Below are positions 1-63,210 of a stretch of 63,210 nt of DNA, one piece after another. The stretch spans positions 1-63,210 of the forward strand of contig JAGLWU010000020.1 of assembly GCA_023133275.1 (NCBI GenBank), read 5' to 3'. Position 1 is the stretch's first letter. Every line of letters starts with the position of its first letter. Made by a program: the position numbers and the translations under genes. The notes under the pieces are model-generated. The model was given only the letters and a program-made list of their open reading frames with translations, had not been told where the DNA came from and did no database searches. Source of the DNA: Candidatus Moraniibacteriota bacterium (GTDB lineage: Bacteria > Patescibacteriota > Minisyncoccia > Moranbacterales > GCA-2747515).

Positions 1-2
1 TG

Positions 3-518
3 ATTGAGTTTGATAAAAAGTTTGTTATAGTTGGACATCAAAATGCTATTACATATAAAGAGATTTTCAAATTAATAAAAGATAATAAATTGTGGCTTGG
101 TTATGGTTTCAAAGGAGGAGCTGCTCATTTTATCAATAAACATTATGAAGATTATGTTACTGCTGGAGATCACAAAGAAGGAATGATTAGAGTTTCGGGC
201 GTTAATTGGTTTACGAATTTAGATGTAAAAAAGCGTCATGAAGATTTAATTCTTTATAAGACTTATAAGGGAAATGAAAAAGATTATTTAAAATATGAAA
301 ATTTTGATGCGATAAACGTTGATATAACAAAAGAAATTCCAGTGGATTATGAGGGGGCGATGGGCGTGCCGATTACTTTTATGGATAAGTATAATCCTGC
401 TCAGTTTGAGATTGTGAAATTTAGAAAAGGTGATGATGAAAAGGATTTGGTTTATACAATTGACGGTGAAAAGAAATGTCCTTATTTTAGGATTTTAATT
501 AGGAATAAGAAAATTTAG
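3..518 (+). CDS. N6-adenine DNA methyltransferase, M.EcoRI-like (5' end cut by window edge)
   Basis: The frame is open from nt 3, so the listed ORF start at 90 is internal. FDKKFVIVGHQNAITYKEIFKLIKDNKLWLGYG, GAMGVPITFMDKYNPAQFEIVKFRKGDDEKDL and CPYFRILIRNKKI parallel the C-terminal third of M.EcoRI as I recall it (YDKKFLIIANVNSITYKEVF, GVMGVPITFLHKFNPEQFELIKFRKG, CPYFRILIKNK). Confidence 0.8.
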   Translation: MEFDKKFVIVGHQNAITYKEIFKLIKDNKLWLGYGFKGGAAHFINKHYEDYVTAGDHKEGMIRVSGVNWFTNLDVKKRHEDLILYKTYKGNEKDYLKYENFDAINVDITKEIPVDYEGAMGVPITFMDKYNPAQFEIVKFRKGDDEKDLVYTIDGEKKCPYFRILIRNKKI

Positions 519-540
519 TTTTTGAAATTATAATAAAATA

Positions 541-1050
541 ATGAAAAGAAAAAATAAACCAATTAGCATTAGTTTACCTTATGTTAAAATTTATAGAGAT
601 GAAATTGAAGAAATAATAGCTATTTTAGAAGAAAGTGAACCTAAAAAAATAGAATTTGAAGCTAGAGACAAAATTTTTAGCTATGATGAAATAGATAAAT
701 TAAATTCGAATGATATTAGTAACCTTGTAATAAGTGCTAAATATGATTGGATTCAAAGTTTTAATATTGATTTTTATAGGTTTGGTGTTAATATTTTTGA
801 TACGCATAGTGATCATCCTATTAAATATAAAGGAATTGCTAGTGAAATAGAACAACTTTTAAAACAAAAAAAGAAATATTTTATCATTTTTAGTAAATTG
901 GAATTTACTTCAATAGGAAAAAAAATTTATAAAAATACAATTTTTTTAAAATATAAAAAAGATACGCCACATTTTTTTGAAAGAAATAAAGATTATATTA
1001 TAAATTTTTTCATTGCAATGATTAGTTTTTTATTGGGTAAATTTTTATAA
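541..1050 (+). CDS. hypothetical protein with C-terminal hydrophobic helix
   Basis: 169-aa ORF starting 22 nt after the methylase stop. No recognisable motif. The C-terminal FFIAMISFLLGKFL looks like a membrane anchor. Confidence 0.45.
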   Translation: MKRKNKPISISLPYVKIYRDEIEEIIAILEESEPKKIEFEARDKIFSYDEIDKLNSNDISNLVISAKYDWIQSFNIDFYRFGVNIFDTHSDHPIKYKGIASEIEQLLKQKKKYFIIFSKLEFTSIGKKIYKNTIFLKYKKDTPHFFERNKDYIINFFIAMISFLLGKFL

Positions 1051-1100
1051 AAACTTTCCTTAAAAACCAAAGTAATTTATAATAAAATTGTTATTTAAAA

Positions 1101-1136
1101 TAAAAAAAGCACCTACTTTCGAGAATCCGAAAGTAG
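1101..1136 (-). terminator. intrinsic terminator of the 61-aa minus-strand gene
   Basis: CCTACTTTCG / CGAAAGTAGG 10-bp stem (1111-1120 / 1127-1136). On the minus strand it is followed by TGCTTTTTTT. Confidence 0.7.
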
Positions 1137-1158
1137 GGCAGTGTAGGTCATGACCTTA

Positions 1159-1344
1159 TTAAACGTAATTAGCTGCTTTGGCTCGGAGAACTTCCTCTGT
1201 ACCGTCTTTGTGATTATGACGAAGTTGATCAAGTCGGCGTTTCTCTTTAGGGTCCAAGCCAATGGTATTTTTTTTAGCAACCAAGAAATTGCCTTCTTGA
1301 GCAATTTGATTTGTGTCATTAACTGCATGTCTAAGAGTTTTCAT
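1159..1344 (-). CDS. small hypothetical protein (61 aa)
   Basis: Chosen among three overlapping frames. It has an AGGAG Shine-Dalgarno about 7 nt before the ATG and a clean terminator just downstream. The region is locally more GC-rich. Confidence 0.5.
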   Translation of the reverse strand: MKTLRHAVNDTNQIAQEGNFLVAKKNTIGLDPKEKRRLDQLRHNHKDGTEEVLRAKAANYV

Positions 1345-1495
1345 TTCTGTTCTCCTGTAAAAATAAATAGTGGTTTGACTTAAAAATAAGCCATTAACAC
1401 GAGCGGGACTTCCCCAACTCGATAAATAATCATATCAAAAAAATAACATTTTGTCAATATCATTTTTAAACAATAATGATTTATAATAAAAATTC

Positions 1496-2542
1496 ATGAA
1501 AACCAAACTAAAAGAAATTTCGATGAAAGATGAATTAACAGAATTTCTTCTTTACACATCTCCCAGCGGAGAAATAAAAGTAGAAGTCTTTTTGCAGGAC
1601 GAAACAATTTGGCTTACCCAAAAAAGAATAGCAGAACTTTTTGGAAAGGGACGAAGTACCATCACAGAGCATTTACAAAATATTTTTAAAGATGGCGAAT
1701 TACAAGAAGAACTGGTTAGTCGGGATTTCCGACATACCACTCAACACGGTGCTATTGACGGAAAAACACAAGTAAACAGTGTTAAATTTTACAATTTAGA
1801 TGCAGTTTTATCTGTAGGATATCGAGTAAATTCATCACAAGCAACACAATTTAGGATTTGGGCAACTAAAATTTTAGAAGGTTATATCATTAAAGGTTTT
1901 GCAATGAATGTCGAAAGACTAAAAGACCCAACTCCTATTTTTGGAAAAGATTATTTTCGTGAACAGGTAGAAATAATTAGAGATATTCGCAGTAGTGAGC
2001 GAAGAATGTACCAGCAAATTACTGATATTTATGCAGAATGTTCTGTTGATTATGATAAAAATTCAGAAATAACCAAAGAATTTTTTGCCACAGTTCAAAA
2101 TAAACTTCACTGGGCTATCATAAAACAAACAGCCGCAGAAATTATTGTTAATAGAGCTGATTCTACAAAGGAAAAAATGGGACTGACTACTTGGAAAAAT
2201 TCGCCAAAAGGAAAAATAAGAAAGAGAGATGTAAGTGTCGCTAAAAATTATTTAACAGAAAAAGAATTGAAACCATTGAATAGGATAGTGGTAATGTATT
2301 TAGATTATGCTGAACATCAAGCACAGAAAAGTATTGCTATGACAATGAAAGATTGGATAAAAAAATTAGATATTTTTTTACAATTTAATGAAGAAGAGAT
2401 TTTAAAAAATTCAGGTAAGATAACAGCGGAAATAGCTAAAATATTTGCAGAAAATGAATTTGAAAAATATAAAGTAATTCAAAATAAAGATTATATTTCT
2501 GATTTTGACAAGGAAGTTGAAAAATTAAAAATTCATAAATAA
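1496..2542 (+). CDS. rhuM: RhuM-family (virulence protein RhuM-like) protein
   Basis: N-terminal IKVEVFLQDETIWLTQKRIAELFGKGRSTITEHLQNIF, YNLDAVLSVGYRVNSSQATQFRIWATKIL and the overall 348-aa length are typical of the RhuM family. Confidence 0.8.
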   Translation: MKTKLKEISMKDELTEFLLYTSPSGEIKVEVFLQDETIWLTQKRIAELFGKGRSTITEHLQNIFKDGELQEELVSRDFRHTTQHGAIDGKTQVNSVKFYNLDAVLSVGYRVNSSQATQFRIWATKILEGYIIKGFAMNVERLKDPTPIFGKDYFREQVEIIRDIRSSERRMYQQITDIYAECSVDYDKNSEITKEFFATVQNKLHWAIIKQTAAEIIVNRADSTKEKMGLTTWKNSPKGKIRKRDVSVAKNYLTEKELKPLNRIVVMYLDYAEHQAQKSIAMTMKDWIKKLDIFLQFNEEEILKNSGKITAEIAKIFAENEFEKYKVIQNKDYISDFDKEVEKLKIHK

Positions 2543-2568
2543 TTAATTTAAATTTTAACTAAAAAATT

Positions 2569-3651
2569 ATGAAAATCGAACTTAAAGAAATTTCAATTAA
2601 AGATGTCGTAAATAATTATATTAACAACAACGAAGAAGGAGTCATCGGCTACAACGGAAAACTAAACATCCGCCCAAAATACCAAAGAGAATTTGTTTAC
2701 AAAGACGCTCAAAGAGATTCCGTAATCAATACCGTCAGAAAAAATTTCCCACTCAATGTTATGTATTGGGTAAAAAACGAAGACGAAACCTATGAAGTTT
2801 TAGACGGACAACAGAGAACTATAAGCGTTTGCGAATACGTCGCAGGAAATTTTTCACTAAATTATCAATATTTTCACAACCTCGAAGATTCCGAAAAAGA
2901 CGAAATTCTCAATTATAAATTGATGGTTTATTTCTGCGAGGGAACACCTAAAGAAAAATTAGACTGGTTTGAAATCATAAATATTGCTGGAGAAAAATTA
3001 ACCGATCAAGAATTACGAAATGCAATTTACACCGGAACTTGGCTAACCGACGCAAAAAGACATTTCAGTAAATCAGGTTGTCCAGCTTACGGATTGGCAA
3101 GTGATTATTTAAAAGGTTCAGCGATTCGTCAAGATTATTTAGAAACGGCAATTCGCTGGATTAGCGATGATAGTATTAAAGAATACATGGCAGAAAATCA
3201 ACATAAACCAAACGCCAATGAATTGTGGCTATATTTTCAAAGTGTAATAAATTGGATTAAAGTTACTTTTCCAAAATATCGTAAAGAAATGAAGGGAATT
3301 GATTTTGGTGTTTTGTATAATGAATTTAAAGACAAAGAATTTGATTCAGAAAAATTAGAAAAAGAAATAATAGAATTAATGCAAGATGAGGATGTAACAA
3401 AAAAGTCAGGAATTTATTCTTATGTTTTGACAAAAAATGAAAAGTTCTTAAATATCCGTTCGTTTACAGAAAAACAAAAGCGGGAGACTTATGAAAAGCA
3501 AAAAGGTATTTGTGTGAAGTGTGAAAAACATTTTGAATTAAATGAAATGGAGGCGGATCATATTAAACCTTGGCACGAGGGCGGTAAGTCAACATCAGAA
3601 AATTGCCAGATGTTATGTAAAATGTGCAATAGAATTAAATCAGGAAAATAG
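2569..3651 (+). CDS. DUF262/ParB-like nuclease domain protein with C-terminal HNH endonuclease
   Basis: DGQQRT motif (DUF262, GmrSD N-terminal type) near the N-terminus. C-terminal HNH: CVKCEKHF, ADHIKPWHEGGKSTSENCQMLCKMCNRIKSGK. Sits 27 nt downstream of rhuM. Confidence 0.8.
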   Translation: MKIELKEISIKDVVNNYINNNEEGVIGYNGKLNIRPKYQREFVYKDAQRDSVINTVRKNFPLNVMYWVKNEDETYEVLDGQQRTISVCEYVAGNFSLNYQYFHNLEDSEKDEILNYKLMVYFCEGTPKEKLDWFEIINIAGEKLTDQELRNAIYTGTWLTDAKRHFSKSGCPAYGLASDYLKGSAIRQDYLETAIRWISDDSIKEYMAENQHKPNANELWLYFQSVINWIKVTFPKYRKEMKGIDFGVLYNEFKDKEFDSEKLEKEIIELMQDEDVTKKSGIYSYVLTKNEKFLNIRSFTEKQKRETYEKQKGICVKCEKHFELNEMEADHIKPWHEGGKSTSENCQMLCKMCNRIKSGK

Positions 3652-3700
3652 TTTTTATTTTATTGATAATAAGTTACAATTTATTTTATTAGACTTCCAA

Positions 3701-3834
3701 AAAAACCTACTCATCTCATTTCGACTGGAGCGAAGCGGAACGTAGAAATCTCAAAGCTTACAGAGAATCATAAAGTTTTGAGATCTCTCGACTTCGCTAT
3801 TGCTACACTCGAGATGACAGCATAAGAGGTTTTT
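3701..3834. repeat. about 130-bp imperfect palindrome (long hairpin element)
   Basis: Left arm AAAAACCTACTCATCTCATTTCGACTGGAGCGAAG...ATCTCAAA faces right arm TTTGAGATCTCTCGACTTCGCT...CTCGAGATGACAGCATAAGAGGTTTTT. The GAGATGACAG end resembles the ...ATGACAG ends of other intergenic units. Confidence 0.6.
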
Positions 3835-3883
3835 AAAGAAGTTTAATATTTAAAGACAATTTAAAATATATTTAGTAAAACAA

Positions 3884-4177
3884 ATGAAAAAATTAGATAA
3901 TTTTTTAAAATTTAAGAAAAAGAAAATTCAAAAAAGAAATATTGAAGTTGATGAAAAAACCATCTTCCATTTATTTATGCACGTTATCAAAGAAGAATTT
4001 GGTAATCAAGGGCAGAAAAATATTACTCCAACTTTTTTGAAAAATTCTGTTATTTTTGTGAAGATTCAAAATTCGATTTGGGCACAAGAATTGTGGATTC
4101 AAAGGAATTTTTTTATTGATAATTTGAATAATAAAATCGGCGGGGAAGTAATTAAGGATATTAAGATTTCTAATTAA
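3884..4177 (+). CDS. dciA: DUF721 / DciA-like protein
   Basis: 97 aa. VIFVKIQNSIWAQELWIQRNFFIDNLNNKIGGEVIKDIKI matches the DUF721 pattern (V.V.S..WAQEL....I...LN...G.EVIKDI). Confidence 0.5.
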   Translation: MKKLDNFLKFKKKKIQKRNIEVDEKTIFHLFMHVIKEEFGNQGQKNITPTFLKNSVIFVKIQNSIWAQELWIQRNFFIDNLNNKIGGEVIKDIKISN

Positions 4178-4295
4178 AATAGATTTTTAGAATGTTGGAT
4201 AACTAGACTGTTAAAATATAATTTATTATACTTTAGTGTTTATATAGATATTAAAGTGAATTATTTGATATATATTTTAAACTAAAAATAAAATT

Positions 4296-4739
4296 ATGAG
4301 AAATTATTTTCTTTCAAAAACTAAAATACCAGAAAAATTATCAGTGGAAATGCAAGGGGTAATTGATGATTTAAAACAATCTTCAAATCAAGAAGAATGT
4401 TTACAAAAAGTGTATAAAATTATGACGAGTAGATATCGTGGGTATAAACTTAGAACTTACAGAAGATTTTTTAATATTTTTACTTTTAATGTTGAAAAAT
4501 TGTGGAATGATGAAGGGTTTATCCATTGTCATAATGCTAATTTTTTGTTGAGAATTTTATTAGTAAAAAGTGGATTTTTTAAAAATGAGGATATTGAAAA
4601 TAAGTGGACGTTAACTGGGTATTTAGCGATTCATCAGTATTTGAAAATAAAATTATATAGTGGTAAAAATGTTAATATTGATGTTTGGGGTGCGTCGTAT
4701 GGAATTAAATTTGGTGATTATTCTAATGGTTTTCATTAA
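4296..4739 (+). CDS. hypothetical protein (possible transglutaminase-like Cys/His fold)
   Basis: 147-aa ORF. GFIHCHNANFLLRILL plus a later H and D loosely resemble a transglutaminase-like core. Function is uncertain. Confidence 0.4.
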   Translation: MRNYFLSKTKIPEKLSVEMQGVIDDLKQSSNQEECLQKVYKIMTSRYRGYKLRTYRRFFNIFTFNVEKLWNDEGFIHCHNANFLLRILLVKSGFFKNEDIENKWTLTGYLAIHQYLKIKLYSGKNVNIDVWGASYGIKFGDYSNGFH

Positions 4740-4765
4740 ATTATTAACTCTTTTCAAAATTAAAA

Positions 4766-4785
4766 CAAGGAGTCATGACTCCTTG
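4766..4785. repeat. perfect 20-bp palindrome CAAGGAGTCATGACTCCTTG next to a GC box
   Basis: Read directly. A sequence-variant partner, AACAAGGGGTCATGACCCCTTGTT, sits at 12261-12284 in the same position relative to a GC box. Confidence 0.8.
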
Positions 4786-4793
4786 TCCAAAAA

Positions 4794-4811
4794 AGCCCGT
4801 GCGGCGAGCAC
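4794..4811 (+). repeat. GC-box repeat, exact AGCCCGTGCGGCGAGCAC
   Basis: Exact 18-mer flanked by an A-run and a T-rich tract, between convergent genes. Confidence 0.9.
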
Positions 4812-4840
4812 TTTATTAAATTAAACTATTTAAAATTCAA

Positions 4841-4873
4841 AAAAAAGACTAGAAAATAACCTAGTCTTTTTTG
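4841..4873. terminator. bidirectional intrinsic terminator
   Basis: AAAAAAGACTAG-aaaataac-CTAGTCTTTTTT between the convergent 4296-4739 gene and the PBP1A gene. Confidence 0.7.
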
Positions 4874-4887
4874 TTATTTATAAGCAT

Positions 4888-7653
4888 TTAAGGGGTTGCT
4901 GGAGTTTCAGTTTTATCTTCTGTCTCAGGTTTAGGAATTGAAACTTTAACTTTTTTACTACTTTCCGCAGTATTTCCAGCAGAATCAGTAATTTTAACAC
5001 TAAAAGTTATTTCAGAACCATCTTTAGAATCAGGAATATCATATTCAACACTTTTATCTTTAGTTTCTTTAATTAAACTGCCGTCAGCAAAATATTCTAT
5101 TTTTTCCACGTCATAAGGACTATTTACATCAACTTTTATTTCCACTTTTTGCTCAGAAATTTTATCAGGCACAGAAATTTTTATTTCAGGTTTGTATTTA
5201 TCAAAATCATCTTTTTTACATTCATCAGGTTTTTCTTCAAAAATCATTTTAGAATCTTTTTCATAAAATTTCTTCACCCCTTTTTCCCAATTTTTATACT
5301 GAGGATCATCTTTAGCTTTTTCAGGTTTATCGCCTTGAGGATCATCTTTTTTTACATAGTAAAGAATATTGTGAATGTCGGCAAATTTTCTTTTTTTCCA
5401 TTTATCTTCAGGACAATATTTATTTGCCTCGCAATATTCATCATCTTTTCCAGGAATTTCACAAACTTCAATTTTTTCTGGTTCAGGTATTTCTCCATCT
5501 AAAATATCTTTTTTAGTTTCATTTTCATCTTTGTCATATTTTGGAAATTTTTCTCCGACAGAGTCTGAAAAAACTTCTAATAAAACTTTTCTAAAAATCG
5601 GTGCAGCGACAGCGGATCCACCGCCTGAATTACTCATTGAAGAATTGTCATTATTTCCACCCCACACACCAATGGCAATTTCAGGTGTGTAACCAATTGT
5701 CCAAGCATCTCGATTTTCATTTGTAGTTCCAGTTTTTGCAGCAACAGTGTTATCATCAAATTTCAAATCATTATTTTCTCCAAAAGCAGCAGATCGATAT
5801 TTATTATGAGAAAGCGAATGAGACAACATTGAAATATATTTTTCTTCAACAATTTTTTCTCCTTCATATTCTTCAACTTCTTCGAGAATTTCTCCATTTT
5901 TATCCTCCACTTTTAAAATTGAGCGTTTATCAAATTTAACACCATTATTTGCAAAAACGGAATAAGCGGCTACGTGGTCAACTAATTTAATTTCACCACC
6001 ACCTAAAACTAAAGATAATCCATAGCGATCAGGTTCGTTCAATCCAGTGATTCCTAATCTTTTCACAAAAGAAATCGTATCTTTTGGTCCAGCGAGGTAA
6101 AGAACTTTTACAGCAGGAATATTTAAAGACATTGAAAGGGCTTCTTTTAATTTTACTGGTCCACGAAAAGTTCCATCGTAATTTTGTGGTTCATACGGTT
6201 CACTGGCACCAGTTTCAAATTTAGTTTCCACATCGAAAATTATTGTTTCTGGAGTATAACCTTTTTCAAATGCGTGTAAATAAGCGTAAGGTTTGAAAGA
6301 AGACCCAGGTTGTCGTTCGCTTAAAGTTACATTAACTTGCCCGTCAATTTCTTCGTCGAAATAATCTCGAGATCCGATCATAGTTAAAATATCACCATTT
6401 TTTGGATCGATAGCGACTAAAGCAGCATTTTCGGCATTATATTTTTCTTTATTTTCTAAAGCAATTTCTTTTACAATTGCTTGTGCTTTTTCTTGTTTTT
6501 TCCAATCTAAAGTTGTGATAACTTTTAATCCATTTTTTTCTAAATATTCAGCTCCATATTTATCTTCTAAATATTCACGAACATAAAAAACGAAATGAGG
6601 TGCTTTTATATTTTCTCGATTCTTAGCTAATTTAACAAATACGTCCACATTTTTAGCTTCTGATGACTGTTCTGCAGAAATATAACCTAATTCTACCATA
6701 TTATTTAAAGTCTTTTCCTGACGCGATTTTAAATGTTCTCTATTATTTCCATAAGGAGACCATTTTGATGGAGCTTGAGGTAGTGAAGCTAGAATAGTTG
6801 CTTCGTCTAAAGTTAAATCTTTAGCGTTTTTATTGAAAAAAGTTTGAGCTGCTGCCTCGATTCCGTAAGCATTTGATCCATAAGGAATTTCATTTAAATA
6901 CATTCCGAGAATATCATCTTTTTCGAACTTCATTTCAATTTCTATCGCTAAAATTAATTCTTTGATTTTTCTTTCTATTCTTTTTTCATTTGTTAAGATT
7001 GAATTTTTTACAAATTGTTGAGTGATTGTTGAGCCTCCAACACTTTGTCCAATTCCGAAAACATTGGAAAGAATTGCTCGAATAAGTCCTTTTATGTCAA
7101 AACCGATGTGATGGTAAAAATTTTCATCTTCTAAAGCGACAGTGGCTTGTTTTACTATATCTGGAATTTCATCATGGGAAATAATTGTTCTTTTTTCTTC
7201 GCCGTGAATATCGTATAAAATTACTGTTCCAGTTCGGTCGTAAATTTTTGTGCTTTCGTCGATGGCTCTCATATTTACTTTTCCGGGTTCTGGTAAATCT
7301 TTGGCGATAAAAGCGAATATTCCGATTACGATAAATAATCCGACTAAAAATATAATTCCTGAGATTTTTAGGGTTTTTATGAAAATGGCTTTTTTATTTA
7401 GGTTTTGCCATTTGTATCTCATTTTGTCCCAGAAGTTTCCTCCGTTGAAATTGTTTTGTGGTTTTTGTTGTGGTCGGCGAGGGGTGTTTAGGGAATTGTG
7501 CTGGATTCGGTTGAATTTTTCGAATCGTTTTTCTCTTGTTTCTTTTTTATTGAAGGGGTTGGCTAGTTTGTTTTTTAGGCGACTGAAAAATCCACGGGGT
7601 TTTTGTTTGTGTGGTTTTCGGTGGAAATTTTTTGTTGTGAATGTGTTTCGCAT
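4888..7653 (-). CDS. mrcA: class A penicillin-binding protein (PBP1A: glycosyltransferase + transpeptidase) with C-terminal Ig-like extension
   Basis: Basic N-terminus plus TM helix. GT51 motifs (EDENFYHHIGFD, GGSTITQQ). Transpeptidase motifs (SSFKP, SLN, KTGTT). Confidence 0.9.
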   Translation of the reverse strand: MRNTFTTKNFHRKPHKQKPRGFFSRLKNKLANPFNKKETREKRFEKFNRIQHNSLNTPRRPQQKPQNNFNGGNFWDKMRYKWQNLNKKAIFIKTLKISGIIFLVGLFIVIGIFAFIAKDLPEPGKVNMRAIDESTKIYDRTGTVILYDIHGEEKRTIISHDEIPDIVKQATVALEDENFYHHIGFDIKGLIRAILSNVFGIGQSVGGSTITQQFVKNSILTNEKRIERKIKELILAIEIEMKFEKDDILGMYLNEIPYGSNAYGIEAAAQTFFNKNAKDLTLDEATILASLPQAPSKWSPYGNNREHLKSRQEKTLNNMVELGYISAEQSSEAKNVDVFVKLAKNRENIKAPHFVFYVREYLEDKYGAEYLEKNGLKVITTLDWKKQEKAQAIVKEIALENKEKYNAENAALVAIDPKNGDILTMIGSRDYFDEEIDGQVNVTLSERQPGSSFKPYAYLHAFEKGYTPETIIFDVETKFETGASEPYEPQNYDGTFRGPVKLKEALSMSLNIPAVKVLYLAGPKDTISFVKRLGITGLNEPDRYGLSLVLGGGEIKLVDHVAAYSVFANNGVKFDKRSILKVEDKNGEILEEVEEYEGEKIVEEKYISMLSHSLSHNKYRSAAFGENNDLKFDDNTVAAKTGTTNENRDAWTIGYTPEIAIGVWGGNNDNSSMSNSGGGSAVAAPIFRKVLLEVFSDSVGEKFPKYDKDENETKKDILDGEIPEPEKIEVCEIPGKDDEYCEANKYCPEDKWKKRKFADIHNILYYVKKDDPQGDKPEKAKDDPQYKNWEKGVKKFYEKDSKMIFEEKPDECKKDDFDKYKPEIKISVPDKISEQKVEIKVDVNSPYDVEKIEYFADGSLIKETKDKSVEYDIPDSKDGSEITFSVKITDSAGNTAESSKKVKVSIPKPETEDKTETPATP

Positions 7654-7721
7654 GGTACTTTTTGTTACTTGTAATGTTGTAATTTATTGTACTGCGAAAT
7701 GGAGGAGGAGTAAAGGTTAGT

Positions 7722-8576
7722 TTACTTTTTGCTTTTTTTGATTAAATAATCTATCATCATTCCAGAAATATCTATTCCTGTGAATTCTTGAGCCTTTGAA
7801 AAATTGCAAGGGAAATTTACTTCACTTACGTAAGGTTTATTATTTTTATCAATCATAATATCAACACCGCCAAATTCTATTCCTAAAGAATGAACAGCCT
7901 TAATAGCAATTTGATTTATTTCTTTAGGATATTCTTTAATTTCTTTTTTAATATTTATATTCAATCTAAATTCAGAGGAATGTTTTATATTACAAGTGCT
8001 TGCAATAACTTTATCACCTAAAACATTTATTCTAGCTTGTTCATTGTGATCTATAAACTCGCTTAATTTAAAATCTGTTTTGATATATTCAAATTTTTTT
8101 GAATTAAAAAAATCAATTATTGATATTAATGATTCCATACTATCTATTCTCATAACTCCAACACCATGACTTCCGCCCAAGGCTTTGATTACAATTGGAA
8201 AGCCTCCAAGATGCTCAACATACTTCTTTAGTAATTCTTTATTTTTTGGTAAATAATTTATTGTTTTAGGTATTGGTAGATTATTTTTATAATAAATTAT
8301 GTCTTGTAGATCTTTATTTATAAAGCTATAATCAGGATTTGTATAAAAAGAAGATACTTCTTCATTTAATAAAAAAGATTCTATAATTCGTGCCTTGCTT
8401 CCAGTTTTAACTCTATAAAATAAATCATTTTTTGTTAAATTTATTTTATTTGTAAAATTGAAATTTTCAACTTCTATTGGAATAAATTTTATATTTTTTT
8501 CTTCACATGATTTTTTTAAATATTTAAGGGATGTGTCGGTTGAATGTTTATTTTCTACTATACAATAAAAGCTCAT
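7722..8576 (-). CDS. RimK-like ATP-grasp ligase
   Basis: GGFPIVIKALGGSHGVGVMRI (ATP-binding Lys plus Gly loop), SEFID, ARINVLG, GGVDIM...YVSEVNFPC (E-x-N Mg site). Confidence 0.75.
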   Translation of the reverse strand: MSFYCIVENKHSTDTSLKYLKKSCEEKNIKFIPIEVENFNFTNKINLTKNDLFYRVKTGSKARIIESFLLNEEVSSFYTNPDYSFINKDLQDIIYYKNNLPIPKTINYLPKNKELLKKYVEHLGGFPIVIKALGGSHGVGVMRIDSMESLISIIDFFNSKKFEYIKTDFKLSEFIDHNEQARINVLGDKVIASTCNIKHSSEFRLNINIKKEIKEYPKEINQIAIKAVHSLGIEFGGVDIMIDKNNKPYVSEVNFPCNFSKAQEFTGIDISGMMIDYLIKKSKK

Positions 8577-8626
8577 ATTTTTTAAATAAGTGATTAATAG
8601 AATAAATTATAACATAAATTTGATTT

Positions 8627-9565
8627 TTAAGAAAAAATATTAGTTAAATCTTCATAAACTTTTATTGCAATCTTTTTATCTTCAGGTTTAAAAAGCATTC
8701 CTGGAGCAGAATTAAATTCAATTATCCATGGATTTTCTTTTTCATCAAACATAAGATCAATTGAATAATGTTTGTTTTCAAAAACTGAAAATAAATTATT
8801 TATATAATTAACTATTTCAATAATTTTGTCAGGCAAGTCTCTTGTATCGATTATAGTTTTGCTGCCACCTAATGAAACATTAGCTAATAAACTATCTTTT
8901 GGTGGTTGTCTGTAGTATGTATGAGAAATTTCATTATCTATCATTATAACTCTTAAATCATGCGTTCCTTTCATGATGTTTGGAATTCCATTTTTTGAAT
9001 TAATAAATTCTTGAACAATCCATGAATATGGAATGGTACTTTTTGAGATAAATTCACAAGTTTCTTTTTTATTTAAAATATGGATATCTCTTCCTCTGCT
9101 TAGGGTTGCAGGTTTTATAATAACTCTATTGCTCTTTAATAATGCAATCTCTTCAATATTTTTTTTATTTAAAATATTAATTTGTTTTTTTGTGTAAAAA
9201 GGTGCTAAAAAAGGCAAAAATCTTTTATTATCTAATAAAGTAGAAAAATCTAATGGATTTATGAATGGAAAAATATTTGCTAATTTTTGAACAATAGAGC
9301 CACATCTTTTCTCAGAAGTCAATTTATCAAAAATAACATCTGGTTTTATATTTTTGCATCTGATCCATTTACCATTTTTAAAACTCCAAGCGTGTGAAAA
9401 TATTTTATTTTCATCATTGAACCATTGATAAGAAGCTCTATATAATTTGATATCATTTTTATAAAAAGTCTCATACATCAATTCGTAAGAATATTTATAT
9501 GAGTCATCTGTAAAAACCTCTTCTTCCCATTTTTTTTTACCAAATAAGATCAGTGCTTTTTTCAT
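8627..9565 (-). CDS. ATP-grasp ligase, YheC/YheD- or TTL-like
   Basis: RVIIKPATLSRGRDIHIL, WIVQEFI, HDLRVIMID, SLGGSKT, YSIDLMFDEKENPWIIEFNSAPG. Confidence 0.65.
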   Translation of the reverse strand: MKKALILFGKKKWEEEVFTDDSYKYSYELMYETFYKNDIKLYRASYQWFNDENKIFSHAWSFKNGKWIRCKNIKPDVIFDKLTSEKRCGSIVQKLANIFPFINPLDFSTLLDNKRFLPFLAPFYTKKQINILNKKNIEEIALLKSNRVIIKPATLSRGRDIHILNKKETCEFISKSTIPYSWIVQEFINSKNGIPNIMKGTHDLRVIMIDNEISHTYYRQPPKDSLLANVSLGGSKTIIDTRDLPDKIIEIVNYINNLFSVFENKHYSIDLMFDEKENPWIIEFNSAPGMLFKPEDKKIAIKVYEDLTNIFS

Positions 9566-9569
9566 ATTT

Positions 9570-10508
9570 TTATTTAAAAAATTTTAATAAATCTTCATAA
9601 AACTCTTTTTGGTATTTCATTTCCTCTTTTTCCAGAATTAAACCCGGACGAGAATTCAGTTCAATCAACCAAATTTTATTATTATTATCAAACATAAAAT
9701 CTATTGCATAAAGTTTTTTATTTGCATCAATTTTATCTATTTCATCAATAATATTGTCAATAAAAATTTTAATATCATTATTTTTTAATAAATCTTCAAT
9801 CGGGATAACTTTTAAAGTTCCACCTTGGGAAATATTTGCAAGATAACTATTTTTTTTAGGAAAACGAGCAAATGAATAAAAAGGAGTTTTATTTCTAATA
9901 ATAACTCTAATGTCATGATAACTATTAACTAGATCATTTTTTATATTAGATGAATCAATAAACTCTTGTATTATAACAGGAAATTTAACTTTTTCTAAAT
10001 TATTTTTTAATAATTTTTTTTCTGTTACAAAAATACCTTCACCGCCAGACAATGATAAAGGTTTAATAATAATTTTTTGTGTTTTTAATTCATTAATTTT
10101 TTCTAAATCACTTTTTTTATTTAATGTAACAGATTTTGGAGAAAGATTTTTGAATTGTTGATAAGTTAAGTCTTTATCACTCATCAACTTACTTAATTTA
10201 AGACTATTATAAAAAGTGTAGCTTTTTTCGATAAGCTCTCTAATTTTTATTTTTTTAATAGATAGGCTATAGCTAGATTTGTCATAAACAACATTTGGAC
10301 TTATGTTTTTTTTCCATATCCATTTTCTATTTTCAAAAAATTGAGCTTTTTTAAAAATATTTTTTTCTTCATCATAAAAAGAAATAGAAGATCGACATAA
10401 TTTAATTTTATTTTTTTTAAAATAAGAATAAAGTGGTTCATAACCCATTTTGCCACTTTGAGGTGATTTTGTAGAGTTTCCGCTAAATAAAATTAATATT
10501 GTTTTCAT
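9570..10508 (-). CDS. ATP-grasp ligase, YheC/YheD- or TTL-like (paralogue of 8627-9565)
   Basis: KIIIKPLSLSGGEGIFV, VIIQEFID, HDIRVIIRN, SQGGTLK, YAIDFMFDNNNKIWLIELNSRPG. There is a 4-nt gap to the next gene. Confidence 0.65.
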   Translation of the reverse strand: MKTILILFSGNSTKSPQSGKMGYEPLYSYFKKNKIKLCRSSISFYDEEKNIFKKAQFFENRKWIWKKNISPNVVYDKSSYSLSIKKIKIRELIEKSYTFYNSLKLSKLMSDKDLTYQQFKNLSPKSVTLNKKSDLEKINELKTQKIIIKPLSLSGGEGIFVTEKKLLKNNLEKVKFPVIIQEFIDSSNIKNDLVNSYHDIRVIIRNKTPFYSFARFPKKNSYLANISQGGTLKVIPIEDLLKNNDIKIFIDNIIDEIDKIDANKKLYAIDFMFDNNNKIWLIELNSRPGLILEKEEMKYQKEFYEDLLKFFK

Positions 10509-10549
10509 ATATATTTTTATTATTAAAATTTGAAAATATTTGTAAAAGT

Positions 10550-11959
10550 TTATTTACTAATATCAATTAAAAAATTCGACAAATCCCTTTTGCCAACAAT
10601 CATCCCATATTTCAAATCACCCCGATCAACAATATTCACCCTAGCAATAACAACCTTCTTATCCATAACAAACCTAACCTTAACAACAGGACGAATAGAA
10701 GAACCACTAGAAGAAAAAACAACTGCCACATTATCCAAATCAGGAATCAAATCTTTATATTTCAATAAAAAATCTTTCTTAATCAAAGATTCTTTTTCAG
10801 GTTTTAAATCAAATTCAGATAAATCAATTTTATCAAATTCCTCCAAAGTCTTCCCAAATCCCAAATCAATCGCAATTTTCCGATCAATTGAACTAGAATA
10901 AGCACCCGTATCTATTTTAGCCTCAATTACCACTTCTTGTCCAGCCTTTCCAATCAATTTAACCTTTTCCACCGAACCAATCACACGCTTACCAGAAGTA
11001 CTTTCCAGTTCCTCCTCAATCTCACCACCAAACAAATTTTTACCAACAGCCACTCCTCGAGCAATGCTTTTAATTTTCAAACCAGCCACTCGTTCCAATC
11101 TCTTTTTTAATCCAGTCATATTGGCAACTTGAATAGATAAACCCGGTCGGGCATTTAATTCAAAAAAAACAGGTCCAAGATTTTTATCAACAGCAATGTC
11201 AGATCCTAAAAATCCTAGTTTAGAAACGACTTGAGCTTTTACTGCCAAAGTTAAAATTTCATTCCAATAAGGAATTTTAATACCTGACAACATCAATCTT
11301 GATTTAGGAACATATTCAACAATTTTTCCTTTTCCCTGAACGGCAGTCGTTGTAACACCTTTTGCCATATCAATTCCAATCCCAATCCCGCCTTGTTGCA
11401 AATTAGCTTTGCCGCCAGACTCTCTGGTGGGAATACGGAGCATTGCCATCACAGGAACTTTATTATAAACAATTACTCGAATGTCAGGTATTCCTTTATA
11501 AGCGTACGGTTTAAAATCTTTTATAATTTGCAATCTTTCTTCAAAAAAGGCAATGTCAGGACTGTTGGAAATTGAAAAACCGCCATCGAGAATATTGCGA
11601 ATGTGATCAGTTAAATCCTGTACAGTTACAATTTTCCCATCAGCTTTTATCCATCGATCGTCAAAGCCTTTTTTTCTGGCGTAAACTACTAGAATTCCAG
11701 AACCACCTAATCCACTGTTCGGTTTTAAAACAAAACTTGGTGGTAAAATACTCCAATCAAAATTTTCCAAAGTTTTATGAGAGGAAATTTGGGCAATTAA
11801 TTTTGGAACGGGGATATTATTTTTTTTCAAAAGTTTTTTGGAACGGATTTTATCATCGGCCAGCCTTTTGGCTCCTTTGAGATTATTAGGTCGAATGTAG
11901 GTTAAATTTCGAGCATTCATTCCTAAAATATTTTTTCCAGCTTTGAGTATATTAAACAT
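10550..11959 (-). CDS. alpha-L-glutamate-ligase-related ATP-grasp fused to a C-terminal retropepsin-like (DUF785/RimB-type) domain
   Basis: N-terminal ILGMNARNLTYIRPNN...AKRLADDKIRSKKLL is typical of the RimK-related glutamate-ligase-like family. ATP-grasp core: FVLKPNSGLGGSGILV, PDIRVIVYN, LQQGGIG, VFFELNARPG. C-terminus: VIEAKIDTGAYSSSID, a D-T-G-A aspartyl motif. Confidence 0.75.
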   Translation of the reverse strand: MFNILKAGKNILGMNARNLTYIRPNNLKGAKRLADDKIRSKKLLKKNNIPVPKLIAQISSHKTLENFDWSILPPSFVLKPNSGLGGSGILVVYARKKGFDDRWIKADGKIVTVQDLTDHIRNILDGGFSISNSPDIAFFEERLQIIKDFKPYAYKGIPDIRVIVYNKVPVMAMLRIPTRESGGKANLQQGGIGIGIDMAKGVTTTAVQGKGKIVEYVPKSRLMLSGIKIPYWNEILTLAVKAQVVSKLGFLGSDIAVDKNLGPVFFELNARPGLSIQVANMTGLKKRLERVAGLKIKSIARGVAVGKNLFGGEIEEELESTSGKRVIGSVEKVKLIGKAGQEVVIEAKIDTGAYSSSIDRKIAIDLGFGKTLEEFDKIDLSEFDLKPEKESLIKKDFLLKYKDLIPDLDNVAVVFSSSGSSIRPVVKVRFVMDKKVVIARVNIVDRGDLKYGMIVGKRDLSNFLIDISK

Positions 11960-12072
11960 AATATTTAGATTTTTAGTATTTTAGACAATTAGACTCGTAG
12001 AAACGTAGTACTGCTACGTTTCAAATTTCAATTAGAAATTTATAAATTAATATTTTTCAAAAAGTACAGCCA

Positions 12073-12241
12073 GTCATTCTGAACGGATTTATTTTTTCTA
12101 ACAAAAAAATAAAGGAATAAAAAATCTCAATAAGTTTTTCTGATATTTTCACTTTACTAATTTCAAAGTTTAATATTTTTCCGCAGGGGATTCTTCACTT
12201 CATAAATTTTTTTACAAAAAATTTATTATGTTCAGAATGAC
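12073..12241. repeat. 169-bp palindromic (MITE-like) unit with inverted ends GTCATTCTGAACGG / (C)ATGTTCAGAATGAC
   Basis: The ends and inner segments (AAAGGAATAAAAAATCTC vs GGGGATTCTTCACTTC) are mutually complementary. A second full copy lies at 32442-32604, with half copies at 20436-20492 and 46922-46984. Confidence 0.75.
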
Positions 12242-12291
12242 AGTAAACTTTCAGAATTTCAACAAGGGGTCATGACCCCTTGTTTCAGAAA

Positions 12292-12309
12292 AGCCCGTGC
12301 GGCGAGCAC
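12292..12309 (+). repeat. GC-box repeat, exact
   Basis: AGCCCGTGCGGCGAGCAC, preceded by the 24-bp perfect palindrome at 12261-12284. Confidence 0.9.
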
Positions 12310-12447
12310 AAAAAAATTTTTTGAAAATAATTTAAAACTTAAAACTTAATTAAACTTTTAGATTCAATCTACAAAATTAAACTAATTAATTATTTAAAAA
12401 TTAAAATTTCAATCAAAATTCAAAATTTGTAATTCAAAATTTTCAAA

Positions 12448-13152
12448 CTATTCTTTTATTCTTTTCAACACTTCGCGAAAACGAAAATATTCATTTAATC
12501 TTAATCCAGTCCATTTACCAATAAAAACGTTAAAAGGCAAAATTAGTAAAATTACGAATGGATAAGCTAATACAAAACTTATAATATTGTGTCCAACAGA
12601 TGTTCGGTAGCTCATTAAAATGTATCCGACCAAAGCAATAATCAAAGTTTCTAAAGCTAAAATTGAAGCGGTTTTTGTTCCTTTTTCGATTTGAACGGCG
12701 ACAAATTTTTCTACCAAAGTGATTATGATTAAAATAGCAAATATTGAAGCGGAGGCAAATCCTGTGCGATTGAAATGTCCTGCGACGGCCAATAAAATAA
12801 GTGTGGTGAATGATACGACGGTTATCATTATTGCTACTCTAGGTAAATAAAGAAGACGCATTTTTTTCAAAACATAACGCATGAGCATTCCTGTTGCTAA
12901 AACAATTACATAAATTGCAATGGCATATTTCAAATCCCAAAAATTATTTTCCGCAATTTTAATAAAAGAGACAGTAATAATTGTTGGCGTGTAAACTCCA
13001 AAAGCTTTAATTCCAAGGACTTGTCTTAAAATAACCACGATAGTAGCAATTAATGGAAAGAGAAGTAATAAAATAACAGTGTTTAAAGGTACTCCTGATT
13101 GGATAAAAAAAAGATTGATCCAAGGATGGATGTTAGTGAATAAATTTTCCAT
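12448..13152 (-). CDS. 7-TM membrane protein (7TM_transglut / CapC-PgsC-like)
   Basis: Seven hydrophobic helices. LGIKAFGVYTPTIITVSF resembles the G..P.G..VPG helix of PgsC/CapC-type proteins. The C-terminal GKWTGLRLNEYFRFREVL tail is typical of the 7TM module that accompanies RimK-related ligases. Confidence 0.55.
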   Translation of the reverse strand: MENLFTNIHPWINLFFIQSGVPLNTVILLLLFPLIATIVVILRQVLGIKAFGVYTPTIITVSFIKIAENNFWDLKYAIAIYVIVLATGMLMRYVLKKMRLLYLPRVAIMITVVSFTTLILLAVAGHFNRTGFASASIFAILIIITLVEKFVAVQIEKGTKTASILALETLIIALVGYILMSYRTSVGHNIISFVLAYPFVILLILPFNVFIGKWTGLRLNEYFRFREVLKRIKE

Positions 13153-13163
13153 TGTGAATTTTT

Positions 13164-13673
13164 TTATGAATTAAGTTTCTGTTGGTAAAGACGTGAATTT
13201 AAATGACAAAAGCTAACCGCTAAAGCGTCGGCAGCATCATCTGGTTTCGGAATCTCTTTTAATTTTAGCACATTTTTTATCATTAATTGCATTTGTTTTT
13301 TGTCAGCTCTTCCGTATCCGGTCAAGGCTTGTTTTATTTGTAGAGGTGTATATTCGCCGATTGGTAATTTTTTGTTTTTGCAAATATATAATATTACACC
13401 TCGAGCTTGAGCAACTGTGATGACTGTTTTTTTGTTTTTAAAATAAAATAATTCTTCAACAGCAACTTCATCAGGTTTGTATTCTTTGATTAATTCTTTT
13501 AAATCTTCGCCGATTAAATTTAAACGTTCAGGATTTGGTAAATCAGCAGAAGTGGTTATTTGTCCGTAATCGATTGTTTTTATTTCTTTAGAATTGTCTT
13601 GTTGTTCTAAAATTCCCCAACCAACGATTGCGGTCCCTGGGTCAATTCCAAGAACTTTGATTTTGTTTTTCAT
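13164..13673 (-). CDS. ruvC: crossover junction endodeoxyribonuclease RuvC
   Basis: VLGIDPGTAIVGWGIL, VAVEELFYFKN, ADKKQMQ, DDAADALAVSFCH. Confidence 0.9.
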   Translation of the reverse strand: MKNKIKVLGIDPGTAIVGWGILEQQDNSKEIKTIDYGQITTSADLPNPERLNLIGEDLKELIKEYKPDEVAVEELFYFKNKKTVITVAQARGVILYICKNKKLPIGEYTPLQIKQALTGYGRADKKQMQLMIKNVLKLKEIPKPDDAADALAVSFCHLNSRLYQQKLNS

Positions 13674-13692
13674 ATTTTCGAAAAATTAAATT

Positions 13693-13710
13693 GTGCTCGC
13701 CGCACGGGCT
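13693..13710 (-). repeat. GC-box repeat, exact (reverse orientation)
   Basis: GTGCTCGCCGCACGGGCT, 20 nt upstream of the ruvC start codon. Confidence 0.9.
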
Positions 13711-13714
13711 TTTT

Positions 13715-13734
13715 GGGTTTAAAATTTTAAACCC
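13715..13734. repeat. perfect 20-bp palindrome GGGTTTAAAATTTTAAACCC followed by CTACAA
   Basis: Same position relative to the GC box as GGGTTTGCCAGTGGCAAACCC at 41843-41863 and GGGTTTGCCAGTAGCAAACCC at 54595-54615. A reverse copy lies at 32644-32667. Confidence 0.85.
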
Positions 13735-14051
13735 CTACAAATTTTTAAATCCTCCAGTTTTATCATTCAGACATGTCATTCCGGAAAATTTTTTATTTTT
13801 GAAAAAAATCAAAAATTTATCCGGAATCTTAAACTTTAATATTTAAGAAAACATTAAGTACAATGTTCTTCCGAGATCCTTATAAAAAATGAAATAATTT
13901 TTCAGGATGACAAGACAGAGAGGATCTGCACTCAGCTTGATTGGGTGATGACACATAATAGATTTGTGATAATTTTTATTTAGAACGACAAACTTTTCTC
14001 TTCTCTTTTTTCAAAAAGTCTAGTTTTCTAATCATCTAATGAGTTAATTAT

Positions 14052-14786
14052 CTATTCCACGTTGTCAAAAATTTCTTGAACATCATCTTGACTGTCGATG
14101 ATCTCAAAAAGTTTATTATACTCCATTTTTGTCTCTTTGTCAATGATAATCGGTTGTTTTGAAATATAATTTATTTTTAAATCTTTGACTTGAAAACCAT
14201 CTTTCTCAAGCTTTTTATAGACTTTTTGCACATTAATTTTTTCAGTAATTACAAGTATTTCTTTTTCACTGACTTTTTCTAAATCTTTTGCACCTGCTTC
14301 GATTATAGCTAATTCAATAAAATCAAAATTATCGGATTTTTCAGTTTCTAAAATGAATTGTCCGACTTCTTCGAACTGAAAACTGACGCTTCCGTTGGGT
14401 ACAAATTTTCCACTATTTTTTTTCAACAAAGATTTTATTTCGCTGACTGTTCTGTTTATATTATCAGTGGCACAGAGAATCATCATGGCGATCATTTCGT
14501 CGGTGTTGGTGGGGAAGTAGGCTTCATAAAATACTTCCTCGATTTTTCCTTCACCGCTTTGTCCCAATCCTCTTTTTATTGCTCGGTTGATGTTGTCTTT
14601 TGGCATATTGGCTTTTTTGGCTTGTTCGATGGCGATTTTTAAGGTGGAGTTTTTTTCGATGTCATTGCCTCCGCTTTGGACGGAAATTATGATTGCTTTG
14701 GCGAGGCGGGAGAATATTTTTGAGCGTTTGGAGTCTTGGGCTTCTTTGCGGTGTTTGATTCCTGACCATTTATTGTGTCCTGACAT
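14052..14786 (-). CDS. yebC: YebC/PmpR-family transcriptional regulator
   Basis: MSGHNKWSGIKHRKEAQDSKRSKIFSRLAKAI, NMPKDNINRAIKRG. Confidence 0.9.
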   Translation of the reverse strand: MSGHNKWSGIKHRKEAQDSKRSKIFSRLAKAIIISVQSGGNDIEKNSTLKIAIEQAKKANMPKDNINRAIKRGLGQSGEGKIEEVFYEAYFPTNTDEMIAMMILCATDNINRTVSEIKSLLKKNSGKFVPNGSVSFQFEEVGQFILETEKSDNFDFIELAIIEAGAKDLEKVSEKEILVITEKINVQKVYKKLEKDGFQVKDLKINYISKQPIIIDKETKMEYNKLFEIIDSQDDVQEIFDNVE

Positions 14787-14931
14787 GTGATTTATTTTTA
14801 AGTGATTATTTGTATTTATATTGTAGTGATTTTTTTTGATTTTGTCATCTTTTTAAATTAGTAACTGGTAATTAGTAACTTGTAACTGGCTTTTTAAGAA
14901 TTTGGTATTTTGAATTTAAAAAAATTTTCAC

Positions 14932-14960
14932 TTGACTTCTTTTTATTCTTCTGATAAATT
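14932..14960 (+). promoter_or_regulatory. sigma70-like promoter TTGACT-17-TAAATT
   Basis: TTGACT at 14932-14937, a 17-nt spacer, TAAATT at 14955-14960. Lies upstream of two small plus-strand ORFs. Confidence 0.4.
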
Positions 14961-15024
14961 GTAATTTCTCTACTAATGGAGCGGTGGAGAAATTTTGAAA
15001 TAGTTCCAAAGGAGAAAAATTGCC

Positions 15025-15147
15025 ATGAGTAAGGAAGAAAAAATAGAGCAATATAAGAAAGATCTAGTTGCTTTGTTTGAGAAAAACGGATATTGGCCAC
15101 AAAGACTGATGAATAATTACGGTTTATCTGTAGAAGAGATTCTGTAG
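15025..15147 (+). CDS. possible 40-aa small protein
   Basis: ATG preceded by AAAGGAGAAAAATTGCC (Shine-Dalgarno). Encodes MSKEEKIEQYKKDLVALFEKNGYWPQRLMNNYGLSVEEIL and is followed by the hairpin GGAGGTcggagcacCACCTCC. It is below the ORF-track size cutoff. Confidence 0.3.
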   Translation: MSKEEKIEQYKKDLVALFEKNGYWPQRLMNNYGLSVEEIL

Positions 15148-15267
15148 ATAAGGAAGGAGGTCGGAGCACCACCTCCTGAGGAAATGTCGTAGTTTTATAT
15201 AGTTTTTGGTGGAAGCTCGAAGTTTTGAACTTCTTACTTTATTAATTTAACTTTGAGGGTATAGAAA

Positions 15268-15510
15268 ATGGCAGTAGTAATTGTAAAAAATTTTGAAGGT
15301 ACTTGTCCATGCGGAGTGATGCTCGAAGTTCATTTAACCAGAAATGAAAAAGGCGACTTTACTAATGGTGATAATAGCTTAATTTGTAGCAGTTGTAGTA
15401 CTGTGTTTAAGGTTGTTATTACTAATCCCAGTGGTGATTTTGGTGTTAAAAACATGAAGTGTACTGTTAGTAGGACGGTAACGTTGAATAAACCACTGAT
15501 CCAAGGTTAA
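15268..15510 (+). CDS. small zinc-ribbon-like protein (80 aa)
   Basis: CPCG ... CSSC cysteine pairs, with GAGGG 8 nt upstream of the ATG. Confidence 0.4.
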   Translation: MAVVIVKNFEGTCPCGVMLEVHLTRNEKGDFTNGDNSLICSSCSTVFKVVITNPSGDFGVKNMKCTVSRTVTLNKPLIQG

Positions 15511-15562
15511 TATATTTAGTGGGAACTTATATTGCATTGTGAGAACTCGCTTTATTTTTTAT

Positions 15563-18289
15563 TTAAACAAATTTTACAATTCCAAAATCAATTTTAGTAA
15601 AAGTAAAATTTCTATTTTCTATAAATATAAAAGCGAGAGCTTTATTTTTAAACCAAGCTAAATAATTTTCTTTAAAAACATTAGCTAAAGTATTTTTAAT
15701 ATTTTCAAAAGGCAAAAAATTTTTATTTAACAACAAATTAATCTTTTCCAAAAAATTACCAAACGAGTTTTTACTTTTTATAGAAATCTCTTTTTTATTA
15801 TCAATATTTTTATTTTTATTCACTAAATTCATAGCAACCGATTGCATAAATAATTCATCTTGAAAACCTTTTTCATTCGCCAAGGCTTGAGCAATTATTT
15901 TTTGCACTTCAGGATCATTCAAATCATTTTCACCGCCATTTAAAATCCATTGCCATTCGCTATTTATTTTTTCGTAAGATTCATCATTTTTAATCTTTTC
16001 TTTTTCGTAAGAAACTTTATCAATCACTTTTCCATCAGGTTGTCGCAACTCGATAAAACCTTTTTTGTTCGGCAGGGAAATGGCGGAATATTCTCGAGTG
16101 ATTTTTTCGCTTTTTCCTTTTCCTATTTTTAAACTTTTTTTGATTGGATGATTGGTTAATTTATCTTTTTTCGATCCAGTGGCAATGCTCCAGCCCTCCA
16201 AATTTATTTTTTCTTTTGATTTATTTTCAATAACTAAATATTCATTTCCGCTATCTTTTCCTTTTGGATTTGGAACGATTTTTATAATTTCAATTTTGTA
16301 TTTTGGATATTTTTTCACTTCAATGGTAAAATTTTTCATAACTTCTTCACTCCCGTCTTGAACATGCAAACTTCCGTGATAAATTCCAGTTTCTATATAT
16401 TTATGTTTAGTTTCGGCTTTGTAACTTTTTCGTCCATCGCCGAAATCCCAACGAATTTTCAATTCTTCGTCGTCAATGTCAAAAACTTCTACTTTAAAAT
16501 TGGCATAAGTATTTTTGTAACTATTTTCATCAACGGAAAACTTTTTGATTTCTGGTAAATTGTTAAATTTATTTTTTGCGTTCGGTGTTAAAAATTTGCT
16601 CCACCGCCAATTTTTTTCATCTAAATTAAAATTATAAGAAATATTTTCTCTGGCACTTTTGTAACTTATTTCTGATTTTATTTTTTGATTGGGGGCGGTT
16701 AAAGTTACGGTTTCGCCACCAGAATTATTTAAAGCGAAATCAAAAGTTTTTCGATAAATTGTGAAATATGAATTAGCTGAAATTTTTTGATTTTCTGTAA
16801 AAGTATAATTTCCAGTTTTTGAGGAATCTTTTATCATCCAGTTTTCTAAATTAATTTCAAAATTATTTGGATTATAAATTTCGATAAATTCATCAGTTTT
16901 TTCTTCGCCAATTGGATTGGGTAAAATTTCGGAAAGTTGTAAGTCAGGATGTTTTTTAGTCAAAGGATTTTCATTATTTTTTTCGTTCGGCGTTGGCTCG
17001 GCAGAATAATTTTTTGACTTATCAAAATTCATCGAGAAACTCTCAATTGGATTTTCGTAAGTAAAAATTGTTTCAATGTTCGGATTTGGTGTTTTTAAAT
17101 AAATTGTGTCAGTATCATTATTTAACGAAAAGGAAAAATCTTTTTTCTGGTATAAAATTAAATATTCAAAAGGTTTTATTTCGATATTTTCTAAAACTTT
17201 TTTTGTGGATGAATTGTCTTTTAAAATCCAACCAGTTAAATCTACGGTTTCATCGTTGGGATTATAGAGTTCGATAAATTCGTTTTCAGTGTCAGTTCCG
17301 TTTGGATTTGGTAAAACTTCATTGATAATTATTTTGGGATATTTTTTTGTAGTTGGGTTTTCTGTGTTTTTATCGTTTGGTGTTGGAGTTGCTTCGTACC
17401 AGTTGTTTTTATCGTAATTCCAAGAAATGCCTTTTGTTGAAGTCGTATAACTTTTTTCTAAGAATATTTTTTCATTTGGAGCGATTAAATAAACTGTTTC
17501 ACCGCCAGAATTATTTAAAGCAAAAGAAAAATCATCACCTTTTGAAAAAGCAATTTTTTTTCCAGATTTTATTTTTACATTATTGAATTTTAATTTACTC
17601 TTAGTTTCATCTTTTAAAATCCAATTTGTTAAATCAATTTCTTTATCTCCATAATTATAAAGTTCTATAAATTCAGAATCGCCATCATTCGGATTTGCTA
17701 AAATTTCATTAATTCTAATTTTAGTTTCAGAGTAATCTTTTTTTTCAGGATTGTCATTATTTTTTTCGTTCGGCGTTGGAGTTTCTTCGTACCAATTATT
17801 TTTATCATAATTCCAAGATTGACCGCTAGTAGCAGAAGTGTATTTAAATTGAGATATTATATCTTTATTATCATCGTCATGATTATAATATAAAATTATT
17901 TCAGCTCCTGAATTTATAAGATTAGAAGGGTTGATTAATATATATTTATCCTCAATTTCGAAATCATTTAAACTCCAAATATTTGAAGGGTTATCTTTTA
18001 ATAATTTTCTATAACTTAATTTTAAATTTGTTAAATCAATTTTACTTTCAATGTAAATCTCAATAAATTCATTTCCAGAATCTTTGCCGTCGGGATTTGG
18101 CAAAATTTCATTAATTCTAATTTTAGTTTCAGAATAATCAATTTCTTTTTCAGCAGAAACTTTTATCGAAAAATAATTTGTGTTAAATAAAAGCAAATAA
18201 AAAATAAAACAAAGCGAAAACATCCTTTTGAAAGAATGTTTTTTGAAATTTATATTTTTGTTTCTAGAATTATTTTTGCGTTTGACCAT
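15563..18289 (-). CDS. secreted protein with five lamin-tail domains (LTD) and a PKD domain
   Basis: An IRINEILPNP.G.D..NEFIE(I/L)YN....(I/V)DL..W.(I/L)KD unit recurs five times. PKD-like segment: IRWDFGDGRKSYKAETKHKYIETGIYHGSLHVQDGS. N-terminal signal/TM present. The start may instead be the internal Met (MFSLCFIF). Confidence 0.8.
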   Translation of the reverse strand: MVKRKNNSRNKNINFKKHSFKRMFSLCFIFYLLLFNTNYFSIKVSAEKEIDYSETKIRINEILPNPDGKDSGNEFIEIYIESKIDLTNLKLSYRKLLKDNPSNIWSLNDFEIEDKYILINPSNLINSGAEIILYYNHDDDNKDIISQFKYTSATSGQSWNYDKNNWYEETPTPNEKNNDNPEKKDYSETKIRINEILANPNDGDSEFIELYNYGDKEIDLTNWILKDETKSKLKFNNVKIKSGKKIAFSKGDDFSFALNNSGGETVYLIAPNEKIFLEKSYTTSTKGISWNYDKNNWYEATPTPNDKNTENPTTKKYPKIIINEVLPNPNGTDTENEFIELYNPNDETVDLTGWILKDNSSTKKVLENIEIKPFEYLILYQKKDFSFSLNNDTDTIYLKTPNPNIETIFTYENPIESFSMNFDKSKNYSAEPTPNEKNNENPLTKKHPDLQLSEILPNPIGEEKTDEFIEIYNPNNFEINLENWMIKDSSKTGNYTFTENQKISANSYFTIYRKTFDFALNNSGGETVTLTAPNQKIKSEISYKSARENISYNFNLDEKNWRWSKFLTPNAKNKFNNLPEIKKFSVDENSYKNTYANFKVEVFDIDDEELKIRWDFGDGRKSYKAETKHKYIETGIYHGSLHVQDGSEEVMKNFTIEVKKYPKYKIEIIKIVPNPKGKDSGNEYLVIENKSKEKINLEGWSIATGSKKDKLTNHPIKKSLKIGKGKSEKITREYSAISLPNKKGFIELRQPDGKVIDKVSYEKEKIKNDESYEKINSEWQWILNGGENDLNDPEVQKIIAQALANEKGFQDELFMQSVAMNLVNKNKNIDNKKEISIKSKNSFGNFLEKINLLLNKNFLPFENIKNTLANVFKENYLAWFKNKALAFIFIENRNFTFTKIDFGIVKFV

Positions 18290-18860
18290 TTTTAATATCT
18301 TCAGGATTGAATTTCTTTTTCTTGTGAAAAGTCTTACGTTGGCTTTTATGTTGCAAGGAAATTAATGTCGCTTTTATCGCATAAGGATTAGGAACAGAAC
18401 GAAACATGAAATTTGATTGCTGAGCGGCAGTTTGAATGTGGACATGTCCGTAATTCAAAATAGTAGGAATGAACCCACTAATATTAGTTGAAATATCTTG
18501 AATTTGCAAGAACCTTAACTCACTCACATGACGGGAAAATAAACCTTTTTGTTCAACATTAATTACTCGTTGATTGGTGATAATCCAAACATCTAAATAA
18601 TAGTCAAACCAAATTATAAAGCTGTATATCCAAATTATTAGCAACAATAAAGTTTGTGTAAAATAAAATAGGGTAATAGAATTTTCGTTAGTAAAATTGC
18701 TAAAAATATAAGGATTTAAAATTAAACCACCTAACATAATTATTAGCAAAATGATAATTGGAAAATATTGTTTTAAAATGTCAAACCAATGTCGATGAAA
18801 AACGTGAAGAACCTGTTCATTTTCATGTTGATTTGAGAAATAAAAGTCTAGAGGTTTCAT
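18270..18860 (-). CDS. bacterial PH-domain (bPH_2, YdbS/YdbT-like) membrane protein
   Basis: Two TM helices followed by YYLDVWIITNQRVINVEQKGLFSRHVSELRFLQIQDIS. Overlaps the LTD gene start by 20 nt. Confidence 0.7.
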   Translation of the reverse strand: MKPLDFYFSNQHENEQVLHVFHRHWFDILKQYFPIIILLIIMLGGLILNPYIFSNFTNENSITLFYFTQTLLLLIIWIYSFIIWFDYYLDVWIITNQRVINVEQKGLFSRHVSELRFLQIQDISTNISGFIPTILNYGHVHIQTAAQQSNFMFRSVPNPYAIKATLISLQHKSQRKTFHKKKKFNPEDIKNGQTQK

Positions 18861-18919
18861 AATTTTTTTAAATTTTTATAAAAATATTTTTTTATTTAAA
18901 TAAAAAGTTACATTTTTTA

Positions 18920-19144
18920 CTAATAATAAAGATTGGACGGCAAAAAGTTATTAAATGGAAGTTGAATGAAAAAGTAAACATTGGTAATTATTAAAGCGGT
19001 TGTGATGATGAAAAAAATGATTATCATTGGACTGGTTAGTCGGGGATTGATGGAATATTTTTTTAAATGGAAAGTGGCGAGGAATCCTACTGTTAGAATT
19101 CCTATGATGAAAAAGAAATGAATTATACTTAGAATTATTATCAT
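18920..19144 (-). CDS. small two-TM membrane protein
   Basis: 74 aa, entirely hydrophobic helices, located between ruvB and the bPH gene. Confidence 0.4.
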   Translation of the reverse strand: MIIILSIIHFFFIIGILTVGFLATFHLKKYSINPRLTSPMIIIFFIITTALIITNVYFFIQLPFNNFLPSNLYY

Positions 19145-19235
19145 TTTTTGCCTTTATTATTAAATTTTTATTAAGTTATTTTTCTTAATTTATTTTAAAC
19201 GTAGCGGTGCTACGTTTTTACAAATTTAAAATTGT

Positions 19236-20255
19236 TTACTTATTCAATTTCTTAATATGTTCATAACCCAATTCCGTAACAATCCTACCACGAGGCGAAC
19301 GAGTAATCAAACCCAATTGCATCAAAAACGGTTCATAAACATCCTCAATCGTTTGTACTTCCTCAGAAAGAGCATTGGCAATCGTCTGAATTCCAACTGG
19401 GCCACCTTTAAACTTTTCAATAATTAATTGTAAAAAAGCACGATCAGTAGACTCTAATCCCTTTTCATCAACATCTAACATATCTAAAGTTTTCTCAGCA
19501 ACAAAATCATCAATATTTTCATTATCATGAACTTCTGACCAATCTCTTGCTCTTTTCAAAAGTCGGTTGGCAATTCGAGGAGTTTGTCGGGCAGACCTTG
19601 CTAATTTTTGAGAACCTTCTGTAGTTATTTGACAATTTAAAATTGTCGCATTTCGAGTAATAATTTCTTGAATATTATCTTCCCCGTAAAATTCCAGTCG
19701 GTGAATTACTCCAAATCGATCTCGCAATGGTCCAGTCAGCGATCCCATTCTCGTTGTTGCTCCGATCAATGTAAATTTCGGCAAATCAATTTGTAAGGCT
19801 TGAGCACTCGGTCCTTTCCCTACCACTAAATCCAGTTTGTGATCTTCCATGGCAGGGTAGAGAACTTCTTCGACAGATTTATTCAAGCGATGAATTTCAT
19901 CAATAAAAAGAACGTCGCCGTCTTGCAAATTAGTTAAAATTGAACCTAAATCGCCAACTCGTTCAATCGCTGGACCAGAGGTAGTTTTTATATTCACATT
20001 CATTTCTTTGGCAATAATATTCGCCAAAGTTGTTTTTCCTAAACCGGGAGGTCCGTAAAGTAAGATGTGTTCTAAGGAATCACCTCTTTTTTTTGCAGCC
20101 CCGAGAAATATTCGTAATTGTTTTTTTATTTTTTCTTGTCCAACATATTCATCTAGTTTTTGTGGTCGTAAAGTTAATTCAAAAGGCAATTCTTTTGTTT
20201 CGGTGATTTTTTCTTTTTCGTTATTTACAGGTTTGTCGCTTTCTTTTTCGATCAT
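19236..20255 (-). CDS. ruvB: Holliday junction branch migration ATPase RuvB
   Basis: [22 protein letters not shown] (Walker A), LFIDEIHRL (Walker B), [15 protein letters not shown] place the start at the ATG at 20255. The ORF-track TTG at 20297 lies inside an intergenic repeat. Confidence 0.9.
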
Positions 20256-20375
20256 TTGATTAAATTTAGACGAGTAAATTGGTAGATATTTAGACAATTA
20301 GATTTGTAAAAATGTTGTATTGTAATGTATTTAGATTTATAAATCAAACTTTTTTTATTCTTTCAAAAAATAATA

Positions 20376-20393
20376 GTGCTCGTCGCACGGGCT
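20376..20393 (-). repeat. GC-box repeat, 1 substitution
   Basis: GTGCTCGTCGCACGGGCT, whose reverse complement is AGCCCGTGCGACGAGCAC. Confidence 0.85.
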
Positions 20394-20435
20394 TTTTTGA
20401 AACCATAGTAATTTAAAACTCTCGTGATTTTCTGT

Positions 20436-20492
20436 GGGGGATTCTTCATTCCTTTATTTTTTTAAAGAAAAAATAAATCCGTTCAGAATGAC
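20436..20492. repeat. half copy of the palindromic unit
   Basis: GGGGGATTCTTCATTCCTTTATTTTTTTAAAGAAAAAATAAATCCGTTCAGAATGAC is the reverse of the left half of the 12073-12241 unit. Confidence 0.7.
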
Positions 20493-20564
20493 AGGAAATT
20501 TTAAAAAAACTTATTGGGATTATTGTACTCACAATACACTTTTATTCTTTCAGTATAACACCAC

Positions 20565-20593
20565 TTGACACGATTTCAAAACTGTGATAGTAT
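20565..20593 (+). promoter_or_regulatory. near-consensus sigma70 promoter TTGACA-17-TAGTAT
   Basis: TTGACA at 20565-20570, a 17-nt spacer, TAGTAT at 20588-20593. Confidence 0.5.
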
Positions 20594-20599
20594 TTGGAG

Positions 20600-20848
20600 T
20601 TACATTAAAAATTTGTTAAATTTCTTTAGGAATTTTTGAAATATTAAATATTTTAAGTTCTAAAGAATTATAGTAATTTCAGGGCTGTGGGCATGTTTGG
20701 GCTTCTCTATCTTTTGGCCTAAATATTGGAAGTTTTCGTCCAGATTGGGTAAGGTGGTTTCGGCTGTGTTATTCCTCGACATTTCTTCTGCCTCATTTGC
20801 ATCATTGATCATTGAGTTTGTCTACAGCCCTGAAATTGTTATTTTTTG
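20600..20848 (+). ncRNA. candidate structured non-coding RNA (unclassified)
   Basis: Promoter just upstream. A perfect 14-bp closing helix AATTTCAGGGCTGT (20675-20688) / ACAGCCCTGAAATT (20824-20837) encloses about 135 nt of locally GC-enriched sequence and is followed by GTTATTTTTTG. No long ORF. Confidence 0.35.
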
Positions 20849-20946
20849 AAAAACGACTTTACTTTAAAGTTGTTTTTTTGTTTTTCAAGTTGACAAATTA
20901 TGAGGGGGGGTAAAATGTAAATATAATTTATTAAAATAAAAATATT

Positions 20947-21828
20947 ATGAGAAATAGATTTGAGGGTAACAGTATGAGTGTGTCTGTTTCGCCACGAGAA
21001 GTTAAAAAAGAGATTGATGAGGGAATTGAGACTCATCAAGAGGGAGAACAATTAGACTATAATATTGAGGAAGAAGTGCCTGTTTTTGATAAAGACGGTA
21101 ATTTAGATGATTGGGAGTATTATAATTCTGAAGGTAATTGGGGCTTTATTGAAACAGAAGAAGGTTCTGTTACTAAGTCTATAGTTTTATTTGATAATTA
21201 CCAAGCTTCATTGGAGGAGTATAGTAAAATGATAGGCTCTTTGAGATCAATGAATAGAGGAAAGAGAAATCATCCAGATGTTGAAATATATAATGATCCC
21301 ATGAATCTTTATTTTAAATTAAAAGAAGAGGAAATAGATAGTATATGGGATGCAAAAATTAAACCAGTTAGTGAAAATCAAGAACAGCTAGATTTTTTGA
21401 AAAAATTAGATGATGAGGCTAAAAAAATATCTAAAGATATTTTTATTAATAGAGAGGGTTCAGATATTTATTTTGAAGGAATTGAATTAAATTCAGATGA
21501 TATTAATGATATAGTAAGTAGATTAAATGCTCCTAGAAAAATTGGGAGGAAAATGATTAAGTCTCCTATTGCTAGTGATGAGCATTTTCAAGAAAGACTT
21601 GAACTTGAACTTAGAAAATTTTTATATAAAATGTCTGTTGAAAAAAATCTTTTACCAGAAACTTCTGATAAAATGGAATACGTGTATGAAACAAGAAGTG
21701 GGTATGAATTTAGATTAAGCAATTCAAATCTTAATAAGATTGGTTTTGATGGGGGCGATGGTAGTAAATATTGTTATAGTATGTTTTTTAAGCCAGGTTT
21801 AGATAAAAGAAGAAATGAGAGTCAATGA
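20947..21828 (+). CDS. hypothetical acidic protein
   Basis: 293-aa ORF with no recognised motif. Confidence 0.5.
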   Translation: MRNRFEGNSMSVSVSPREVKKEIDEGIETHQEGEQLDYNIEEEVPVFDKDGNLDDWEYYNSEGNWGFIETEEGSVTKSIVLFDNYQASLEEYSKMIGSLRSMNRGKRNHPDVEIYNDPMNLYFKLKEEEIDSIWDAKIKPVSENQEQLDFLKKLDDEAKKISKDIFINREGSDIYFEGIELNSDDINDIVSRLNAPRKIGRKMIKSPIASDEHFQERLELELRKFLYKMSVEKNLLPETSDKMEYVYETRSGYEFRLSNSNLNKIGFDGGDGSKYCYSMFFKPGLDKRRNESQ

Positions 21829-21842
21829 TAATGTATGGATAA

Positions 21843-21875
21843 TAAAAACCACTTCTAAGTTGAGAAGTGGTTTTT
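21843..21875. terminator. bidirectional intrinsic terminator
   Basis: AAAAACCACTTCtaagttGAGAAGTGGTTTTTA between convergent genes. Confidence 0.7.
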
Positions 21876-21896
21876 ATTTGCAAATTTTCTGAAATA

Positions 21897-24800
21897 TTAC
21901 AAATCTGTAACTCTTTTAACTTCATCAAAAGTCGTAACACCTTCCAACGCCTTCAAAACACCATCCTGTTTTATCGTTAACATACCATTTTCAATCGCTT
22001 TCTTTTTAATTTCAGAAGCCAGTTCACCATGCGAAATCACTAAACGCAAATCATCGTCTATCACCAAAATTTCACTAATTACCGTTCTACTTTTATAACC
22101 AATTTCATTACATTTCTCACAACCAACCTTTTCGTATAAATAATTCATTTCAGGAATTGGAAAATCAATTTTTGGAGTAATATTTTCAATAATTTTTGAA
22201 ATAATATTTTTTTGTTCTTCTGTTATTTTTACTTTCTTTTTACAATCGCAAAGTTTACGCACCAATCTTTGAGCGACAAAAGCATTTACAGAAGTAGTAA
22301 TATCATCCGTACTAATTCCTAAATTTAACAATCTTTGAATTGCACCAATTGCATCATTCGTGTGAAGTGAAGAAATTAATAAATGTCCCGTCAAAGCAGC
22401 ATTTACAGCCGTTTCAGCCGTTTCATTGTCACGAATTTCACCAACCAACATTATATCGGGATCCTGACGAAGAAGTGAACGTAAAGCAGAAGAAAAAGTG
22501 TAGCCAGATTCCTGATCAATTTGAGTTTGCAAAATTCCATCCAACTGATATTCAATCGGATCTTCAATAGTTATAATTTTAACTTCAGGACTTTGAATTT
22601 CTTTTAACAGACTGTAAAGAGTGGTAGTTTTTCCAGAACCAGTTGGTCCAGTGTTCAAAATAATTCCATGAGGTTTTTTTACTTCTTTAATTATTTTATT
22701 TAAATTGTACGGACGAATTCCCAAGACATTAATATTTAATTCTACAGTTTCTCTATTCAACAAACGCAACACAACCGTTTCACCAAAGCCTCCAGCGATT
22801 ATAGAAACACGAACATCCATTTTAAAATCTTTCATTTCATTTTCCACTTCATAAAGAACTCGGAAGCGACTATCGGAAACGCCTTGTCGAACTGTAGTGG
22901 GAATATTACTCAATTCTTTTATTTTTCCAAGTAGCGGAGGATAATTAATTAAAGGTATTTCAGCTATATTTTGTAACACGCCATCAACTCTCATTCTGAT
23001 AAAAACTTTTTCTTCTTGTGGTTCAATGTGAATATCACTGGCTCTCAAAAATTTTCCGTAAGCAAAAATGAGAGGTAGCATATCTTGATCGTTGGCTTTA
23101 TTTATACTTTCATTAATAACATTTTTACCGTGAGAAAGCTCTTGCGACATTTTCTGTTTTTCAATATCGACGAAAACTCCACGAGAAAGAGTTTGAAACA
23201 TTAAATCATCGTAAAGACTTTTAATTAAATCACTTTCTGACGTAACTCTAAAAATTTCTTCCATTGAAGTAACGCCGTCAATTGCTTTTAATACACCATC
23301 TTGTGTCATAGTAACAAAGCCTTCCTCAATTGCCGTTTTCATAATTGCTGTTTCACTTTCCATATTTAAAATCAATTTTTCAATATTTTCGCTCATGGTG
23401 AGAACTTCAAAAATTCCAATCCGTCCTTTGTAGCCAGTTTGATTACATTTTTTACAACCTCTTGGTTTATAAAGATGGGAAACGGTTTTTGGGATTTTCA
23501 CTTTTGCTTTTGGAGAAACTAAAGTCAACATTTGCAATAAAGTTTCAATTGTTTCTTGAGCAGGTTCATATCTCTCTTTGCAACCACACAATTTTCGAAC
23601 TAATCTTTGTGCCATAAAAATATTGGTAGCGGCGGGAATTAAAGTTGGCTTAACTCCTAATTCTAAAAGTCGAGAAACAGTGGCTGGAGCATTATTAGTG
23701 TGTAAAGTTGATAAAACTAAATGTCCTGTCAAGGCAGCATTGATAGCAATGTTAGCCGTTTCATCATCACGAATTTCACCAACTAAAATAATATCAGGAT
23801 CTTGACGAACGATGGCACGTAAACCCTTGGCAAAAGTATAATTTTTATCTTTAGAGACTTCAGTTTGAGAAATTCCTTCAATCTCATATTCAATCGGATC
23901 TTCAATCGTAATTATTTTTGTTTTAGGAGTTTTGATATGATTTACTAAAGTGTAAAGAGTAGTAGTTTTACCAGAGCCAGTTGGTCCTGTCGTTAAAATC
24001 ATTCCAGTATTTTTACTAATATTATTTTGAACATCCTCCGCCGCTTTTCCAATCAAGCCTAATTCTGACATTTGAACATTGATACTTTCGTTATCTAAAA
24101 GACGCATCACAATTCCTTCAAATTTTTTCCCTGGAATACTACTGACTCTGACATCAATGGAACGAGTTTTATTAACGCTAAAAGAAAAGTGTCCATCTTG
24201 TGCTTCTCTTTTAATATTGATTTTCATTCCGCTCATTAATTTAATCCGAGAAAGAGCTAATTTATAAGTTTTGTGTGGAAAATTAACAATATCTTGTAAA
24301 ACACCATCAATTCTGTAACGTAATCGCACACCCTCTTTTTGTGGCTCAAGATGAATGTCGCTGGCATTCAATTTTACTGCCGCAGAAAAAAGAATATGTA
24401 AAAGCTCAGTGGTCGGCATTGAATCAATTTTATTTTTCAAATCCAACAGTTTTCCAATTCCTGTGTTAAAATTTTCTAACTCTTCGCCAGTCAACATTAA
24501 ACGCATCACGTCTATTGAATCGATAAAATAAGCCCCTCGATATTGTTTTAAGGCTTGTTCTAAAGATGATGGTGAAATTACATACAATCTAATTTCCCAA
24601 TTATTTGTTTCACTTAATTCATTTAGAAATTCTAAAGTATCGCTGTTCAACGGATCGGTTGTTCCTATTCTTATTAAATTTCCAGCTCGGAAAAAAATGA
24701 CTAGATTGTATTTTTCAGAAAGTTCTTGTTTTATTAAAGATACGTCATCACTATTTATTGGCAGTAGGTGTAAATCTGCATAACCCAAACTTAATTTTCT

Positions 24801-24917
24801 GGCTATTCGAGAGGCATATTCCTCAGATCCTTTTTCTTGAAGCATTTCTATTTCTCGTCGAGTTTCTTCTTCGTGGAGAGGTTGTGATTTTTGTGTTGTT
24901 TGGGTTACTTTGACCAT
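21897..24917 (-). CDS. pilB: tandem-duplicated type IV pilus / T2SS assembly ATPase (PilB/GspE x2 in one polypeptide)
   Basis: N-terminal T2SSE_N-like domain, then two full ATPase cores. Module 1: ASDIHLEP, GPTGSGKTTTLYTL, DPDIILVGEIRD, TGHLVLSTLHTN, CGC...CKKCNQTGYKGRIGIFE. Module 2: ASDIHIEP, GPTGSGKTTTLYSL, DPDIMLVGEIRD, TGHLLISSLHTN, CDC...CEKCNEIGYKSR. Confidence 0.85.
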   Translation of the reverse strand: MVKVTQTTQKSQPLHEEETRREIEMLQEKGSEEYASRIARKLSLGYADLHLLPINSDDVSLIKQELSEKYNLVIFFRAGNLIRIGTTDPLNSDTLEFLNELSETNNWEIRLYVISPSSLEQALKQYRGAYFIDSIDVMRLMLTGEELENFNTGIGKLLDLKNKIDSMPTTELLHILFSAAVKLNASDIHLEPQKEGVRLRYRIDGVLQDIVNFPHKTYKLALSRIKLMSGMKINIKREAQDGHFSFSVNKTRSIDVRVSSIPGKKFEGIVMRLLDNESINVQMSELGLIGKAAEDVQNNISKNTGMILTTGPTGSGKTTTLYTLVNHIKTPKTKIITIEDPIEYEIEGISQTEVSKDKNYTFAKGLRAIVRQDPDIILVGEIRDDETANIAINAALTGHLVLSTLHTNNAPATVSRLLELGVKPTLIPAATNIFMAQRLVRKLCGCKERYEPAQETIETLLQMLTLVSPKAKVKIPKTVSHLYKPRGCKKCNQTGYKGRIGIFEVLTMSENIEKLILNMESETAIMKTAIEEGFVTMTQDGVLKAIDGVTSMEEIFRVTSESDLIKSLYDDLMFQTLSRGVFVDIEKQKMSQELSHGKNVINESINKANDQDMLPLIFAYGKFLRASDIHIEPQEEKVFIRMRVDGVLQNIAEIPLINYPPLLGKIKELSNIPTTVRQGVSDSRFRVLYEVENEMKDFKMDVRVSIIAGGFGETVVLRLLNRETVELNINVLGIRPYNLNKIIKEVKKPHGIILNTGPTGSGKTTTLYSLLKEIQSPEVKIITIEDPIEYQLDGILQTQIDQESGYTFSSALRSLLRQDPDIMLVGEIRDNETAETAVNAALTGHLLISSLHTNDAIGAIQRLLNLGISTDDITTSVNAFVAQRLVRKLCDCKKKVKITEEQKNIISKIIENITPKIDFPIPEMNYLYEKVGCEKCNEIGYKSRTVISEILVIDDDLRLVISHGELASEIKKKAIENGMLTIKQDGVLKALEGVTTFDEVKRVTDL

Positions 24918-25070
24918 AGATTTTTTTTGTTTATTTTTCTATAGTGTAACAGTTTTTTAAATTAAATAAAAGTAAAAGAGAGACTTAATGTTGCTTTGTA
25001 AATTTGGTTTGACTAAGTTTAAGTTTTAATTTAAAATATTATTTATAAGTTAATAATAAATAATACTTTT

Positions 25071-26198
25071 ATGAAAAATTTAGTTATAGAAAAAATAGCT
25101 ATTGCAGTTGGTATAATTTTTGTGCTTGTGATTATTGTAGTAATGTTTATTTTTAATAAAAAAGAAAAGAATGATATTCAAAAAGAGGTGGTTATTGATG
25201 AAATAGTAGATGTTGAGGAAAAAATAGTTGAAGAAGAAATAGCTGAATTTGAAGAGGTTGAGAATGAGAAAGAATCTATTGAAGAGTTTAAAGAAGCTCA
25301 AAATTTAAGTAGTTTAGAAAAAGATATTGAGCCTAAAGAATTTAAGGAGTCTGAAAAATCTGAAGAAAAGGAAGAAAAAACAATAGATAATACTTTAAGT
25401 AAAAAAGATACAATTAAAAAGAAAAAAAGTAAGAAAATTTTGTTTCTGAAAGATCACTGTTATTTTTTTAATAACATCAATAACTGTACAGAATATCATA
25501 CAAATATTTATTCTTTTGATCCTGAGGATAATAATATAGAAAAAATATATGAATTGGGAGAAACGGGGAATGGTTATTTATTTGAGCCAGAGAATAAAAA
25601 GGTATTTTATAGAACTAAAAGTGGAGGGGTGGCAGAATTGAGTTTAGTTGATAAAAGTTGGCGATTAATAATAAAAAGAGATTATAATGGTAAAGTCACT
25701 GATATGTTAATCGAGGATGGTAAGCTTTTCTATTTATCGGGAAGCTGTGGAGAAAATGTGAAATCTGATTGTATTTTGCAATATATTGACATGTCTACTG
25801 GCTTCAATAAATTTATTGCTAGTGATATTAAAAGTGAAGAGCTAAATCCTAGTTTAACTGGTATTGTTACTTTAGGAAGTTATGATAAATCTAAAAAGTC
25901 TTTGTATTTTCTAAATAGTATGGGTAAAAAAGGTATTATTGATGGCAGTTATGGTAGTTTATATAAAATAAATATTGAAAATGGTATTGTTGAAGTGGTA
26001 GGTAGAACTGGTGATGATGGATATTATGAATCGATTGGGAAACATTATTCAATGGAGCTGAATGATAATCGTGAATATTGTTATGATAAATTAGGCTTAG
26101 TAGTTGATTTAGGAGAAATAGCTAAAATTAGTTCAAGAGGAAGTAATGAAGGTCCGCATACTATATACACTCTTTTAGGGTGTGTTAATGATATTTAA
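25071..26198 (+). CDS. hypothetical membrane-anchored protein with acidic linker
   Basis: N-terminal TM helix, a Glu/Lys-rich segment, then a roughly 250-aa globular region. No motif recognised. Confidence 0.5.
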   Translation: MKNLVIEKIAIAVGIIFVLVIIVVMFIFNKKEKNDIQKEVVIDEIVDVEEKIVEEEIAEFEEVENEKESIEEFKEAQNLSSLEKDIEPKEFKESEKSEEKEEKTIDNTLSKKDTIKKKKSKKILFLKDHCYFFNNINNCTEYHTNIYSFDPEDNNIEKIYELGETGNGYLFEPENKKVFYRTKSGGVAELSLVDKSWRLIIKRDYNGKVTDMLIEDGKLFYLSGSCGENVKSDCILQYIDMSTGFNKFIASDIKSEELNPSLTGIVTLGSYDKSKKSLYFLNSMGKKGIIDGSYGSLYKINIENGIVEVVGRTGDDGYYESIGKHYSMELNDNREYCYDKLGLVVDLGEIAKISSRGSNEGPHTIYTLLGCVNDI

Positions 26199-26209
26199 CT
26201 TTCAAATTT

Positions 26210-27463
26210 CTAATAAATAACAACTTTAGTTCCAACATCTGCCCATTCGTACATCTTTTGAGAATCCTGAGCATTATGACGAACACATCCCGGACCAACA
26301 GGGGAGCCAATACTTTTAATACTTTCTTTACCTCCCTCTGGCATATCAGTATGACCCTCAGGCCAAACAGGAAGATCATGAAAACCATATTTACCATCAG
26401 AAGTAAAAGCCATCCAGTAAGGCATATAAACTTGAAACATATTAGACAAAGCATAAGGATGTTTATTATACACTTGATAAGTTCCAGTTGGAGTTGGAGT
26501 GTCAGCAGCACCAGTCGAATTTATAAAGCTCTCAACAAATTTTCCATTTTCAAACAAAGTAGTTATTTGTGCTTCTAAATTTACATCTATATATTTACCT
26601 TTTTTATTTTTTGCAACAGTAGATTGACGAGCAATTAATAATCTCTCGGCATATTTTTCAGGCCACTCTTCAGGAGTAGGTAAAAGAGTACTAAAAGTCA
26701 AGGCACCTATTGGGAAAAAACCACGCTGTTTTTGTTTTTTATGTTTTACGAATATAGTGATTGTATGAGAACCAAAATGTTTTACATTTTCTAATGGGGT
26801 AATTACTAAAGTTTGAGTTTCTGAATTATATTCTTGCTCAACTTCAATAAAAGGTCGAGACACTACTTGTATGTCAAAATCATCAATATTTTTGTTAAAT
26901 TGTATAGAAATTTTATTATTTTCATCAAAAACAAATCCTTGCTCGCCCTCGGCTGGAGTAGTTTTTATTATTTTGGGGTAAGATAATGTTTCAAATAAAA
27001 ATAGGTAAGAGGGAGTATTTTCTTTGAAATTTAATTTAGGAACTGACAAAGTGTATTCTGTTTCAGGTTGCCAAATATCGGCAGGGGTAATTTTTAAATG
27101 TGTTTTTTCAAGATCCCAAGTAAAGACAAGGTTTTCTTTTGGGAAAATGGCAATTTTTTCTTCATATTTTTCTACTTCAGCAATCGGTTTGGAAAATTCT
27201 AAAGAAATTTCTTTTTCTAAGTTGATAACTGTTTCGTTTAAAATAACAGGCTTGGAAAAATTTGAATTGGAATCCTCATCTATGTATAAGCTAATGCCAG
27301 CACCAGCTGAGCCAACTGGTAGCATTATTAAGCCAAATAAAACTATTTTTTTACGAAAAAAAGAAGTGATAAGTTTTTTTATTTCTGTAAAGCCGTTTGA
27401 TTCTGCTTCTGAACTATGGCTTTGAGTGCTTTTGTTTGCTGTAAAAGTGAGTGTTTGATACAT
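26210..27463 (-). CDS. L,D-transpeptidase (YkuD domain) with N-terminal Ig-like domains
   Basis: C-terminal GFHDLPVW...SIGSPVGPGCVRH is the YkuD catalytic H...G.GC.R motif. N-terminal TM anchor present. Confidence 0.75.
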   Translation of the reverse strand: MYQTLTFTANKSTQSHSSEAESNGFTEIKKLITSFFRKKIVLFGLIMLPVGSAGAGISLYIDEDSNSNFSKPVILNETVINLEKEISLEFSKPIAEVEKYEEKIAIFPKENLVFTWDLEKTHLKITPADIWQPETEYTLSVPKLNFKENTPSYLFLFETLSYPKIIKTTPAEGEQGFVFDENNKISIQFNKNIDDFDIQVVSRPFIEVEQEYNSETQTLVITPLENVKHFGSHTITIFVKHKKQKQRGFFPIGALTFSTLLPTPEEWPEKYAERLLIARQSTVAKNKKGKYIDVNLEAQITTLFENGKFVESFINSTGAADTPTPTGTYQVYNKHPYALSNMFQVYMPYWMAFTSDGKYGFHDLPVWPEGHTDMPEGGKESIKSIGSPVGPGCVRHNAQDSQKMYEWADVGTKVVIY

Positions 27464-27577
27464 TTTATTTTTGTTTTTAAATAAAAAAAGAGCAAATAGC
27501 TCTTAAAAGAGATCTATTTACTCACCCGATGACTTTATTATAGCATATTTTTTTGTGAAAGTCAAAAAAGTTGGGTC

Positions 27578-27606
27578 TTGATTCAAATAAAATTAAGTGA
27601 TATACT
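27578..27606 (+). promoter_or_regulatory. sigma70-like promoter TTGATT-17-TATACT for tRNA-Ser
   Basis: TTGATT at 27578-27583 and TATACT at 27601-27606, about 30 nt upstream of the tRNA. Confidence 0.45.
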
Positions 27607-27635
27607 GCCAGAGTGAAAATATTTTGAATATTTTT

Positions 27636-27724
27636 GGAGAGTTGCCAGAGTGGTCGAATGGGGCACACTGCTAATGTGTTGATCGGGTCAAACCGATCCG
27701 AGGGTTCGAATCCCTCACTCTCCG
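27636..27724 (+). tRNA. tRNA-Ser (anticodon GCU)
   Basis: Hand-folded cloverleaf. Acceptor GGAGAGT/ACTCTCC, anticodon stem GCACA/TGTGT with loop CTGCTAA, long variable arm TGATCGGGTCAAACCGATCC, T arm GAGGG-TTCGAAT-CCCTC. CCA is not encoded. Confidence 0.9.
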
Positions 27725-27752
27725 CATTTAAAAAATTCAATAAAAAAAACTT

Positions 27753-28250
27753 ATGGAGTATATTTTGATAATAATTGTAATTATATTATTTTTTAGTTTT
27801 AAAAGCTTACAGGAAAAAGTTAATAAAAATGAATTATTACTATCACATGTTGTTACTTCATTAAGCTATTATGAAAAATTCTTACTAAAAAATAATATTT
27901 TATCACAAACAGATATTCATAACGCAAGAAGAATTATTAAAAATAATTTAAGTGAAAAAGATTTTGAAAAATTAAAAAATCTTATTTTACTAACCGATGA
28001 AGATTATTCTGAACTTTTAGAAGTTGCTCTTGCTAATTCTAAAGCAAGAACCCTACAAAACAGTATAAAAGATGCCGTTTATTATAAAAATAATCGTGAT
28101 GTTAGAGAAATATTAAAAATAATTGAGAAGAATAATATTGAGAATGATTTATTAAAAGACGGCGAAGAAGATCATTTAAAACATCCCAGTGCTGATAGTT
28201 GGATAAATCACAAATATGGAAAAAATTACTTTTTTCCTGATAGTGAATAA
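27753..28250 (+). CDS. hypothetical protein with N-terminal TM helix
   Basis: 165-aa ORF with no motif recognised. Confidence 0.45.
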   Translation: MEYILIIIVIILFFSFKSLQEKVNKNELLLSHVVTSLSYYEKFLLKNNILSQTDIHNARRIIKNNLSEKDFEKLKNLILLTDEDYSELLEVALANSKARTLQNSIKDAVYYKNNRDVREILKIIEKNNIENDLLKDGEEDHLKHPSADSWINHKYGKNYFFPDSE

Positions 28251-28265
28251 AAAAATAAAACATCT

Positions 28266-28832
28266 CTATAAAGGAGATGTTTTACTTTTTAAAAATTCTT
28301 TAGAAAAAAACTTTCCTTTTTTAGTAAATTTTAATTTTTTATTCATGCCAAAAGAAAATCCCTCAGCATGGTCAAACTCTTCGATTTCACCTATTATTAT
28401 AATTTCATAAGCAATACAATAATCAATTATTTGTGAGCGATACTTATAATGTACTTCAAAATCAAAACAATCCCCATTAACCCATCGTATAATATTTTCA
28501 AATTGGTCAAAAAACTTTAAATATGTAAATTCTACAAAATCTCCCTCCCATTTTTCAGGATTATTTTTTGAAAATTTATCTTCTAGATCTTTCAATGTTT
28601 TTTTAAGTTCTTTAATTTGTTTTTTATAATAAAAATTGAAAATAATAGAGACACTTAAAATTAAAATGTTCAAAATTAAAATCCATAATTGAATGTCTGT
28701 ACTTTTATTCCAATCTAACTTTTTTATAAAATTATAAAAATCAGTAAAAATTAAAAGTGCTATTCCAACAATAATTCCACCACCAATAGTTATTATTAAA
28801 ACCGTTTTGTTTTTTATAAAAAATTCTTTCAT
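28266..28832 (-). CDS. hypothetical two-TM protein
   Basis: 188 aa, 11 nt downstream of the NYN gene on the same strand. Confidence 0.45.
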   Translation of the reverse strand: MKEFFIKNKTVLIITIGGGIIVGIALLIFTDFYNFIKKLDWNKSTDIQLWILILNILILSVSIIFNFYYKKQIKELKKTLKDLEDKFSKNNPEKWEGDFVEFTYLKFFDQFENIIRWVNGDCFDFEVHYKYRSQIIDYCIAYEIIIIGEIEEFDHAEGFSFGMNKKLKFTKKGKFFSKEFLKSKTSPL

Positions 28833-28843
28833 ATTTTTATTTT

Positions 28844-29341
28844 CTACCGAATCAAAAACTTTCCCTTATCATCTGACAAGTTCAAAAAATCATCCAGAGA
28901 CTCAATCAAACGCATGCTCGTCGATTCCCCAAAAGAAACACCCTCAACCCTACATCCAGTCGTTGCCTGCAAATACTCCACTAAAGGAATATAATCACCA
29001 TCACCAGACGCCAAAATAATCACATCTACATGTTTTGACAATTTAATTGCATCTACTGCCACCCCAACATCCCAATCACCTTTCTTCTGCCCACCTGGAA
29101 AAATCTGTAAATCTTTAGTTTTCACTTCGTAACCAGCTTTCTCCAAAGCATCAAAAAATTTATCTTCTGACGCTTCTTCAGTTGCAATGCCATAACCGAT
29201 TGAACGAATTAATTTTCGATTCCCCACAGATTCAGTCAACAAATTCTTATAATTCACCTTTTTTTTATACAAAACTTTCGCACTGTAATATAAATTTTGA
29301 ATGTCCACCAAAACGGCCACTCGTTGATCTTTATGTTTCAT
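28844..29341 (-). CDS. NYN-domain (LabA-like) protein
   Basis: RVAVLVDIQNLYYS, GDWDVGVAVDAI, VDVIILASGDGDYIPLVEYLQ. Confidence 0.8.
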   Translation of the reverse strand: MKHKDQRVAVLVDIQNLYYSAKVLYKKKVNYKNLLTESVGNRKLIRSIGYGIATEEASEDKFFDALEKAGYEVKTKDLQIFPGGQKKGDWDVGVAVDAIKLSKHVDVIILASGDGDYIPLVEYLQATTGCRVEGVSFGESTSMRLIESLDDFLNLSDDKGKFLIR

Positions 29342-29702
29342 AAACTTTTTATTTAAAAATTACTACTTTTATTTTATCACACATTTTGTTTTAGTAAAAA
29401 ATATTTTGGAAAAAACAAGGATTTAATGTGTTGAATAAAATTTATCGAAATTGTTATATTTTATTTTAATTTACTTTTATTGTATTTGCAAAGATGAAAA
29501 TTTTTTAAATTTATTTTTTTGAAAATGTTTAATGCAAGTTTATTTACAGACAAATTATTCAAAAATAAGGATTGACATTAAATTAGGTAAAGTTTATTCT
29601 TAATTATAATTGAGGAAAAGGTTGTGATAAAAATTTGAAAAATCTTTTTGAAAATTTTCATTTTAAATATAATAAAATGAAAATGCAAACTATTTTCAAA
29701 AA

Positions 29703-29720
29703 AAGCCCGTGCGGCGAGCA
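29703..29720 (+). repeat. GC-box repeat, exact
   Basis: AGCCCGTGCGGCGAGCAC, 25 nt upstream of the 29745 start codon. Confidence 0.9.
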
Positions 29721-29744
29721 CTTTTTTAATTATTAAAATATTTT

Positions 29745-30491
29745 ATGAAAGAACAGGATATTATTGAGCGGTTTCGGATTTGTCGTTATGGTAAATCGGA
29801 TTCTGTTGTCGTGGAGGGGATTCATGCTTTTAAACATGCGTATCGTTTTGGGGCGAAATTTGAAAATGTTTTTTGTTCGAATAAAAATAAAGTTATTTCT
29901 TTGACGGCGAAAATTGCGAGTGAGAGGGAGGCAAAAATTTTGAGTGATTTGATTGTGGAAGTGGATGGTGATTTTTTAGCGAAACTGTCTCCGCATCCGA
30001 TTCGAACTGAATTGATTTCTTTGGTGAAAAAACCTGAACAGAAAAAGATTACGGATTTAGATCAGGATAAACCGATTGTTTTTTTGGAAAATCCACATGA
30101 TACGAAGAATGTTGGAGCGACGGTTCGAGTGGCAGCGGCGTTTGGGGTGGCGGCTTTGTGTGTGAGTGGGGAAATTAATCCTTGGCATGCGGGTTGTGTT
30201 AAATCTGGTTCTGGTTTGCATTTTGCGATTCCGATTTTTAAAGTAAAAAGTCTTGAGGAAATTTCTTCAGGGCGAATGACAGTGGCTTGTGATGCGGATG
30301 GTGAAAATATGTATGAGACGGTTTTGCCGAAAAATTCTATTTTGGTTTTTGGGACGGAGCGGTATGGAATTACGGACGGGGTTAAGAAATCTGTGGATAA
30401 AATTATTTCGATTCCGATGATGGAGAATGTTTCGAGTTTGAATTTGGCGACTTCGGTTTCGGCTGTTTTGTTTGGAGCTAATTTTAGCTAG
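29745..30491 (+). CDS. TrmH/SpoU-family RNA 2'-O-methyltransferase
   Basis: FLENPHDTKNVGATVRVAAAFG, LVFGTERYGIT, ISIPMMENVSSLNLATSVSAVLF. Confidence 0.85.
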   Translation: MKEQDIIERFRICRYGKSDSVVVEGIHAFKHAYRFGAKFENVFCSNKNKVISLTAKIASEREAKILSDLIVEVDGDFLAKLSPHPIRTELISLVKKPEQKKITDLDQDKPIVFLENPHDTKNVGATVRVAAAFGVAALCVSGEINPWHAGCVKSGSGLHFAIPIFKVKSLEEISSGRMTVACDADGENMYETVLPKNSILVFGTERYGITDGVKKSVDKIISIPMMENVSSLNLATSVSAVLFGANFS

Positions 30492-30525
30492 TAGTTTGTA
30501 GAGAGTGGATTATTAGAAATCAGAT

Positions 30526-30553
30526 TTGACAAAAAGTAAGGTATGAGTATAAT
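30526..30553 (+). promoter_or_regulatory. consensus sigma70 promoter TTGACA-16-TATAAT
   Basis: TTGACA at 30526-30531 and TATAAT at 30548-30553. Confidence 0.55.
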
Positions 30554-30559
30554 GAAGGT

Positions 30560-30703
30560 GTTAATTTAAAATTTTTAAAAAGATGTTGAATTTTGTAAAA
30601 ACAATTTGTATTTCAAAGAAGTATTGGTTTGTCCTGATGGGACGAGGTCGGTTTGTTTTTGCAAGTAAACATAAGCCGATCTCAAATGAGATGCGGTTTT
30701 TTT
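30560..30703 (+). ncRNA. candidate small RNA (promoter to terminator, about 145 nt)
   Basis: Consensus promoter upstream. Terminator hairpin CCGATCTCA-aa-TGAGATGCGG (30676-30696) followed by TTTTTTT. An internal helix CGGTTTGTTT/AAACATAAGCCG is possible. The only ORF is 39 codons with no Shine-Dalgarno. Confidence 0.3.
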
Positions 30704-30862
30704 AGTTCTTTGAATAATTTAGTCTTTTCTTTTGTGATTTAGAATATTTAATTATTTTTGTAAGTTAATCTCTCTTTGTTTGAATTTTTTTGAATAAAGA
30801 GAAGTTAGCTTATGGATGAGCTGACATTTTTATAAAGTAATTTTTATTAGAGGATTAATAAT

Positions 30863-31018
30863 ATGAAGAAACAATCAGAATTTGCAGAAAATTGTGATAA
30901 AATCACTGAATTAAAGAAAAAAATAAAGAGAGTAGAGAATCCTGTTGAAAAAAATAAGCTTAAAATTGAATTGCATAGACTTGAAAGAAGTCAGAATAAA
31001 ATAACTGCCTTGGTTTAA
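30863..31018 (+). CDS. possible 51-aa coiled-coil small protein
   Basis: ATG preceded by AGAGGATTAATAAT. Encodes MKKQSEFAENCDKITELKKKIKRVENPVEKNKLKIELHRLERSQNKITALV. It is below the ORF-track cutoff. Confidence 0.3.
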   Translation: MKKQSEFAENCDKITELKKKIKRVENPVEKNKLKIELHRLERSQNKITALV

Positions 31019-31141
31019 TTTTCACGCTAGTCGTCGTGTAGTATTTGCGACGACTGGTGGGGAAAAGTAAAATTATTATTTTGCTTTTCCTTCTCATTTT
31101 CTTACTAATCTGTAAAGAAGATTGGTGAAAAAATTGAGAAT

Positions 31142-31173
31142 AAAAAACCGTTTCGGTAACGAAACGGTTTTTT
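31142..31173. terminator. bidirectional intrinsic terminator
   Basis: AAAAAACCGTTTCG-gtaa-CGAAACGGTTTTTT, immediately 3' of the minus-strand tRNA. Confidence 0.75.
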
Positions 31174-31196
31174 ATTATATCTAATCTATATCTATG

Positions 31197-31283
31197 CGGA
31201 GGCGGAGGGATTCGAACCCCCGGGACCCGTGAAGGCCCTTCGGTTTTCAAGACCGATGCATTCGACCACTCTGCCACGCCTCC
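31197..31283 (-). tRNA. tRNA-Ser (anticodon UGA)
   Basis: The reverse complement folds as follows. Acceptor GGAGGCG/CGCCTCC, anticodon stem TCGGT/ACCGA with loop CTTGAAA, long variable arm, T loop TTCGAAT. Confidence 0.9.
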
Positions 31284-31419
31284 TTTCATCACAATGCAAT
31301 AAAACTATCATAACAGTTAGTAACAATTTTGTAAATATGCTAAAATTAGATTATTAAATTAGACAGCTAGACTTTTAAACAAGCAGACTTGTAGATAGTT
31401 AGAAAATTAAAATAAAAAA

Positions 31420-32334
31420 ATGAAAATAGATTTGCGAAATAATATGTTGGATAAAACTCAAGAGGAAAAAAGTCAGAAAAAAACTGGATTATTCAACAGT
31501 CTTTTTGGTAGTAAAAAAAAGATTAAAAAGTTAAAATCAGGATCTCGAATAATTAAAAAAATAGAAGCACCTAAACAAATTGGGCAAGAAAATTTACAAA
31601 TAAATAACCAGTCAAAATCATCGGTTCAATTTGATGTTTCAAATAAATTTTCAGAATTAGAAAATAACATTTCAAAAATTAACGAAATTGGTATTGGAGA
31701 ATCAGAATTTCAACCAAAAAAAGAAACTGAGCAAAAGGAAAGAAAACAAGAAAAAATTATTGGAGAGAAAAATTTTGAGCAGAAAAAAAACTCTAAAAAT
31801 TCTATTGAACAGGATTATCAGCGAAATGTTAAATATTCTTATCAAGAAAGTGAATACATAAAAGAGTCGCCTGAAAAAGTGTTGATTAAGTGGCAGGGAC
31901 CAGATTATGAAATTTATCCGAAGAGTAAACGGTGGTATACGATTGCAGGATTTATTTTGGCTGGGTTGGTAGCTTATGCGGTTTTTAAGGACAGTCCTTT
32001 GACGGCGATTGTTTTTATTCTTATTGGGATTGTGGGGTATATGTATTTGGAGCGTGATCCTCAGTTGACTGATTTTGCGGTTAGTTATGATGGGATTGTG
32101 GTGGGGAACGAAATTTATGATTGGGATGATATTGTTTCTTTTTGGATTTTTTATGATCCGCCACATACTCGAGTGATTAGTTTGCACATGAAAGGGAAAT
32201 TGATGCCTTACATTCATATTCCTTTGCACCAGATTGATCCAGTTGAGGTTCGGGAAAAAATGATGGAATTTGTTCCAGAAATTAAACAGGAACAGGGAAT
32301 GGTGGATATTTTGGAGCGACTTTTACACATGTAA
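31420..32334 (+). CDS. hypothetical membrane protein (low-complexity N-terminus, two TM helices, bPH-like C-terminus)
   Basis: 304-aa ORF. Lys/Glu/Gln-rich N-terminal half, then WYTIAGFILAGLVAYAVF and AIVFILIGIVGYMYL helices. Confidence 0.5.
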   Translation: MKIDLRNNMLDKTQEEKSQKKTGLFNSLFGSKKKIKKLKSGSRIIKKIEAPKQIGQENLQINNQSKSSVQFDVSNKFSELENNISKINEIGIGESEFQPKKETEQKERKQEKIIGEKNFEQKKNSKNSIEQDYQRNVKYSYQESEYIKESPEKVLIKWQGPDYEIYPKSKRWYTIAGFILAGLVAYAVFKDSPLTAIVFILIGIVGYMYLERDPQLTDFAVSYDGIVVGNEIYDWDDIVSFWIFYDPPHTRVISLHMKGKLMPYIHIPLHQIDPVEVREKMMEFVPEIKQEQGMVDILERLLHM

Positions 32335-32340
32335 GGATAA

Positions 32341-32678
32341 ATTTTTAAACAATTAGACTTGTAGAAACGTAGCAATGCTACGTTTTGAATAGAGATTTAT
32401 AAATTAAAAATTTTCAAATAATACAGTTCGTCATTTTGTCTGTCATATCTGAACGGATTTATTTTTTCTTCAAAAAAATAAAGGAGTGAAGAATCTCGAT
32501 AAGTTTTTCTGGTATTTTAGTAATTTCAAAGTTTTGTGATTTTCCGCAGGGGATTCTTCACTGCATAAATTTATCTGCGATAAATTTATTACGTTCAAAA
32601 TGACAGCAAACTTGAATAACAAAAAATTTGAATGTTGAAATTTGTAGGGGTTTAAAATTTTAAATCCAAAAAGCCCGT
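32341..32678 (+). repeat. composite intergenic element, copy A2 (ends in a truncated GC box AGCCCGT)
   Basis: Collinear with 11961-12309. Includes the 163-bp palindromic unit at 32442-32604 and the reverse GTAG palindrome TGTAGGGGTTTAAAATTTTAAATCC. Confidence 0.85.
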
Positions 32679-32764
32679 ATTTGAAAATGTTTTGAAGATA
32701 TTAAAAAACCACCAATGAGAATTGGCGGTTTTTTATTTTATGAAACTCTTGCTTTTTATAGTTT

Positions 32765-33487
32765 TTATTCACATTCTTTTTCTTTGCACATTTCTTTTTC
32801 GTGTTTTAATTTTTCGTCAGCAACTTCTATTGTTCGATCAGCAAGAGTTCTTTTGGTGTATAAATTCATCAGAGAAAACATAACCATTGCGGCTAAAACT
32901 ATTCCGGCGATATTTATTAAAAACATAGCTAAAGCACTGGAAATTAAACTCATTTTAAAATGAGCGAGACCAATTCCGATGGTGGCTAGTGGTGGGACTA
33001 AAGTTATGGCAATGGCGGTTCCTGGCAAGGCTTCGTTTATGTCGGGTTTTACACGGGCGAAGGCGGTGGTTGCTCCAGCGATGACAGCAATTAATAAATA
33101 AACAATTGATGGGCTGGTTAGGAAATCTATTTGGGAATTGATGACATATTCTTTTCCTCCGCTTGTCCAAAGCAGCCAAGTTAAAATGAAAGATACTCCA
33201 ACACTAAAAACGATTGATTTTAGTAATACGTAAAATGATCGAGATATTAGTTTTCTGTCGTTCATGATTATTCCTAAGGCGAGAGACAAGACTGGTGAAA
33301 GTAGAGGAGCGATTAGCATTGAGGCGATGAGTACGGCGATGTTGTTGATTAGTAATCCGCAGGTTGCCATGGATACGGACATGATTACGAGGAAGAAGAA
33401 TGTTGGTCGTGGGGTTGAATCTTCGATTAGGTCTTTGATGGCTTCGATTTTGTTTTCTTCGTTTATGTTTTCGAATAGTAAACTCAT
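32765..33487 (-). CDS. DUF389-family integral membrane protein
   Basis: LIASMLIAPLLSPVLSLALGIIMND and multiple TM helices are typical of DUF389. Confidence 0.55.
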   Translation of the reverse strand: MSLLFENINEENKIEAIKDLIEDSTPRPTFFFLVIMSVSMATCGLLINNIAVLIASMLIAPLLSPVLSLALGIIMNDRKLISRSFYVLLKSIVFSVGVSFILTWLLWTSGGKEYVINSQIDFLTSPSIVYLLIAVIAGATTAFARVKPDINEALPGTAIAITLVPPLATIGIGLAHFKMSLISSALAMFLINIAGIVLAAMVMFSLMNLYTKRTLADRTIEVADEKLKHEKEMCKEKECE

Positions 33488-33689
33488 AATAATAGACTTT
33501 TAGATTGTTAGATTTGTAGAGATATTGTATTGTAATGTTTTTTTGAATTATAATTTTATTATAACATAAAGATTTTTGTTAGGAATTGGTTATTAAAATT
33601 TGTGGGGGCAGTGCCTTGTGCTTACTTATGCGGTGAATGAAAAGTTTTACGATGAGGGCGATTACGAGGGATCGCCCCTATTATTATAT

Positions 33690-33707
33690 AGCCCGTGCGG
33701 CGAGCAC
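33690..33707 (+). repeat. GC-box repeat, exact
   Basis: AGCCCGTGCGGCGAGCAC, preceded by the hairpin GGGCGATtacgaggATCGCCC. Confidence 0.9.
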
Positions 33708-34082
33708 TTTTTAAAGTATTAGAAAAATTTGTGATGTATTTATAGTGTCAGAAAAACTTATTGGGATTGCCACGTTTCTTCCTACAGTCGTTCCTCGCAA
33801 TGACGTGCTTATGCCAAAATTGACTTTTTTGCTTTAAAATGCGAGAATTAAAATAGTAATTTATTAATTAGAAAAATAGTTTTTTGGCTATGAAGATACA
33901 TATGCGTTTTGTTTTATTTTTTAATGAATGCGTATGTATATTTATAGCAACTTTGTTTAAAGTTTAAGATTCCGGATAAAATTTTCATTTTTCTATGAAA
34001 AACAAAAATTTTTCCGGAATGACAGAATTTTTTAAATTATTCAAAAAATAAAGTTAAACAAAAATTATTTTTCTTAACAAAT

Positions 34083-36209
34083 ATGATGGAACAAAAACAA
34101 TGGTCACTTGAGGTGGCAGGACGAGAACTTATTGTGGAAACAGGTAAGTTAGCAAAGCAAGCAGGTGGAGCAGTAACAGTACGTTATGGCGACACACAGA
34201 TTTTAGCAACAGCAGTGATGAGTAAACGTAAAGGTTTTACAATGGGATATTTTCCATTGATGGTTGATTATGAAGAGCGATATTATGCAGCAGGGAAAAT
34301 CAAAGGCTCACGTTTTATTAAACGAGAAGGGCGACCGAGTGATGAGGCGGTTTTGACTGGTCGAGCGGTTGACCGAACGATTCGTCCACTTTTCGACATG
34401 CGAATGCGAAATGAGGTTCAGGTTGTTATTTCTGTGCAATCAATTGATGGAGAAAATGATCCAGATATTATTTCAATTATTGCGGCTTCACTGGCACTTT
34501 CTATTTCTGATGTGCCGTGGAATGGTCCTGTGGCGGCAACGAAGGTTGCTTTGATTGACGGTGAATTGGTGATTAATCCTACGAGAGAACAAAGTGAAGA
34601 GACTTCATTGAGCCTTACTTTGGCGGGAACTGAAGGTAAAGTTAATATGATCGAGGCTGATGCTAAAGAATCTTTAGAGGAAGATGTTGTTCGAGCGTTT
34701 GAGGCTGGTCATGCTGAGATTGCGAAAATTGCTAAATTTATTAGTGATATTAAAGCTGAAGTTGGTAAAGAAAAACGAGAACCTATTTTATTGGTTGGAA
34801 GTGAAGAGACTGAAAATGCGATTAAAGAGTCTTTGATTGAAAATGGTTTGGAGAAGGCTTTGTACGGAAATAAGGAAGAGATTGAAAGTCAAACTTCTGA
34901 AGTTAAGGAAAAAGCGAAAGAACAGCTTTTGGAAAAATTGGCGGAAGAAGAATTATCAAATTTTGATGATGTTTTGGGATTGGTTTTTGATGAAGTTTGT
35001 GATGGAATTGTTCATAAAAATATTTTGGAAAGTGATAAGCGTCCAGATGATCGGAAGCCAGAAGAGATTCGTCAGATTACTTGTGATACTGGTATTTTGC
35101 CTCGACCGCATGGCTCAGGTTTGTTTACTCGAGGAGAAACTCAGGCTTTGACTGTTACAACTTTGGGAGCACCTGGTGATCATCAGATTATTGATACGAT
35201 GGAAGTTGATGAGAAAAAACATTATATTCATCATTATAATTTTCCTCCATTTTCTGTGGGAGAAGTTCGATTTATGCGAGGGCCAGGGCGACGAGAGATT
35301 GGGCACGGTGCTTTGGCTGAAAAGGCTTTGATGCCTGTTCTTCCTCCAACGGAAAAATTCCCGTATACTATTTTGTTAGTTTCTGAGATTTTGGAATCTA
35401 ATGGTTCGTCTTCAATGGCGGCGACTTGTGGTTCTACTTTGTCTTTGATGCATGCTGGTGTTCCGATTATTCGACCAGTGAGTGGTATTGCGATGGGTAT
35501 GATGAGTGATGCGTCTGGAAATTATAAGGTTCTTTCTGATATTCAAGGTGCTGAGGATCATTATGGTGATATGGATTTGAAAGTGGCTGGTACTGAAAAG
35601 GGTATTACTGCTTTGCAAATGGATGTGAAAATGGAAGGTATTGATGTTGAAATGTTTAAGGCGACTTTAAGTCAGGCGAAAGAAGGACGTGCTTATATTC
35701 TTGGTAAAATGTTAGAGGAAATTGCTGAGCCGAGTAAGGAAATGTCTCCTTATGCGCCTCGTATTATTACGATGTCAATTGATCCAGAAAAAATTCGAAC
35801 GGTGATTGGACCCGGCGGTAAAATGATTAATGAAATTATTGAAAAGACCGGTGTTAATATTGATATTGAGGATGATGGTTCTGTGTTTATTACTGCAGTT
35901 GAGGCTAAGGGCGGTGATGAGGCTCAGAAGATTATTTTTGATCTTACTCGTGAGATTGAGGCTGGTGAGACCTTTGAGGGAACTGTTGTTCGCTTAATGG
36001 ACTTTGGTGCTTTTGTTGAGGTTTTGCCTGGTAAGGATGGTCTTGTTCATATTAGTGAGATGGCTCATGAGCGGGTTGGTAAGGTTGAGGATGTGGTGAA
36101 GATTGGTGATAAGGTTAATGTTAAGGTTAAGGAGATTGATAGTCAGGGTAGGATTAATCTTTCGATGAAGGCTTTGATTGAGAGGAAAGTGGTTAAGAAA
36201 GAGGCTTAA
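34083..36209 (+). CDS. pnp: polyribonucleotide nucleotidyltransferase (PNPase)
   Basis: Two RNase PH domains (RPLFD, GETQAL, MDLKVAGT), a KH domain (GPGGKMINEI) and an S1 domain (GAFVEVLPGKDGLVHISE). Confidence 0.95.
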   Translation: MMEQKQWSLEVAGRELIVETGKLAKQAGGAVTVRYGDTQILATAVMSKRKGFTMGYFPLMVDYEERYYAAGKIKGSRFIKREGRPSDEAVLTGRAVDRTIRPLFDMRMRNEVQVVISVQSIDGENDPDIISIIAASLALSISDVPWNGPVAATKVALIDGELVINPTREQSEETSLSLTLAGTEGKVNMIEADAKESLEEDVVRAFEAGHAEIAKIAKFISDIKAEVGKEKREPILLVGSEETENAIKESLIENGLEKALYGNKEEIESQTSEVKEKAKEQLLEKLAEEELSNFDDVLGLVFDEVCDGIVHKNILESDKRPDDRKPEEIRQITCDTGILPRPHGSGLFTRGETQALTVTTLGAPGDHQIIDTMEVDEKKHYIHHYNFPPFSVGEVRFMRGPGRREIGHGALAEKALMPVLPPTEKFPYTILLVSEILESNGSSSMAATCGSTLSLMHAGVPIIRPVSGIAMGMMSDASGNYKVLSDIQGAEDHYGDMDLKVAGTEKGITALQMDVKMEGIDVEMFKATLSQAKEGRAYILGKMLEEIAEPSKEMSPYAPRIITMSIDPEKIRTVIGPGGKMINEIIEKTGVNIDIEDDGSVFITAVEAKGGDEAQKIIFDLTREIEAGETFEGTVVRLMDFGAFVEVLPGKDGLVHISEMAHERVGKVEDVVKIGDKVNVKVKEIDSQGRINLSMKALIERKVVKKEA

Positions 36210-36244
36210 GATTTTTTGTTAAACTTTAAGATTTTGGGAAAATT

Positions 36245-36278
36245 AAAAACACCTTGGCGGGAGCTGAGGTGTTTTTTT
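36245..36278. terminator. bidirectional intrinsic terminator
   Basis: AAAAACACCTtggcgggagctgAGGTGTTTTTTT between pnp and the convergent R-M cassette. Confidence 0.65.
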
Positions 36279-36291
36279 GATTTTAAATTGT

Positions 36292-37041
36292 TTATTTTAC
36301 ATTAAAGTCATTTGAAAATCCTTGATATTTTTTAAAGGATAATAGATAGAGACTTTCTAAAGTATTTTCAGAATATTCACGAAGTTCGTTTAGCACAGTA
36401 TTTGTTGATGTTCTATCATCTAATATATTTACTGCATCATTTATTATAATAGGTAGTTGTTCACATAATTTTTTAAATGCAAATTTATCTTCTGTTACAA
36501 TTTCATAAAATATATCAATTGAAATCCTTCTTATTTTTTCATTTGAAATCGATTCTCCATCAAGAGATATTTGCCATGGAATATTTTGACTATTTTTCGC
36601 AATTACTTCAACAAGAAAACATACTGCATTAGGTTTAGAATTAATCTTATGTTGCATTCGCATATATGTTTTTTGGGAAGATGATGAATTCATTGTGTTG
36701 TGTTTATTCTTCATTTCTACATAAATTTTTTCTTTCTCATTTATAATATCAAAGCCTTTTTTTGGGACATTCCAAAAATTGGTTATATATTTAAAAATAT
36801 TTTGATGAAAATAGCCGATAAGATTTGTGTTGCTTTTATCAATTTGTCTACTAACTTCGTTTTCAATTCTATCTTCAATATTTTCCTTATAAACTCTTGA
36901 ATCAAAGGTCATTTTGATTGGGTCTATTAAATTTTTATTAAAATCTTTTAAATCAATTGCAAATCTATACTTTTCCACAGTTTCTTTTACATGTTTTAAT
37001 ATATTTTCGTCTGATATAAAATCTAAATTATATTTGCTCAT
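36292..37041 (-). CDS. probable type II restriction endonuclease (partner of the adjacent C5-methyltransferase)
   Basis: 249-aa ORF, 5 nt downstream of the methyltransferase gene on the same strand, with no other recognisable family. The call rests on context. Any Eco47II-like affinity is only a guess. Confidence 0.45.
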   Translation of the reverse strand: MSKYNLDFISDENILKHVKETVEKYRFAIDLKDFNKNLIDPIKMTFDSRVYKENIEDRIENEVSRQIDKSNTNLIGYFHQNIFKYITNFWNVPKKGFDIINEKEKIYVEMKNKHNTMNSSSSQKTYMRMQHKINSKPNAVCFLVEVIAKNSQNIPWQISLDGESISNEKIRRISIDIFYEIVTEDKFAFKKLCEQLPIIINDAVNILDDRTSTNTVLNELREYSENTLESLYLLSFKKYQGFSNDFNVK

Positions 37042-37046
37042 ATTTT

Positions 37047-38072
37047 TTATTTTAACTTTAATAAATATTTTTTAATTTGTTTTCCGACTGCATATGCAAG
37101 ATTAATGGGGACAGCATTACCAATCTGTTTATATTGTTGAGATACTGAACCTGTAAATTTCCAATTATCAGGAAATCCTTGTATCCTTGCAGATTCTCGA
37201 ATTGTTAAAGGTCTTATTTCATCTGGATGACATCTTTCAGTTTGCTTTTGTGCGGGGCTACATAAAATTGTTAAAGAGGGTTCATTCCATGATAATTTTC
37301 TAGCTATTCCAGTTTTTCCACCTCCTAAATAATAACTCTTTCCCATATATTCTTTCGCAATTTCTTCTGGTAAATCACGCCAACATCCGCCAGCAGGAAC
37401 TAATTTAAAAATATTTATTTTTTTTTCATTATATGGAGAATGTGGTGATTCTGGAACATTTTTTAAAACATCTTTTAATACAGGTTTTTTATTTGATGGT
37501 TTAGGAAATACAAAATCAGAACCTATTTTTTTATGTATATCATTTCTAACGCCTATTATAAAAACTCGCATTCTTTTTTGTGCCACGTTATAATCCCATG
37601 AGTTTAAAACTTGATATACAACATTATATCCAGCATTTTCAAATACCTTTATCATTATTTTTAGTGTTTTTCCTCCATCGTGAGATACTAAACCTTTTAC
37701 ATTTTCTGCTAAAAACATTTTTGGTTTAATTTCAGAAAGAATTTTAGCAAAATCATAAAATAAAGTTCCACGTACATCTTCTAATCCAAGTTTTCTTCCT
37801 GCATAACTAAAAGATTGACATGGATATCCTCCAGATAATAATGTAACTTCTTCTGATGAATTTAAATACTTTTTAATACCTTCCTTTGAAAATAATTGAA
37901 CATCTTTATTTTCAATATTCCAATTAGGTCTATTCAGTTTTAATGTGTTTATGCTATGAGCATCATTATCTGTAATAAGAGTTTTTTTGAAATCAGCTTT
38001 TTCTAAGCCTAATGCAAGTCCTCCGGCTCCAGCAAATAATTCAACAACTGTTAATTTTTTCTTTTCTGACAT
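37047..38072 (-). CDS. dcm: DNA (cytosine-5)-methyltransferase
   Basis: Motif I ELFAGAGG, motif IV GGYPCQSFS, motif VI LAENVKGL, motif VIII QKRMRVFIIG, motif X QIGNAVP. Confidence 0.9.
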   Translation of the reverse strand: MSEKKKLTVVELFAGAGGLALGLEKADFKKTLITDNDAHSINTLKLNRPNWNIENKDVQLFSKEGIKKYLNSSEEVTLLSGGYPCQSFSYAGRKLGLEDVRGTLFYDFAKILSEIKPKMFLAENVKGLVSHDGGKTLKIMIKVFENAGYNVVYQVLNSWDYNVAQKRMRVFIIGVRNDIHKKIGSDFVFPKPSNKKPVLKDVLKNVPESPHSPYNEKKINIFKLVPAGGCWRDLPEEIAKEYMGKSYYLGGGKTGIARKLSWNEPSLTILCSPAQKQTERCHPDEIRPLTIRESARIQGFPDNWKFTGSVSQQYKQIGNAVPINLAYAVGKQIKKYLLKLK

Positions 38073-38185
38073 TATTTTTTTATTAAAAATGTTTTATTTA
38101 CAATATTTTAATTTATATTTAAATTATATACTAAAAAAATTATTGTAACAAATGAAAATAAAAATCATGCTATAATTAAAACATC

Positions 38186-38863
38186 ATGAAAAAAACTACA
38201 CAACAATTAAAAAAATACCACTCACCAAAAGTCTACAAAATCAAAGACAAAATCAATTTTATCATAACCGCAATATTACTACTAGAAATAGCCTTCGCAC
38301 TTTTCCGCACCGAATGGACAATTTTATTCATCACAATCATAACACTCGTTCTAATTTCCTCAGTCCAATTTTTCACAAAAAAAACACAAAGTTACATTTA
38401 CATACCAGAAGAGTTTCAAATCGCAACCGTTCTTTTTATTTTCGCAACCTTATTTCTTGGAGAAATTCACGGATATTACGAAAGCTTTTGGTGGTGGGAT
38501 TTAGTTTTGCACACAGGTTCTGCGGTTGTTTTTGGATTTGTTGGATTTATTATTTTACTAGTTTTACAAAGAGGAGGACGAGTTGAGGCAAAAGCATTAT
38601 GGTTGGCAATTTTTTCTTTCGCATTTGCGATGGCGATTGGTGTTGTGTGGGAAATTTTTGAATTCACAGCTGATCAACTTTTTAATTTAAACATGCAAAA
38701 GTCTGGTTTAACTGATACAATGTGGGATTTGATAGTAAATGCTTTAGGTGCATTATTTGCATCATTTGTTGGATTTTTATATTTAAAAGGCGAAGACAAG
38801 TTTTCTTTTTCAGTTTTGATAGATAGATTTATTAAAAATAATCCCCAATTTTTTAAAGAGTAA
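38186..38863 (+). CDS. integral membrane protein, YjdF/DUF2238-like
   Basis: Six predicted TM helices. WEIFEFTADQ...DTMWDLIVNALGALFA resembles the YjdF E.IEW...D.W D...D....GA signature. Confidence 0.45.
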   Translation: MKKTTQQLKKYHSPKVYKIKDKINFIITAILLLEIAFALFRTEWTILFITIITLVLISSVQFFTKKTQSYIYIPEEFQIATVLFIFATLFLGEIHGYYESFWWWDLVLHTGSAVVFGFVGFIILLVLQRGGRVEAKALWLAIFSFAFAMAIGVVWEIFEFTADQLFNLNMQKSGLTDTMWDLIVNALGALFASFVGFLYLKGEDKFSFSVLIDRFIKNNPQFFKE

Positions 38864-38865
38864 AA

Positions 38866-38947
38866 ATAGATGAGTAGAATGGTAGATTTTTAGACAATTA
38901 GATCTGTAGAACAGTAGACTTGTAGAAATGTTGCATTGTAACGTTTT
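38866..38947 (+). repeat. phased TAGA array plus GTAG-headed hairpin
   Basis: TAGATGAGTAGAATGGTAGATTTTTAGACAATTAGATCTGTAGAACAGTAGACTTGTAGAAATGTTGCATTGTAACGTTTT, with TAGA every 8-9 nt. The hairpin needs G.U pairs available only in plus-strand RNA. Confidence 0.75.
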
Positions 38948-39140
38948 GAAATGAAAAAATATAAAAAATTTCAAATTATAAATTTTAAACTTTGATTAGA
39001 ATTATAATTTTTTTAATTTTGCAAAAATAGTGTTTTGTGTTTGTTCGAGAAAAAATAAAAGAATATGTTATAATATAAAAAGTTATGAAAATATTTTTGT
39101 ATCAAAATAAAAAATAAAATCTTAATATTAAAATAAAGTT

Positions 39141-40391
39141 ATGGAAAATAAATTAGGAGAGTTTCAAGTTCACACAATGGGTGGGAGTAATATATCTGGA
39201 AATGCGAGTACAGGAAACATTAATTCTTCCAAATCCGCACAAAGTATTCCGAAGAAAGCTCAATCAAATTTGTATCAACGAAATCCTCTTTCTTCACAGC
39301 CTAAATCAAGTACTTTAAATAGTGGTACGCAAAGCAGTTTGAATAAACCATTTGTAGGAACGCCAACCCCTTCATCAGCGGGTAGTGGTTTTGGTCAAGT
39401 TGGTACAGGTGGAGGTTCTGGTGTTCCGGTTATGAGTGATTCGTTTGAAGAGGGTGAATTGTCGGGAAAATCTTCAAATAAGTTATTGAAAATAATTATA
39501 GGTGTTTTTATTGGAATTGTTTTGATAGGTGGAGCGGTTTTTGGAGTTTTTGTTTTAAATGATAAAAAAGGTGATGTTGTTGAAGAGGAGGGAATTGCGG
39601 ATCAAGTGTTGATTGATAAATCGGATGTGGTTGTGCCTGAACAAAATGCTGAAAATAAAATTGACACGCCTTCAACAACTACTTTGAATAAAAGATATTC
39701 TGAAGAACTTCTTAATTATTTGATGATAGATACTGAAAGTGAGAATGTTTTATCTGACATTAAAAAAGAATTAGAGGCAGTTAGAACTAGTTTGCCTTCT
39801 CAAAATTTTTCAAAGCCAATTACTTTTGTTGTTACCAATAAACAAAGTAAGCCAATTTCATTTAGTGATTTTTCATCGCATGCTAACATGAATATTCCAG
39901 CTGATATTTTATTGACTTTGGAAGATAAATTTGAATTGTATGCTTTTAATGATTTTGATGCGGGTGTGCGTTTTGGTTTTCGGGTGGATGTGAAAAATGA
40001 AGCGACTTTAGTGGCAACTTTAGATTCTAATGCTTCAGCTATTCCTCCAGCGATGATGATTTTTTTCAAGGATTTTAAATTGGATGTTGCTCAGGAAATG
40101 ATTTTTAAGAATGGTAGTTATAAAAATTATGCAGTGAAGTATTTGAATTTGAACGAAGCGGAGACTAGTTCTATTGATTATATAATTAATGATAGTCGTT
40201 GGATTTTGGGAACGAATCAGAAGACTTTGAGGGCGATTGCGGATAAGATTGATGGAAAAAGTAATTCTTCTTCTGATACGGATTCAAATATGGAAAATTC
40301 TGAAAATACAACTTTAAAAGCAGAGAGTTCTACAGAAGATAATTCAGATTCAATAATACAAACTAGTAGTTTTGATGAAATGGTAAATTAG
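39141..40391 (+). CDS. hypothetical single-pass membrane protein (Ser/Gly-rich N-terminus)
   Basis: 416-aa ORF with TM helix LLKIIIGVFIGIVLIGGAVFGVFVL and no catalytic motif. Confidence 0.5.
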   Translation: MENKLGEFQVHTMGGSNISGNASTGNINSSKSAQSIPKKAQSNLYQRNPLSSQPKSSTLNSGTQSSLNKPFVGTPTPSSAGSGFGQVGTGGGSGVPVMSDSFEEGELSGKSSNKLLKIIIGVFIGIVLIGGAVFGVFVLNDKKGDVVEEEGIADQVLIDKSDVVVPEQNAENKIDTPSTTTLNKRYSEELLNYLMIDTESENVLSDIKKELEAVRTSLPSQNFSKPITFVVTNKQSKPISFSDFSSHANMNIPADILLTLEDKFELYAFNDFDAGVRFGFRVDVKNEATLVATLDSNASAIPPAMMIFFKDFKLDVAQEMIFKNGSYKNYAVKYLNLNEAETSSIDYIINDSRWILGTNQKTLRAIADKIDGKSNSSSDTDSNMENSENTTLKAESSTEDNSDSIIQTSSFDEMVN

Positions 40392-40489
40392 TTATCACTA
40401 GTATTTTGAATTTTTAAAAGAACTAGTTTTGTGGCTAGTTCTTTTTGTTTTATTTATTTTAAAAATATTTCAGAATGATATGTCTGGGA

Positions 40490-40585
40490 GTAGGAAACGC
40501 ATATATGCGTTCCCTACTACGAAATGAAGGAATATTTTAGAATTTCGAAAAATGTTGAATGGTGAAAAGTCCGTGCGGCGAGCAC
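40490..40585 (+). repeat. GTAG palindrome + conserved linker + GC box (copy C1; box has 1 substitution)
   Basis: GTAGGAAACGCATATATGCGTTCCCTAC, then ..GAATGAAGGAATATTTTAGAATTTCGAAAAATGTTGAATGGTGAAA, then AGTCCGTGCGGCGAGCAC (40568-40585). Confidence 0.85.
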
Positions 40586-40601
40586 TTGAATTCTCTTAAA
40601 A

Positions 40602-41795
40602 TTAAATATTTTCTTTAATTTTTTGTTGGACAAGATTGTAAGCATTTTTTCTAGCTTTAGTTTCCAAGGTAATTTTATAAATCCCTTCAGAAATCGGTTC
40701 ACCAAATTCCTTTTCCGAAAGTTCACCGATCTTTTCTGCATCAATAATTGCAGTATAATTATTTTTTTCATCTTCATAAAGAATAATGTAAATCTTTCCG
40801 TCAGAATAATTTTGCTTAATTTTTTTCAAAACAGTGTAAAGATCATTTGTTTGAGCGTCTGTTATTTCAATTTCTTTTTTACTTAAAATAGTCCAAATTA
40901 AATCATTTTTTTCATCATTATTCAAATTTGCCATTGCTTTGCCCCACAATTTTATCAAAGAAAGTGGTTGAGTTTTATAAAGATGTTGAACGATGTTTTG
41001 TTGGTCAGCTCCTTTTTCGATTAAATAACTCGCCAAATTCATGGAGTTAGGCGTTGTGTTTTGTTTTTGGAAGCTGTGAGTCGCACTGATAATTCCTGTC
41101 AACAAACAATCAGCACAATCTTTTGAAATACTTTCTTTGTCGACTGATTGAAATAATTCTCCGACTATTTCGGAGATTGAGGAGGCGGTTATTTTTACAA
41201 TATTTAATTGTCCAAATTGATTATTTTCATTTTTGTTGTCAATGTTGATTACAGGCATTTCGTAAAATAAATCGGGAACTTCATCATGGATTTTTCCAGC
41301 AGATTCTCGTTCGGTCATTCCCAAAGTTATAATTAAATTGTAGGGAAATTTTGCGGGCATGAAAGAAAAATCTCGTGAGTCAACCATTCCTTGTTCGGGC
41401 GTGATGTAAATGCGAAATTCGTCTTCAAGCCGTTCAGTTCTTGTTTTGAGAATATTGTTATATTTTGTTTTAAAACTTAAAATTAAATCTCGAGAGCCGG
41501 TGAGTGAATGGGTAATATTGGTGTTTTTGGGCATTTCGAGAAAATTGATGGATTTCTGATTTTCTTGCGGATCGATGTAGGCGAGGGTAGTTTGGATATT
41601 TTTTTGATCACAAAAGTGAGATAAGCCCAGTCCGGAGCTCAAAGTGTCGTAGTTTGGGTTTTCGGGTAGGATGATTAAAACATGAGTGCTTTTTAGTAAT
41701 AATTTTGTGAATTGTGTGGTAGTATTTTGATTCATTGAGTCTTTTATAATAATGGGATGATAGGTAATGGTATCATTGGAAATTTTTTGTGTCAA
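40602..41795 (-). CDS. DHH/DHHA1-like protein with degenerate catalytic motifs
   Basis: Architecture and length resemble NrnA. However, motif I reads PNYDTLSS (first Asp lost), the DHH position reads IDNK, and there is no GGGH in the C-terminal domain. Confidence 0.45.
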   Translation of the reverse strand: MTQKISNDTITYHPIIIKDSMNQNTTTQFTKLLLKSTHVLIILPENPNYDTLSSGLGLSHFCDQKNIQTTLAYIDPQENQKSINFLEMPKNTNITHSLTGSRDLILSFKTKYNNILKTRTERLEDEFRIYITPEQGMVDSRDFSFMPAKFPYNLIITLGMTERESAGKIHDEVPDLFYEMPVINIDNKNENNQFGQLNIVKITASSISEIVGELFQSVDKESISKDCADCLLTGIISATHSFQKQNTTPNSMNLASYLIEKGADQQNIVQHLYKTQPLSLIKLWGKAMANLNNDEKNDLIWTILSKKEIEITDAQTNDLYTVLKKIKQNYSDGKIYIILYEDEKNNYTAIIDAEKIGELSEKEFGEPISEGIYKITLETKARKNAYNLVQQKIKENI

Positions 41796-41820
41796 ATTTT
41801 TTTACTTTTGCATATTTTTT

Positions 41821-41868
41821 GTGCTCGCCGCACGGGCTTTTCGGGTTTGCCAGTGGCAAACCCCTACA
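41821..41868 (-). repeat. GC box (exact, reverse) + palindrome GGGTTTGCCAGTGGCAAACCC + CTACA
   Basis: GTGCTCGCCGCACGGGCTTTTCGGGTTTGCCAGTGGCAAACCCCTACAG. The box lies 26 nt upstream of the 41795 start codon. Confidence 0.9.
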
Positions 41869-42053
41869 GATTTTTAAACCCCCTAAGATATGTCATTCCG
41901 GAAATTTTTTTATTTTTGAATTTTATCGTAGAGACGTTTTGCCAAAACGTCTCTATTTGATTATGTGATGACAAAATGAAAAAATGTATAAGTTTTACGA
42001 AAAGGGATTTTAAAAAATGTTATTTGTGTTATAATAAATGTAATATAAAATAA

Positions 42054-44168
42054 ATGTCAAGTTTTTTAAATAAAAATAAATTTAAAAATAAATTTAAAAA
42101 TAAATCGTTTAAAGTAGCCACAAGGGTACTTGTTTTTTCTTGCTTTCTTTTTCTTTCTTGCAATATTGTTAATGCACAAGATATTAGTGACCCTAATATA
42201 AATCCTCCAATTAATGTTGACGGGGATAATGGATCTGCTGGAAGTAATCTAAATCCTGCTAACTGGATACCAAATATATTACTTTCTATTTTACAACTTA
42301 TGGGTTGGTTTGTTAAAATAGCAGCTAATTTATTTAACGTAGCAATTAATCCTTCGCTTTTTAATGAGATTTTTGTAGAAAAAGGAAAAGTTTTGTATGA
42401 TATGTGGAGTTTCATCAAGGATTTTCTTAATATCTTTTTTATTTTAATTTTGCTTTTAAGTGCTTTTGCGACGGTTTTTCAGGTTTCAAAATATCACATC
42501 ATGAAAGGAAATATTCTTTTGTGGGTGGTTTTAATGGCTCTTTTGGTTAATTTTAGTTGGCCAGTTACTCGGGTGATTATTGATATGAGTAATGTTACGA
42601 TGTATTTTTTTGTAGATGAGATGCTGGGTGATTCTGGTGGTACAGGTACTACGGCAAAATTAGGTGCATTATCTAATTTGAGCGATCTAATGGTTCCAAA
42701 TAATTATGATAAAACAATTGGGGGAAGTGGGTTGGATATTTCTTATATTTTGATGGCAATAGTGGTTATGTTTATTTTTGCGATGACTTTATTTGCTTAT
42801 GCGGGGGTTTTATTGATTCGAGTAATTGCCTTGACTATGTTGCTAATTTTTTCGCCAATTGGTTTTGTGGCAGCAGCTTTTCCGGCGACTAGTAAATATG
42901 CGACTCAATGGTGGGATGCTTTGTTTAAATATGCGTTTAATGGGCCTATTTTGGTTTTTATGTTAGTGGTGGCTATTAAGATGATGGAGGCTATTGGAAA
43001 AAGTGATATAGGTGAAAATAATACAAATCTTTTGGATATAATCGCAAAAGGTTCTACGACTAATTTTTTTAATGAAATTGCTACAAGTGCTACTTTTTTT
43101 GCGATTCCTATTTTTATTCTTTGGATGGCTTTGATTGTGGCTGGGAAGACTGATGGTGCTTCTGGTTGGGCAGCTAAAAAGGCTCAGGGGTGGACGAAGG
43201 ATACTGGAAAATGGGCTGCTAAATATAGTAGAAAAGGTATGGCGACTGGTACTGATATTCTCGCTAATCAAACAGTTGGTAGGGCAACTCGTGGTGTGGG
43301 TAGCTTGATGTCAAAGTCAAGGCATGAGCGTGTACGTAAGGCGGGAGATGTTTTAAAAGAGAAAAAATTTACGCCTATTATTGCGGGGCAGGGTGTTTTT
43401 CAGGGGGGCGTTCAGAGGAGTAAGAATATGTTGACGAAGTGGGATAAGGAAAGACAAGGGGAGATTGCTGGCGTGAAAGCGGGAACTATGGAAACACTTG
43501 GAGATAAAGCAGCTATGCAAAATCTTGAAAATCAGCAAGTTTCCGAAATCAAGAAAGATCTTAAAGATAGAAATGTTGATTTTGATAGTATGGTTGAACA
43601 AGCTAAAACTGCGAAAGGTACTAGATTGAGAGCTTTGACTGAGACTATTTCAAGTCATAATCAATTACCTTATATTGATTCAAAAGATTATGGGAAGATT
43701 ATGAATCAGTTAGAAAATGATACTTCTAAATCTGTTAAAGAATTAAGTAAATCTTTAACAGGAAGTCTAAGGTCTAAGGGTGGTGGTAGTGTTATAGTGA
43801 AAAACGAATTAGTTAAAGGCACTGATGCAAAGATAATTTTTGAAGATAATTTTAGTAAAATAAAAGGGAAAGATCTTGCTAAACATGGAGGTTTATTTAC
43901 AGAAAAAGATGAGGAAACAAGAAAGCATATTATAGGAAATGCCTCTAAAAAAGGTACGGTTGCTAATGAGTTGAGAGAAGCTATGAAAGATTCTGAATTT
44001 AAACAAAGTTTTTTATTGAACGCATCAACGGCTGTTAAAAAAGGCGCTGTAGAAGCTGGAATTTTATTAGATGAAAATAGAATATCTGAAATAAAACAAA
44101 AAACTATTCTTACTCCCGAAGAAGACAGTATTTTAAGAAATCAAGAACAATTAAATGCAAGAAAATAA
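42054..44168 (+). CDS. large polytopic membrane protein with signal peptide and hydrophilic C-terminal half (VirB6/TrbL-like topology, speculative)
   Basis: Signal sequence ending VNAQD, at least 7 hydrophobic helices in residues 70-370, then a roughly 330-aa Lys/Glu-rich tail. Confidence 0.5.
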   Translation: MSSFLNKNKFKNKFKNKSFKVATRVLVFSCFLFLSCNIVNAQDISDPNINPPINVDGDNGSAGSNLNPANWIPNILLSILQLMGWFVKIAANLFNVAINPSLFNEIFVEKGKVLYDMWSFIKDFLNIFFILILLLSAFATVFQVSKYHIMKGNILLWVVLMALLVNFSWPVTRVIIDMSNVTMYFFVDEMLGDSGGTGTTAKLGALSNLSDLMVPNNYDKTIGGSGLDISYILMAIVVMFIFAMTLFAYAGVLLIRVIALTMLLIFSPIGFVAAAFPATSKYATQWWDALFKYAFNGPILVFMLVVAIKMMEAIGKSDIGENNTNLLDIIAKGSTTNFFNEIATSATFFAIPIFILWMALIVAGKTDGASGWAAKKAQGWTKDTGKWAAKYSRKGMATGTDILANQTVGRATRGVGSLMSKSRHERVRKAGDVLKEKKFTPIIAGQGVFQGGVQRSKNMLTKWDKERQGEIAGVKAGTMETLGDKAAMQNLENQQVSEIKKDLKDRNVDFDSMVEQAKTAKGTRLRALTETISSHNQLPYIDSKDYGKIMNQLENDTSKSVKELSKSLTGSLRSKGGGSVIVKNELVKGTDAKIIFEDNFSKIKGKDLAKHGGLFTEKDEETRKHIIGNASKKGTVANELREAMKDSEFKQSFLLNASTAVKKGAVEAGILLDENRISEIKQKTILTPEEDSILRNQEQLNARK

Positions 44169-45573
44169 AAATTACAAAAAAGAAGAAAAATATTATCCAA
44201 TGTTAGTTCCGATTAATTATGGTCGGACGGACAAAGATGATGAATTTTTAAATTTATGGGAGCGTTTTCGATCATTGCAAGAAAGCAAAAAAAACATTGT
44301 AAGTTCAGACAAACTTGTAGATTTTATCTATGGAGCATCTCAGCGTTACAATTTAGACGAGACAAAAACCGAAGAATTCTCACGGACAGTCCGACAATAT
44401 TTTTTCAACGAAATACAAGACGGACAATTTGCCCGAAAAATCGCAGAACTTTGCAACACATCAAATGAAGAAGGATTAGAAATCCTAAACTCTATCAAAA
44501 ACATCCAGCCAGAATTCGAAACAGAAACCAAAAGAAATTTAATAACAGGACAAACTTACACAGCGTCTAAACAAACCCCAACAGTTTCTCGACGGCAAAC
44601 TACTAGGAGTCAAATGAGTAGTACAACCACTCCGCAAGTTTCAAACATAGTTCAAATTCCAGTTAGAAAAGCTTTAAAATTATATCCAAAATTAGAATCA
44701 CAAACTTTAACTCAAAATCCAATTATTTCCAAGCCATTTTTAAAGCCAGTTAAACCGACGATTAAAAATTGGTTGACAATTTACGAGGAATTGATGGGGG
44801 CAGGAAAAAAAGGAGCGATTGATCGGGGAAATTTTCTTTTTCATTCGGAGGCGACGAAAAATTTACCAACTGAAGAACGACAAAAATTAGCTCAAGTGTT
44901 TAAGTCAGCCGATGAAAATTTAGATTTGAAAATTGATACGATCAAGGGTGAAATTATTTTTTCAGTTGTTTCTGACAAAAAAAAATATTCTGGTAAAAAT
45001 CTTTCTGATAGCTCGATTGAGAAAAGTTTTGATAAAAATAAGTCGTCTGATAAATTTGATGAAAGTATTTTTGATGGTAAATTTGAAAAAAAGTTGGAGG
45101 ATAATTTTGTGAGTGGTCAGTTTAAAAAATCTGTTAATACTTCTCAAAAAACTTTTCAACCTCAACAAAAAGTTGCTAACAATCCAGTTTTAGATTTTTC
45201 TAAACTTAAACCTAAATTTAAGTCTGAGTCTGACGTTGTTTCACAAGAAAATTACTTTCAAAAATTGACTCCTGATAATTCTTTATCACAAAAAAATAAT
45301 GTGTTTGCAAAAAATCCGCAATCTTTTGTGAATGATCGCAATTCAAAAACAACTGATGCGAGTTTTCAGTCAGATAATTTTATTAACCAAGGGAATGATA
45401 ATTTGAATAATTTTTCTGTTGATGGAGGCGTTGAGAAAGTTAGCAGCATGGGGAATGATAGTTTTGATGTGCCTAAACAAGAGGGCGATTCTTTAATTTC
45501 TTTGGATAATTCTGATGAGGAAAGTATGAGTTTTAGTTCCAGTCATGTTTTGCCGATTGAGAAGAAAGAGTGA
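44155..45573 (+). CDS. hypothetical hydrophilic protein, translationally coupled to the 42054-44168 gene
   Basis: Its ATG lies 14 nt inside the upstream gene. Ser/Thr/Gln/Asn-rich C-terminal half. No motif recognised. Confidence 0.5.
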   Translation: MQENKNYKKEEKYYPMLVPINYGRTDKDDEFLNLWERFRSLQESKKNIVSSDKLVDFIYGASQRYNLDETKTEEFSRTVRQYFFNEIQDGQFARKIAELCNTSNEEGLEILNSIKNIQPEFETETKRNLITGQTYTASKQTPTVSRRQTTRSQMSSTTTPQVSNIVQIPVRKALKLYPKLESQTLTQNPIISKPFLKPVKPTIKNWLTIYEELMGAGKKGAIDRGNFLFHSEATKNLPTEERQKLAQVFKSADENLDLKIDTIKGEIIFSVVSDKKKYSGKNLSDSSIEKSFDKNKSSDKFDESIFDGKFEKKLEDNFVSGQFKKSVNTSQKTFQPQQKVANNPVLDFSKLKPKFKSESDVVSQENYFQKLTPDNSLSQKNNVFAKNPQSFVNDRNSKTTDASFQSDNFINQGNDNLNNFSVDGGVEKVSSMGNDSFDVPKQEGDSLISLDNSDEESMSFSSSHVLPIEKKE

Positions 45574-45668
45574 TTAGATTTGTAATAATCAGTAAGTAGA
45601 TAATTAGATTTTCACTATCTCTCGTACATGTCATTCAGGATGACATGATTAAAAGTTTTGTGATTTTT

Positions 45669-45764
45669 GTAGTGAACGCACATGTGCGTTCACTACTACA
45701 GAATGAAAGAATGTTTTAGAATTTCGAAAAATGTTAAATGGTAGAAAGCCCGTGCGGCGAGCAC
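45669..45764 (+). repeat. GTAG palindrome + conserved linker + GC box (copy C2, box exact)
   Basis: Perfect 28-bp palindrome GTAGTGAACGCACATGTGCGTTCACTAC, then the linker ..GAATGAAAGAATGTTTTAGAATTTCGAAAAATGTTAAATGGTAGAA, then the box at 45747-45764. Confidence 0.9.
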
Positions 45765-45876
45765 TATTAAAATTTTTGAAAAATAAAAAAGTTTAGTTTT
45801 TAAGATTAAAAAGTTTTAAAATAATAATAATTTATAGTTATTGATGGATAGTTACTAATTTACTAAATTTGGATTT

Positions 45877-46671
45877 ATGAAAATAATTACTTGGAATGTT
45901 AATGGTTTGAGAGCGGTGGAGCGGAAAGGTGAAATTCAAAAATTGGTTGAAAATGAAAATCCTGATTTTTTGTTTTTGCAAGAAATTAAGGGAAAAAAAG
46001 AGCAGTTTTCTGAATTTTTAACGGAAAATAAAATTTATTCTCAATTTTATCATAGTGCGGAAAAAGCTGGTTATGCAGGTACGGGAATTTGGGCAAAAAA
46101 AACTTTTTTGGAAAAATGTGATAATATTAATTTTGATACGGAAGTGCCGAAAAATCCAGTAGCGGATGAAGGACGAATTTCACATTTGTCTTTTTCTATA
46201 AAAAATAAAAAATATCATTTGCTTTCTATTTATTTTCCGAATGGTGGAAAGAGTGAACAGGCTTGGGCAGAAAAGTTGATTTTTTTTGATCGAGTTTTAG
46301 ATTTTATGAATGAGTTGAGAAAAGATGGTGGCGAGGTAATTATTGGTGGTGATATGAATGTAGCTCATCGGGAGATTGATTTGGCTCGACCGAAAGCGAA
46401 TGATGGGAGGATTGGTTTTCATCCTGAGGAGCGAGCGTGGGTTGATCAGGTTTTGAAAAATGGCTGGCTAGATGTTTGGCGGAGTAAAAATTTTGAAGTT
46501 GAAAATATATATTCTTATTGGGATATGAAAACGAGGGCGAGGGATCGGAATGTTGGTTGGCGGATTGATTATTTTTTTGCTGATGAGAAAATTTTAAGAA
46601 AAGTTAAGGAAATTAAATATATTTCAGAACAAATGGGTTCGGATCATTGCCCTTTGATGATAGAGCTATAG
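45877..46671 (+). CDS. xth: exodeoxyribonuclease III
   Basis: MKIITWNVNGLRA, FLFLQEIK, GDMNVAH, IDYFF, SDHCPL. Confidence 0.9.
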   Translation: MKIITWNVNGLRAVERKGEIQKLVENENPDFLFLQEIKGKKEQFSEFLTENKIYSQFYHSAEKAGYAGTGIWAKKTFLEKCDNINFDTEVPKNPVADEGRISHLSFSIKNKKYHLLSIYFPNGGKSEQAWAEKLIFFDRVLDFMNELRKDGGEVIIGGDMNVAHREIDLARPKANDGRIGFHPEERAWVDQVLKNGWLDVWRSKNFEVENIYSYWDMKTRARDRNVGWRIDYFFADEKILRKVKEIKYISEQMGSDHCPLMIEL

Positions 46672-46727
46672 ATAATTAGATTTGTAGATCATTTAGACAA
46701 GTAGATTTTTTGTGAATCTTTTAAGAC

Positions 46728-46904
46728 GTATCCTGCTGAAAGATATAATTTGTTTAAGGGCAGAGCGTTTGAATACAAATTAATCTATTCAGTATTTACA
46801 CTTTAAGTTTAAAGAAAATTTAAAGTGGATCTTTCTTTCGAGATCCTGAATAAATTATTTAATTTTTCTGCGAAAACTAAAATAATTTTTCAGGATGATG
46901 TGAG
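46728..46904 (+). repeat. about 177-bp intergenic repeat, copy B1
   Basis: Collinear with 49665-49843. Shared segments: ...ATATAATTTGTT.AAG.GC.GAGCG.TTGAATACAAATTAAT...ACACTTTAAGTTT.AAGAAA...GATCCTGAATAAATTATTT.ATTTTTCTGCGAAAA.TAAAATAATTTTTCAGGATGAT. Confidence 0.85.
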
Positions 46905-46921
46905 TTGGGAGTTTTATGTTT

Positions 46922-46984
46922 TTCCGTTCGGGATTCTTCACTTAATAAATTTATCTGCGATAAATTTATTCTGTTTAGAATGAC
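46922..46984. repeat. right-half copy of the palindromic unit
   Basis: TTCCGTTCGGGATTCTTCACTTAATAAATTTATCTGCGATAAATTTATTCTGTTTAGAATGAC is nearly identical to 32541-32604. Confidence 0.8.
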
Positions 46985-47030
46985 AGGGAAACTTAAAGTA
47001 TCTTTAAATAATTTTGATTTGTAAAATATT

Positions 47031-47630
47031 ATGGCAAAAAAACGTGTGCGACATCATGTGAATCCTTTAGCGGATTTAACAGAATATTCATTTCAGGGAT
47101 TTGAAAATAATAATCCTATTATTATTGATGTGGGGGCGGATCATGGTGAATTTATTGAGGGATTATTGAAAAAATTTAGTGATGAGAAAAATTTTATTGT
47201 TTTTGAAATTCGTAAACCTTTGGCGGAAAAATTGAGGGAAAAATTTTCAGAATATAAAAATGTGATTGTTTTTGATGGTGATGCAAATCGTAATTTTGAA
47301 AATATTGTTCGACCTTGTTTAGAAAAATCTGAAGTTGAAGAAATTTATGTTAATTTTCCTGACCCTTGGTTTAAGGCTCGACACAAGAAACGGCGTTTTG
47401 TGAATGAGGGTTTTTTGCAGTCAATTAAAGATTGGATGTCGAGTTCAACGGAGTGGATTTTTCAAACGGATCAGAAAAAGTTGTTTGAGGATACTTTGGA
47501 GGTTTTGGAAAATGTTGGGATTGATAGGATTGAGTTTTTTAAAAATTCTCTTTATGATTTGCAAACTAAGTGGGAAAAGGCTAAGATTAAAGAAGATTCA
47601 GAAATTTATCGGATGAGGTTTAAAATTTAG
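47031..47630 (+). CDS. trmB: tRNA (guanine-N7)-methyltransferase
   Basis: IIDVGADHGEF and NFPDPWFKARHKKRRF, the TrmB signature. Confidence 0.9.
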   Translation: MAKKRVRHHVNPLADLTEYSFQGFENNNPIIIDVGADHGEFIEGLLKKFSDEKNFIVFEIRKPLAEKLREKFSEYKNVIVFDGDANRNFENIVRPCLEKSEVEEIYVNFPDPWFKARHKKRRFVNEGFLQSIKDWMSSSTEWIFQTDQKKLFEDTLEVLENVGIDRIEFFKNSLYDLQTKWEKAKIKEDSEIYRMRFKI

Positions 47631-47698
47631 ATTGGTAGATTTTTAGATTAGTAGATGATTAGGCTTGTAAAACTTACTGAAATTACTACGTCATTTTT

Positions 47699-47791
47699 GG
47701 GTTGAAAATTTTTAACCCCTACATTGCAATGATGAGGATGTTTTAGAATTTCAAAAAATGTTGAATGGTGGAAAGCCCGTGCGGCGAGCAC
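47699..47791 (+). repeat. palindrome-CTACA + conserved linker + GC box (copy C3, box exact)
   Basis: GGGTTGAAAATTTTTAACCCCTACA, then ..GATGAGGATGTTTTAGAATTTCAAAAAATGTTGAATGGTGGAA, then the box at 47774-47791. Confidence 0.9.
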
Positions 47792-47848
47792 TTTTAGTTT
47801 TTTAAGTTTTTAGATAAATTTTTTACTTTTAAATTTAATAATAAAAAT

Positions 47849-48472
47849 ATGAATATTACAAATGCAAAATTTATTCGGGGAGTGGTTGGATCGCATAATC
47901 TTTTGGTGGATGAAAAACCGCACATCGCTTTTATTGGGCGGTCGAATGTGGGGAAATCGAGTGTGATTAATATGTTGGTGAATCAGCGGAAGTTGGTTAA
48001 GTCTTCGAGTACGCCGGGGAAAACTCAACAGATTAATTTTTTTCTGATTGATGAGTGTTGTTATTTTGTGGATTTGCCGGGCTATGGTTATGCGAAAATT
48101 TCGCGGAAACGACGGGAGAAATTGCGGAAATTGATTTTGTGGTATTTTGTGAGTGGGGAGGCTCCGATTGGTAAGGCTTGTTTGATTGTGGATGCAAAAG
48201 CGGGGTTACGGGATTTTGATCGTGAGATGATGGGTGTTTTGACTGAGTATGATATTCCGTTTGTGGTGATTGCGAATAAGATTGATAAGTTGAATCAGAA
48301 GAATTTGCATAGGTCTTTGGTGAGTATTCAGGAGGAGATTGGTGATTGGGTGGAGGTTTTTCCGATTAGTGCGAAAAGTGGGAATGGGAAGGAGAAATTG
48401 TTGAAGGGGATTTTTCGTGGGGTTAGTTTTCCGGAAGTTGAGGAAATGGATGATGAGATTGTGAGGGATTGA
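47849..48472 (+). CDS. engB: ribosome biogenesis GTPase YihA/YsxC (EngB)
   Basis: IAFIGRSNVGKSSVIN (G1), PGKTQ, VDLPGYGYAK (G3), NKIDK (G4), SAK (G5). Confidence 0.9.
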   Translation: MNITNAKFIRGVVGSHNLLVDEKPHIAFIGRSNVGKSSVINMLVNQRKLVKSSSTPGKTQQINFFLIDECCYFVDLPGYGYAKISRKRREKLRKLILWYFVSGEAPIGKACLIVDAKAGLRDFDREMMGVLTEYDIPFVVIANKIDKLNQKNLHRSLVSIQEEIGDWVEVFPISAKSGNGKEKLLKGIFRGVSFPEVEEMDDEIVRD

Positions 48473-48513
48473 TTTTTGTGATATTGTTTTAGTATAATTA
48501 ATTTTTAAAATTT

Positions 48514-49026
48514 ATGAAAAAAATTGCTTTAGTTTTTATTTTAGTTTTTGTGTTTACTGGGTGTGGAAATAAAGAGGTAGAGAAAATAAAAGTGAATGAC
48601 GATGAACAATTAGAAGAAATGAAAAATTTGATTGAACAGCAAAAAAATGAAATTGAAAATTTAAATCAAAAATTTCAAGAGATGGAAAATAATAATGCTG
48701 AAGAGAAAACTGGAAAGGAAAGTGTTAATATTGAAAAGGATAATGAAATCACCGAAGAAGAGGCTAAAAAAATTGCTTCTAATGTAACTTATTGTCAAGC
48801 TAATGCAAATAGTTATTCATTAGATAATTATAATAGATTAAAAAAAGGACCTAAACAAATGAAAGAGAAATGTGAAGAAAAAAATGAATTAAAGGAAGAT
48901 CTTTGTAAGTCAACTGGAAATGAATGTGATGATGAGGATGATTGTGATAAAGTCTATAAAAATAACATGAAAGAAGTTGAGGAGTATAAAATTAAGTATG
49001 ATGAATATCATCAAAAGTGTGATTAG
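48514..49026 (+). CDS. lipoprotein, coiled-coil with Cys-rich C-terminus
   Basis: Signal peptide with lipobox FTGC. Confidence 0.55.
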   Translation: MKKIALVFILVFVFTGCGNKEVEKIKVNDDEQLEEMKNLIEQQKNEIENLNQKFQEMENNNAEEKTGKESVNIEKDNEITEEEAKKIASNVTYCQANANSYSLDNYNRLKKGPKQMKEKCEEKNELKEDLCKSTGNECDDEDDCDKVYKNNMKEVEEYKIKYDEYHQKCD

Positions 49027-49051
49027 TTAAAAATAAAAAACTGCTTTAAGA

Positions 49052-49597
49052 CTAGCAGTTTTTTGTTTCTTTAACTTTTAAAATTTCCTCAATAAATCCT
49101 TGAATAAGTAAATTTTTTGCATCACTTTCCGAAACACCACGAGACATTAAAAAATAAAGCTGAGCTTTGTTCAAGTCAGAAACAGTTGCAGAGTGAGAGC
49201 ATTTTACTTCATTTGGTAAAATTTCCAGTTGCGGTAAAGTAGAAACTTTTGCATTATCACTAATAATTAAATTCTGATTTTTTAAACTAGCTTGAGTTTT
49301 TTGAGCTTTTCTTTCGATTCTGATTTTTCCTTCGTAATCAAATTGTGATTCATTATCCAAAACAGTTTTAATTAAAAGATGACTTTCTGAATTTGGATAT
49401 TTGTGATGTTGGTTAGTTTTTAAATTGAATTTATTTTTTTCTTTTCCCTGATATAATCCAAAGATAAAAACTTTAGCTTTTTCACTTTCAATAGAAAAAG
49501 TAATTTCACCACTTTTATTTTCAAAATAGAAAATGTGTTTGCCTGATTCTTTGATGGTGTATTTTGTTTGATTGTCTTCGGTGATGTTTTTGAACAT
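49052..49597 (-). CDS. sufD: short SufD-like (SufBD family) protein
   Basis: C-terminal SufBD signature: VKCSHSATVSDLNKAQLYFLMSRGVSESDAKNLLIQGF. At 181 aa it is much shorter than canonical SufD. Confidence 0.65.
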   Translation of the reverse strand: MFKNITEDNQTKYTIKESGKHIFYFENKSGEITFSIESEKAKVFIFGLYQGKEKNKFNLKTNQHHKYPNSESHLLIKTVLDNESQFDYEGKIRIERKAQKTQASLKNQNLIISDNAKVSTLPQLEILPNEVKCSHSATVSDLNKAQLYFLMSRGVSESDAKNLLIQGFIEEILKVKETKNC

Positions 49598-49664
49598 TTT
49601 GGAAAGATTTATGAATTAAGATTTAAGAATAATTTAATTGTTTTTTTAAAATTCTTCAATATAT

Positions 49665-49871
49665 GTCATGCTGGAAAATATAATTTGTTCAAGAGCGAAG
49701 CGATTGAATACAAATTAATTTATTTAGTATCTACACTTTAAGTTTGAAGAAAGCTAAAAGCAGGTCTTTCTTCCTAGATCCTGAATAAATTATTTCATTT
49801 TTCTGCGAAAATTAAAATAATTTTTCAGGATGATATAAATGAGAAGTCGTGGAAGCCCGTGTGGCTAGCAC
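49665..49871 (+). repeat. intergenic repeat copy B2 followed by a GC box (2 substitutions, 49854-49871)
   Basis: See B1. The box AGCCCGTGTGGCTAGCAC ends 5 nt from the sufB stop codon. The element fills the sufB-sufD spacer. Confidence 0.85.
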
Positions 49872-49875
49872 TTTT

Positions 49876-51270
49876 TTATCCAACAGATTTTTTCATTTCT
49901 AAATTAATTAAGCGGTATAACTCTACTGAATATTCTAGCGGAATTTTGCGAATAATGGAATCGAAAAAACCGTTGATGATCATAGCTTGAGCTTTATCTT
50001 TTGATAATCCACGGGACATTAAGTAAAATATTTTATCTTTGTCGATTTTTTCTGTGCTGGCTTCGTGGGCGATGATGGAAGTTTTATTTTCCTGATTGAT
50101 TTTTGGATAAGTGTCAGATTGGGAAATGTCGTCCAAAATTAAAGCGTCGCACTGGGTATAATTTTTAGAATTTTCAGCATTCTTTTTTATATCGACTAAT
50201 CCTCGGTAACTGGAACGTCCGCCGTCTTTGGCGATAGATTTGTTAATTATTTTTGAGATTGTGTTTGGGGCGAAGTGAATCATTTTTCCGCCAGTGTCTT
50301 GATGTTGGTTTTCTCCAGCGAGTGAGATTGAAAGTAATTCTCCACGAGCTTTTTCACCAGCTAAAAGTATAGCGGGATATTTCATGGTTACAGCTGAACC
50401 GATGTTGCAATCGACCCATTCGACGGTGGCTTTTTTTTCCGCTCGAGCACGTTTGGTTACTAAATTATAAATATTGTTACTCCAGTTTTGAATGGTGGTG
50501 TAGCGAACTCTGGCGTTTTCTAGAGCAAAGATTTCTACAACGGCGGCGTGTAGGGAATTAGTTGAGTAAGTTGGAGCAGTGCAACCTTCAATGTAATGGA
50601 TGGAGGAATTTTTGTCGGCGATAATTAGTGTTCTTTCGAATTGTCCGAAGCGTTCTTGATTGATTCTGAAATAAGCTTGCAAGGGTAACTCAACTTTTAC
50701 GTTTTCGGGAATGTAGATAAAAGTTCCACCTGACCAAACAGCAGTGTTTAAAGCGGCGAATTTATTATCTGTTGGTGGAATTAGTTTTCTGAAATATTTT
50801 TTTACAATGTTGGGATATTTTTTTACAGCGGTATCCATGTCGCAGAAGATGACACCTTTTTCTTCTAAGTCTTTTTGGATTGATTCGTAGACTACTTCAC
50901 TTTCGTATTGGGCGGAAACTCCAGATAGCCATTTTTTTTCATGTTCGGGTACGCCGATTGCTTCGTAAGTTTCTTTGATTTCGGTGGGGAGCTCTTCCCA
51001 AGATTTTTTCTTTCCTTCGGTGGCTTTTAGAAAATAAGTTATTTCGTCGAAATTTATTTTAGATAAATCTGGTCCCCAATTTGGTAATTTTTTTTCTTGA
51101 AAAATTTTGTAGGCTTTTAATCGGGATTCTTTCATCCAGCTATCTTCTTTTTTGTAGTTGCTAATTGTTTCGACTACTTTTTTGTTTAATCCTTTTTTGA
51201 TTTTATGAAAAGCGACTTCTGGTTTGGAGAAGTTATGGTTTTGATTGAATTGTAGGTTTTGGTTAGGCAT
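49876..51270 (-). CDS. sufB: Fe-S cluster assembly protein SufB
   Basis: GVIFCDM, AALNTAVWSGG.FIYIP, RTLIIADKNSSIHYIEGCTAP, TQCDALILD, EASTEKI, FYLMSRGL. I place the start at MPNQ (ATG at 51270). The track start at 51288 is a non-ATG extension. Confidence 0.9.
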   Translation of the reverse strand: MPNQNLQFNQNHNFSKPEVAFHKIKKGLNKKVVETISNYKKEDSWMKESRLKAYKIFQEKKLPNWGPDLSKINFDEITYFLKATEGKKKSWEELPTEIKETYEAIGVPEHEKKWLSGVSAQYESEVVYESIQKDLEEKGVIFCDMDTAVKKYPNIVKKYFRKLIPPTDNKFAALNTAVWSGGTFIYIPENVKVELPLQAYFRINQERFGQFERTLIIADKNSSIHYIEGCTAPTYSTNSLHAAVVEIFALENARVRYTTIQNWSNNIYNLVTKRARAEKKATVEWVDCNIGSAVTMKYPAILLAGEKARGELLSISLAGENQHQDTGGKMIHFAPNTISKIINKSIAKDGGRSSYRGLVDIKKNAENSKNYTQCDALILDDISQSDTYPKINQENKTSIIAHEASTEKIDKDKIFYLMSRGLSKDKAQAMIINGFFDSIIRKIPLEYSVELYRLINLEMKKSVG

Positions 51271-51868
51271 TTTTAAAATAATTATCAAAGTCTTTTGGTA
51301 AATTATTTAAAGGTTTTGATTTTGAATAATATTTTGAGTCAAATGAAGTAAAGTCAACGCCTCCAACTTTCGTTATAACATTGAATTCTCCTAAAGCTTC
51401 GTCAAGAAATAAAAATCCTACTTGTATAAATAACTTTCTAGATTCATCTTTATAGTTTTTAAATAAAAGAAGAATTCCAACTTTGTTAGGGTTTTCATCT
51501 TTAAATAATAATATGTATTTAACTTCAGAGGCTTTTATTTTTGTATTAGCAATTTCAATATTGCTCAATTCTTTTCTTCTAGGTCTGAATTTTATAACAT
51601 TGAAAAGTTTTAATTTAGGGGTTTGTTTGTGTAGTTTTTCAACAGAGATAAAAGCTGATTTTATTCCATCTGCACTTATAACAAAATTCCTCCTGTTATT
51701 CCTAATTGATCCAAATTCAAAAGTTAGATTGTTATCTATTTTATGTAATTCTATAGATAACTCGTCAAATATTTTTCCTTGATCTTTTTCAAAATTATAA
51801 ATTTTTTCTTCATTTTTTTGAAAGTATTTCCAGAACCTTTTTTCTTTTTTTGAGTCAAATAAAAACAT
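51263..51868 (-). CDS. hypothetical protein embedded in the suf operon
   Basis: 201-aa ORF, 17 nt after sufC. Its stop overlaps the sufB start (ATGCCTAA). No motif recognised. Confidence 0.5.
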   Translation of the reverse strand: MFLFDSKKEKRFWKYFQKNEEKIYNFEKDQGKIFDELSIELHKIDNNLTFEFGSIRNNRRNFVISADGIKSAFISVEKLHKQTPKLKLFNVIKFRPRRKELSNIEIANTKIKASEVKYILLFKDENPNKVGILLLFKNYKDESRKLFIQVGFLFLDEALGEFNVITKVGGVDFTSFDSKYYSKSKPLNNLPKDFDNYFKNA

Positions 51869-51885
51869 ATGATTAATATTAATAA

Positions 51886-52605
51886 TTATATTTTATCAAA
51901 GCCTTCTTTTTCTATTTTTTCTATTAATTTGAAATCTCCTTCTTTTATTATTTCTCCGTCTTTTAGGACTAGGACGTGGTCGGGTTTTAATTCTTTAAAG
52001 ATCTTGTTTTGGTGGGTGATTATTACTAATGTTTTTTCGGTATTTCGGATAAAGTTTTTTAGGAAAGTTGAGATTGTTTTTATTGCATCAACGTCTACTC
52101 CTGTGTCAATTTCGTCGAGGAAGATATATTCTGGGTCGAGAATTGCCATTTGTAATAATTCCATTTTTTTTCTTTCGCCACCGCTAAATCCTTCATTAAG
52201 TGATCTGTCTAGTAATTCTTCGGGGATTTTTAATTCTTCGGCGTAGAGGGATATTTTTTTTAGTAATTCTTTGGCTGGGATGGATTTGTTTTTGGTTACG
52301 GCACGGAGGAGTTGTTTTATGGTTACGCCTGAGATTTCGGGTGGGGACTGTATGGATGCGAAAATGCCTTGTTCTGCTCGTTCGTTGGTTTCGATATTTT
52401 TGATTGATTTTTCGTTTAATTTTATTTCACTATTTTGGGAAATTGTGAAAAGGGGATCTCCCATGATTGTTTTGACGAGGGTTGATTTTCCGCTTCCATT
52501 TACACCCATGACGGCATAGATTTTTCCTTTTTGAAAAGTAGCAGTGATGTTTTTAAGGATGGTTTTTTTGTTGGCTTTTGTGGTTAGGTTTTTTATTGAA
52601 AGCAT
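51886..52605 (-). CDS. sufC: Fe-S cluster assembly ATPase SufC
   Basis: GVNGSGKST (Walker A), FSGGERKK (ABC signature), IFLDEIDTGVD (Walker B), ITHQ. Confidence 0.9.
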   Translation of the reverse strand: MLSIKNLTTKANKKTILKNITATFQKGKIYAVMGVNGSGKSTLVKTIMGDPLFTISQNSEIKLNEKSIKNIETNERAEQGIFASIQSPPEISGVTIKQLLRAVTKNKSIPAKELLKKISLYAEELKIPEELLDRSLNEGFSGGERKKMELLQMAILDPEYIFLDEIDTGVDVDAIKTISTFLKNFIRNTEKTLVIITHQNKIFKELKPDHVLVLKDGEIIKEGDFKLIEKIEKEGFDKI

Positions 52606-52933
52606 AAGTTAGTTTTTAGTTAGTAGAAAGTAGCTAATAGGTTTTTAGAAAGGTGTGTCATTTTGGATATGGTGAAAGGGTCATTTTTTGTAATGATGTG
52701 CCTTCTTTTATTTAAAGGGTTTTTTGGGAATTGGTCAAGGCTTGACAAGATGATGATGATGATGTATGCTTAGCTGTTATGGTATGAGATTAATTTAATT
52801 TCTATTGTAACTTGTTCTTTGAATGAATTGAAATGTGCTTCTTTTGTCAATTATGTTTTTTAGAGTTTTTTAGAAGATATAATTTGACAAGTAGAAGTAT
52901 ATTTTTAATTTTTTGTCCTAGGAGGGCAATATT

Positions 52934-53329
52934 ATGACAAAAGCAATTCTTTTCTTTTTTCTGGCAATTTTTATGACTCTCGTTTCTTTTTCTGCCGTTG
53001 GGGCAGAGGAGAAATGTTTTACTAAAGATGTCTTGCGGTTGGAGTTATTGACGGGAGAAAAACCCTCATGTTGGATAAAAAAAGAACAGGAGGAGGCTGA
53101 AAGGAGAGAAGATAAATTTTGGGAAAAATTTTATCAGATTCTGGAGAATGAATCGGAGAACTCTAGGCCTAGGATGGTTAGCTTGAGATTTATGAAAGAG
53201 TTGGAAGAAAATTACAGAAGTATTTGTAATGATATAGAGGGGATACTTTCTGGAAGTTTTCTAACAGAAAAACAAAGAAAAGATTTAATAAGTTTAAGAT
53301 CTTTTTTTTGTGAAGATCCAGCGGAATAA
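52934..53329 (+). CDS. small secreted protein
   Basis: Signal peptide AILFFFLAIFMTLVSFSAVGA. AGGAGG Shine-Dalgarno 8 nt upstream. Confidence 0.5.
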   Translation: MTKAILFFFLAIFMTLVSFSAVGAEEKCFTKDVLRLELLTGEKPSCWIKKEQEEAERREDKFWEKFYQILENESENSRPRMVSLRFMKELEENYRSICNDIEGILSGSFLTEKQRKDLISLRSFFCEDPAE

Positions 53330-53336
53330 TCCGCAA

Positions 53337-53387
53337 AAAGACCGGTTGACTAAATGCGTTTACGCTTTAGAGTCATCGGTCTTTTTT
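53337..53387 (+). terminator. intrinsic terminator
   Basis: AAAGACCGGTTGAC ... GTCATCGGTCTTTTTT. Confidence 0.6.
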
Positions 53388-53445
53388 AAATTGTCTAAAA
53401 ATTCTATGGTAAAATAAAAAAGAAATAAATTTTAAAAATAATCTT

Positions 53446-54495
53446 ATGCAAAAAATAAATTTAGCAGTAATTTTTGGAGGAAAATCTGGAGAACATGAAA
53501 TTTCACTTTCATCTGCTCGAGGAGTAATCAGTTCGTTAAATAAAGAAAAATACAACATTCAACATTTAGCCATAACCAAAAAAGGACAGTGGCTCGCAGG
53601 ACAAGAAGCTGAACAATATTTAGAATTAACTGAAAAGTTTAAAATAAATAGTGAAGAAGTAGAAAAACTAATTTCCGAAAGCAAAAAGGATGGATTAGAA
53701 ATTTTAATTAAAAAAGAAATTGATGGAGAAAAAATCGATGTGATTTTACCGATTTTGCACGGACCTTTTGGAGAGGATGGAAAACTTCAGGGAATGTTAG
53801 AAATAATTAATTTACCTTATATTTTTTCAAAACCTTTAGCTCATGCAATTGCCATGAATAAACCGAAAGCTAAAATTATTGCAGAACATGTGGGAGTTTT
53901 GACAGCTAACAGTTTTTCGTTTAATAAAAAAGATGAACTTGATGTGAATGAAATTATTGATGAATTAGATTTTCCAATTGTGGTAAAACCAGCGGAATTG
54001 GGTTCTTCTGTTGGGATGACGCTTGCAAAAAATGAAAAAGATTTGAAAGCAGGAATTAAAAAGGCTTTTGCGGTAGATGAAAATATTATTTTGGAGCGAT
54101 TTATTTCAGGGCGGGAAATGACGGTTCCTGTGGCGGATATTAAAAAACCTGAGGCAGTGGCGGTTATGGAAATTATTGCACAGAAAGTAGAGTGGTATGA
54201 TTACAATTCAAAGTATGAGGAGGGTGGTAGTCGGCATGTTTGTCCAGCGGAAATTCCTGAGGAAGTTGAACAAAAATTGAAAGAGCAGGCAGTGAGAATT
54301 TTTCAGGAAATTGGTTGTCGAGATTTGGCACGAGCGGATTTTATTTGGGATGATGAGAATGATCAAATTTATTTTTTGGAAATTAATACGATTCCAGGGA
54401 TGACGCCGACGAGTTTGGCTCCAGAAACAATTCAGAAAAATGGAATGGAGTTGGGTGATTTTTTGGATAAATTAATTGAGAAACGTTTGGGTTAG
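53446..54495 (+). CDS. ddl: D-alanine--D-alanine ligase
   Basis: INLAVIFGGKSGEHEISLSSA, LHGPFGEDGKLQG, PIVVKPAELGSSVG, LEINTIPGMT. Confidence 0.9.
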   Translation: MQKINLAVIFGGKSGEHEISLSSARGVISSLNKEKYNIQHLAITKKGQWLAGQEAEQYLELTEKFKINSEEVEKLISESKKDGLEILIKKEIDGEKIDVILPILHGPFGEDGKLQGMLEIINLPYIFSKPLAHAIAMNKPKAKIIAEHVGVLTANSFSFNKKDELDVNEIIDELDFPIVVKPAELGSSVGMTLAKNEKDLKAGIKKAFAVDENIILERFISGREMTVPVADIKKPEAVAVMEIIAQKVEWYDYNSKYEEGGSRHVCPAEIPEEVEQKLKEQAVRIFQEIGCRDLARADFIWDDENDQIYFLEINTIPGMTPTSLAPETIQKNGMELGDFLDKLIEKRLG

Positions 54496-54531
54496 TTTTT
54501 GAATAAGAGGACATGACCTCTTATTCATTTT

Positions 54532-54562
54532 AAAAAGCAAGATTTACTTCTTGCTTTTTTTT
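54532..54562 (+). terminator. intrinsic terminator after ddl
   Basis: GCAAGA-tttact-TCTTGC followed by T8. It is preceded by a second hairpin, GAATAAGAGGacatgaCCTCTTATTC, at 54501-54526. Confidence 0.7.
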
Positions 54563-54573
54563 GATTAATTTTT

Positions 54574-54621
54574 GTGTTCGTCGCACGAGCTTTTGGGTTT
54601 GCCAGTAGCAAACCCCTACAA
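54574..54621 (-). repeat. GC box (3 substitutions, reverse) + palindrome GGGTTTGCCAGTAGCAAACCC + CTACA
   Basis: GTGTTCGTCGCACGAGCTTTTGGGTTTGCCAGTAGCAAACCCCTACAA. Confidence 0.8.
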
Positions 54622-54681
54622 ACAAACTTTTAATTTATCGCAGGGTAGGTGCAAAGCACTGTCCTTACAAAATTGAAAAAT

Positions 54682-54996
54682 TTAATTTAAAATAAGTTGT
54701 AAATTATTTTTTGTGGAATATTTTTTTAATGAATTTTTGATTGATTCTTTTGCGTCGGTGTAAATTCTGATTTCTTGGATACTAGCGGTTCCGCGGATTT
54801 TTAGTAATAATCCACTTTCCATTTCGCTAACTTTGATAGCGTGTTTTCCGCTTTTAATTCCGTGTTTAATAAATCCAACAGAAATTTTTTTGACTTCTGG
54901 ATTTTTACTTAATAAATCTACAATTTTTTCAGCAACAGGGATTATAGTGGTGTGTCGTCCTTTTATTTTTCCGCCTTGTCGGTGTCCTTTTGACAT
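54682..54996 (-). CDS. small basic hypothetical protein (104 aa)
   Basis: MSKGHRQGGKIKGRHTTIIP... No family assigned with confidence. The gene is bracketed by inverted GC boxes at 54574 and 55071. Confidence 0.5.
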   Translation of the reverse strand: MSKGHRQGGKIKGRHTTIIPVAEKIVDLLSKNPEVKKISVGFIKHGIKSGKHAIKVSEMESGLLLKIRGTASIQEIRIYTDAKESIKNSLKKYSTKNNLQLILN

Positions 54997-55070
54997 AATT
55001 ATTTTTTCAAAAATTTATTTCTTGCTTCGTTATATTTTTTATAAACTAATTTAATTCTTTAAAATTTAAA

Positions 55071-55088
55071 AGCCCGTGCGACGAGTGC
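55071..55088 (+). repeat. GC-box repeat, 3 substitutions
   Basis: AGCCCGTGCGACGAGTGC, 13 nt from the stop of the 55101-56162 gene. Confidence 0.8.
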
Positions 55089-55100
55089 TTTTTTATTGGC

Positions 55101-56162
55101 TTAAAAATTACTACAATCCAATGAAAAATCACCTTCAGTATTATTTTTTATAACATTGTCTTTATGCTTAATGACAGATGAAAAAAAAGGACGAACTTTT
55201 TTTGGAGGACTTTTATGTCTGGCACAGCGAATACCAAATCTTTCATTATTTTTAATGGAATTATTTTTAATAGTAATTTCTCCAATTCCTTCAGCAGTTA
55301 GCAAAGCAATTCCACTTCTTAAATTATTTTCAATTTTGTTGTTTTCTATAATTAAAATATTATCTTCGATTTCTGACTCTACACCACTTTCACCATTACT
55401 TATAATTTCGTTATTTTTTATTTTTGCGTACATGTGCGGATGAAAGTCGATACCTTCTTCGCCATTATTAATTATTTTTGAATTTTCAATTTCAATATGA
55501 CCATCTTTTAGATATAGACCTTGTTTCCTGCTACTTTGAATAATAGAATGACTGATTCTAACTAGGGGTAATTTTTCTAATTCTTTTTTTGTTTTATTTA
55601 AAATGACTTCTTTGGCAATTTCGTTTTCGTAATATTCTCGATTTTCGGTAGCTTCCATTTTTAATCCATATTTTGAGCAATTGGAAATATTTGTATTTAT
55701 TATTTTTGTGGCGGTGTTAAATGGTATATAAATCCCGATGTGTCCATTGTTGATATTTAAATTTATTAAATTTGTATTATTGGAAACGGTGATGGTGTTG
55801 CTTATTTCTATGTTTGGATTATTGATGTTAACTTTTTTTTCTTTATTTATCTCTCCGATTAAAGTAGTATTTTTAGGAATAATTAAAACCTCCTGATATT
55901 CTCCATTTGAAATTATAATTGTCCAATTTTTTTCTAAAGATTTCTCGTTTCTTTTATTGAGAGCTTCTTGTATAGTTTGAAAAGGATAATTAATTGAACC
56001 TGTTTTTAATTCGTTATTTTTATTTTGATCGACGAATATTGTTTGAGCGATATTTTTTTCTAAATCGTTTGGGTATTTTTTTTCTAAGTAATTTTTTGTA
56101 GGGAAGAATGCTATTATTCCTAATATTATATATAGTATTATTCTAATGAAAGATGTTTTCAT
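55101..56162 (-). CDS. secreted right-handed beta-helix repeat protein (pectin-lyase fold / NosD-like)
   Basis: N-terminal signal/TM. Repeated I.NN.I.NN...GI units, for example IENNKIENNLRSGIAL and IKNNSIKNNERFGIRC. Confidence 0.65.
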   Translation of the reverse strand: MKTSFIRIILYIILGIIAFFPTKNYLEKKYPNDLEKNIAQTIFVDQNKNNELKTGSINYPFQTIQEALNKRNEKSLEKNWTIIISNGEYQEVLIIPKNTTLIGEINKEKKVNINNPNIEISNTITVSNNTNLINLNINNGHIGIYIPFNTATKIINTNISNCSKYGLKMEATENREYYENEIAKEVILNKTKKELEKLPLVRISHSIIQSSRKQGLYLKDGHIEIENSKIINNGEEGIDFHPHMYAKIKNNEIISNGESGVESEIEDNILIIENNKIENNLRSGIALLTAEGIGEITIKNNSIKNNERFGIRCARHKSPPKKVRPFFSSVIKHKDNVIKNNTEGDFSLDCSNF

Positions 56163-56289
56163 GTTTTTGATTTTTAAGGTAAATTAGGTTTTTTTCTATT
56201 ACTTTTATTATATGATTAATTTGATGTTTTGTCTATTTATCAATTTTAAAATGTGTTAAGATAGACTTAAGATTAAAAATAATATTATT

Positions 56290-56916
56290 ATGAACAAAAA
56301 AACCAAAGCAGTAATTTTTGATTTTGACGGGGTAATTGCGGATACTTTTGAATTTCATCGAAAGCATTTTAAAAAATATTTAAATTTATCTTTATCAAAA
56401 AAAGAATATCAAAATTTACATAAAGGAAATGTTTTCGATGGTAAAGACTTGAATGACAAAGAAAAAATAATTAGTGAAAATTTAGTTAAATATTTTAAAT
56501 TTATTGAAAAAGATCATCATAACGTAAAATCTTTTAAGAGAATAAATGCTTTGTTGAAGATGTTAAATGAAAAATATAATCTTTTTATTATTACTTCAAG
56601 TAGCAAGGTAAATATTATAAATTTTTTGAAAAGAGAAAATGTGTTTGACTGTTTCACAGAAATTTTGGGAGTTGAATTTGATAAGTCTAAAGTTGTGAAA
56701 TTTAATTATATTCTTGAAAAATATAAATTGGAAAAGGATGATGTTTTGTTTGTGACTGATACTTCTGGGGATGTGTTTGAGGCGAATAAGGTTGGTGTTA
56801 AATCGATTGCGGTTACTTGGGGTTTTCATGATCGAGAAATTTTGGCGGAGAGTGAGCCGTTTGCTTATGCGGATGATGTGGAGAAGGTTTTGGAAATAGT
56901 TGAGAGTAATCTATAA
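56290..56916 (+). CDS. HAD-superfamily hydrolase
   Basis: AVIFDFDGVIADT (motif I), IITSS (motif II), FVTDTSGD (motif IV region). Confidence 0.8.
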   Translation: MNKKTKAVIFDFDGVIADTFEFHRKHFKKYLNLSLSKKEYQNLHKGNVFDGKDLNDKEKIISENLVKYFKFIEKDHHNVKSFKRINALLKMLNEKYNLFIITSSSKVNIINFLKRENVFDCFTEILGVEFDKSKVVKFNYILEKYKLEKDDVLFVTDTSGDVFEANKVGVKSIAVTWGFHDREILAESEPFAYADDVEKVLEIVESNL

Positions 56917-56927
56917 GGAATAATTTT

Positions 56928-57509
56928 ATGCAAGAAAATAATTCAGAAGAAAAAACAATTAAGAGACCTTGGCAGGCGAATGCTTGGGTTGGAATAATAG
57001 CTTTATTATTTTTTGTTACTAGTAGTAGATTTTTGTTTTGGGATATAAGGCTTAATGATGTTTATGAGCCTAGTATTAATTATTTTAGTCACTTTATTTC
57101 AGATGTAACTTTAGCATTTTCTTTGTTTGTTAATCCATTTTCTATTATTTTTCTATTTTTAAAAATGATTGATTATGGAAATGGTTCGGTTTTTATTTCT
57201 ATTTTCGTTTTGCTTTTTCTTTTTATTTTTTTAATGAAGGGACTTTTAAAAGGGATTAAAAGTTTTGTTTGGATAGTTATATTTATTTCGTTTATTAGAT
57301 TTTCTTTTTTAATTTATTTTTTATTTAAAGAGTATTCAGATTTTGAACATCTATATTATCTTTTCTATACTCCGTTATTATTTTCTTTATTGTTTGTTTT
57401 TTTGATACTTCTTTCATATCTTGAAATATCTTGTCTAAAACATCCATTTTACAATCAAAAAAAGTTGAACAGAAAAGTTAAAAAGCCCGTGCAGCGAGTA
57501 CTTTTTTGA
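56928..57509 (+). CDS. hypothetical polytopic membrane protein
   Basis: 193 aa with 5 hydrophobic helices. The last 9 codons (KKPVQRVLF) are encoded by a GC-box repeat. Confidence 0.45.
   Translation: MQENNSEEKTIKRPWQANAWVGIIALLFFVTSSRFLFWDIRLNDVYEPSINYFSHFISDVTLAFSLFVNPFSIIFLFLKMIDYGNGSVFISIFVLLFLFIFLMKGLLKGIKSFVWIVIFISFIRFSFLIYFLFKEYSDFEHLYYLFYTPLLFSLLFVFLILLSYLEISCLKHPFYNQKKLNRKVKKPVQRVLF
57484..57501 (+). repeat. GC-box repeat, 2 substitutions, inside the 3' end of an ORF
   Basis: AGCCCGTGCAGCGAGTAC followed by TTTTTTGA, which supplies the stop codon. Confidence 0.8.
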
Positions 57510-57597
57510 AGGATGTGTTTAAATAATGGTTGGAGATTGAAAATGTTTTTTAAGTTTTAGACTAATTGCAAGTTGCAGATTACTAATTACCAAAACA

Positions 57598-59217
57598 ATG
57601 ACTTTATTACAAAAATTAACTGATTGGCAAAAGGAACAGGCTCGGATTGAGAGTTTAGAAGGTTATATGGTTTTGCCGTTTAAATCTTTGCAGGAAATTT
57701 CTCGAACTTTACCTAAAAATAATACGGAACTTTTGGCGGTTAAAGGAGTTGGTCCAGTTAAAGTTAATAAATATGGAAAAACTATTTTAAATATTGTAGC
57801 GGGAAAGGATATTGGTATAAATAATTCTTTGAACAATATTCAGGAGTTGGCGGGAAATTCTTTTGATGATGCTGATGTGATTAATAATTTTTTGGGAACT
57901 GGTGGGAGCGATGAGGTTGAGAATAATTTTTTTTCGGGGAAAATTGATTTGAAAAATGAATCGGTTTTTAGGAATGAGAATGTTTTTGAAAATAATGTTG
58001 ATAATTTTAAAAATAAAATTGATCTAGAGACAGGGGAAATTTTAAGTTTTGAAAATGATGCACTTTCAGTAAGTGAAGCTTTGGATGTTTGTAATGCGTC
58101 TTTGATTCAGAATAGATTGCGAGTTCAGGGTGAAGTCATGAGAATTGATTTTCGTGAGCGAGTGATTTATTTTACTTTGAAAGATGGTGAAGATGAAAGT
58201 GTGGTGAGTTGTCTGATTTTTCGTAATAATTATGAGCTGAGTGGTGTTTCTTTGACGGAAGGGGTGGAGGTTATTGTGGAGGCGACGGCGGAAATTTATA
58301 AGTTGACAGGTCGTTTGAGTTTAAAAGCGAGTAGTGTTGAGCTGGCGGGAGAAGGTGCGTTGAAAAAAGCTTATGAAGATTTGAAGAAAAAAATGGATAG
58401 GGATGGTTTGTTTTCCTCAGAACGAAAGCGGGAGATTAAAAAGTTGCCACAGAGGATTGGTTTAATTACTTCTCGAGATGGGGCGGCGATTGGGGATTTT
58501 ACAACTAATTTGGGAAGTTATGGTTTTAAGATTATTTTTTGTCATTCAAGTGTCGAGGGACAAAAAGCGGTTGGTGAAATTTTGTCGGCGTTGAAAATTA
58601 TGAGTGAAAAGAATTTAGATTTATTGGTGATTGTGCGAGGTGGCGGGAGTTTGGAAAGTTTGCAGGCTTTTAATAATGAGAAAATTGTTAGGGCAGTGGC
58701 TGATTTTTCTGTTCCAATTATAGCGGGAATTGGTCATGAACAGGATGAGACTTTGACGACTTTGGTGGCGGATGGGGGTGTTTCGACTCCGACGGCAGCA
58801 GCTAGAATTGTTCGGGAAAGTTGGGATTTGGCGAAAGAAAATGTTGGTCAGCAGGAAAGTTTTTTGCTGGGTTCTTTTGAAAATATTTTGTTAGATGTTA
58901 AAAATAAGTTGAAAAATAGTTCGGAAATTATGATGGGTTTTTTTGATCAGGTTAATGATGATTTTGAAAATAAAGTGGGAAGTTTAAAAAATTGTTTTGA
59001 TAATTTAGGTTTTAAAATTAAGGAGATAAAAAATGGTATTAAATTTTCGGAAAAATTTTTGCAACAAAATGATCCTGAGAGGCAGTTAAAATTAGGTTAT
59101 TTAATTGTTCGGGATAAGAATGGTGAGATTTTGCGGAGCGTTAAGGGTGTTGGTGAGGGTGATGTGATTGAGTTGGAGTTGGGGGATGGTTCTGTGAATG
59201 CGGAAATTATTAAATAG
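57598..59217 (+). CDS. xseA: exodeoxyribonuclease VII large subunit with N-terminal HRDC-like extension
   Basis: OB fold (LRVQGEVMRIDFRERVIYFTLKDGEDESVVSCLIF), catalytic core (IGLITSRDGAAIGDF, VRGGGSLESL, IIAGIGHEQDETL). The N-terminal 70 aa (LEGYMVLPFKSLQEISRTLPKNNTELLAVKGVGPVKVNKYGKTIL) resemble a RecQ-type HRDC domain. Confidence 0.8.
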   Translation: MTLLQKLTDWQKEQARIESLEGYMVLPFKSLQEISRTLPKNNTELLAVKGVGPVKVNKYGKTILNIVAGKDIGINNSLNNIQELAGNSFDDADVINNFLGTGGSDEVENNFFSGKIDLKNESVFRNENVFENNVDNFKNKIDLETGEILSFENDALSVSEALDVCNASLIQNRLRVQGEVMRIDFRERVIYFTLKDGEDESVVSCLIFRNNYELSGVSLTEGVEVIVEATAEIYKLTGRLSLKASSVELAGEGALKKAYEDLKKKMDRDGLFSSERKREIKKLPQRIGLITSRDGAAIGDFTTNLGSYGFKIIFCHSSVEGQKAVGEILSALKIMSEKNLDLLVIVRGGGSLESLQAFNNEKIVRAVADFSVPIIAGIGHEQDETLTTLVADGGVSTPTAAARIVRESWDLAKENVGQQESFLLGSFENILLDVKNKLKNSSEIMMGFFDQVNDDFENKVGSLKNCFDNLGFKIKEIKNGIKFSEKFLQQNDPERQLKLGYLIVRDKNGEILRSVKGVGEGDVIELELGDGSVNAEIIK

Positions 59218-59370
59218 ATGGTTAGATTTGTAGAAATGTTGCATTGCAACGTTTTGGTGTAAAAGTTTTTAGTTTGTGATATTCTGAGATTCTGAATAAA
59301 TTTTTTAATTTTTTAGGATGACATGTTTTGGATTTTTGTGGAAATATAATTAATAATTTATTTTAAAAAT

Positions 59371-59583
59371 ATGAAAAAAGATAAGAAAAATTTGAGTGAG
59401 TCTTTGAAAGATCTTGACGAAATTGTGGATTGGTTTGAGGAGCGGGATGAGGTTGATGTTGAGGGTGGTTTGAAAAAAGTTAAAATTGGGGTTAAATTGG
59501 TTTCTGAAATTAAAAAACAATTGAAAGATGTGGAGAATGAATTTGAGGAGGCTAAGAAGGAATTGGGGGATGGTAATTTATAG
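59371..59583 (+). CDS. xseB: exodeoxyribonuclease VII small subunit
   Basis: 70 aa. LSESLKDLDEIVDWFE....VDVEGGLKKVKIGVKLVSEIKKQL fits the XseB helical hairpin pattern. The gene lies adjacent to xseA. Confidence 0.7.
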   Translation: MKKDKKNLSESLKDLDEIVDWFEERDEVDVEGGLKKVKIGVKLVSEIKKQLKDVENEFEEAKKELGDGNL

Positions 59584-59590
59584 TTTTATC

Positions 59591-59641
59591 TATAGTTAAA
59601 CACCAACTACAGATTCTTTTTTATTTAAGCTAAAAATAAGC
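59591..59641 (+). repeat. 51-bp direct repeat R1 upstream of the wHTH-PRT gene
   Basis: TATAGTTAAACACCAACTACAGATTCTTTTTTATTTAAGCTAAAAATAAGC. Confidence 0.8.
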
Positions 59642-59661
59642 ATTTTAAGTCATTTTTTATA

Positions 59662-59712
59662 TATAGTTAAACACTAACTGTAGATTTCCCTTTGGTTAAG
59701 CTAAAAATAAGC
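59662..59712 (+). repeat. 51-bp direct repeat R2
   Basis: TATAGTTAAACACTAACTGTAGATTTCCCTTTGGTTAAGCTAAAAATAAGC, starting 71 bp after the start of R1. Confidence 0.8.
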
Positions 59713-59714
59713 TC

Positions 59715-59743
59715 TTTACAATATATTTTATCCATAGTATAAT
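59715..59743 (+). promoter_or_regulatory. promoter TTTACA-17-TATAAT, positioned for a leaderless or near-leaderless mRNA
   Basis: TTTACA at 59715-59720 and TATAAT at 59738-59743. The ATG is at 59751, only 7 nt after the -10 box, and there is no Shine-Dalgarno. Confidence 0.45.
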
Positions 59744-59750
59744 ACAAACT

Positions 59751-60908
59751 ATGAATAAAGAAATATCTAAAATTATTTTTGAAACTTTAATACAAGAGGG
59801 TGTTTTTTTTATTTCTCAAATTGATGAAAAAAGTACTTTTTCTAAAGAAACTATTAGAAAAACTATTAATGAACTTATTGATAATGCAATTTTAGAAAGA
59901 TTAAATTCAAGGGGTTCAAATGTTAGGTATAGACTTAGAATTGATGCTAGGGCTGTTTTTCTAATTTTTGATTATAAAGAAAATTTTTATATAGAAGATT
60001 TTGCTAGAGTTTGGGGGGTAAGCATTAATACTGCTAAAAAGTATATTAAAAAATTTGTTTATGATTTTGTTGAAAAAATTGGAAAGCCTCCGCAGAAAAT
60101 AATATATGTAAAAGCTAAGTCTGAAATTATTTCTTTTTCAGATCCAGAGGCTATTGAAAAAAATTATGCCTACACAACTCCTGACGGACAATTACTGAGA
60201 GGCACTCAAGGTTTTATTTTTTGGGCGAAAAATAGATCTGGCAGAAAAGATATAGAGAAATTGGCTGAAGAATATGTTGAGTTGAGAGAAAAATATTATG
60301 GTAAAAATAATAAAGTTTTATTGATTGATTCTACAGATAAATTAAAAAATGTTTTTGGTGAAGATGTTTATCTTGAAAAATTATTTCATAAAGATTTTGA
60401 TGCTTTGCCGATTTTTGGTAAAACTTATTTGAGTCAGTTAGTTAGAATAGCAAAATCTGGTCGTACAAATAAGGAATTAATGTTAAACATTGTGAATAAA
60501 ATTCAAAATAGTGCTAGTGAAATTATTGATAAATATAATATTGATTGCATTGGTTTTATTCCGCCAACAGTGGCTCGTAAGACACAGTTAATGAAATTTA
60601 TTTCTGAATATTTAAAATATTCTTGCAAGGAGTTGAGGATTTCTAAAATTAAAAGTTTGGTTGCGGTTCAGCAAAAAAGTTTACGTAAAATTGAGGATAG
60701 AATTTTAAATGCTAAAAAAACTATTGAAGTTAAAAGTAATTTTAAGTGTAAAAATGTTTTGTTGATTGATGATGTTACTGGTTCTGGGGCGACTTTAAAT
60801 GAAACGGCTAAGAAAATTATTGATCAAGGGATTGGTAAAAAGGTTTATGGTTTTACGATTACGGGAAGTGCGAAGGCAGGGGTTTTTGATATTATTTCCG
60901 AGGCTTAG
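59751..60908 (+). CDS. winged-helix + ComF-like phosphoribosyltransferase-domain protein
   Basis: C-terminal PRPP-binding loop VLLIDDVTGSGATLNETAKKI...KVYGFTITGS. N-terminal ISQIDEKSTFSKETIRKTINELIDNAILERL looks like a wHTH. There is no ComFC-type zinc finger. Confidence 0.6.
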   Translation: MNKEISKIIFETLIQEGVFFISQIDEKSTFSKETIRKTINELIDNAILERLNSRGSNVRYRLRIDARAVFLIFDYKENFYIEDFARVWGVSINTAKKYIKKFVYDFVEKIGKPPQKIIYVKAKSEIISFSDPEAIEKNYAYTTPDGQLLRGTQGFIFWAKNRSGRKDIEKLAEEYVELREKYYGKNNKVLLIDSTDKLKNVFGEDVYLEKLFHKDFDALPIFGKTYLSQLVRIAKSGRTNKELMLNIVNKIQNSASEIIDKYNIDCIGFIPPTVARKTQLMKFISEYLKYSCKELRISKIKSLVAVQQKSLRKIEDRILNAKKTIEVKSNFKCKNVLLIDDVTGSGATLNETAKKIIDQGIGKKVYGFTITGSAKAGVFDIISEA

Positions 60909-60923
60909 TTTGTAAGCACTGTT

Positions 60924-60945
60924 AGATTCAGTAGCGTTGTTTACA
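60924..60945 (+). repeat. left arm of an inverted repeat (AGATTCAGTAGCGTTGTTTACA)
   Basis: Its 13-nt core AGCGTTGTTTACA is the exact reverse complement of TGTAAACAACGCT at 61122-61134. Confidence 0.75.
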
Positions 60946-61121
60946 TTTTTACTTTTAAATTGATTTATTTAAAATTACCTATCTAGTATTGAATTTTCTT
61001 TATAAAATTCAAATAGGTCTATTTTCTAAGCACTAGACACAAATTTAGATAGTTCTATAAAACACATTTGATTTTATAATAATTTTGACTAAATTAACTA
61101 ATTTAAAATTATGAATAAAAG

Positions 61122-61143
61122 TGTAAACAACGCTGTAGATTCT
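61122..61143 (-). repeat. right arm of the inverted repeat (TGTAAACAACGCTGTAGATTCT)
   Basis: See the left arm. The arms are about 177 bp apart. They share TAAACA...CT.(C/T)AGATT with R1 and R2. Confidence 0.75.
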
Positions 61144-61208
61144 TACAACTTATGTTATAATAAAAATATCAAATAGAAAGAAACAAAACAAAAAACAAAT
61201 TTAAAAAA

Positions 61209-62912
61209 ATGAATAAAACTTTTAAAGAAGATTTTACTATTGTAGTTGCGGGACAAGCCGGGCAAGGAATTCAGACGGTAGCTAAAATACTTTCTCATAT
61301 TTTAAAACTTTCAGGTTATCATGTTTTTGTGACGCAAGAATACATGTCTCGTGTGCGTGGTGGAATAAATTCAACTACGATTCGAGTTTCAAATCAGCGA
61401 CGGAACGCTCAGCTTTCCAAAGTCGATCTTTTTATTTCTCTCGATTCGACAGCGTGTCATCATTGTCAGCAAAGATTTTCTTCTGAGACTTTATTTTTAG
61501 GTGAGAAAAATTTGACTAATGAAAAACAGGAATTTCTGCAAATAAATTTTAATGAAATTGCTAATCGAGTAGGGAATCGACTTTTTGCAAATACGGTAGC
61601 GATTGGTTCTATTTTAGGCTTGATGGGTGTGAATGAATCAACAGCTAAAAATTATGTAAAAGATTATTTTTCTAAAAAAGGAAAGGATATCGTAGATAAT
61701 AATCTGGAGGCTTTTCAAATTGGTTATAAGAATGGGAATCATTTGGCTTTTTCGAATGATATTAACTTTGAATTTAAGGAAAATCAGGAGGTTAAAGATG
61801 ATGTTTTTCTTTCAGGTGCGGAAATTATTGGACTAGGTGCGTTGGCGGGCGGATGTAATTTTTGTTCATCTTATCCAATGTCACCTTCGACTAATGTTTT
61901 AAATTTTTTAGCAAAGCATGGAAAAGAAAATGGTGTGATTGTTGATCAGGCGATGGATGAAATTGAAGCGGTGAATATGGTTTTGGGTGTTTGGTATGCT
62001 GGTGGGCGTGGTTTGGTGAATACGGCGGGTGGTGGTTTTGCTTTGATGTGTGAAACGATTTCTTTGGCGGGAATGATTGAGATGCCGTTGGTTGTGCATG
62101 TGGCGGGTCGTCCTGGTCCAGCGACTGGATTACCAACTCGGACAGCACAGGAGGATTTAAATTTGGTTTTATACGCTGGTCATGGTGAATTTATGCGAGC
62201 TATTTTTGCACCTGGGACGGCGATGCAAGGTTATGAATTGATGGTAAAAGCGTTTGATGTGGCGGATAATTTTCAGGTTCCAGTTTTTGTTTTAACTGAT
62301 CAACATTTTATTGATTCTCTATTTTGTATTGAGCGAAAGGATTTTGCGGTACGGTTGAGTGATAATAACATTGTGAAAACGGAGGAAAATTACAAGCGTT
62401 ATGAATTGACTGAGTCGGGAATTAGTAAGCGAGGTGTTCCGGGTTGGGGCGAAGGTTTAGTTTGCGTGGACGGGGATGAGCATGATGAGGATGGGCGGAT
62501 TACTGAGGACATGCAGTTTTTGAGAAAAGAGATGATGGACAAGAGATTTTTTAAGCGAAAGGAATTATTGGAAGAAGTGGCTTTGGTTCCGACGACGGAA
62601 AATTTTAAAGAAAGTGAAAAGGTGATTGTTTGTTGGGGTTCTAATTTTAATGTGGTGAAAGAAGCGATTGAGAGATCGGGTAGGGATGACTTGGGGTTTG
62701 TGCATTTTTCTCAGCTTTTTCCTTTTCATAAAAAGACGAAGGAGATGTTTTCTAGGGATAGGGAATTTGTTATGGTGGAGAATAATGCTTCGGGTCAGAT
62801 GGCGGATTTGATTGAGAAGGAATTGAAAGTTAGGATTGAGAAAAGGATTTTGAAGTTTAATGGTGAGCCGTTTTGTGTGGAGGAATTGGTGGAGGGGTTT
62901 TTGGAATTGTAG
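61209..62912 (+). CDS. korA: 2-oxoacid:ferredoxin oxidoreductase, fused gamma/alpha subunit
   Basis: N-terminal gamma-type domain (VVAGQAGQGIQT..., YMSRVRGG) followed by the alpha-subunit core (SYPMSPST, DEIEAVNMVLG, GGGFALM, GRPGPATGLPTRTAQEDL). Confidence 0.8.
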   Translation: MNKTFKEDFTIVVAGQAGQGIQTVAKILSHILKLSGYHVFVTQEYMSRVRGGINSTTIRVSNQRRNAQLSKVDLFISLDSTACHHCQQRFSSETLFLGEKNLTNEKQEFLQINFNEIANRVGNRLFANTVAIGSILGLMGVNESTAKNYVKDYFSKKGKDIVDNNLEAFQIGYKNGNHLAFSNDINFEFKENQEVKDDVFLSGAEIIGLGALAGGCNFCSSYPMSPSTNVLNFLAKHGKENGVIVDQAMDEIEAVNMVLGVWYAGGRGLVNTAGGGFALMCETISLAGMIEMPLVVHVAGRPGPATGLPTRTAQEDLNLVLYAGHGEFMRAIFAPGTAMQGYELMVKAFDVADNFQVPVFVLTDQHFIDSLFCIERKDFAVRLSDNNIVKTEENYKRYELTESGISKRGVPGWGEGLVCVDGDEHDEDGRITEDMQFLRKEMMDKRFFKRKELLEEVALVPTTENFKESEKVIVCWGSNFNVVKEAIERSGRDDLGFVHFSQLFPFHKKTKEMFSRDREFVMVENNASGQMADLIEKELKVRIEKRILKFNGEPFCVEELVEGFLEL

Positions 62913-62962
62913 ATGATTAGACTTGTAGAGATGTTGATTGTTTACTTTTTAATTTATAAATT

Positions 62963-63210
62963 ATGAAAGAAATTTTAAGGAAAAATAAAGAAAAAATTAT
63001 AGTAAATTCAACTATTGGACTTATTGTTGTTTTACCTACAGCAATTGTTACACTTATTACTTCTAATGAAAAAGATTTGAGTTTATTTAAAACATTTTTT
63101 AATTTTAAAATACCCTTATGGGTTGGATTAGCTTTTGTATTTTTTATTGTTTGGTTTTTTAATTTTATGTATAAAAAAGAAGAGAAAAGAAAATTAGACG
63201 AAATATATAA
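62963..63210 (+). CDS. hypothetical membrane protein, 3' end beyond window
   Basis: ATG at 62963. The frame is open to the window end (82 codons) with two hydrophobic helices. It is absent from the ORF track because there is no stop within the window. Confidence 0.35.
   Translation, partial: MKEILRKNKEKIIVNSTIGLIVVLPTAIVTLITSNEKDLSLFKTFFNFKIPLWVGLAFVFFIVWFFNFMYKKEEKRKLDEIY

Follow-up and report, generated by a model that had tools for sequence, protein, structure and literature searches.

The locus described here raises the question of how a ring-shaped motor is built when each of its chains carries two motor cores. To our knowledge, every mechanistic model of the motors of type IV pili, type II secretion and archaella takes the ring to consist of six identical chains. 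These models disagree on whether the motor has twofold or threefold symmetry and on the number of platform chains that it drives. The chain in question, a PilB-type ATPase, is encoded in a 63,210-nucleotide stretch of DNA, referred to below as the window, from a Candidatus Moranbacteria (Parcubacteria, CPR/Patescibacteria) genome of a cold-seep metagenome.

The initial annotation had described a 1006-residue ORF at 21897-24917, giving no strand, with one N-terminal domain followed by two full ATPase cores. The ORF list and the translation place it on the minus strand, where 21897..24917 is a single unbroken frame of 1006 codons and a stop; the plus-strand frame over the same interval is ridden with stops. 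The N-terminus, MVKV, is common to its homologues. The domain count stands, with one MshEN match and two T2SSE (PF00437) stretches in Pfam, the latter scoring 731.4 bits (cut-off 24.9). The two cores, residues about 169-559 and 610-1006, are 45% identical over 394 aligned residues (E = 1e-119). All of the motifs that had been listed are found twice: ASDIH at residues 185 and 626, GPTGSGKT at 311 and 757, DPD at 373 and 819, TGH at 397 and 843, the cysteine motifs CGC/CKKC at 444/488 and CDC/CEKC at 890/933, and GYKGR at 495 with its counterpart GYKSR at 940. The DPDI-type motif had been misnamed as a combined Walker B and Asp box; the atypical Walker B, which contains the catalytic Glu, is DPDIILVGEIRD, and the Asp box reads IITIEDPIEY.

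The chain begins with a single N1D (MshEN) domain at residues 43-128 (24534..24791; this and all following segments of the chain are on the minus strand), with a PF05157 score of 32.4 bits (cut-off 23.1) and AF2 pLDDT of 84-92. A helical connector, residues 129-168 (24414..24533), leads to the first N2D, with AF2 helices at 131-141, 145-152 and 156-166 and pLDDT of 55-73. The module 1 N2D, residues 169-285 (24063..24413), has α1 at 169-182, β1-β3 at 185-213, α2 at 215-229 and β4-β6 at 240-275 in the AF2 model. It is followed by the module 1 CTD, residues 286-559 (23241..24062), which is defined by its motifs and by a Foldseek match to 5tsh_C. The inter-module linker, residues 560-609 (23091..23240), has a column identity of 0.57. 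In the AF2 model, residues 562-577 form a low-confidence helix (pLDDT 53 and 42 over residues 561-580), and the helices at 585-607, just ahead of the second N2D, are structured (pLDDT 75-87). The module 2 N2D, residues 610-735 (22713..23090), includes α1 at 610-623, α2 at 656-669 and β4 at 680-689, and the module 2 CTD, residues 736-1006 (21900..22712), again defined by its motifs and by its PilB/GspE-class scores, completes the chain.

A chain of this kind could result if a frameshift, or an error of sequencing or assembly, had merged two neighbouring pilB genes. Logan contigs do break within the gene, at 22546-22580 and 23885-23918, and some short tracts are almost the same in the DNA of both modules (longest exact run 21 nt). 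The breaks, however, occur only at the Asp-box stretches, which are near-identical between the two modules, and contigs from four independent sequencing runs (X1-X4) span the linker (nt 23091-23240) without a single indel. The same fusion is present in 189 of the 191 cluster representatives (90% identity) that were retrieved from NCBI, JGI, ENA and Logan; these 189 are found at 38-87% identity, are 903-1067 residues long and retain one ORF of about 1005 residues. Within the linker itself, Y569, Q575 and L577 are each kept in at least 90% of the aligned tandem proteins. Given the linker-spanning contigs and the tandem homologues, an artefact is hardly conceivable and is rejected.

Most of the tandem representatives come from Candidatus Moranbacteria/Parcubacteria and, where a source is named, it is Moranbacteria, Parcubacteria or Patescibacteria. 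Of 14,889 PilB-like matches (E < 1e-30) in a 50%-identity clustered library, the best 150 include about 14 representatives with the tandem layout. The tandem PilB is a real and conserved protein, a single chain in which one N1D is followed by two complete cores of the PilB class, and its architecture is under purifying selection. A full-text literature search over open-access papers and preprints, including reviews and surveys, returned no account of a PilB or GspE of the tandem type, and the protein has apparently not been described so far.

Both modules retain the residues expected of a working ATPase. In the alignment of 88 tandem proteins, which extends to 38% identity, the Walker A Lys (K317 in module 1, K763 in module 2), the second of the Asp-box Glu residues E339/E343 and E785/E789, the catalytic Glu (E381/E827), a Thr (T397/T843), both His of the His box (H399 and H406/H845 and H852) and both Arg fingers of the N2D (R257 and R272/R703 and R718) are invariant. 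In module 1, E339 and the four Cys at 444, 446, 488 and 491 do not vary either. Residue roles follow McCallum 2017, and R257 and R272 were mapped by alignment to R271 and R286 of Geobacter PilB. The acidic residues of the pore loop are also retained (D384/E386 and D830/E832), D830 being invariant and E832 kept in at least 90%. Each CTD has a tetracysteine, a Zn-binding motif (C444/C446/C488/C491 and C890/C892/C933/C936); its first pair is CxC in the window protein and CxC or CxxC in relatives.

One module might have degenerated to a regulatory role, giving alternating active and inactive sites as in the α3β3 ring of F1. The mean column identity of module 2 is slightly below that of module 1 (0.75 and 0.78), and isolated cases of decay occur in distant tandems: module 1 of P0136 reads GPTGSGTT and has a degenerate Asp box, module 2 of P0126 is without its cysteines, and the RxRxDG motif of module 2 is degenerate in P0133. 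Across the window protein and the 88 aligned family members, by contrast, both modules have invariant catalytic residues; the loss of such residues from one module, which the initial annotation had named as an outcome that would undo its reading, is seen in neither. A pseudo-ATPase module is very improbable and is rejected for the window family by this invariance. From the same conservation we infer that both cores hydrolyse ATP.

CPR genomes carry both PilB and PilT (PMC6744442), and a fusion of an extension motor with a retraction motor is therefore conceivable. Taken alone, module 1 scores 443-452 bits with the models for PilB and GspE and 199 bits with PilT. Module 2 scores 406 bits with TIGR02533, 384 bits with TIGR02538 and 163 bits with PilT, and its best PDB matches are PilB and GspE at E of about 1e-85, with PilT at 1e-29. 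By sequence, both modules are of the PilB/GspE class and not of the PilT class, which leaves a PilB-PilT fusion with next to no probability, and it is rejected. The whole protein reaches 849.9 with TIGR02538 (cut-off 675.65) and 859.5 with TIGR02533 (cut-off 630.25), scores that sum the two cores; a single core is below the cut-off of either model.

The absence of adjoining pilC, pilM, pilN, pilO and pilin genes, reported in the initial annotation, extends to the whole 63-kb window in Pfam and prepilin-motif scans, and Pfam scans found no pilD or pilT there. The flanks of about 5-20 kb around related loci (L001-L008, L010, L011, L014-L017) also contain no T4P partner gene, save in L006, where a prepilin-like ORF of 48 residues separates the tandem gene from ruvB. 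A metagenome scan for tandems beside T4P genes, which used generic search patterns, gave one tandem among 80 loci, and that one is without T4P neighbours. Since no partner gene is near, the tie to a pilus machine is one of homology only. T4P parts are widespread in CPR (PMC6744442), and the pilus served by the tandem PilB would be encoded elsewhere in the genome.

The neighbours had been called orphans. This is correct for the two flanking genes (20947-21828 and 25071-26198, both on the plus strand), which have no Pfam or NCBIfam match, but not for the wider neighbourhood, which is conserved in relatives (ruvB, a bPH protein, an LTD/PKD protein, yebC and ruvC) and whose ruvB/ruvC/DHH linkage had been missed. 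The downstream neighbour ruvB (19236..20297, minus strand; Pfam RuvB_N, AAA_lid_4 and RuvB_C) is syntenic with pilB in L001-L008, L010, L011 and L015. In the same conserved co-directional gene string is ruvC (13164..13673, minus strand; NF000711, 228.6 bits), which in L016 starts 6 nt past the tandem gene. A DHH-family (NrnA-like) phosphoesterase gene, displaced in the window to 40602..41795 on the minus strand (PF01368 and a weak NrnA match), is directly upstream of pilB in L002-L005, L007, L010 and L015 and further upstream in L006. In L017, the tandem gene is directly followed by a translin-like gene and has upstream of it a gene for an LTD/PKD protein that includes an OB fold. The linkage of the tandem gene to ruvB, ruvC, yebC, DHH and TsaE is found across Parcubacteria lineages down to 40% identity.

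Just 3' of the stop codon there is a terminator hairpin (21841..21878, minus strand) with a 16-bp stem between an A-run and a T-run, a folding energy of -19.3 kcal/mol and z = -8.4; none of 200 shuffled sequences was equally stable. Because both runs flank the stem, it could terminate transcription both ways between the convergent genes. With its own terminator, and with an orphan on the opposite strand before ruvB, the tandem gene is not in one operon with ruvB. On its 5' side is a divergent, AT-rich intergenic region of 153 bp (24918..25070), the presumed promoter region, in which a consensus promoter scan gave no score above shuffled background. A search for transcript data returned no RNA runs.

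The linkage to ruvB, ruvC, yebC, DHH and the LTD/PKD surface protein weakly suggests a ComGA-like role in DNA uptake. It could also mean that the motor has been repurposed, serving no pilus machine and acting with its ruvB, ruvC, DHH and LTD/PKD/OB-fold neighbours in DNA handling or another envelope process; the persistence of the linkage, never beside T4P genes, the 6-nt spacing in L016 and the neighbours in L017 agree with this. Such repurposing is nevertheless improbable, as the N1D, tetracysteine, pore loops and N2D are conserved as in working PilB/GspE, the terminator and the opposite-strand orphan separate the gene from ruvB, the L006 locus has its prepilin-like ORF, and the tiny CPR genomes may keep synteny without functional coupling.

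The slot between the DHH gene and ruvB also bears on how the tandem arose. It holds a single-module PilB of 589 or 590 residues in L007 (10001-11770) and L008 (486-2258), and a three-module protein in L010, a singleton among the retrieved relatives. The single-module proteins are 50% identical to residues 1-574 of the tandem and fall inside the module 1 clade of a tree in which first and second modules separate into a clade each (bootstrap 81 and 54-65). Because one slot can hold a single-, double- or triple-module PilB, internal duplication of the resident gene is the probable source, and the sequences indicate that the motor core (N2D and CTD) was duplicated long ago within the gene. For the window gene, a recent duplication and gene conversion are both rejected, since the modules share only 57.5% nucleotide identity and no identical run beyond 21 nt. 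In P0131, the identity between modules is mosaic, 42-100% in 60-nt windows; this leaves conversion possible, and the independence of the P0131 and P0132 duplications (bootstrap values 100 and 98) is therefore not insisted on. P0136, which consists of two soluble T2SSF repeats and two ATPase cores, was considered as a 2:2 Rosetta-stone fusion. That reading is weakened because its relatives have T2SSF and one core and P0136 is the sole tandem version.

Since the duplication, the modules have diverged most in one place. The change from GYKGR to GYKSR, proposed in the initial annotation as a specialisation of module 2, is a one-off and is rejected as such a sign: it occurs in one of 189 tandem relatives, 139 of which have GYKGR in module 2, and at least 90% of the aligned tandem sequences have Gly at position 943. 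The inter-module divergence peaks at residues 229-243 of module 1 (24189..24233, minus strand) and 670-684 of module 2 (22866..22910, minus strand), with an index of 2.30 and a permutation p of 0.0125. In the AF2 secondary structure, this peak is on the end of α2, the α2-β4 loop and the start of β4 of the N2D. The module 2 segment has its own conserved signature (G679 in 86%, V680 in 90%, S683 in 84% and R684 in 100%), and the module 1 residues differ. As judged from the alignment, genuine module-specific divergence is thus chiefly in the N2D α2-β4 loop. In PulE, the N2D surface formed by α2 and this loop contacts both Cyto1 and Cyto2 of PulF in a 6:3 complex, an interface known from an AF2-multimer model of a Gram-negative type II secretion system and not from an experimental structure (PMC10790770). 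Divergence of the module 2 N2D would be equally expected if this surface faced another ring instead of PilC.

The AF2 monomer models leave the relative placement of the two modules undefined. The full-length chain has a pTM of 0.50, and a shorter construct, which runs from the module 1 CTD through the linker to the module 2 N2D and addresses whether the fusion turns a PilB packing unit into an intramolecular one, has a pTM of 0.64. A single-ring pseudo-hexamer of three chains is favoured as a plausible arrangement. In this arrangement, three chains would form one six-module PilB-like ring in which module 1 and module 2 alternate, with only three N1D anchors. Because the N2Ds have diverged most at the α2/α2-β4-loop surface, each tandem chain would pair with one chain of the trimeric PilC platform, module 1 meeting one PilC cytoplasmic domain and module 2 the other, and the ring would power pilin polymerisation in the manner of PilB. 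That the ruvB-linked PilB with its duplicated core forms a three-chain, six-module ring, paired with trimeric PilC and driving pilin polymerisation, is in our judgement evenly balanced between right and wrong; the narrower proposal of a covalent pseudo-hexamer of three chains, with each N2D specialised for one cytoplasmic domain of trimeric PilC, is tentative.

The natural tandem ring ATPases KaiC, p97/Cdc48, ClpB and EccC stack their rings. By this precedent, six tandem chains could form a module 1 ring above a module 2 ring, only the membrane-proximal ring meeting PilC and the second supplying power, regulation or a new partner. The retention of catalytic and ring-forming motifs in both modules is needed in this arrangement too, the distinct module 2 N2D signature fits a switch of partner, and AF2 gives no confident side-by-side packing. 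However, no stacked ring is found among the PilT/VirB11-like structures retrieved, the pore-loop acidic residues, thought to engage PilC, are kept in module 2, and it is not obvious what substrate a distal ring would act on. The numbers of module copies per chain seen, one, two and three, are all divisors of six, and the one- and three-module forms in the same slot are more simply explained if the total of modules per ring is conserved. A stacked double ring is accordingly thought unlikely. The expected masses differ, about 340 kDa for the three-chain ring and about 680 kDa for the six-chain stack.

The tandem PilB joins two non-identical cores in each chain of a natural motor, whereby the subunit order is fixed and the number of N-terminal anchors halved. 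Each of its sites is separately mutable, which in ClpX required engineering, and it is a single soluble protein (about 112 kDa) of which hundreds of variants occur naturally. If the three-chain pseudo-hexamer is correct, the motor would be threefold and not twofold, and would provide a natural test of the C2 and C3 rotary models for PilB, PilT and GspE, as well as evidence for a 6:3 stoichiometry of ATPase to platform. The one-, two- and three-module orthologues would then show that six modules per ring are conserved, and not six chains. The protein is also a hallmark of Moranbacteria, a large uncultivated lineage whose pili are believed to play a central part in scavenging DNA and attaching to hosts.

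Among known systems, Geobacter metallireducens PilB (PDB 5TSG/5TSH/6OLJ) and other type IVa assembly ATPases have the same N1D, N2D and CTD, and Geobacter PilB shares with the tandem PilB its catalytic motifs, Arg fingers, pore loop and Zn-cysteines (E = 1e-106). Each module superposes on it (5tsh_C) with a TM of 0.92 and an rmsd of 2.8 Å by Foldseek. The known PilBs are single-core chains of about 570 residues that form homohexamers, while the tandem PilB has N2D and CTD twice and N1D once. Their first Cys pair is CxxC and that of the window protein is CxC, and the tandem gene is not beside pilC or pilM. The single-module, ruvB-linked PilBs of Parcubacteria (L007, L008) occupy the same slot as the tandem with one core and no second module. 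Thermus thermophilus PilF (PDB 6F8L, a 913-residue chain), also a PDB match, is another long PilB-type ATPase that has grown by internal repetition. In PilF, the N-terminal GSPII/MshEN domain is the repeated part and the ATPase core is single; in the tandem PilB it is the core that is repeated, with a single N1D. KaiC, p97/Cdc48, ClpB, EccC and engineered linked ClpX resemble it in having at least two P-loop modules per chain, although they belong to unrelated or distantly related ATPase families. Covalent linkage in such tandem ring ATPases fixes subunit order and lets sites specialise; the natural ones stack their rings, whereas alternating modules in one ring are proposed for the tandem PilB. 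CPR bacteria are without secretin (PMC6744442). GspE/PulE is of the same ATPase family, and its model, TIGR02533, scores the tandem PilB as high as the PilB model does. Its platform protein, GspF/PulF, is itself internally duplicated, with two Cyto domains, and is trimeric (PMC10790770), and a trimer of the tandem ATPase would mirror the PulF trimer chain for chain.

The tandem gene is a single ORF of 1006 codons on the minus strand (21897-24917); the plus-strand frame is riddled with stop codons. Its 112-kDa product has one MshEN/N1D domain (residues 43-128) and matches T2SSE twice (731 bits) in Pfam, and the whole protein exceeds both the PilB and the GspE equivalog cut-offs of NCBIfam, in two stretches each. 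In self-comparison, residues 171-559 align with residues 612-1004 at 45% identity (E = 1e-119). Every motif listed in the initial annotation occurs twice at the expected spacing. Since both cores align and each motif is doubled, its observation of two PilB/GspE modules in one chain is confirmed. One motif name is corrected here: DPDIILVGEIRD is the atypical Walker B, which holds the catalytic Glu, and the name Asp box belongs to IITIEDPIEY.

The N1D (about 43-128) is followed by a helical connector (129-168), the N2D (169-285) and CTD (286-559) of module 1, an inter-module linker (560-609; nt 23091-23240) and the N2D (610-735) and CTD (736-1006) of module 2. The N2D of module 1 consists of α1 (169-182), β1-3 (185-213), α2 (215-229), a loop (230-239) and β4 (240-247). 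In the AF2 model, based on an 88-sequence alignment, the domains are predicted with confidence (mean pLDDT 83.2) and their global arrangement is uncertain (pTM 0.50). The linker is predicted to be poorly ordered only at residues 561-580 or so, and helices at 585-607 run into the second N2D. Each core superposes on Geobacter metallireducens PilB with a TM score of 0.92 and an rmsd of 2.8 Å. PDB chains cover at most about 36% of the model, and a sequence search found no tandem core among PDB sequences.

The window originates from a cold-seep metagenome, and the possibility had been raised that two adjacent pilB genes were joined by a frameshift or in assembly. In contigs of four separate runs that span the linker (nt 23091-23240), no indel or stop interrupts it, and 5.8 billion protein clusters, when searched, yielded more than 100 full-length relatives of about 1005 residues with 54-87% identity. 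Together these exclude an artefact, the relatives being the stronger evidence. Of 191 cluster representatives retrieved in two such searches, all but two (189) have two P-loops in 903-1067 residues. Named representatives belong to Candidatus Moranbacteria/Moraniibacteriota, Parcubacteria or Patescibacteria, and carry only generic labels such as 'GspE/PulE family protein'. Among named genomes, a Moraniibacteriota MAG (L001, 86% identity) is the closest, and all 23 kb of L001 are syntenic with the window. PilB-like proteins (E < 1e-30) number 14,889 in an exhaustive library with clustering at 50% identity; of the best 150 matches listed, only some 14 representatives are tandems, which argues that the architecture is rare across PilB-like proteins, yet diverse inside its own lineage.

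The run contigs, which are public de Bruijn assemblies, break inside the gene at two places only (22546-22580 and 23885-23918); these are the Asp-box stretches, where the DNA of the two modules is near-identical. Such genes may often be fragmented, and hence under-counted, in metagenome assemblies. Several 'single' matches (P0134, P0148, P0149 and P0155) are fragments of such tandem genes.

The gene order TsaE/DHH - pilB - ruvB - bPH - (LTD/PKD) - yebC - ruvC - 7TM_transglut - ATP-grasp is repeated in Parcubacteria loci down to 40% identity. The co-directional string from ruvB through bPH, an LTD/PKD surface protein, yebC, ruvC and 7TM_transglut to ATPgrasp_ST lies at 10550-20297 (-) in the window and recurs in loci L004, L007, L008, L015 and L016, an order still seen at about 40% protein identity. 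Upstream of pilB, relatives carry TsaE and a DHH (NrnA-like) gene; in the window the DHH gene has been relocated (40602-41795). A strong hairpin lies 3′ of the tandem gene's stop codon (-19.3 kcal/mol, z = -8.4), and an opposite-strand orphan gene sits between this end and ruvB; the tandem gene therefore looks monocistronic in this genome. The 375-residue product of a gene beside it has an N-terminal transmembrane-like segment and a counterpart of 49% identity in L001, from which a counterpart of the 293-residue product is absent. Five plus-strand ORFs of 293-704 residues (20947-21828, 25071-26198, 39141-40391, 42054-44168 and 44155-45573) have no Pfam or NCBIfam match. Four ATP-grasp genes (RimK-like, YheCD-like and ATPgrasp_ST) cluster beside a 7TM_transglut membrane protein gene (7722-13152, -) and may serve in peptide ligation or modification. 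This small genome also has genes of the defence type: an Eco47II-type restriction endonuclease with a C5 cytosine methylase (36292-38072, -) and, elsewhere, a RhuM-family gene adjoining a GmrSD-N/HNH nuclease (1496-3651, +). The MAGs containing L004, L005, L007 and L008 are titled Bdellovibrionales or Pseudobdellovibrionaceae; these labels look wrong, since in both gene content and synteny the MAGs agree with the Moranbacteria/Parcubacteria window.

No pilC, pilM, pilN, pilO, pilD, pilT or pilin gene is present in the 63-kb window, and the same genes are absent from the DNA flanking some ten related loci (about 5 to 20 kb), with the sole exception of a prepilin-like ORF of 48 residues in L006 (7024-7170, -). 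This ORF, located between tandem pilB and ruvB, has a class III signal (MNKRGGFTLIELM...) and would have a mature part of only about 28 residues, little more than the N-terminal helix of a pilin; no other pilin-like signal occurs in the loci examined. According to Méheust et al. 2019 (PMC6744442), T4P components and ComEC occur widely across the CPR, a secretin is lacking, and CPR bacteria can be expected to scavenge DNA. The recurrent neighbours of the tandem gene are recombination or nucleic-acid proteins (RuvB, RuvC, YebC, DHH phosphoesterase, PolA or PolX, a translin-like protein and LTD/PKD with an OB fold), and this synteny weakly suggests a ComGA-like role in DNA uptake.

The number of cores in the pilB slot varies. 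L007 and L008 have a single-core protein of 589 or 590 residues, and L010 (10001-14383) encodes P0005, a 1460-residue protein with three complete cores and Walker A motifs at 314, 761 and 1211; this triple form is a database singleton on one 77-kb JGI contig. In a neighbour-joining tree of modules (200 bootstraps), the module 1s form one clade that includes the L007 and L008 proteins (bootstrap 81). These pair with module 1 of the tandem P0121 (bootstrap 94), which suggests that they arose by secondary loss of module 2. The module 2s form a separate clade (bootstrap 54-65) that takes in modules 2 and 3 of P0005. The halves of the window gene have 57.5% nucleotide identity and share no long identical tract, which points to an old duplication. 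In P0131, P0132 and P0136, module 1 groups as sister to module 2 of the same protein (bootstrap 100, 98 and 96). Independent duplication could produce this pattern; since the P0132 gene also adjoins ruvB and the P0131 halves show mosaic identity, intragenic gene conversion is a live alternative for these two.

P0136 (L012:10001-13144 and L013:3275-6418) is the tandem version of a T2SSF + T2SSE family. The Walker A Lys of its module 1 is lost (GPTGSGTT), and the Asp box of that module is degenerate. Its relatives (P0358, P0362, P0373, P0375, P0384, P0386 and others; one labelled Candidatus Brocadiia) have about 610-640 residues and one T2SSE core, before which the usual N1D is replaced by an apparently soluble T2SSF (PilC-like) region.

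Catalytic residues were mapped by alignment to Geobacter PilB, with roles taken from McCallum et al. 2017 (PMC5424180), whose numbers equal the module 1 numbers of the window protein plus 14. The Walker A Lys (K317 in module 1, K763 in module 2), the Mg-coordinating Glu of the Asp box (E343, E789), the catalytic Glu (E381, E827), the His-box Thr and two His (T397, H399 and H406; T843, H845 and H852) and the Arg fingers (R257 and R272; R703 and R718) are invariant across 88 tandem proteins with identity down to 38%. The acidic pore-loop residues are also kept in both modules. Mean column identity is 0.78 in module 1 and 0.75 in module 2, and 0.57 in both the N-terminal region and the linker. 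Judged by these residues, both modules look catalytically competent. Module 2 alone scores 384-406 bits against PilB/GspE models vs 163 bits against PilT. A fusion of extension and retraction motors (PilB-PilT) is therefore ruled out, as is, for this tandem family, a dead regulatory copy.

Divergence between the two modules is genuine. At aligned positions, 103 are conserved and identical in both modules, six are fixed differences, 20 are conserved in module 1 only and 14 in module 2 only. The proposed specialisation of module 2 through GYKSR does not hold, as 139 relatives have GYKGR in module 2 and GYKSR is confined to the window protein. A divergence index, defined as within-module minus between-module similarity, has its maximum of 2.30 (permutation p 0.0125) at residues 229-243 of module 1 and 670-684 of module 2, with a second peak at 415-429/861-875. 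It averages 1.70 in α2 plus its loop, 0.65 in the N2D before α2 (residues 171-213) and 0.70 in the CTD core. According to the AF2 secondary structure, the first peak would comprise the end of α2, the α2-β4 loop and the start of β4. In an AlphaFold-Multimer model of PulE6:PulF3, the α2 helix and α2-β4 loop of the PulE N2D touch both cytoplasmic domains of each PulF chain (PMC10790770).

The tandem protein can be classed as a PilB-type motor whose core is present twice in one covalent chain. Its sequences have been public for years, and no description of the architecture was found in open-access papers and preprints; such a motor provides a natural handle on questions of symmetry and stoichiometry for the whole motor family. 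Each PilB chain clamps its nucleotide between its own N2D and CTD, whereas a rigid 'packing unit' joins the N2D of a chain to the CTD of its neighbour (PMC5424180). Three tandem chains could form one ring of six alternating modules, in which one packing unit per chain would become intramolecular. This single ring is favoured, at roughly an even chance of being correct, because the copy numbers found in the pilB slot (1, 2 and 3) are all divisors of six, because both modules retain the pore-loop residues, and because the divergence falls on the predicted platform-binding face. Six tandem chains might instead form two stacked rings, an arrangement that has precedent in other ATPase families and would account equally for the altered N2D surface of module 2; we consider it rather unlikely. 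Two AF2 runs favour neither arrangement over the other. With the single ring, divergence on the platform face would fit a chain-for-chain match between the tandem ATPase and trimeric PilC, which is itself an internal duplication.

Follow-up and report, generated by a model that had tools for sequence, protein, structure and literature searches.

GTAG-headed palindromes of probable REP type and a replication-polarised GC box in the intergenic mosaics of a Candidatus Moraniibacteriota bacterium

What is known of REP elements and RAYT transposases comes, to our knowledge, almost entirely from Proteobacteria. The genomes of CPR bacteria are small and are regarded as streamlined, and a literature search for REPs and RAYTs in CPR/Patescibacteria found no description of REPs there. 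A survey of GTAG repeats from 2013 named Proteobacteria, Cyanobacteria, Chloroflexi and the PVC superphylum, and CPR/Patescibacteria are absent from the available part of it (PMC3733652). The closest described systems are the GTAG-tagged REPs of Pseudomonas, Stenotrophomonas and Marinomonas with their group 3 TnpA-REP/RAYT enzymes. As far as the available parts of the sources go, these carry GTAG directly 5' of a short, mostly perfect hairpin and have many stem families per genome, species-specific repertoires and extragenic siting (PMC3733652, PMC8266576), and the same traits were found at the locus described here.

The DNA analysed, hereafter the window, is a contig of 63,210 nt with about 30% GC. 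Its organism is a relative of the MAG Ca. Moraniibacteriota HOU_bin.0114 (the sister genome), which shows 80-88% nucleotide identity in genes and of which six contigs, together about 1.2 Mb, were examined. By crude gene calls, roughly one-sixth of the window lies outside ORFs. The intergenic mosaics combine GTAG-headed palindromes with a linker, a GAATGAC hairpin element, head-less palindromes and TAGA octamer arrays (Table 1). With a probability of roughly 0.7, we interpret the GTAG palindromes as REP elements of the GTAG super-family, of the short and mostly perfect type, set in BIME-like mosaics of a CPR host, the GC box beside them being a separate element. As REPs they belong to a known type of element, in a host outside the phyla named in the available part of the GTAG survey (PMC3733652). 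The REP/RAYT reading had been put forward in the original prediction, and it holds through the enrichment of GTAG, the fixed unit size, the intergenic siting, the differences between species and the RAYTs of the sister genome.

Compared with the GTAG-tagged REPs and group 3 RAYTs, a Y1/HUH transposase with GTAG-contact residues again adjoins a GTAG palindrome. The differences are the host, a small-genome CPR bacterium of about 30% GC, and the AT-rich stem bases; in addition there are no REPIN-like doublets, RAYT1 has its own REP inside the ORF, and the enzyme is seen in the sister species only. As in the BIMEs of E. coli, palindromic units and conserved non-palindromic linkers form mosaics in which one linker is joined to different REPs, and the combinations vary per site between related genomes. 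Here, however, the constant partner is the non-REP GC box with a 47-nt linker instead of alternating REP/iREP pairs, and several unrelated palindrome families, both with GTAG and without it, share the mosaics.

Table 1. Positions of the repeat modules in the window
Position	Strand	Feature	Remarks
4765..4811	+	head-less family B palindrome ACAAGGAGTCATGACTCCTTGT + AAAA + GC box	
11997..12021	+	GTAG-AAACGTAGTACTGCTACGTTT REP	end of TAGA period-8 array
12261..12309	+	family B palindrome AACAAGGGGTCATGACCCCTTGTT + AAAA + GC box	takes the place of the linker middle
13693..13738	-	GTAG-GGGTTTAAAATTTTAAACCC, A, then AAAA + GC box	REP joined directly to box
19197..19221	-	GTAA-AAACGTAGCACCGCTACGTTT REP variant	
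20376..20396	-	GC box	1 mismatch
29701..29721	+	GC box	ORF 29745-30491 has its first start codon 23 nt downstream; box conserved in sister (L008 2782)
32361..32385	+	GTAG-AAACGTAGCAATGCTACGTTT REP	
32644..32678	+	GTAG-GGGTTTAAAATTTTAAATCC + truncated box AAAAAGCCCGT	orthologous sister site with intact box
33516..33540	+	decayed REP GTAG-AGATATTGTATTGTAATGTTT	4 of 4 stem C's changed to T
33687..33707	+	GC box after TATA, not AAAA	conserved in sister (L020 3642); Logan contig break
38922..38946	+	GTAG-AAATGTTGCATTGTAACGTTT REP	two G.T pairs; end of eight-TAGA-octamer array
40490..40517	+	GTAG-headed REP, 28-nt palindrome GTAG-GAAACGCATA/TATGCGTTCC-CTAC (GTAGGAAACGCATATATGCGTTCCCTAC)	one A.C mismatch
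40518..40564	+	linker module, first copy (..GAAATGA..TTTTAGAATTTCGAAAAATGTTGAATGGTG)	
40565..40585	+	GC box, AAAA + GTCCGTGCGGCGAGCAC	1 mismatch
41821..41867	-	GTAG-GGGTTTGCCACTGGCAAACCC, G, then AAAA + GC box	
41928..41952	+	GTAG-AGACGTTTTGCCAAAACGTCT REP	
45669..45696	+	GTAG-headed REP GTAGTGAACGCACATGTGCGTTCACTAC	perfect 28-bp palindrome
45697..45743	+	linker module, second copy	
45744..45764	+	GC box	orthologous sister box L039 4574
47699..47722	+	REP, inverted orientation, GGGTTGAAAATTTTTAACCC-CTAC (GGGTTGAAAATTTTTAACCCCTAC)	
47723..47770	+	linker module, third copy	
47771..47791	+	GC box	orthologous sister box L039 6922
49851..49871	+	GC box	2 mismatches
54574..54619	-	GTAG-GGGTTTGCTACTGGCAAACCC + degenerate GC box	3 mismatches
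55068..55088	+	GC box	3 mismatches
57481..57501	+	GC box	2 mismatches; overlaps 3' end of ORF 56928-57509
59230..59254	+	GTAG-AAATGTTGCATTGCAACGTTT REP	directly past stop codon of gene 57598-59217

The three collinear units of about 96 nt that had been predicted agreed with the sequence read-out, and a repeat search recovered the family independently, the second and third copies being 87 and 65% identical to the first. The linker, given earlier as 45 nt, measured 47-48 nt in each of the three copies. A GTAG-headed palindrome, different each time, precedes the linker in copies 1 and 2 as expected; in copy 3 the palindrome is inverted and carries CTAC at its 3' end only. The 28-bp palindrome described as perfect proved to be so. 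The second arrangement that had been proposed, in which the box is followed by a short A/T run, a palindrome and CTAC, was recovered at 13693-13738, 41821-41867 and 54574-54619, and in reverse at 32644-32678, with the corrections that the box at 54574 has three mismatches and that 32668-32678 holds only a stump of a box, AAAAAGCCCGT. The further box-adjacent palindromes were real and lie at 4765-4786 and 12261-12284.

The linker is part of a larger family with 13 copies in the window plus sister loci, and its copies are usually preceded by a ..GAATGACAG.. module and not by a palindrome. A structured RNA spanning linker and box was rejected, since RNAalifold on the 13 copies gave a weak fold of -6.8 kcal/mol with no compensatory pairs. 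A scan of the whole window at Rfam gathering thresholds yielded two tRNAs only and no match at the repeats.

In REPs of the GTAG super-family a GTAG or GTGG tetranucleotide stands 0-2 nt 5' of the foot of a palindromic unit of 20-50 nt that can form a hairpin. Here GTAG ranked first among the 256 tetranucleotides directly 5' of GC-containing hairpins. Over 543 kb it stood at the 5' foot of a hairpin in 53 of its 1993 occurrences, 6.3 times the overall rate, the runner-up tetranucleotide reaching 3.2 times. The 31 distinct units that were aligned measure 20-21 nt each plus the head and include many stem variants; the invariance of GTAG in this alignment reflects that the units were collected by requiring it. 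At least 10 unrelated stem sequences occur among the GTAG units, which have only GTAG and length in common. Double-sided changes were present at all eight stem pairs of the alignment, and 98% of the cells were paired, compared with 26-45% when the partner column was shifted by 1-3 positions; the 98% is partly circular because this large covariation set was chosen as hairpins. The evidence free of this circularity is smaller and comes from two sets. The stems of five linker-anchored copies (GGAACGCAC, TGAACGCAC and GAAACGCAT) show paired changes on both arms, and nine copies chosen by their upstream TAGA array only have 61 Watson-Crick pairs, 18 G.T pairs, no A.C pair and two others in 81 stem cells. 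Several GTAG copies are decaying via C-to-T change, and therefore selection on pairing is not uniform. The earlier claim that the stems change and yet stay palindromic is supported by many paired stem variants.

Folding energies were, for example, -13.2 kcal/mol (z -6.3) for the REP at 40490-40517 and -21.4 kcal/mol for another unit, and the palindromes at 45669-45696, 13715-13734 and 12261-12284 are perfect and loop-less. GTAG is often one-sided, so that many units are asymmetric, and the asymmetric units lie on the G-rich strand and on the other strand in a ratio of 16 to 6. An excess of this kind is as expected for Y1 enzymes, which act on the lagging-strand template (PMC6006769). REPs have also been described by a GC-rich stem base, with at least three G/C in the first four stem positions (PMC6006769). 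Stems beginning with GGGT or GGGC conform, those beginning with AAAC, AGAC, TGAA or GGAA do not, and the rule does not hold overall; many stems fail it because the genome has 30% GC. No REPIN-type inverted doublet of one REP was seen, the neighbours in the window differing in sequence (41843 and 41928) or being single. The only doublet seen was a tandem direct pair of a palindrome of the RAYT2 type in the sister genome (L039 5570-5690).

The window contains 14 GTAG units, all intergenic, in 12 of its 51 intergenic regions, and the GC box is present in about a quarter of these regions. In the sister genome the GTAG units occur about once per 20 kb (480 kb sampled). Between the two species, orthologous intergenic regions differ in their palindromic modules, and six repeat families with abundant copies in the sister genome have none in the window. 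For instance, at the sister site of 4765..4811 the box is kept and the palindrome is replaced by a different 200-nt insert, and at that of 57481..57501 the box is accompanied by about 300 nt of extra modules. Since the mosaics turn over between sister species, a small genome is no bar to a rich set of selfish hairpin repeats.

The original prediction had named the lack of any Y1 transposase gene as a finding that would speak against it. The 63-kb window has no RAYT gene; two RAYT (TnpA-REP) Y1 transposases, RAYT1 (L014 7225-7767) and RAYT2 (L062 4978-5490), were found in the sister genome, and the prediction was thus not refuted on this count. They scored 29.3 and 30.5, respectively, with Pfam Y1_Tnp (cut-off 23), and for NCBIfam REP_Tyr_transpos (cut-off 80) RAYT1 reached 79.6, just below the cut-off, and RAYT2 82.6. 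The only PDB match of RAYT1 was 4ER8, the E. coli TnpA-REP. RAYT1 is about 22% identical to E. coli RayT and retains the HUH histidines, with H84 and H86 opposite the HMH motif at residue 59, as well as the catalytic tyrosine, with Y164 opposite Y115; its homologues carry the JGI name 'REP element-mobilizing transposase RayT'. W94, Q95 and R104, through which E. coli TnpA-REP contacts GTAG (PMC6006769), correspond to W143, Q144 and R153 in RAYT1 and are invariant in the alignment. A GTAG palindrome, GTAGGGGCGTATTGCCATACGCCCCTAC, precedes the RAYT1 start codon by about 30 nt, and a second one lies inside the ORF. In a manual alignment with E. coli RayT, RAYT2 has R at the position of Q95 and E at that of R104, and it is flanked by an inverted pair of palindromes without GTAG. 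A search of 5.8 billion proteins did not find the window organism's own RAYT, the best non-self matches to the sister RAYTs being 63-66% identical, and two assemblies with the PNPase gene of the window are identical to it and add no sequence.

By analogy with the REP family, a unit exposed on the lagging-strand template would fold into a DNA hairpin, and a RAYT/TnpA-REP Y1 (HUH) transposase would recognise this hairpin together with its 5' GTAG. The enzyme would then cut and rejoin single-stranded DNA, by which units could be copied, lost or recombined. Propagation would be limited to copies that still fold and keep GTAG, un-propagated copies would decay, and the stems would thus drift and yet stay palindromic.

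The palindromes might instead act at the RNA level, as intrinsic terminators or 3' mRNA-stabilising hairpins that are selected for transcript structure and not moved by a transposase, which we consider improbable. Units do stand directly past stop codons, as at 59230 (gene 57598-59217) and 38922 (gene 38186-38863), and E. coli REPs are established to stabilise upstream mRNA, as discussed in the available part of PMC3733652. The mismatches in the array-anchored stems are also G.T pairs, apart from the two other cells, and RNA tolerates G.T; strand-biased deamination alone can account for this pattern. Against a role as terminators, most units are not followed by a T-run, real terminators with long stems and T-runs adjoin units (for example 40416-40445, 21841-21878 and 31137-31178), and units occur in divergent promoter regions as well (41843 and 41928). 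A terminator moreover has no use for an invariant GTAG head, and unrelated modules replace the units at orthologous sites. An RNA role would account for a possible host use of the units, not for their origin.

Alternatively, palindromy could be kept by mutation and not by selection, through intra-strand template switching or arm-to-arm gene conversion, the units being inert relics of MITEs or of IS200/IS605-type ends. Template switching yields perfect palindromes with simultaneous changes in both arms, many copies are decaying, and the window has no RAYT. This account is improbable, as it does not explain why GTAG is invariant outside the stem, why all units measure 20-21 nt, why a GTAG REP stands beside RAYT1 and why the family repertoires are species-specific. 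It is most improbable that the palindromes are double-stranded operators whose symmetry mirrors that of dimeric DNA-binding proteins: several are perfect and loop-less and the head-less family B palindrome TGAACAAGGGGTCATGACCCCTTGTTCA is operator-like, but a single regulator needs a constant sequence instead of at least 10 unrelated stems, GTAG is frequently one-sided and many sites are asymmetric, orientation is biased to one replication strand, and the sites turn over between species, unlike the conserved genes that flank them.

The GC box does not belong to the REP but behaves as an element in its own right, much more strongly conserved, constrained in sequence and held in one orientation relative to replication. 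It persists at orthologous sites, and mobile modules pile up on the side of its A-run. It measures 21 nt, AAAA plus 17 nt (AAAA-GCCCGTGCGGCGAGCAC), and has a sharp-edged logo. The 15-mer CCGTGCGGCGAGCAC with up to three mismatches occurs 14 times in the window, against 0.02 expected from shuffles. The hairpin of the box is weak (4-5 bp, -4.6 to -6 kcal/mol, z about -0.2 to -0.4) and has two possible pairings, GCCCG/CGAGC with one C.A mismatch or GTGC/GCAC; the variants, few and mostly transitions, favour neither. Only three of 109 copies lie within called ORFs. The box is restricted to this narrow lineage. In JGI metagenomes it had 12 matches, which are attributed to chance because each was single and lay in a contig of 40-68% GC, and a genome scan outside HOU_bin.0114 gave six single chance matches in GC-rich genomes.

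It is quite possible, though short of an even chance, that the box is a host signal of chromosome polarity or maintenance, such as a KOPS/Chi-like sequence, a primosome or single-strand initiation site or a site for another replication-linked protein, and not a mobile element or RAYT substrate. Independently of gene direction (Fisher 1.6e-4), 90 of 109 copies (83%) lie on the G-rich strand. On contig 4 of the sister genome 17 copies are on the minus and three on the plus strand, on contig 13 there are 15 on the plus and one on the minus strand, and contig 5 shows a reversal of polarity together with that of the GC skew, at about 110-120 kb. The density is about one box per 4.5-5 kb. Despite strong C-to-T pressure on that strand the box is exact in 86 of the 109 copies, and it recurs at no fewer than six orthologous sites. 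It is retained where neighbouring modules have been replaced. The box has no direct link to any enzyme, and its persistence at orthologous positions suits a role in the host no less than mobility.

The box resembles KOPS/SRS and Chi in leading-strand siting of 80-85%, in a bias that inverts at the skew switch and in a frequency of about one per 5 kb. Known polar sequences, however, are motifs of 5-8 nt that are read by FtsK or RecBCD/AddAB and occur in coding as well as non-coding DNA, for the most part within genes, whereas the box has 21 nt, is intergenic and is limited to a narrow lineage. About 10 copies in the sister genome are also split at a fixed position by a 21-nt palindrome, and boxes mark assembly and rearrangement breaks, as repeats do; these points speak against a host signal. 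With the DUS of Neisseria and the USS of Pasteurellaceae the box has in common that it is a lineage-specific, near-invariant short motif of high copy number, often near gene ends. We know of no strong replication-strand bias of DUS or USS, which are common inside genes, whereas the box is strand-biased and intergenic.

In the least certain step of our interpretation, a protein most likely recognises the box as a specific sequence on single-stranded lagging-template DNA, and the box itself may be a head-less, REP-like substrate of a Y1 enzyme. The ends of IS200/IS605 elements and their non-autonomous derivatives (PATEs) are mobilised by TnpA Y1 transposases that act on the lagging-strand template. 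The box shares with such ends the strand-specific orientation relative to replication, and its AAAA with the imperfect hairpin GCCCG/CGAGC formally resembles an end made of guide and hairpin. It differs in that there are no paired left and right ends, no adjoining transposase or TnpB, and no defined target duplication or tetranucleotide, and in that box copies at orthologous sites are conserved and not polymorphic. In a wider and rather unlikely view, the box would be a new replichore-polarised intergenic element, a near-invariant, GTAG-less imperfect hairpin (AAAA + GCCCG-TGCGG-CGAGC + AC) that is read on the lagging template by a domesticated Y1/HUH enzyme or a replication-linked host protein and serves as a fixed anchor for the insertion and turnover of modules. 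If so, a genome of about 1.2 Mb would keep a few hundred boxes, by extrapolation from about one per 5 kb, and purifying selection would maintain them for a function at the level of the chromosome.

It is very improbable that the box serves as an intrinsic terminator of a short, bidirectional kind or as a promoter-proximal element. It has an A-run upstream and about 12 T-rich nucleotides downstream, some copies are followed by TTGACA-like hexamers, and its 3' side is always near a gene boundary (median about 60 nt), which is a gene start in 61 of 93 classifiable cases. As an intrinsic terminator the box was rejected: its folding energy is no better than that of shuffles, the canonical box was not flagged by a terminator scan, and true terminators adjoin it. 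There is no covariation, divergent regions hold 13 of the copies, and in 32 cases the box faces into a gene's 3' end. At pairs of lagging-strand genes the box runs against the genes eight times and with them twice; its orientation therefore follows replication and not transcription, and a promoter element was rejected as a general explanation.

The GC box is the more interesting piece of the mosaics. As a 21-nt motif that keeps its exact sequence against strong C-to-T pressure and shows which way replication runs, it gives direct access to the replichore structure of uncultured genomes, and it may mark a DNA-protein interaction. The repeats also break short-read assemblies, as in a Logan contig that stops two bases beyond a box, and could be of use as strain markers.

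A palindrome, a conserved linker of 47-48 nt and the GC box (a 21-nt element) form three collinear units in the window, and their sequences agreed with the original prediction. A repeat search run without prompting grouped them as one family (D6), the later copies being 87 and 65% identical to the first. All three contain the three predicted parts, but the palindrome of the third copy is inverted. A second predicted arrangement, in which a GC box adjoins a GGGTTT...AAACCC palindrome with a CTAC/GTAG head, was found at 13693-13738, 41821-41867, 54574-54619 and 32644-32678, but the box at 54574 is degenerate and that at 32668 is an 11-nt stump. The head-less palindromes adjoining GC boxes at 4765 and 12261 are real, and the corrections to the earlier description are small. 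The genes around the collinear copies are ordinary housekeeping genes (DHH phosphoesterase, exonuclease III-like protein, TrmB and EngB-type GTPase). The repeat search also returned D2 (about 98 nt), in which an outer imperfect stem, GGATTCTTCAC ... GTTCAGAATGAC, encloses an inner palindrome, ATAAATTTATCTGCGATAAATTTAT; it often lies 5' of linker and GC box, and its inner part is exchanged for other palindromes at orthologous sites. The two copies of D5, a 207-nt intergenic repeat, are 82% identical and both lie in repeat-rich spacers.

Table. Locations of repeat units, transposase genes and associated elements (L numbers are retrieved loci, mostly from the sister genome HOU_bin.0114)
Feature	Location	Strand	Remark
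Collinear unit 1	window 40490-40585		palindrome, linker, GC box
Collinear unit 2	window 45669-45764		palindrome, linker, GC box
Collinear unit 3	window 47696-47791		inverted palindrome, linker, GC box
RAYT1	L014 7225-7767	minus	passes Pfam Y1_Tnp
RAYT2	L062 4978-5490	minus	passes Pfam Y1_Tnp
D2	window 12153-12250, 20404-20501, 32516-32613, 46896-46993		
D5	window 46706-46912, 49641-49847		
TAGA arrays	window 38862-38931, 47626-47662, 33493-33520, 59215-59233, 62910-62930, 20291-20310		period 8, TAGAnnnn, up to 8 units
Palindrome inside RAYT ORF	L014 7432-7459 (RAYT1), L072 6274-6301, L085 1780-1807, L086 1774-1846		
Split GC boxes (examples)	L036 3069-3110, L046 5051, L035, L015 7024, L056 723, L059, L057, L030 1786		

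The window genes were 80-88% identical at the nucleotide level to those of Candidatus Moraniibacteriota HOU_bin.0114 (CALNYG01), a CPR/Patescibacteria MAG, which indicated that this MAG is a sister species whose orthologous intergenic regions can be compared. The window has about 30% GC, and its PNPase gene matched metagenome contigs only. In a scan of the window and 61 sister loci (543 kb), hairpins with the 5' arm directly after each of the 256 tetranucleotides were counted. GTAG ranked first, with 53 of 1993 occurrences preceding a hairpin, which exceeds the overall rate 6.3-fold; CGTA, in second place (3.2-fold), is GTAG moved by one base. The 31 distinct GTAG units all extend 20 or 21 nt beyond the head and fall into many stem families, such as AAACGTAGC, AGACATTGC, GGAACGCAC, TGAACGGTT, GGGCGTAT, GGGTTTGCC and AGTTCAGGT. 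In about half of them CTAC closes the unit, which makes the head part of the palindrome.

When the 31 units were aligned, double-sided changes were present at all 8 stem pairs, and 98% of the cells were paired compared with 26-45% after the partner column was slid by 1-3 positions, a figure that is partly circular because the set was picked as hairpins. Two other sets were non-circular. Five copies were chosen by linker and GC box only (window 40490, 45669 and 47696; L018 3622; L038 6217); four of them have GTAG-first palindromes with the stems GAAACGCAT, TGAACGCAC and GGAACGCAC (twice), in which the changes are mirrored on both arms, and the fifth is an inverted GGGTTG unit. Nine copies chosen only by an upstream TAGA-octamer array gave 61 Watson-Crick, 18 G.T, 0 A.C and 2 other combinations in 81 stem cells. 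These results indicated that the subfamilies differ by compensated changes, while single copies decay by C-to-T on the GTAG strand. One-sided decay of this kind would follow from strand-biased deamination of the G-rich strand and also from wobble-pair tolerance on the GTAG strand, the two not being separable. The TAGA arrays start at or just past stop codons, and their end is often formed by the GTAG of an AAACGT/AGACAT-type REP; their period puts TAG in all three frames, and 22 of 25 lie on the G-rich strand.

All 14 GTAG units of the window were intergenic. The palindromes were rejected as terminators, since most lack a T-run and true long-stem terminators adjoin them, for example at 40416-40445 just upstream of the first copy. 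They have the hairpin, the GTAG and the species-specific distribution of REPs; of the secondary features, a GC-rich stem base is lacking in many of the stems, and REPIN doublets (inverted doublets of one REP) were not found.

The orthologous spacers differed in content. In the spacers upstream of the genes for the exonuclease III-like protein and the GTPase, a GTAG palindrome plus linker is present in the window, where the sister genome instead has other palindromes and a hairpin element of the GAATGACAG type. Downstream of the gene at 57598-59217, GTAG-AAATGTTGCATTGCAACGTTT in the window compares with a GGAATGAGTG...CACTCATTCC palindrome in the sister genome, and none of six repeat families common in the latter was found in the 63-kb window. 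Such different modules are the species-specific, patchy pattern expected of mobile REPs (PMC3733652). The region upstream of pnp (window 33708-34082, L020 3659-4030) shows about 90% identity between the species in stretches that may be a leader or promoter, and species-specific palindromic inserts break these up. The gene at 28844-29341 is inverted relative to its neighbour at 29745-30491 when compared with the sister genome (window 28841-29744, L008 1-2800), where the inverted segment has GC boxes near either end. A 71-nt unit in 2.2 tandem copies with 76% matches (59579-59738) occupies the spacer before the gene at 59751-60908, which the sister genome lacks at the orthologous position.

The predicted RAYT, the Y1 (HUH) transposase of REPs, was found twice in the 480 kb sampled from the sister genome, but no Y1 transposase-like ORF was present among the ORFs of the 63-kb window. 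A second, frameshifted copy of RAYT2 lies 2 kb away from the first. Against the NCBIfam equivalog "REP-associated tyrosine transposase" (cut-off 80 bits), RAYT2 scored 82.6 and RAYT1 79.6, and the only solved structure matched by RAYT1 was 4ER8, E. coli TnpA-REP bound to REP. The HUH histidines are conserved in RAYT1, as are the catalytic tyrosine (aligned with E. coli Y115) and W143, Q144 and R153, which correspond to the reported GTAG contacts W94, Q95 and R104 of E. coli (PMC6006769); a GTAG palindrome, GTAGGGGCGTATTGCCATACGCCCCTAC, precedes the RAYT1 start codon by about 30 nt. In a manual alignment with E. coli RayT, R and E replace Q95 and R104 in RAYT2, and this gene is flanked by an inverted palindrome pair, GGAAAAGGTG and GGAATGGGTG, with different but compensated stems and without GTAG. 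The types of enzyme and repeat therefore match, as the REPtron model predicts (PMC8266576). The RAYT2-type palindrome family was absent from the 63-kb window. Public homologues of both enzymes were very numerous, some being named RayT by their sources, and at least three matches to RAYT2 (P0164, P0174 and P0240) were named Patescibacteria or Candidatus Pacebacteria; all were at most 66% identical, and a RAYT of the window's organism was not found among them. A palindrome, GTAGGGGCGTAT-NNNN-ATACGCCCCTAC, was also noted inside the ORF of RAYT1 and its homologues in four genomes, where the encoded motif is VGAYxNTPL. At the nucleotide level the two 12-bp arms are kept, although the proteins share just 62-66% identity; a match of the [GAY]x[NTP] type occupies this position in 41 of the 120 closest homologues, and in L086 one arm is amplified fourfold in tandem (NTPLR repeats).

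The original finding is real, and its REP/RAYT interpretation is supported by the GTAG-plus-hairpin anatomy, the diversity of stems with pairing preserved, intergenic location, species turnover, strand bias and sister-genome RAYTs with matching features. The palindromes are supported as REP/RAYT-type elements of a CPR lineage in BIME-like mosaics of REPs and linkers, the cognate RAYT coming from the sister genome only. The CPR is missing from the phyla that the available text of PMC3733652 lists as having GTAG repeats, and a limited literature search returned no publication on REPs in the CPR; as elements these REPs are of an expected kind, but their host is unexpected. By analogy with the REP family, the units would fold on single-stranded lagging-template DNA, where a RAYT would recognise GTAG and hairpin and would cut and rejoin them, and spread would be limited to foldable copies bearing GTAG.

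The 15-mer CCGTGCGGCGAGCAC of the GC box occurred 14 times in the window at up to 3 mismatches, compared with 0.02 expected. The conserved box is AAAA followed by GCCCGTGCGGCGAGCAC, with sharp edges and then a T-rich run of about 12 nt. Among the 109 copies at up to 3 mismatches in the window and sister loci, 86 were exact; in contrast, the third linker-containing unit shares, along its whole length, only 65% identity with the first. A scan with the box 19-mer, covering one genome per species, gave 67 stretches: 59 in HOU_bin.0114 (counted from the scan table), 2 on one AT-rich contig labelled Methylococcales and 6 as single matches in GC-rich genomes. JGI metagenomes gave chance matches only, on contigs of 40-68% GC. 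The GC box is confined to a narrow Moraniibacteriota lineage. The 16.5-kb contig filed under a Methylococcales MAG (JAGLUC010000165.1; L050 and L069) is probably mis-binned; its two sampled stretches have 26-30% GC, and in their GC box, linker and GTAG REPs they agree with the Moraniibacteriota genome.

Of eight sites compared between the window and the sister genome, five (4797, 29707, 33693, 45750 and 47777) have an intact box in both species, and in the window the box was degenerate at 57487, truncated at 32668 and missing upstream of 61209. The flanking modules differed at all compared sites. The variable modules sit on the A-run side of the box, while its 3' side is always near a gene boundary (median about 60 nt). 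In about 10 boxes of the sister genome, a 21-nt palindrome, CCTGCCTGTTCGGCAGACAGG, interrupts the sequence at one constant point (GCGAG|CAC); this palindrome also occurs elsewhere in that genome and was not found in the window. A Logan short-read contig with the window's PNPase gene ends two bases past the box at 33693-33707, which fits a repeat-induced assembly break.

The most telling property of the GC box is its polarity. The GCCCG... form was on the locally G-rich strand for 90 of 109 boxes (p = 3e-12). Between leading-strand gene pairs the box ran with the genes in 46 cases and against them in 9, and between lagging-strand pairs against them in 8 and with them in 2 (Fisher 1.6e-4), so the bias is independent of gene direction; of the 28 boxes in convergent or divergent regions, 22 follow the skew. 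On the sister contigs, boxes were 17 minus and 3 plus on contig 4 (negative skew), 15 plus and 1 minus on contig 13, and 9 plus and 1 minus on contig 15, and on contig 5 skew and polarity change sign together, at about 110-120 kb. The G-rich-strand bias recurs in several other modules, with the gene-orientation effect still included. In sequence, the G-rich strand equals the lagging-strand template, on which IS200/IS605-family Y1 transposases act (PMC6006769). The layout of the box, with a tetranucleotide (AAAA), an imperfect hairpin (GCCCG/CGAGC, C.A mismatch) and a T-run, resembles a Y1 substrate by formal analogy. That the box stays constant under C-to-T pressure speaks for recognition of its sequence, and its polarity speaks for a reader that is linked to replication or specific for single strands. 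A serious competing explanation of the box is a host signal for polarity or maintenance, with the odds somewhat against it, and a typical KOPS/Chi or uptake sequence does not fit. The box folds only into a 4-5-bp hairpin, no better than shuffled sequence, and the terminator scan does not flag it; a terminator was rejected. A structured RNA was rejected as well, no covariation with the linker being found. The GC box lies outside every family tested and could be the new part of the system; replichore-polarised and near-invariant, it merits follow-up.

Two other loci of the window were noted. Genes for an Eco47II-type restriction endonuclease and a C5 DNA methylase form a pair next to pnp on the minus strand (36292-38072; Pfam matches on an identical contig). 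The 1006-aa protein at 21897-24917 has two T2SSE (PilB-like) ATPase stretches, and an internal DNA duplication (D8, D9) spaced 1338 nt indicated that it is a tandem double ATPase.
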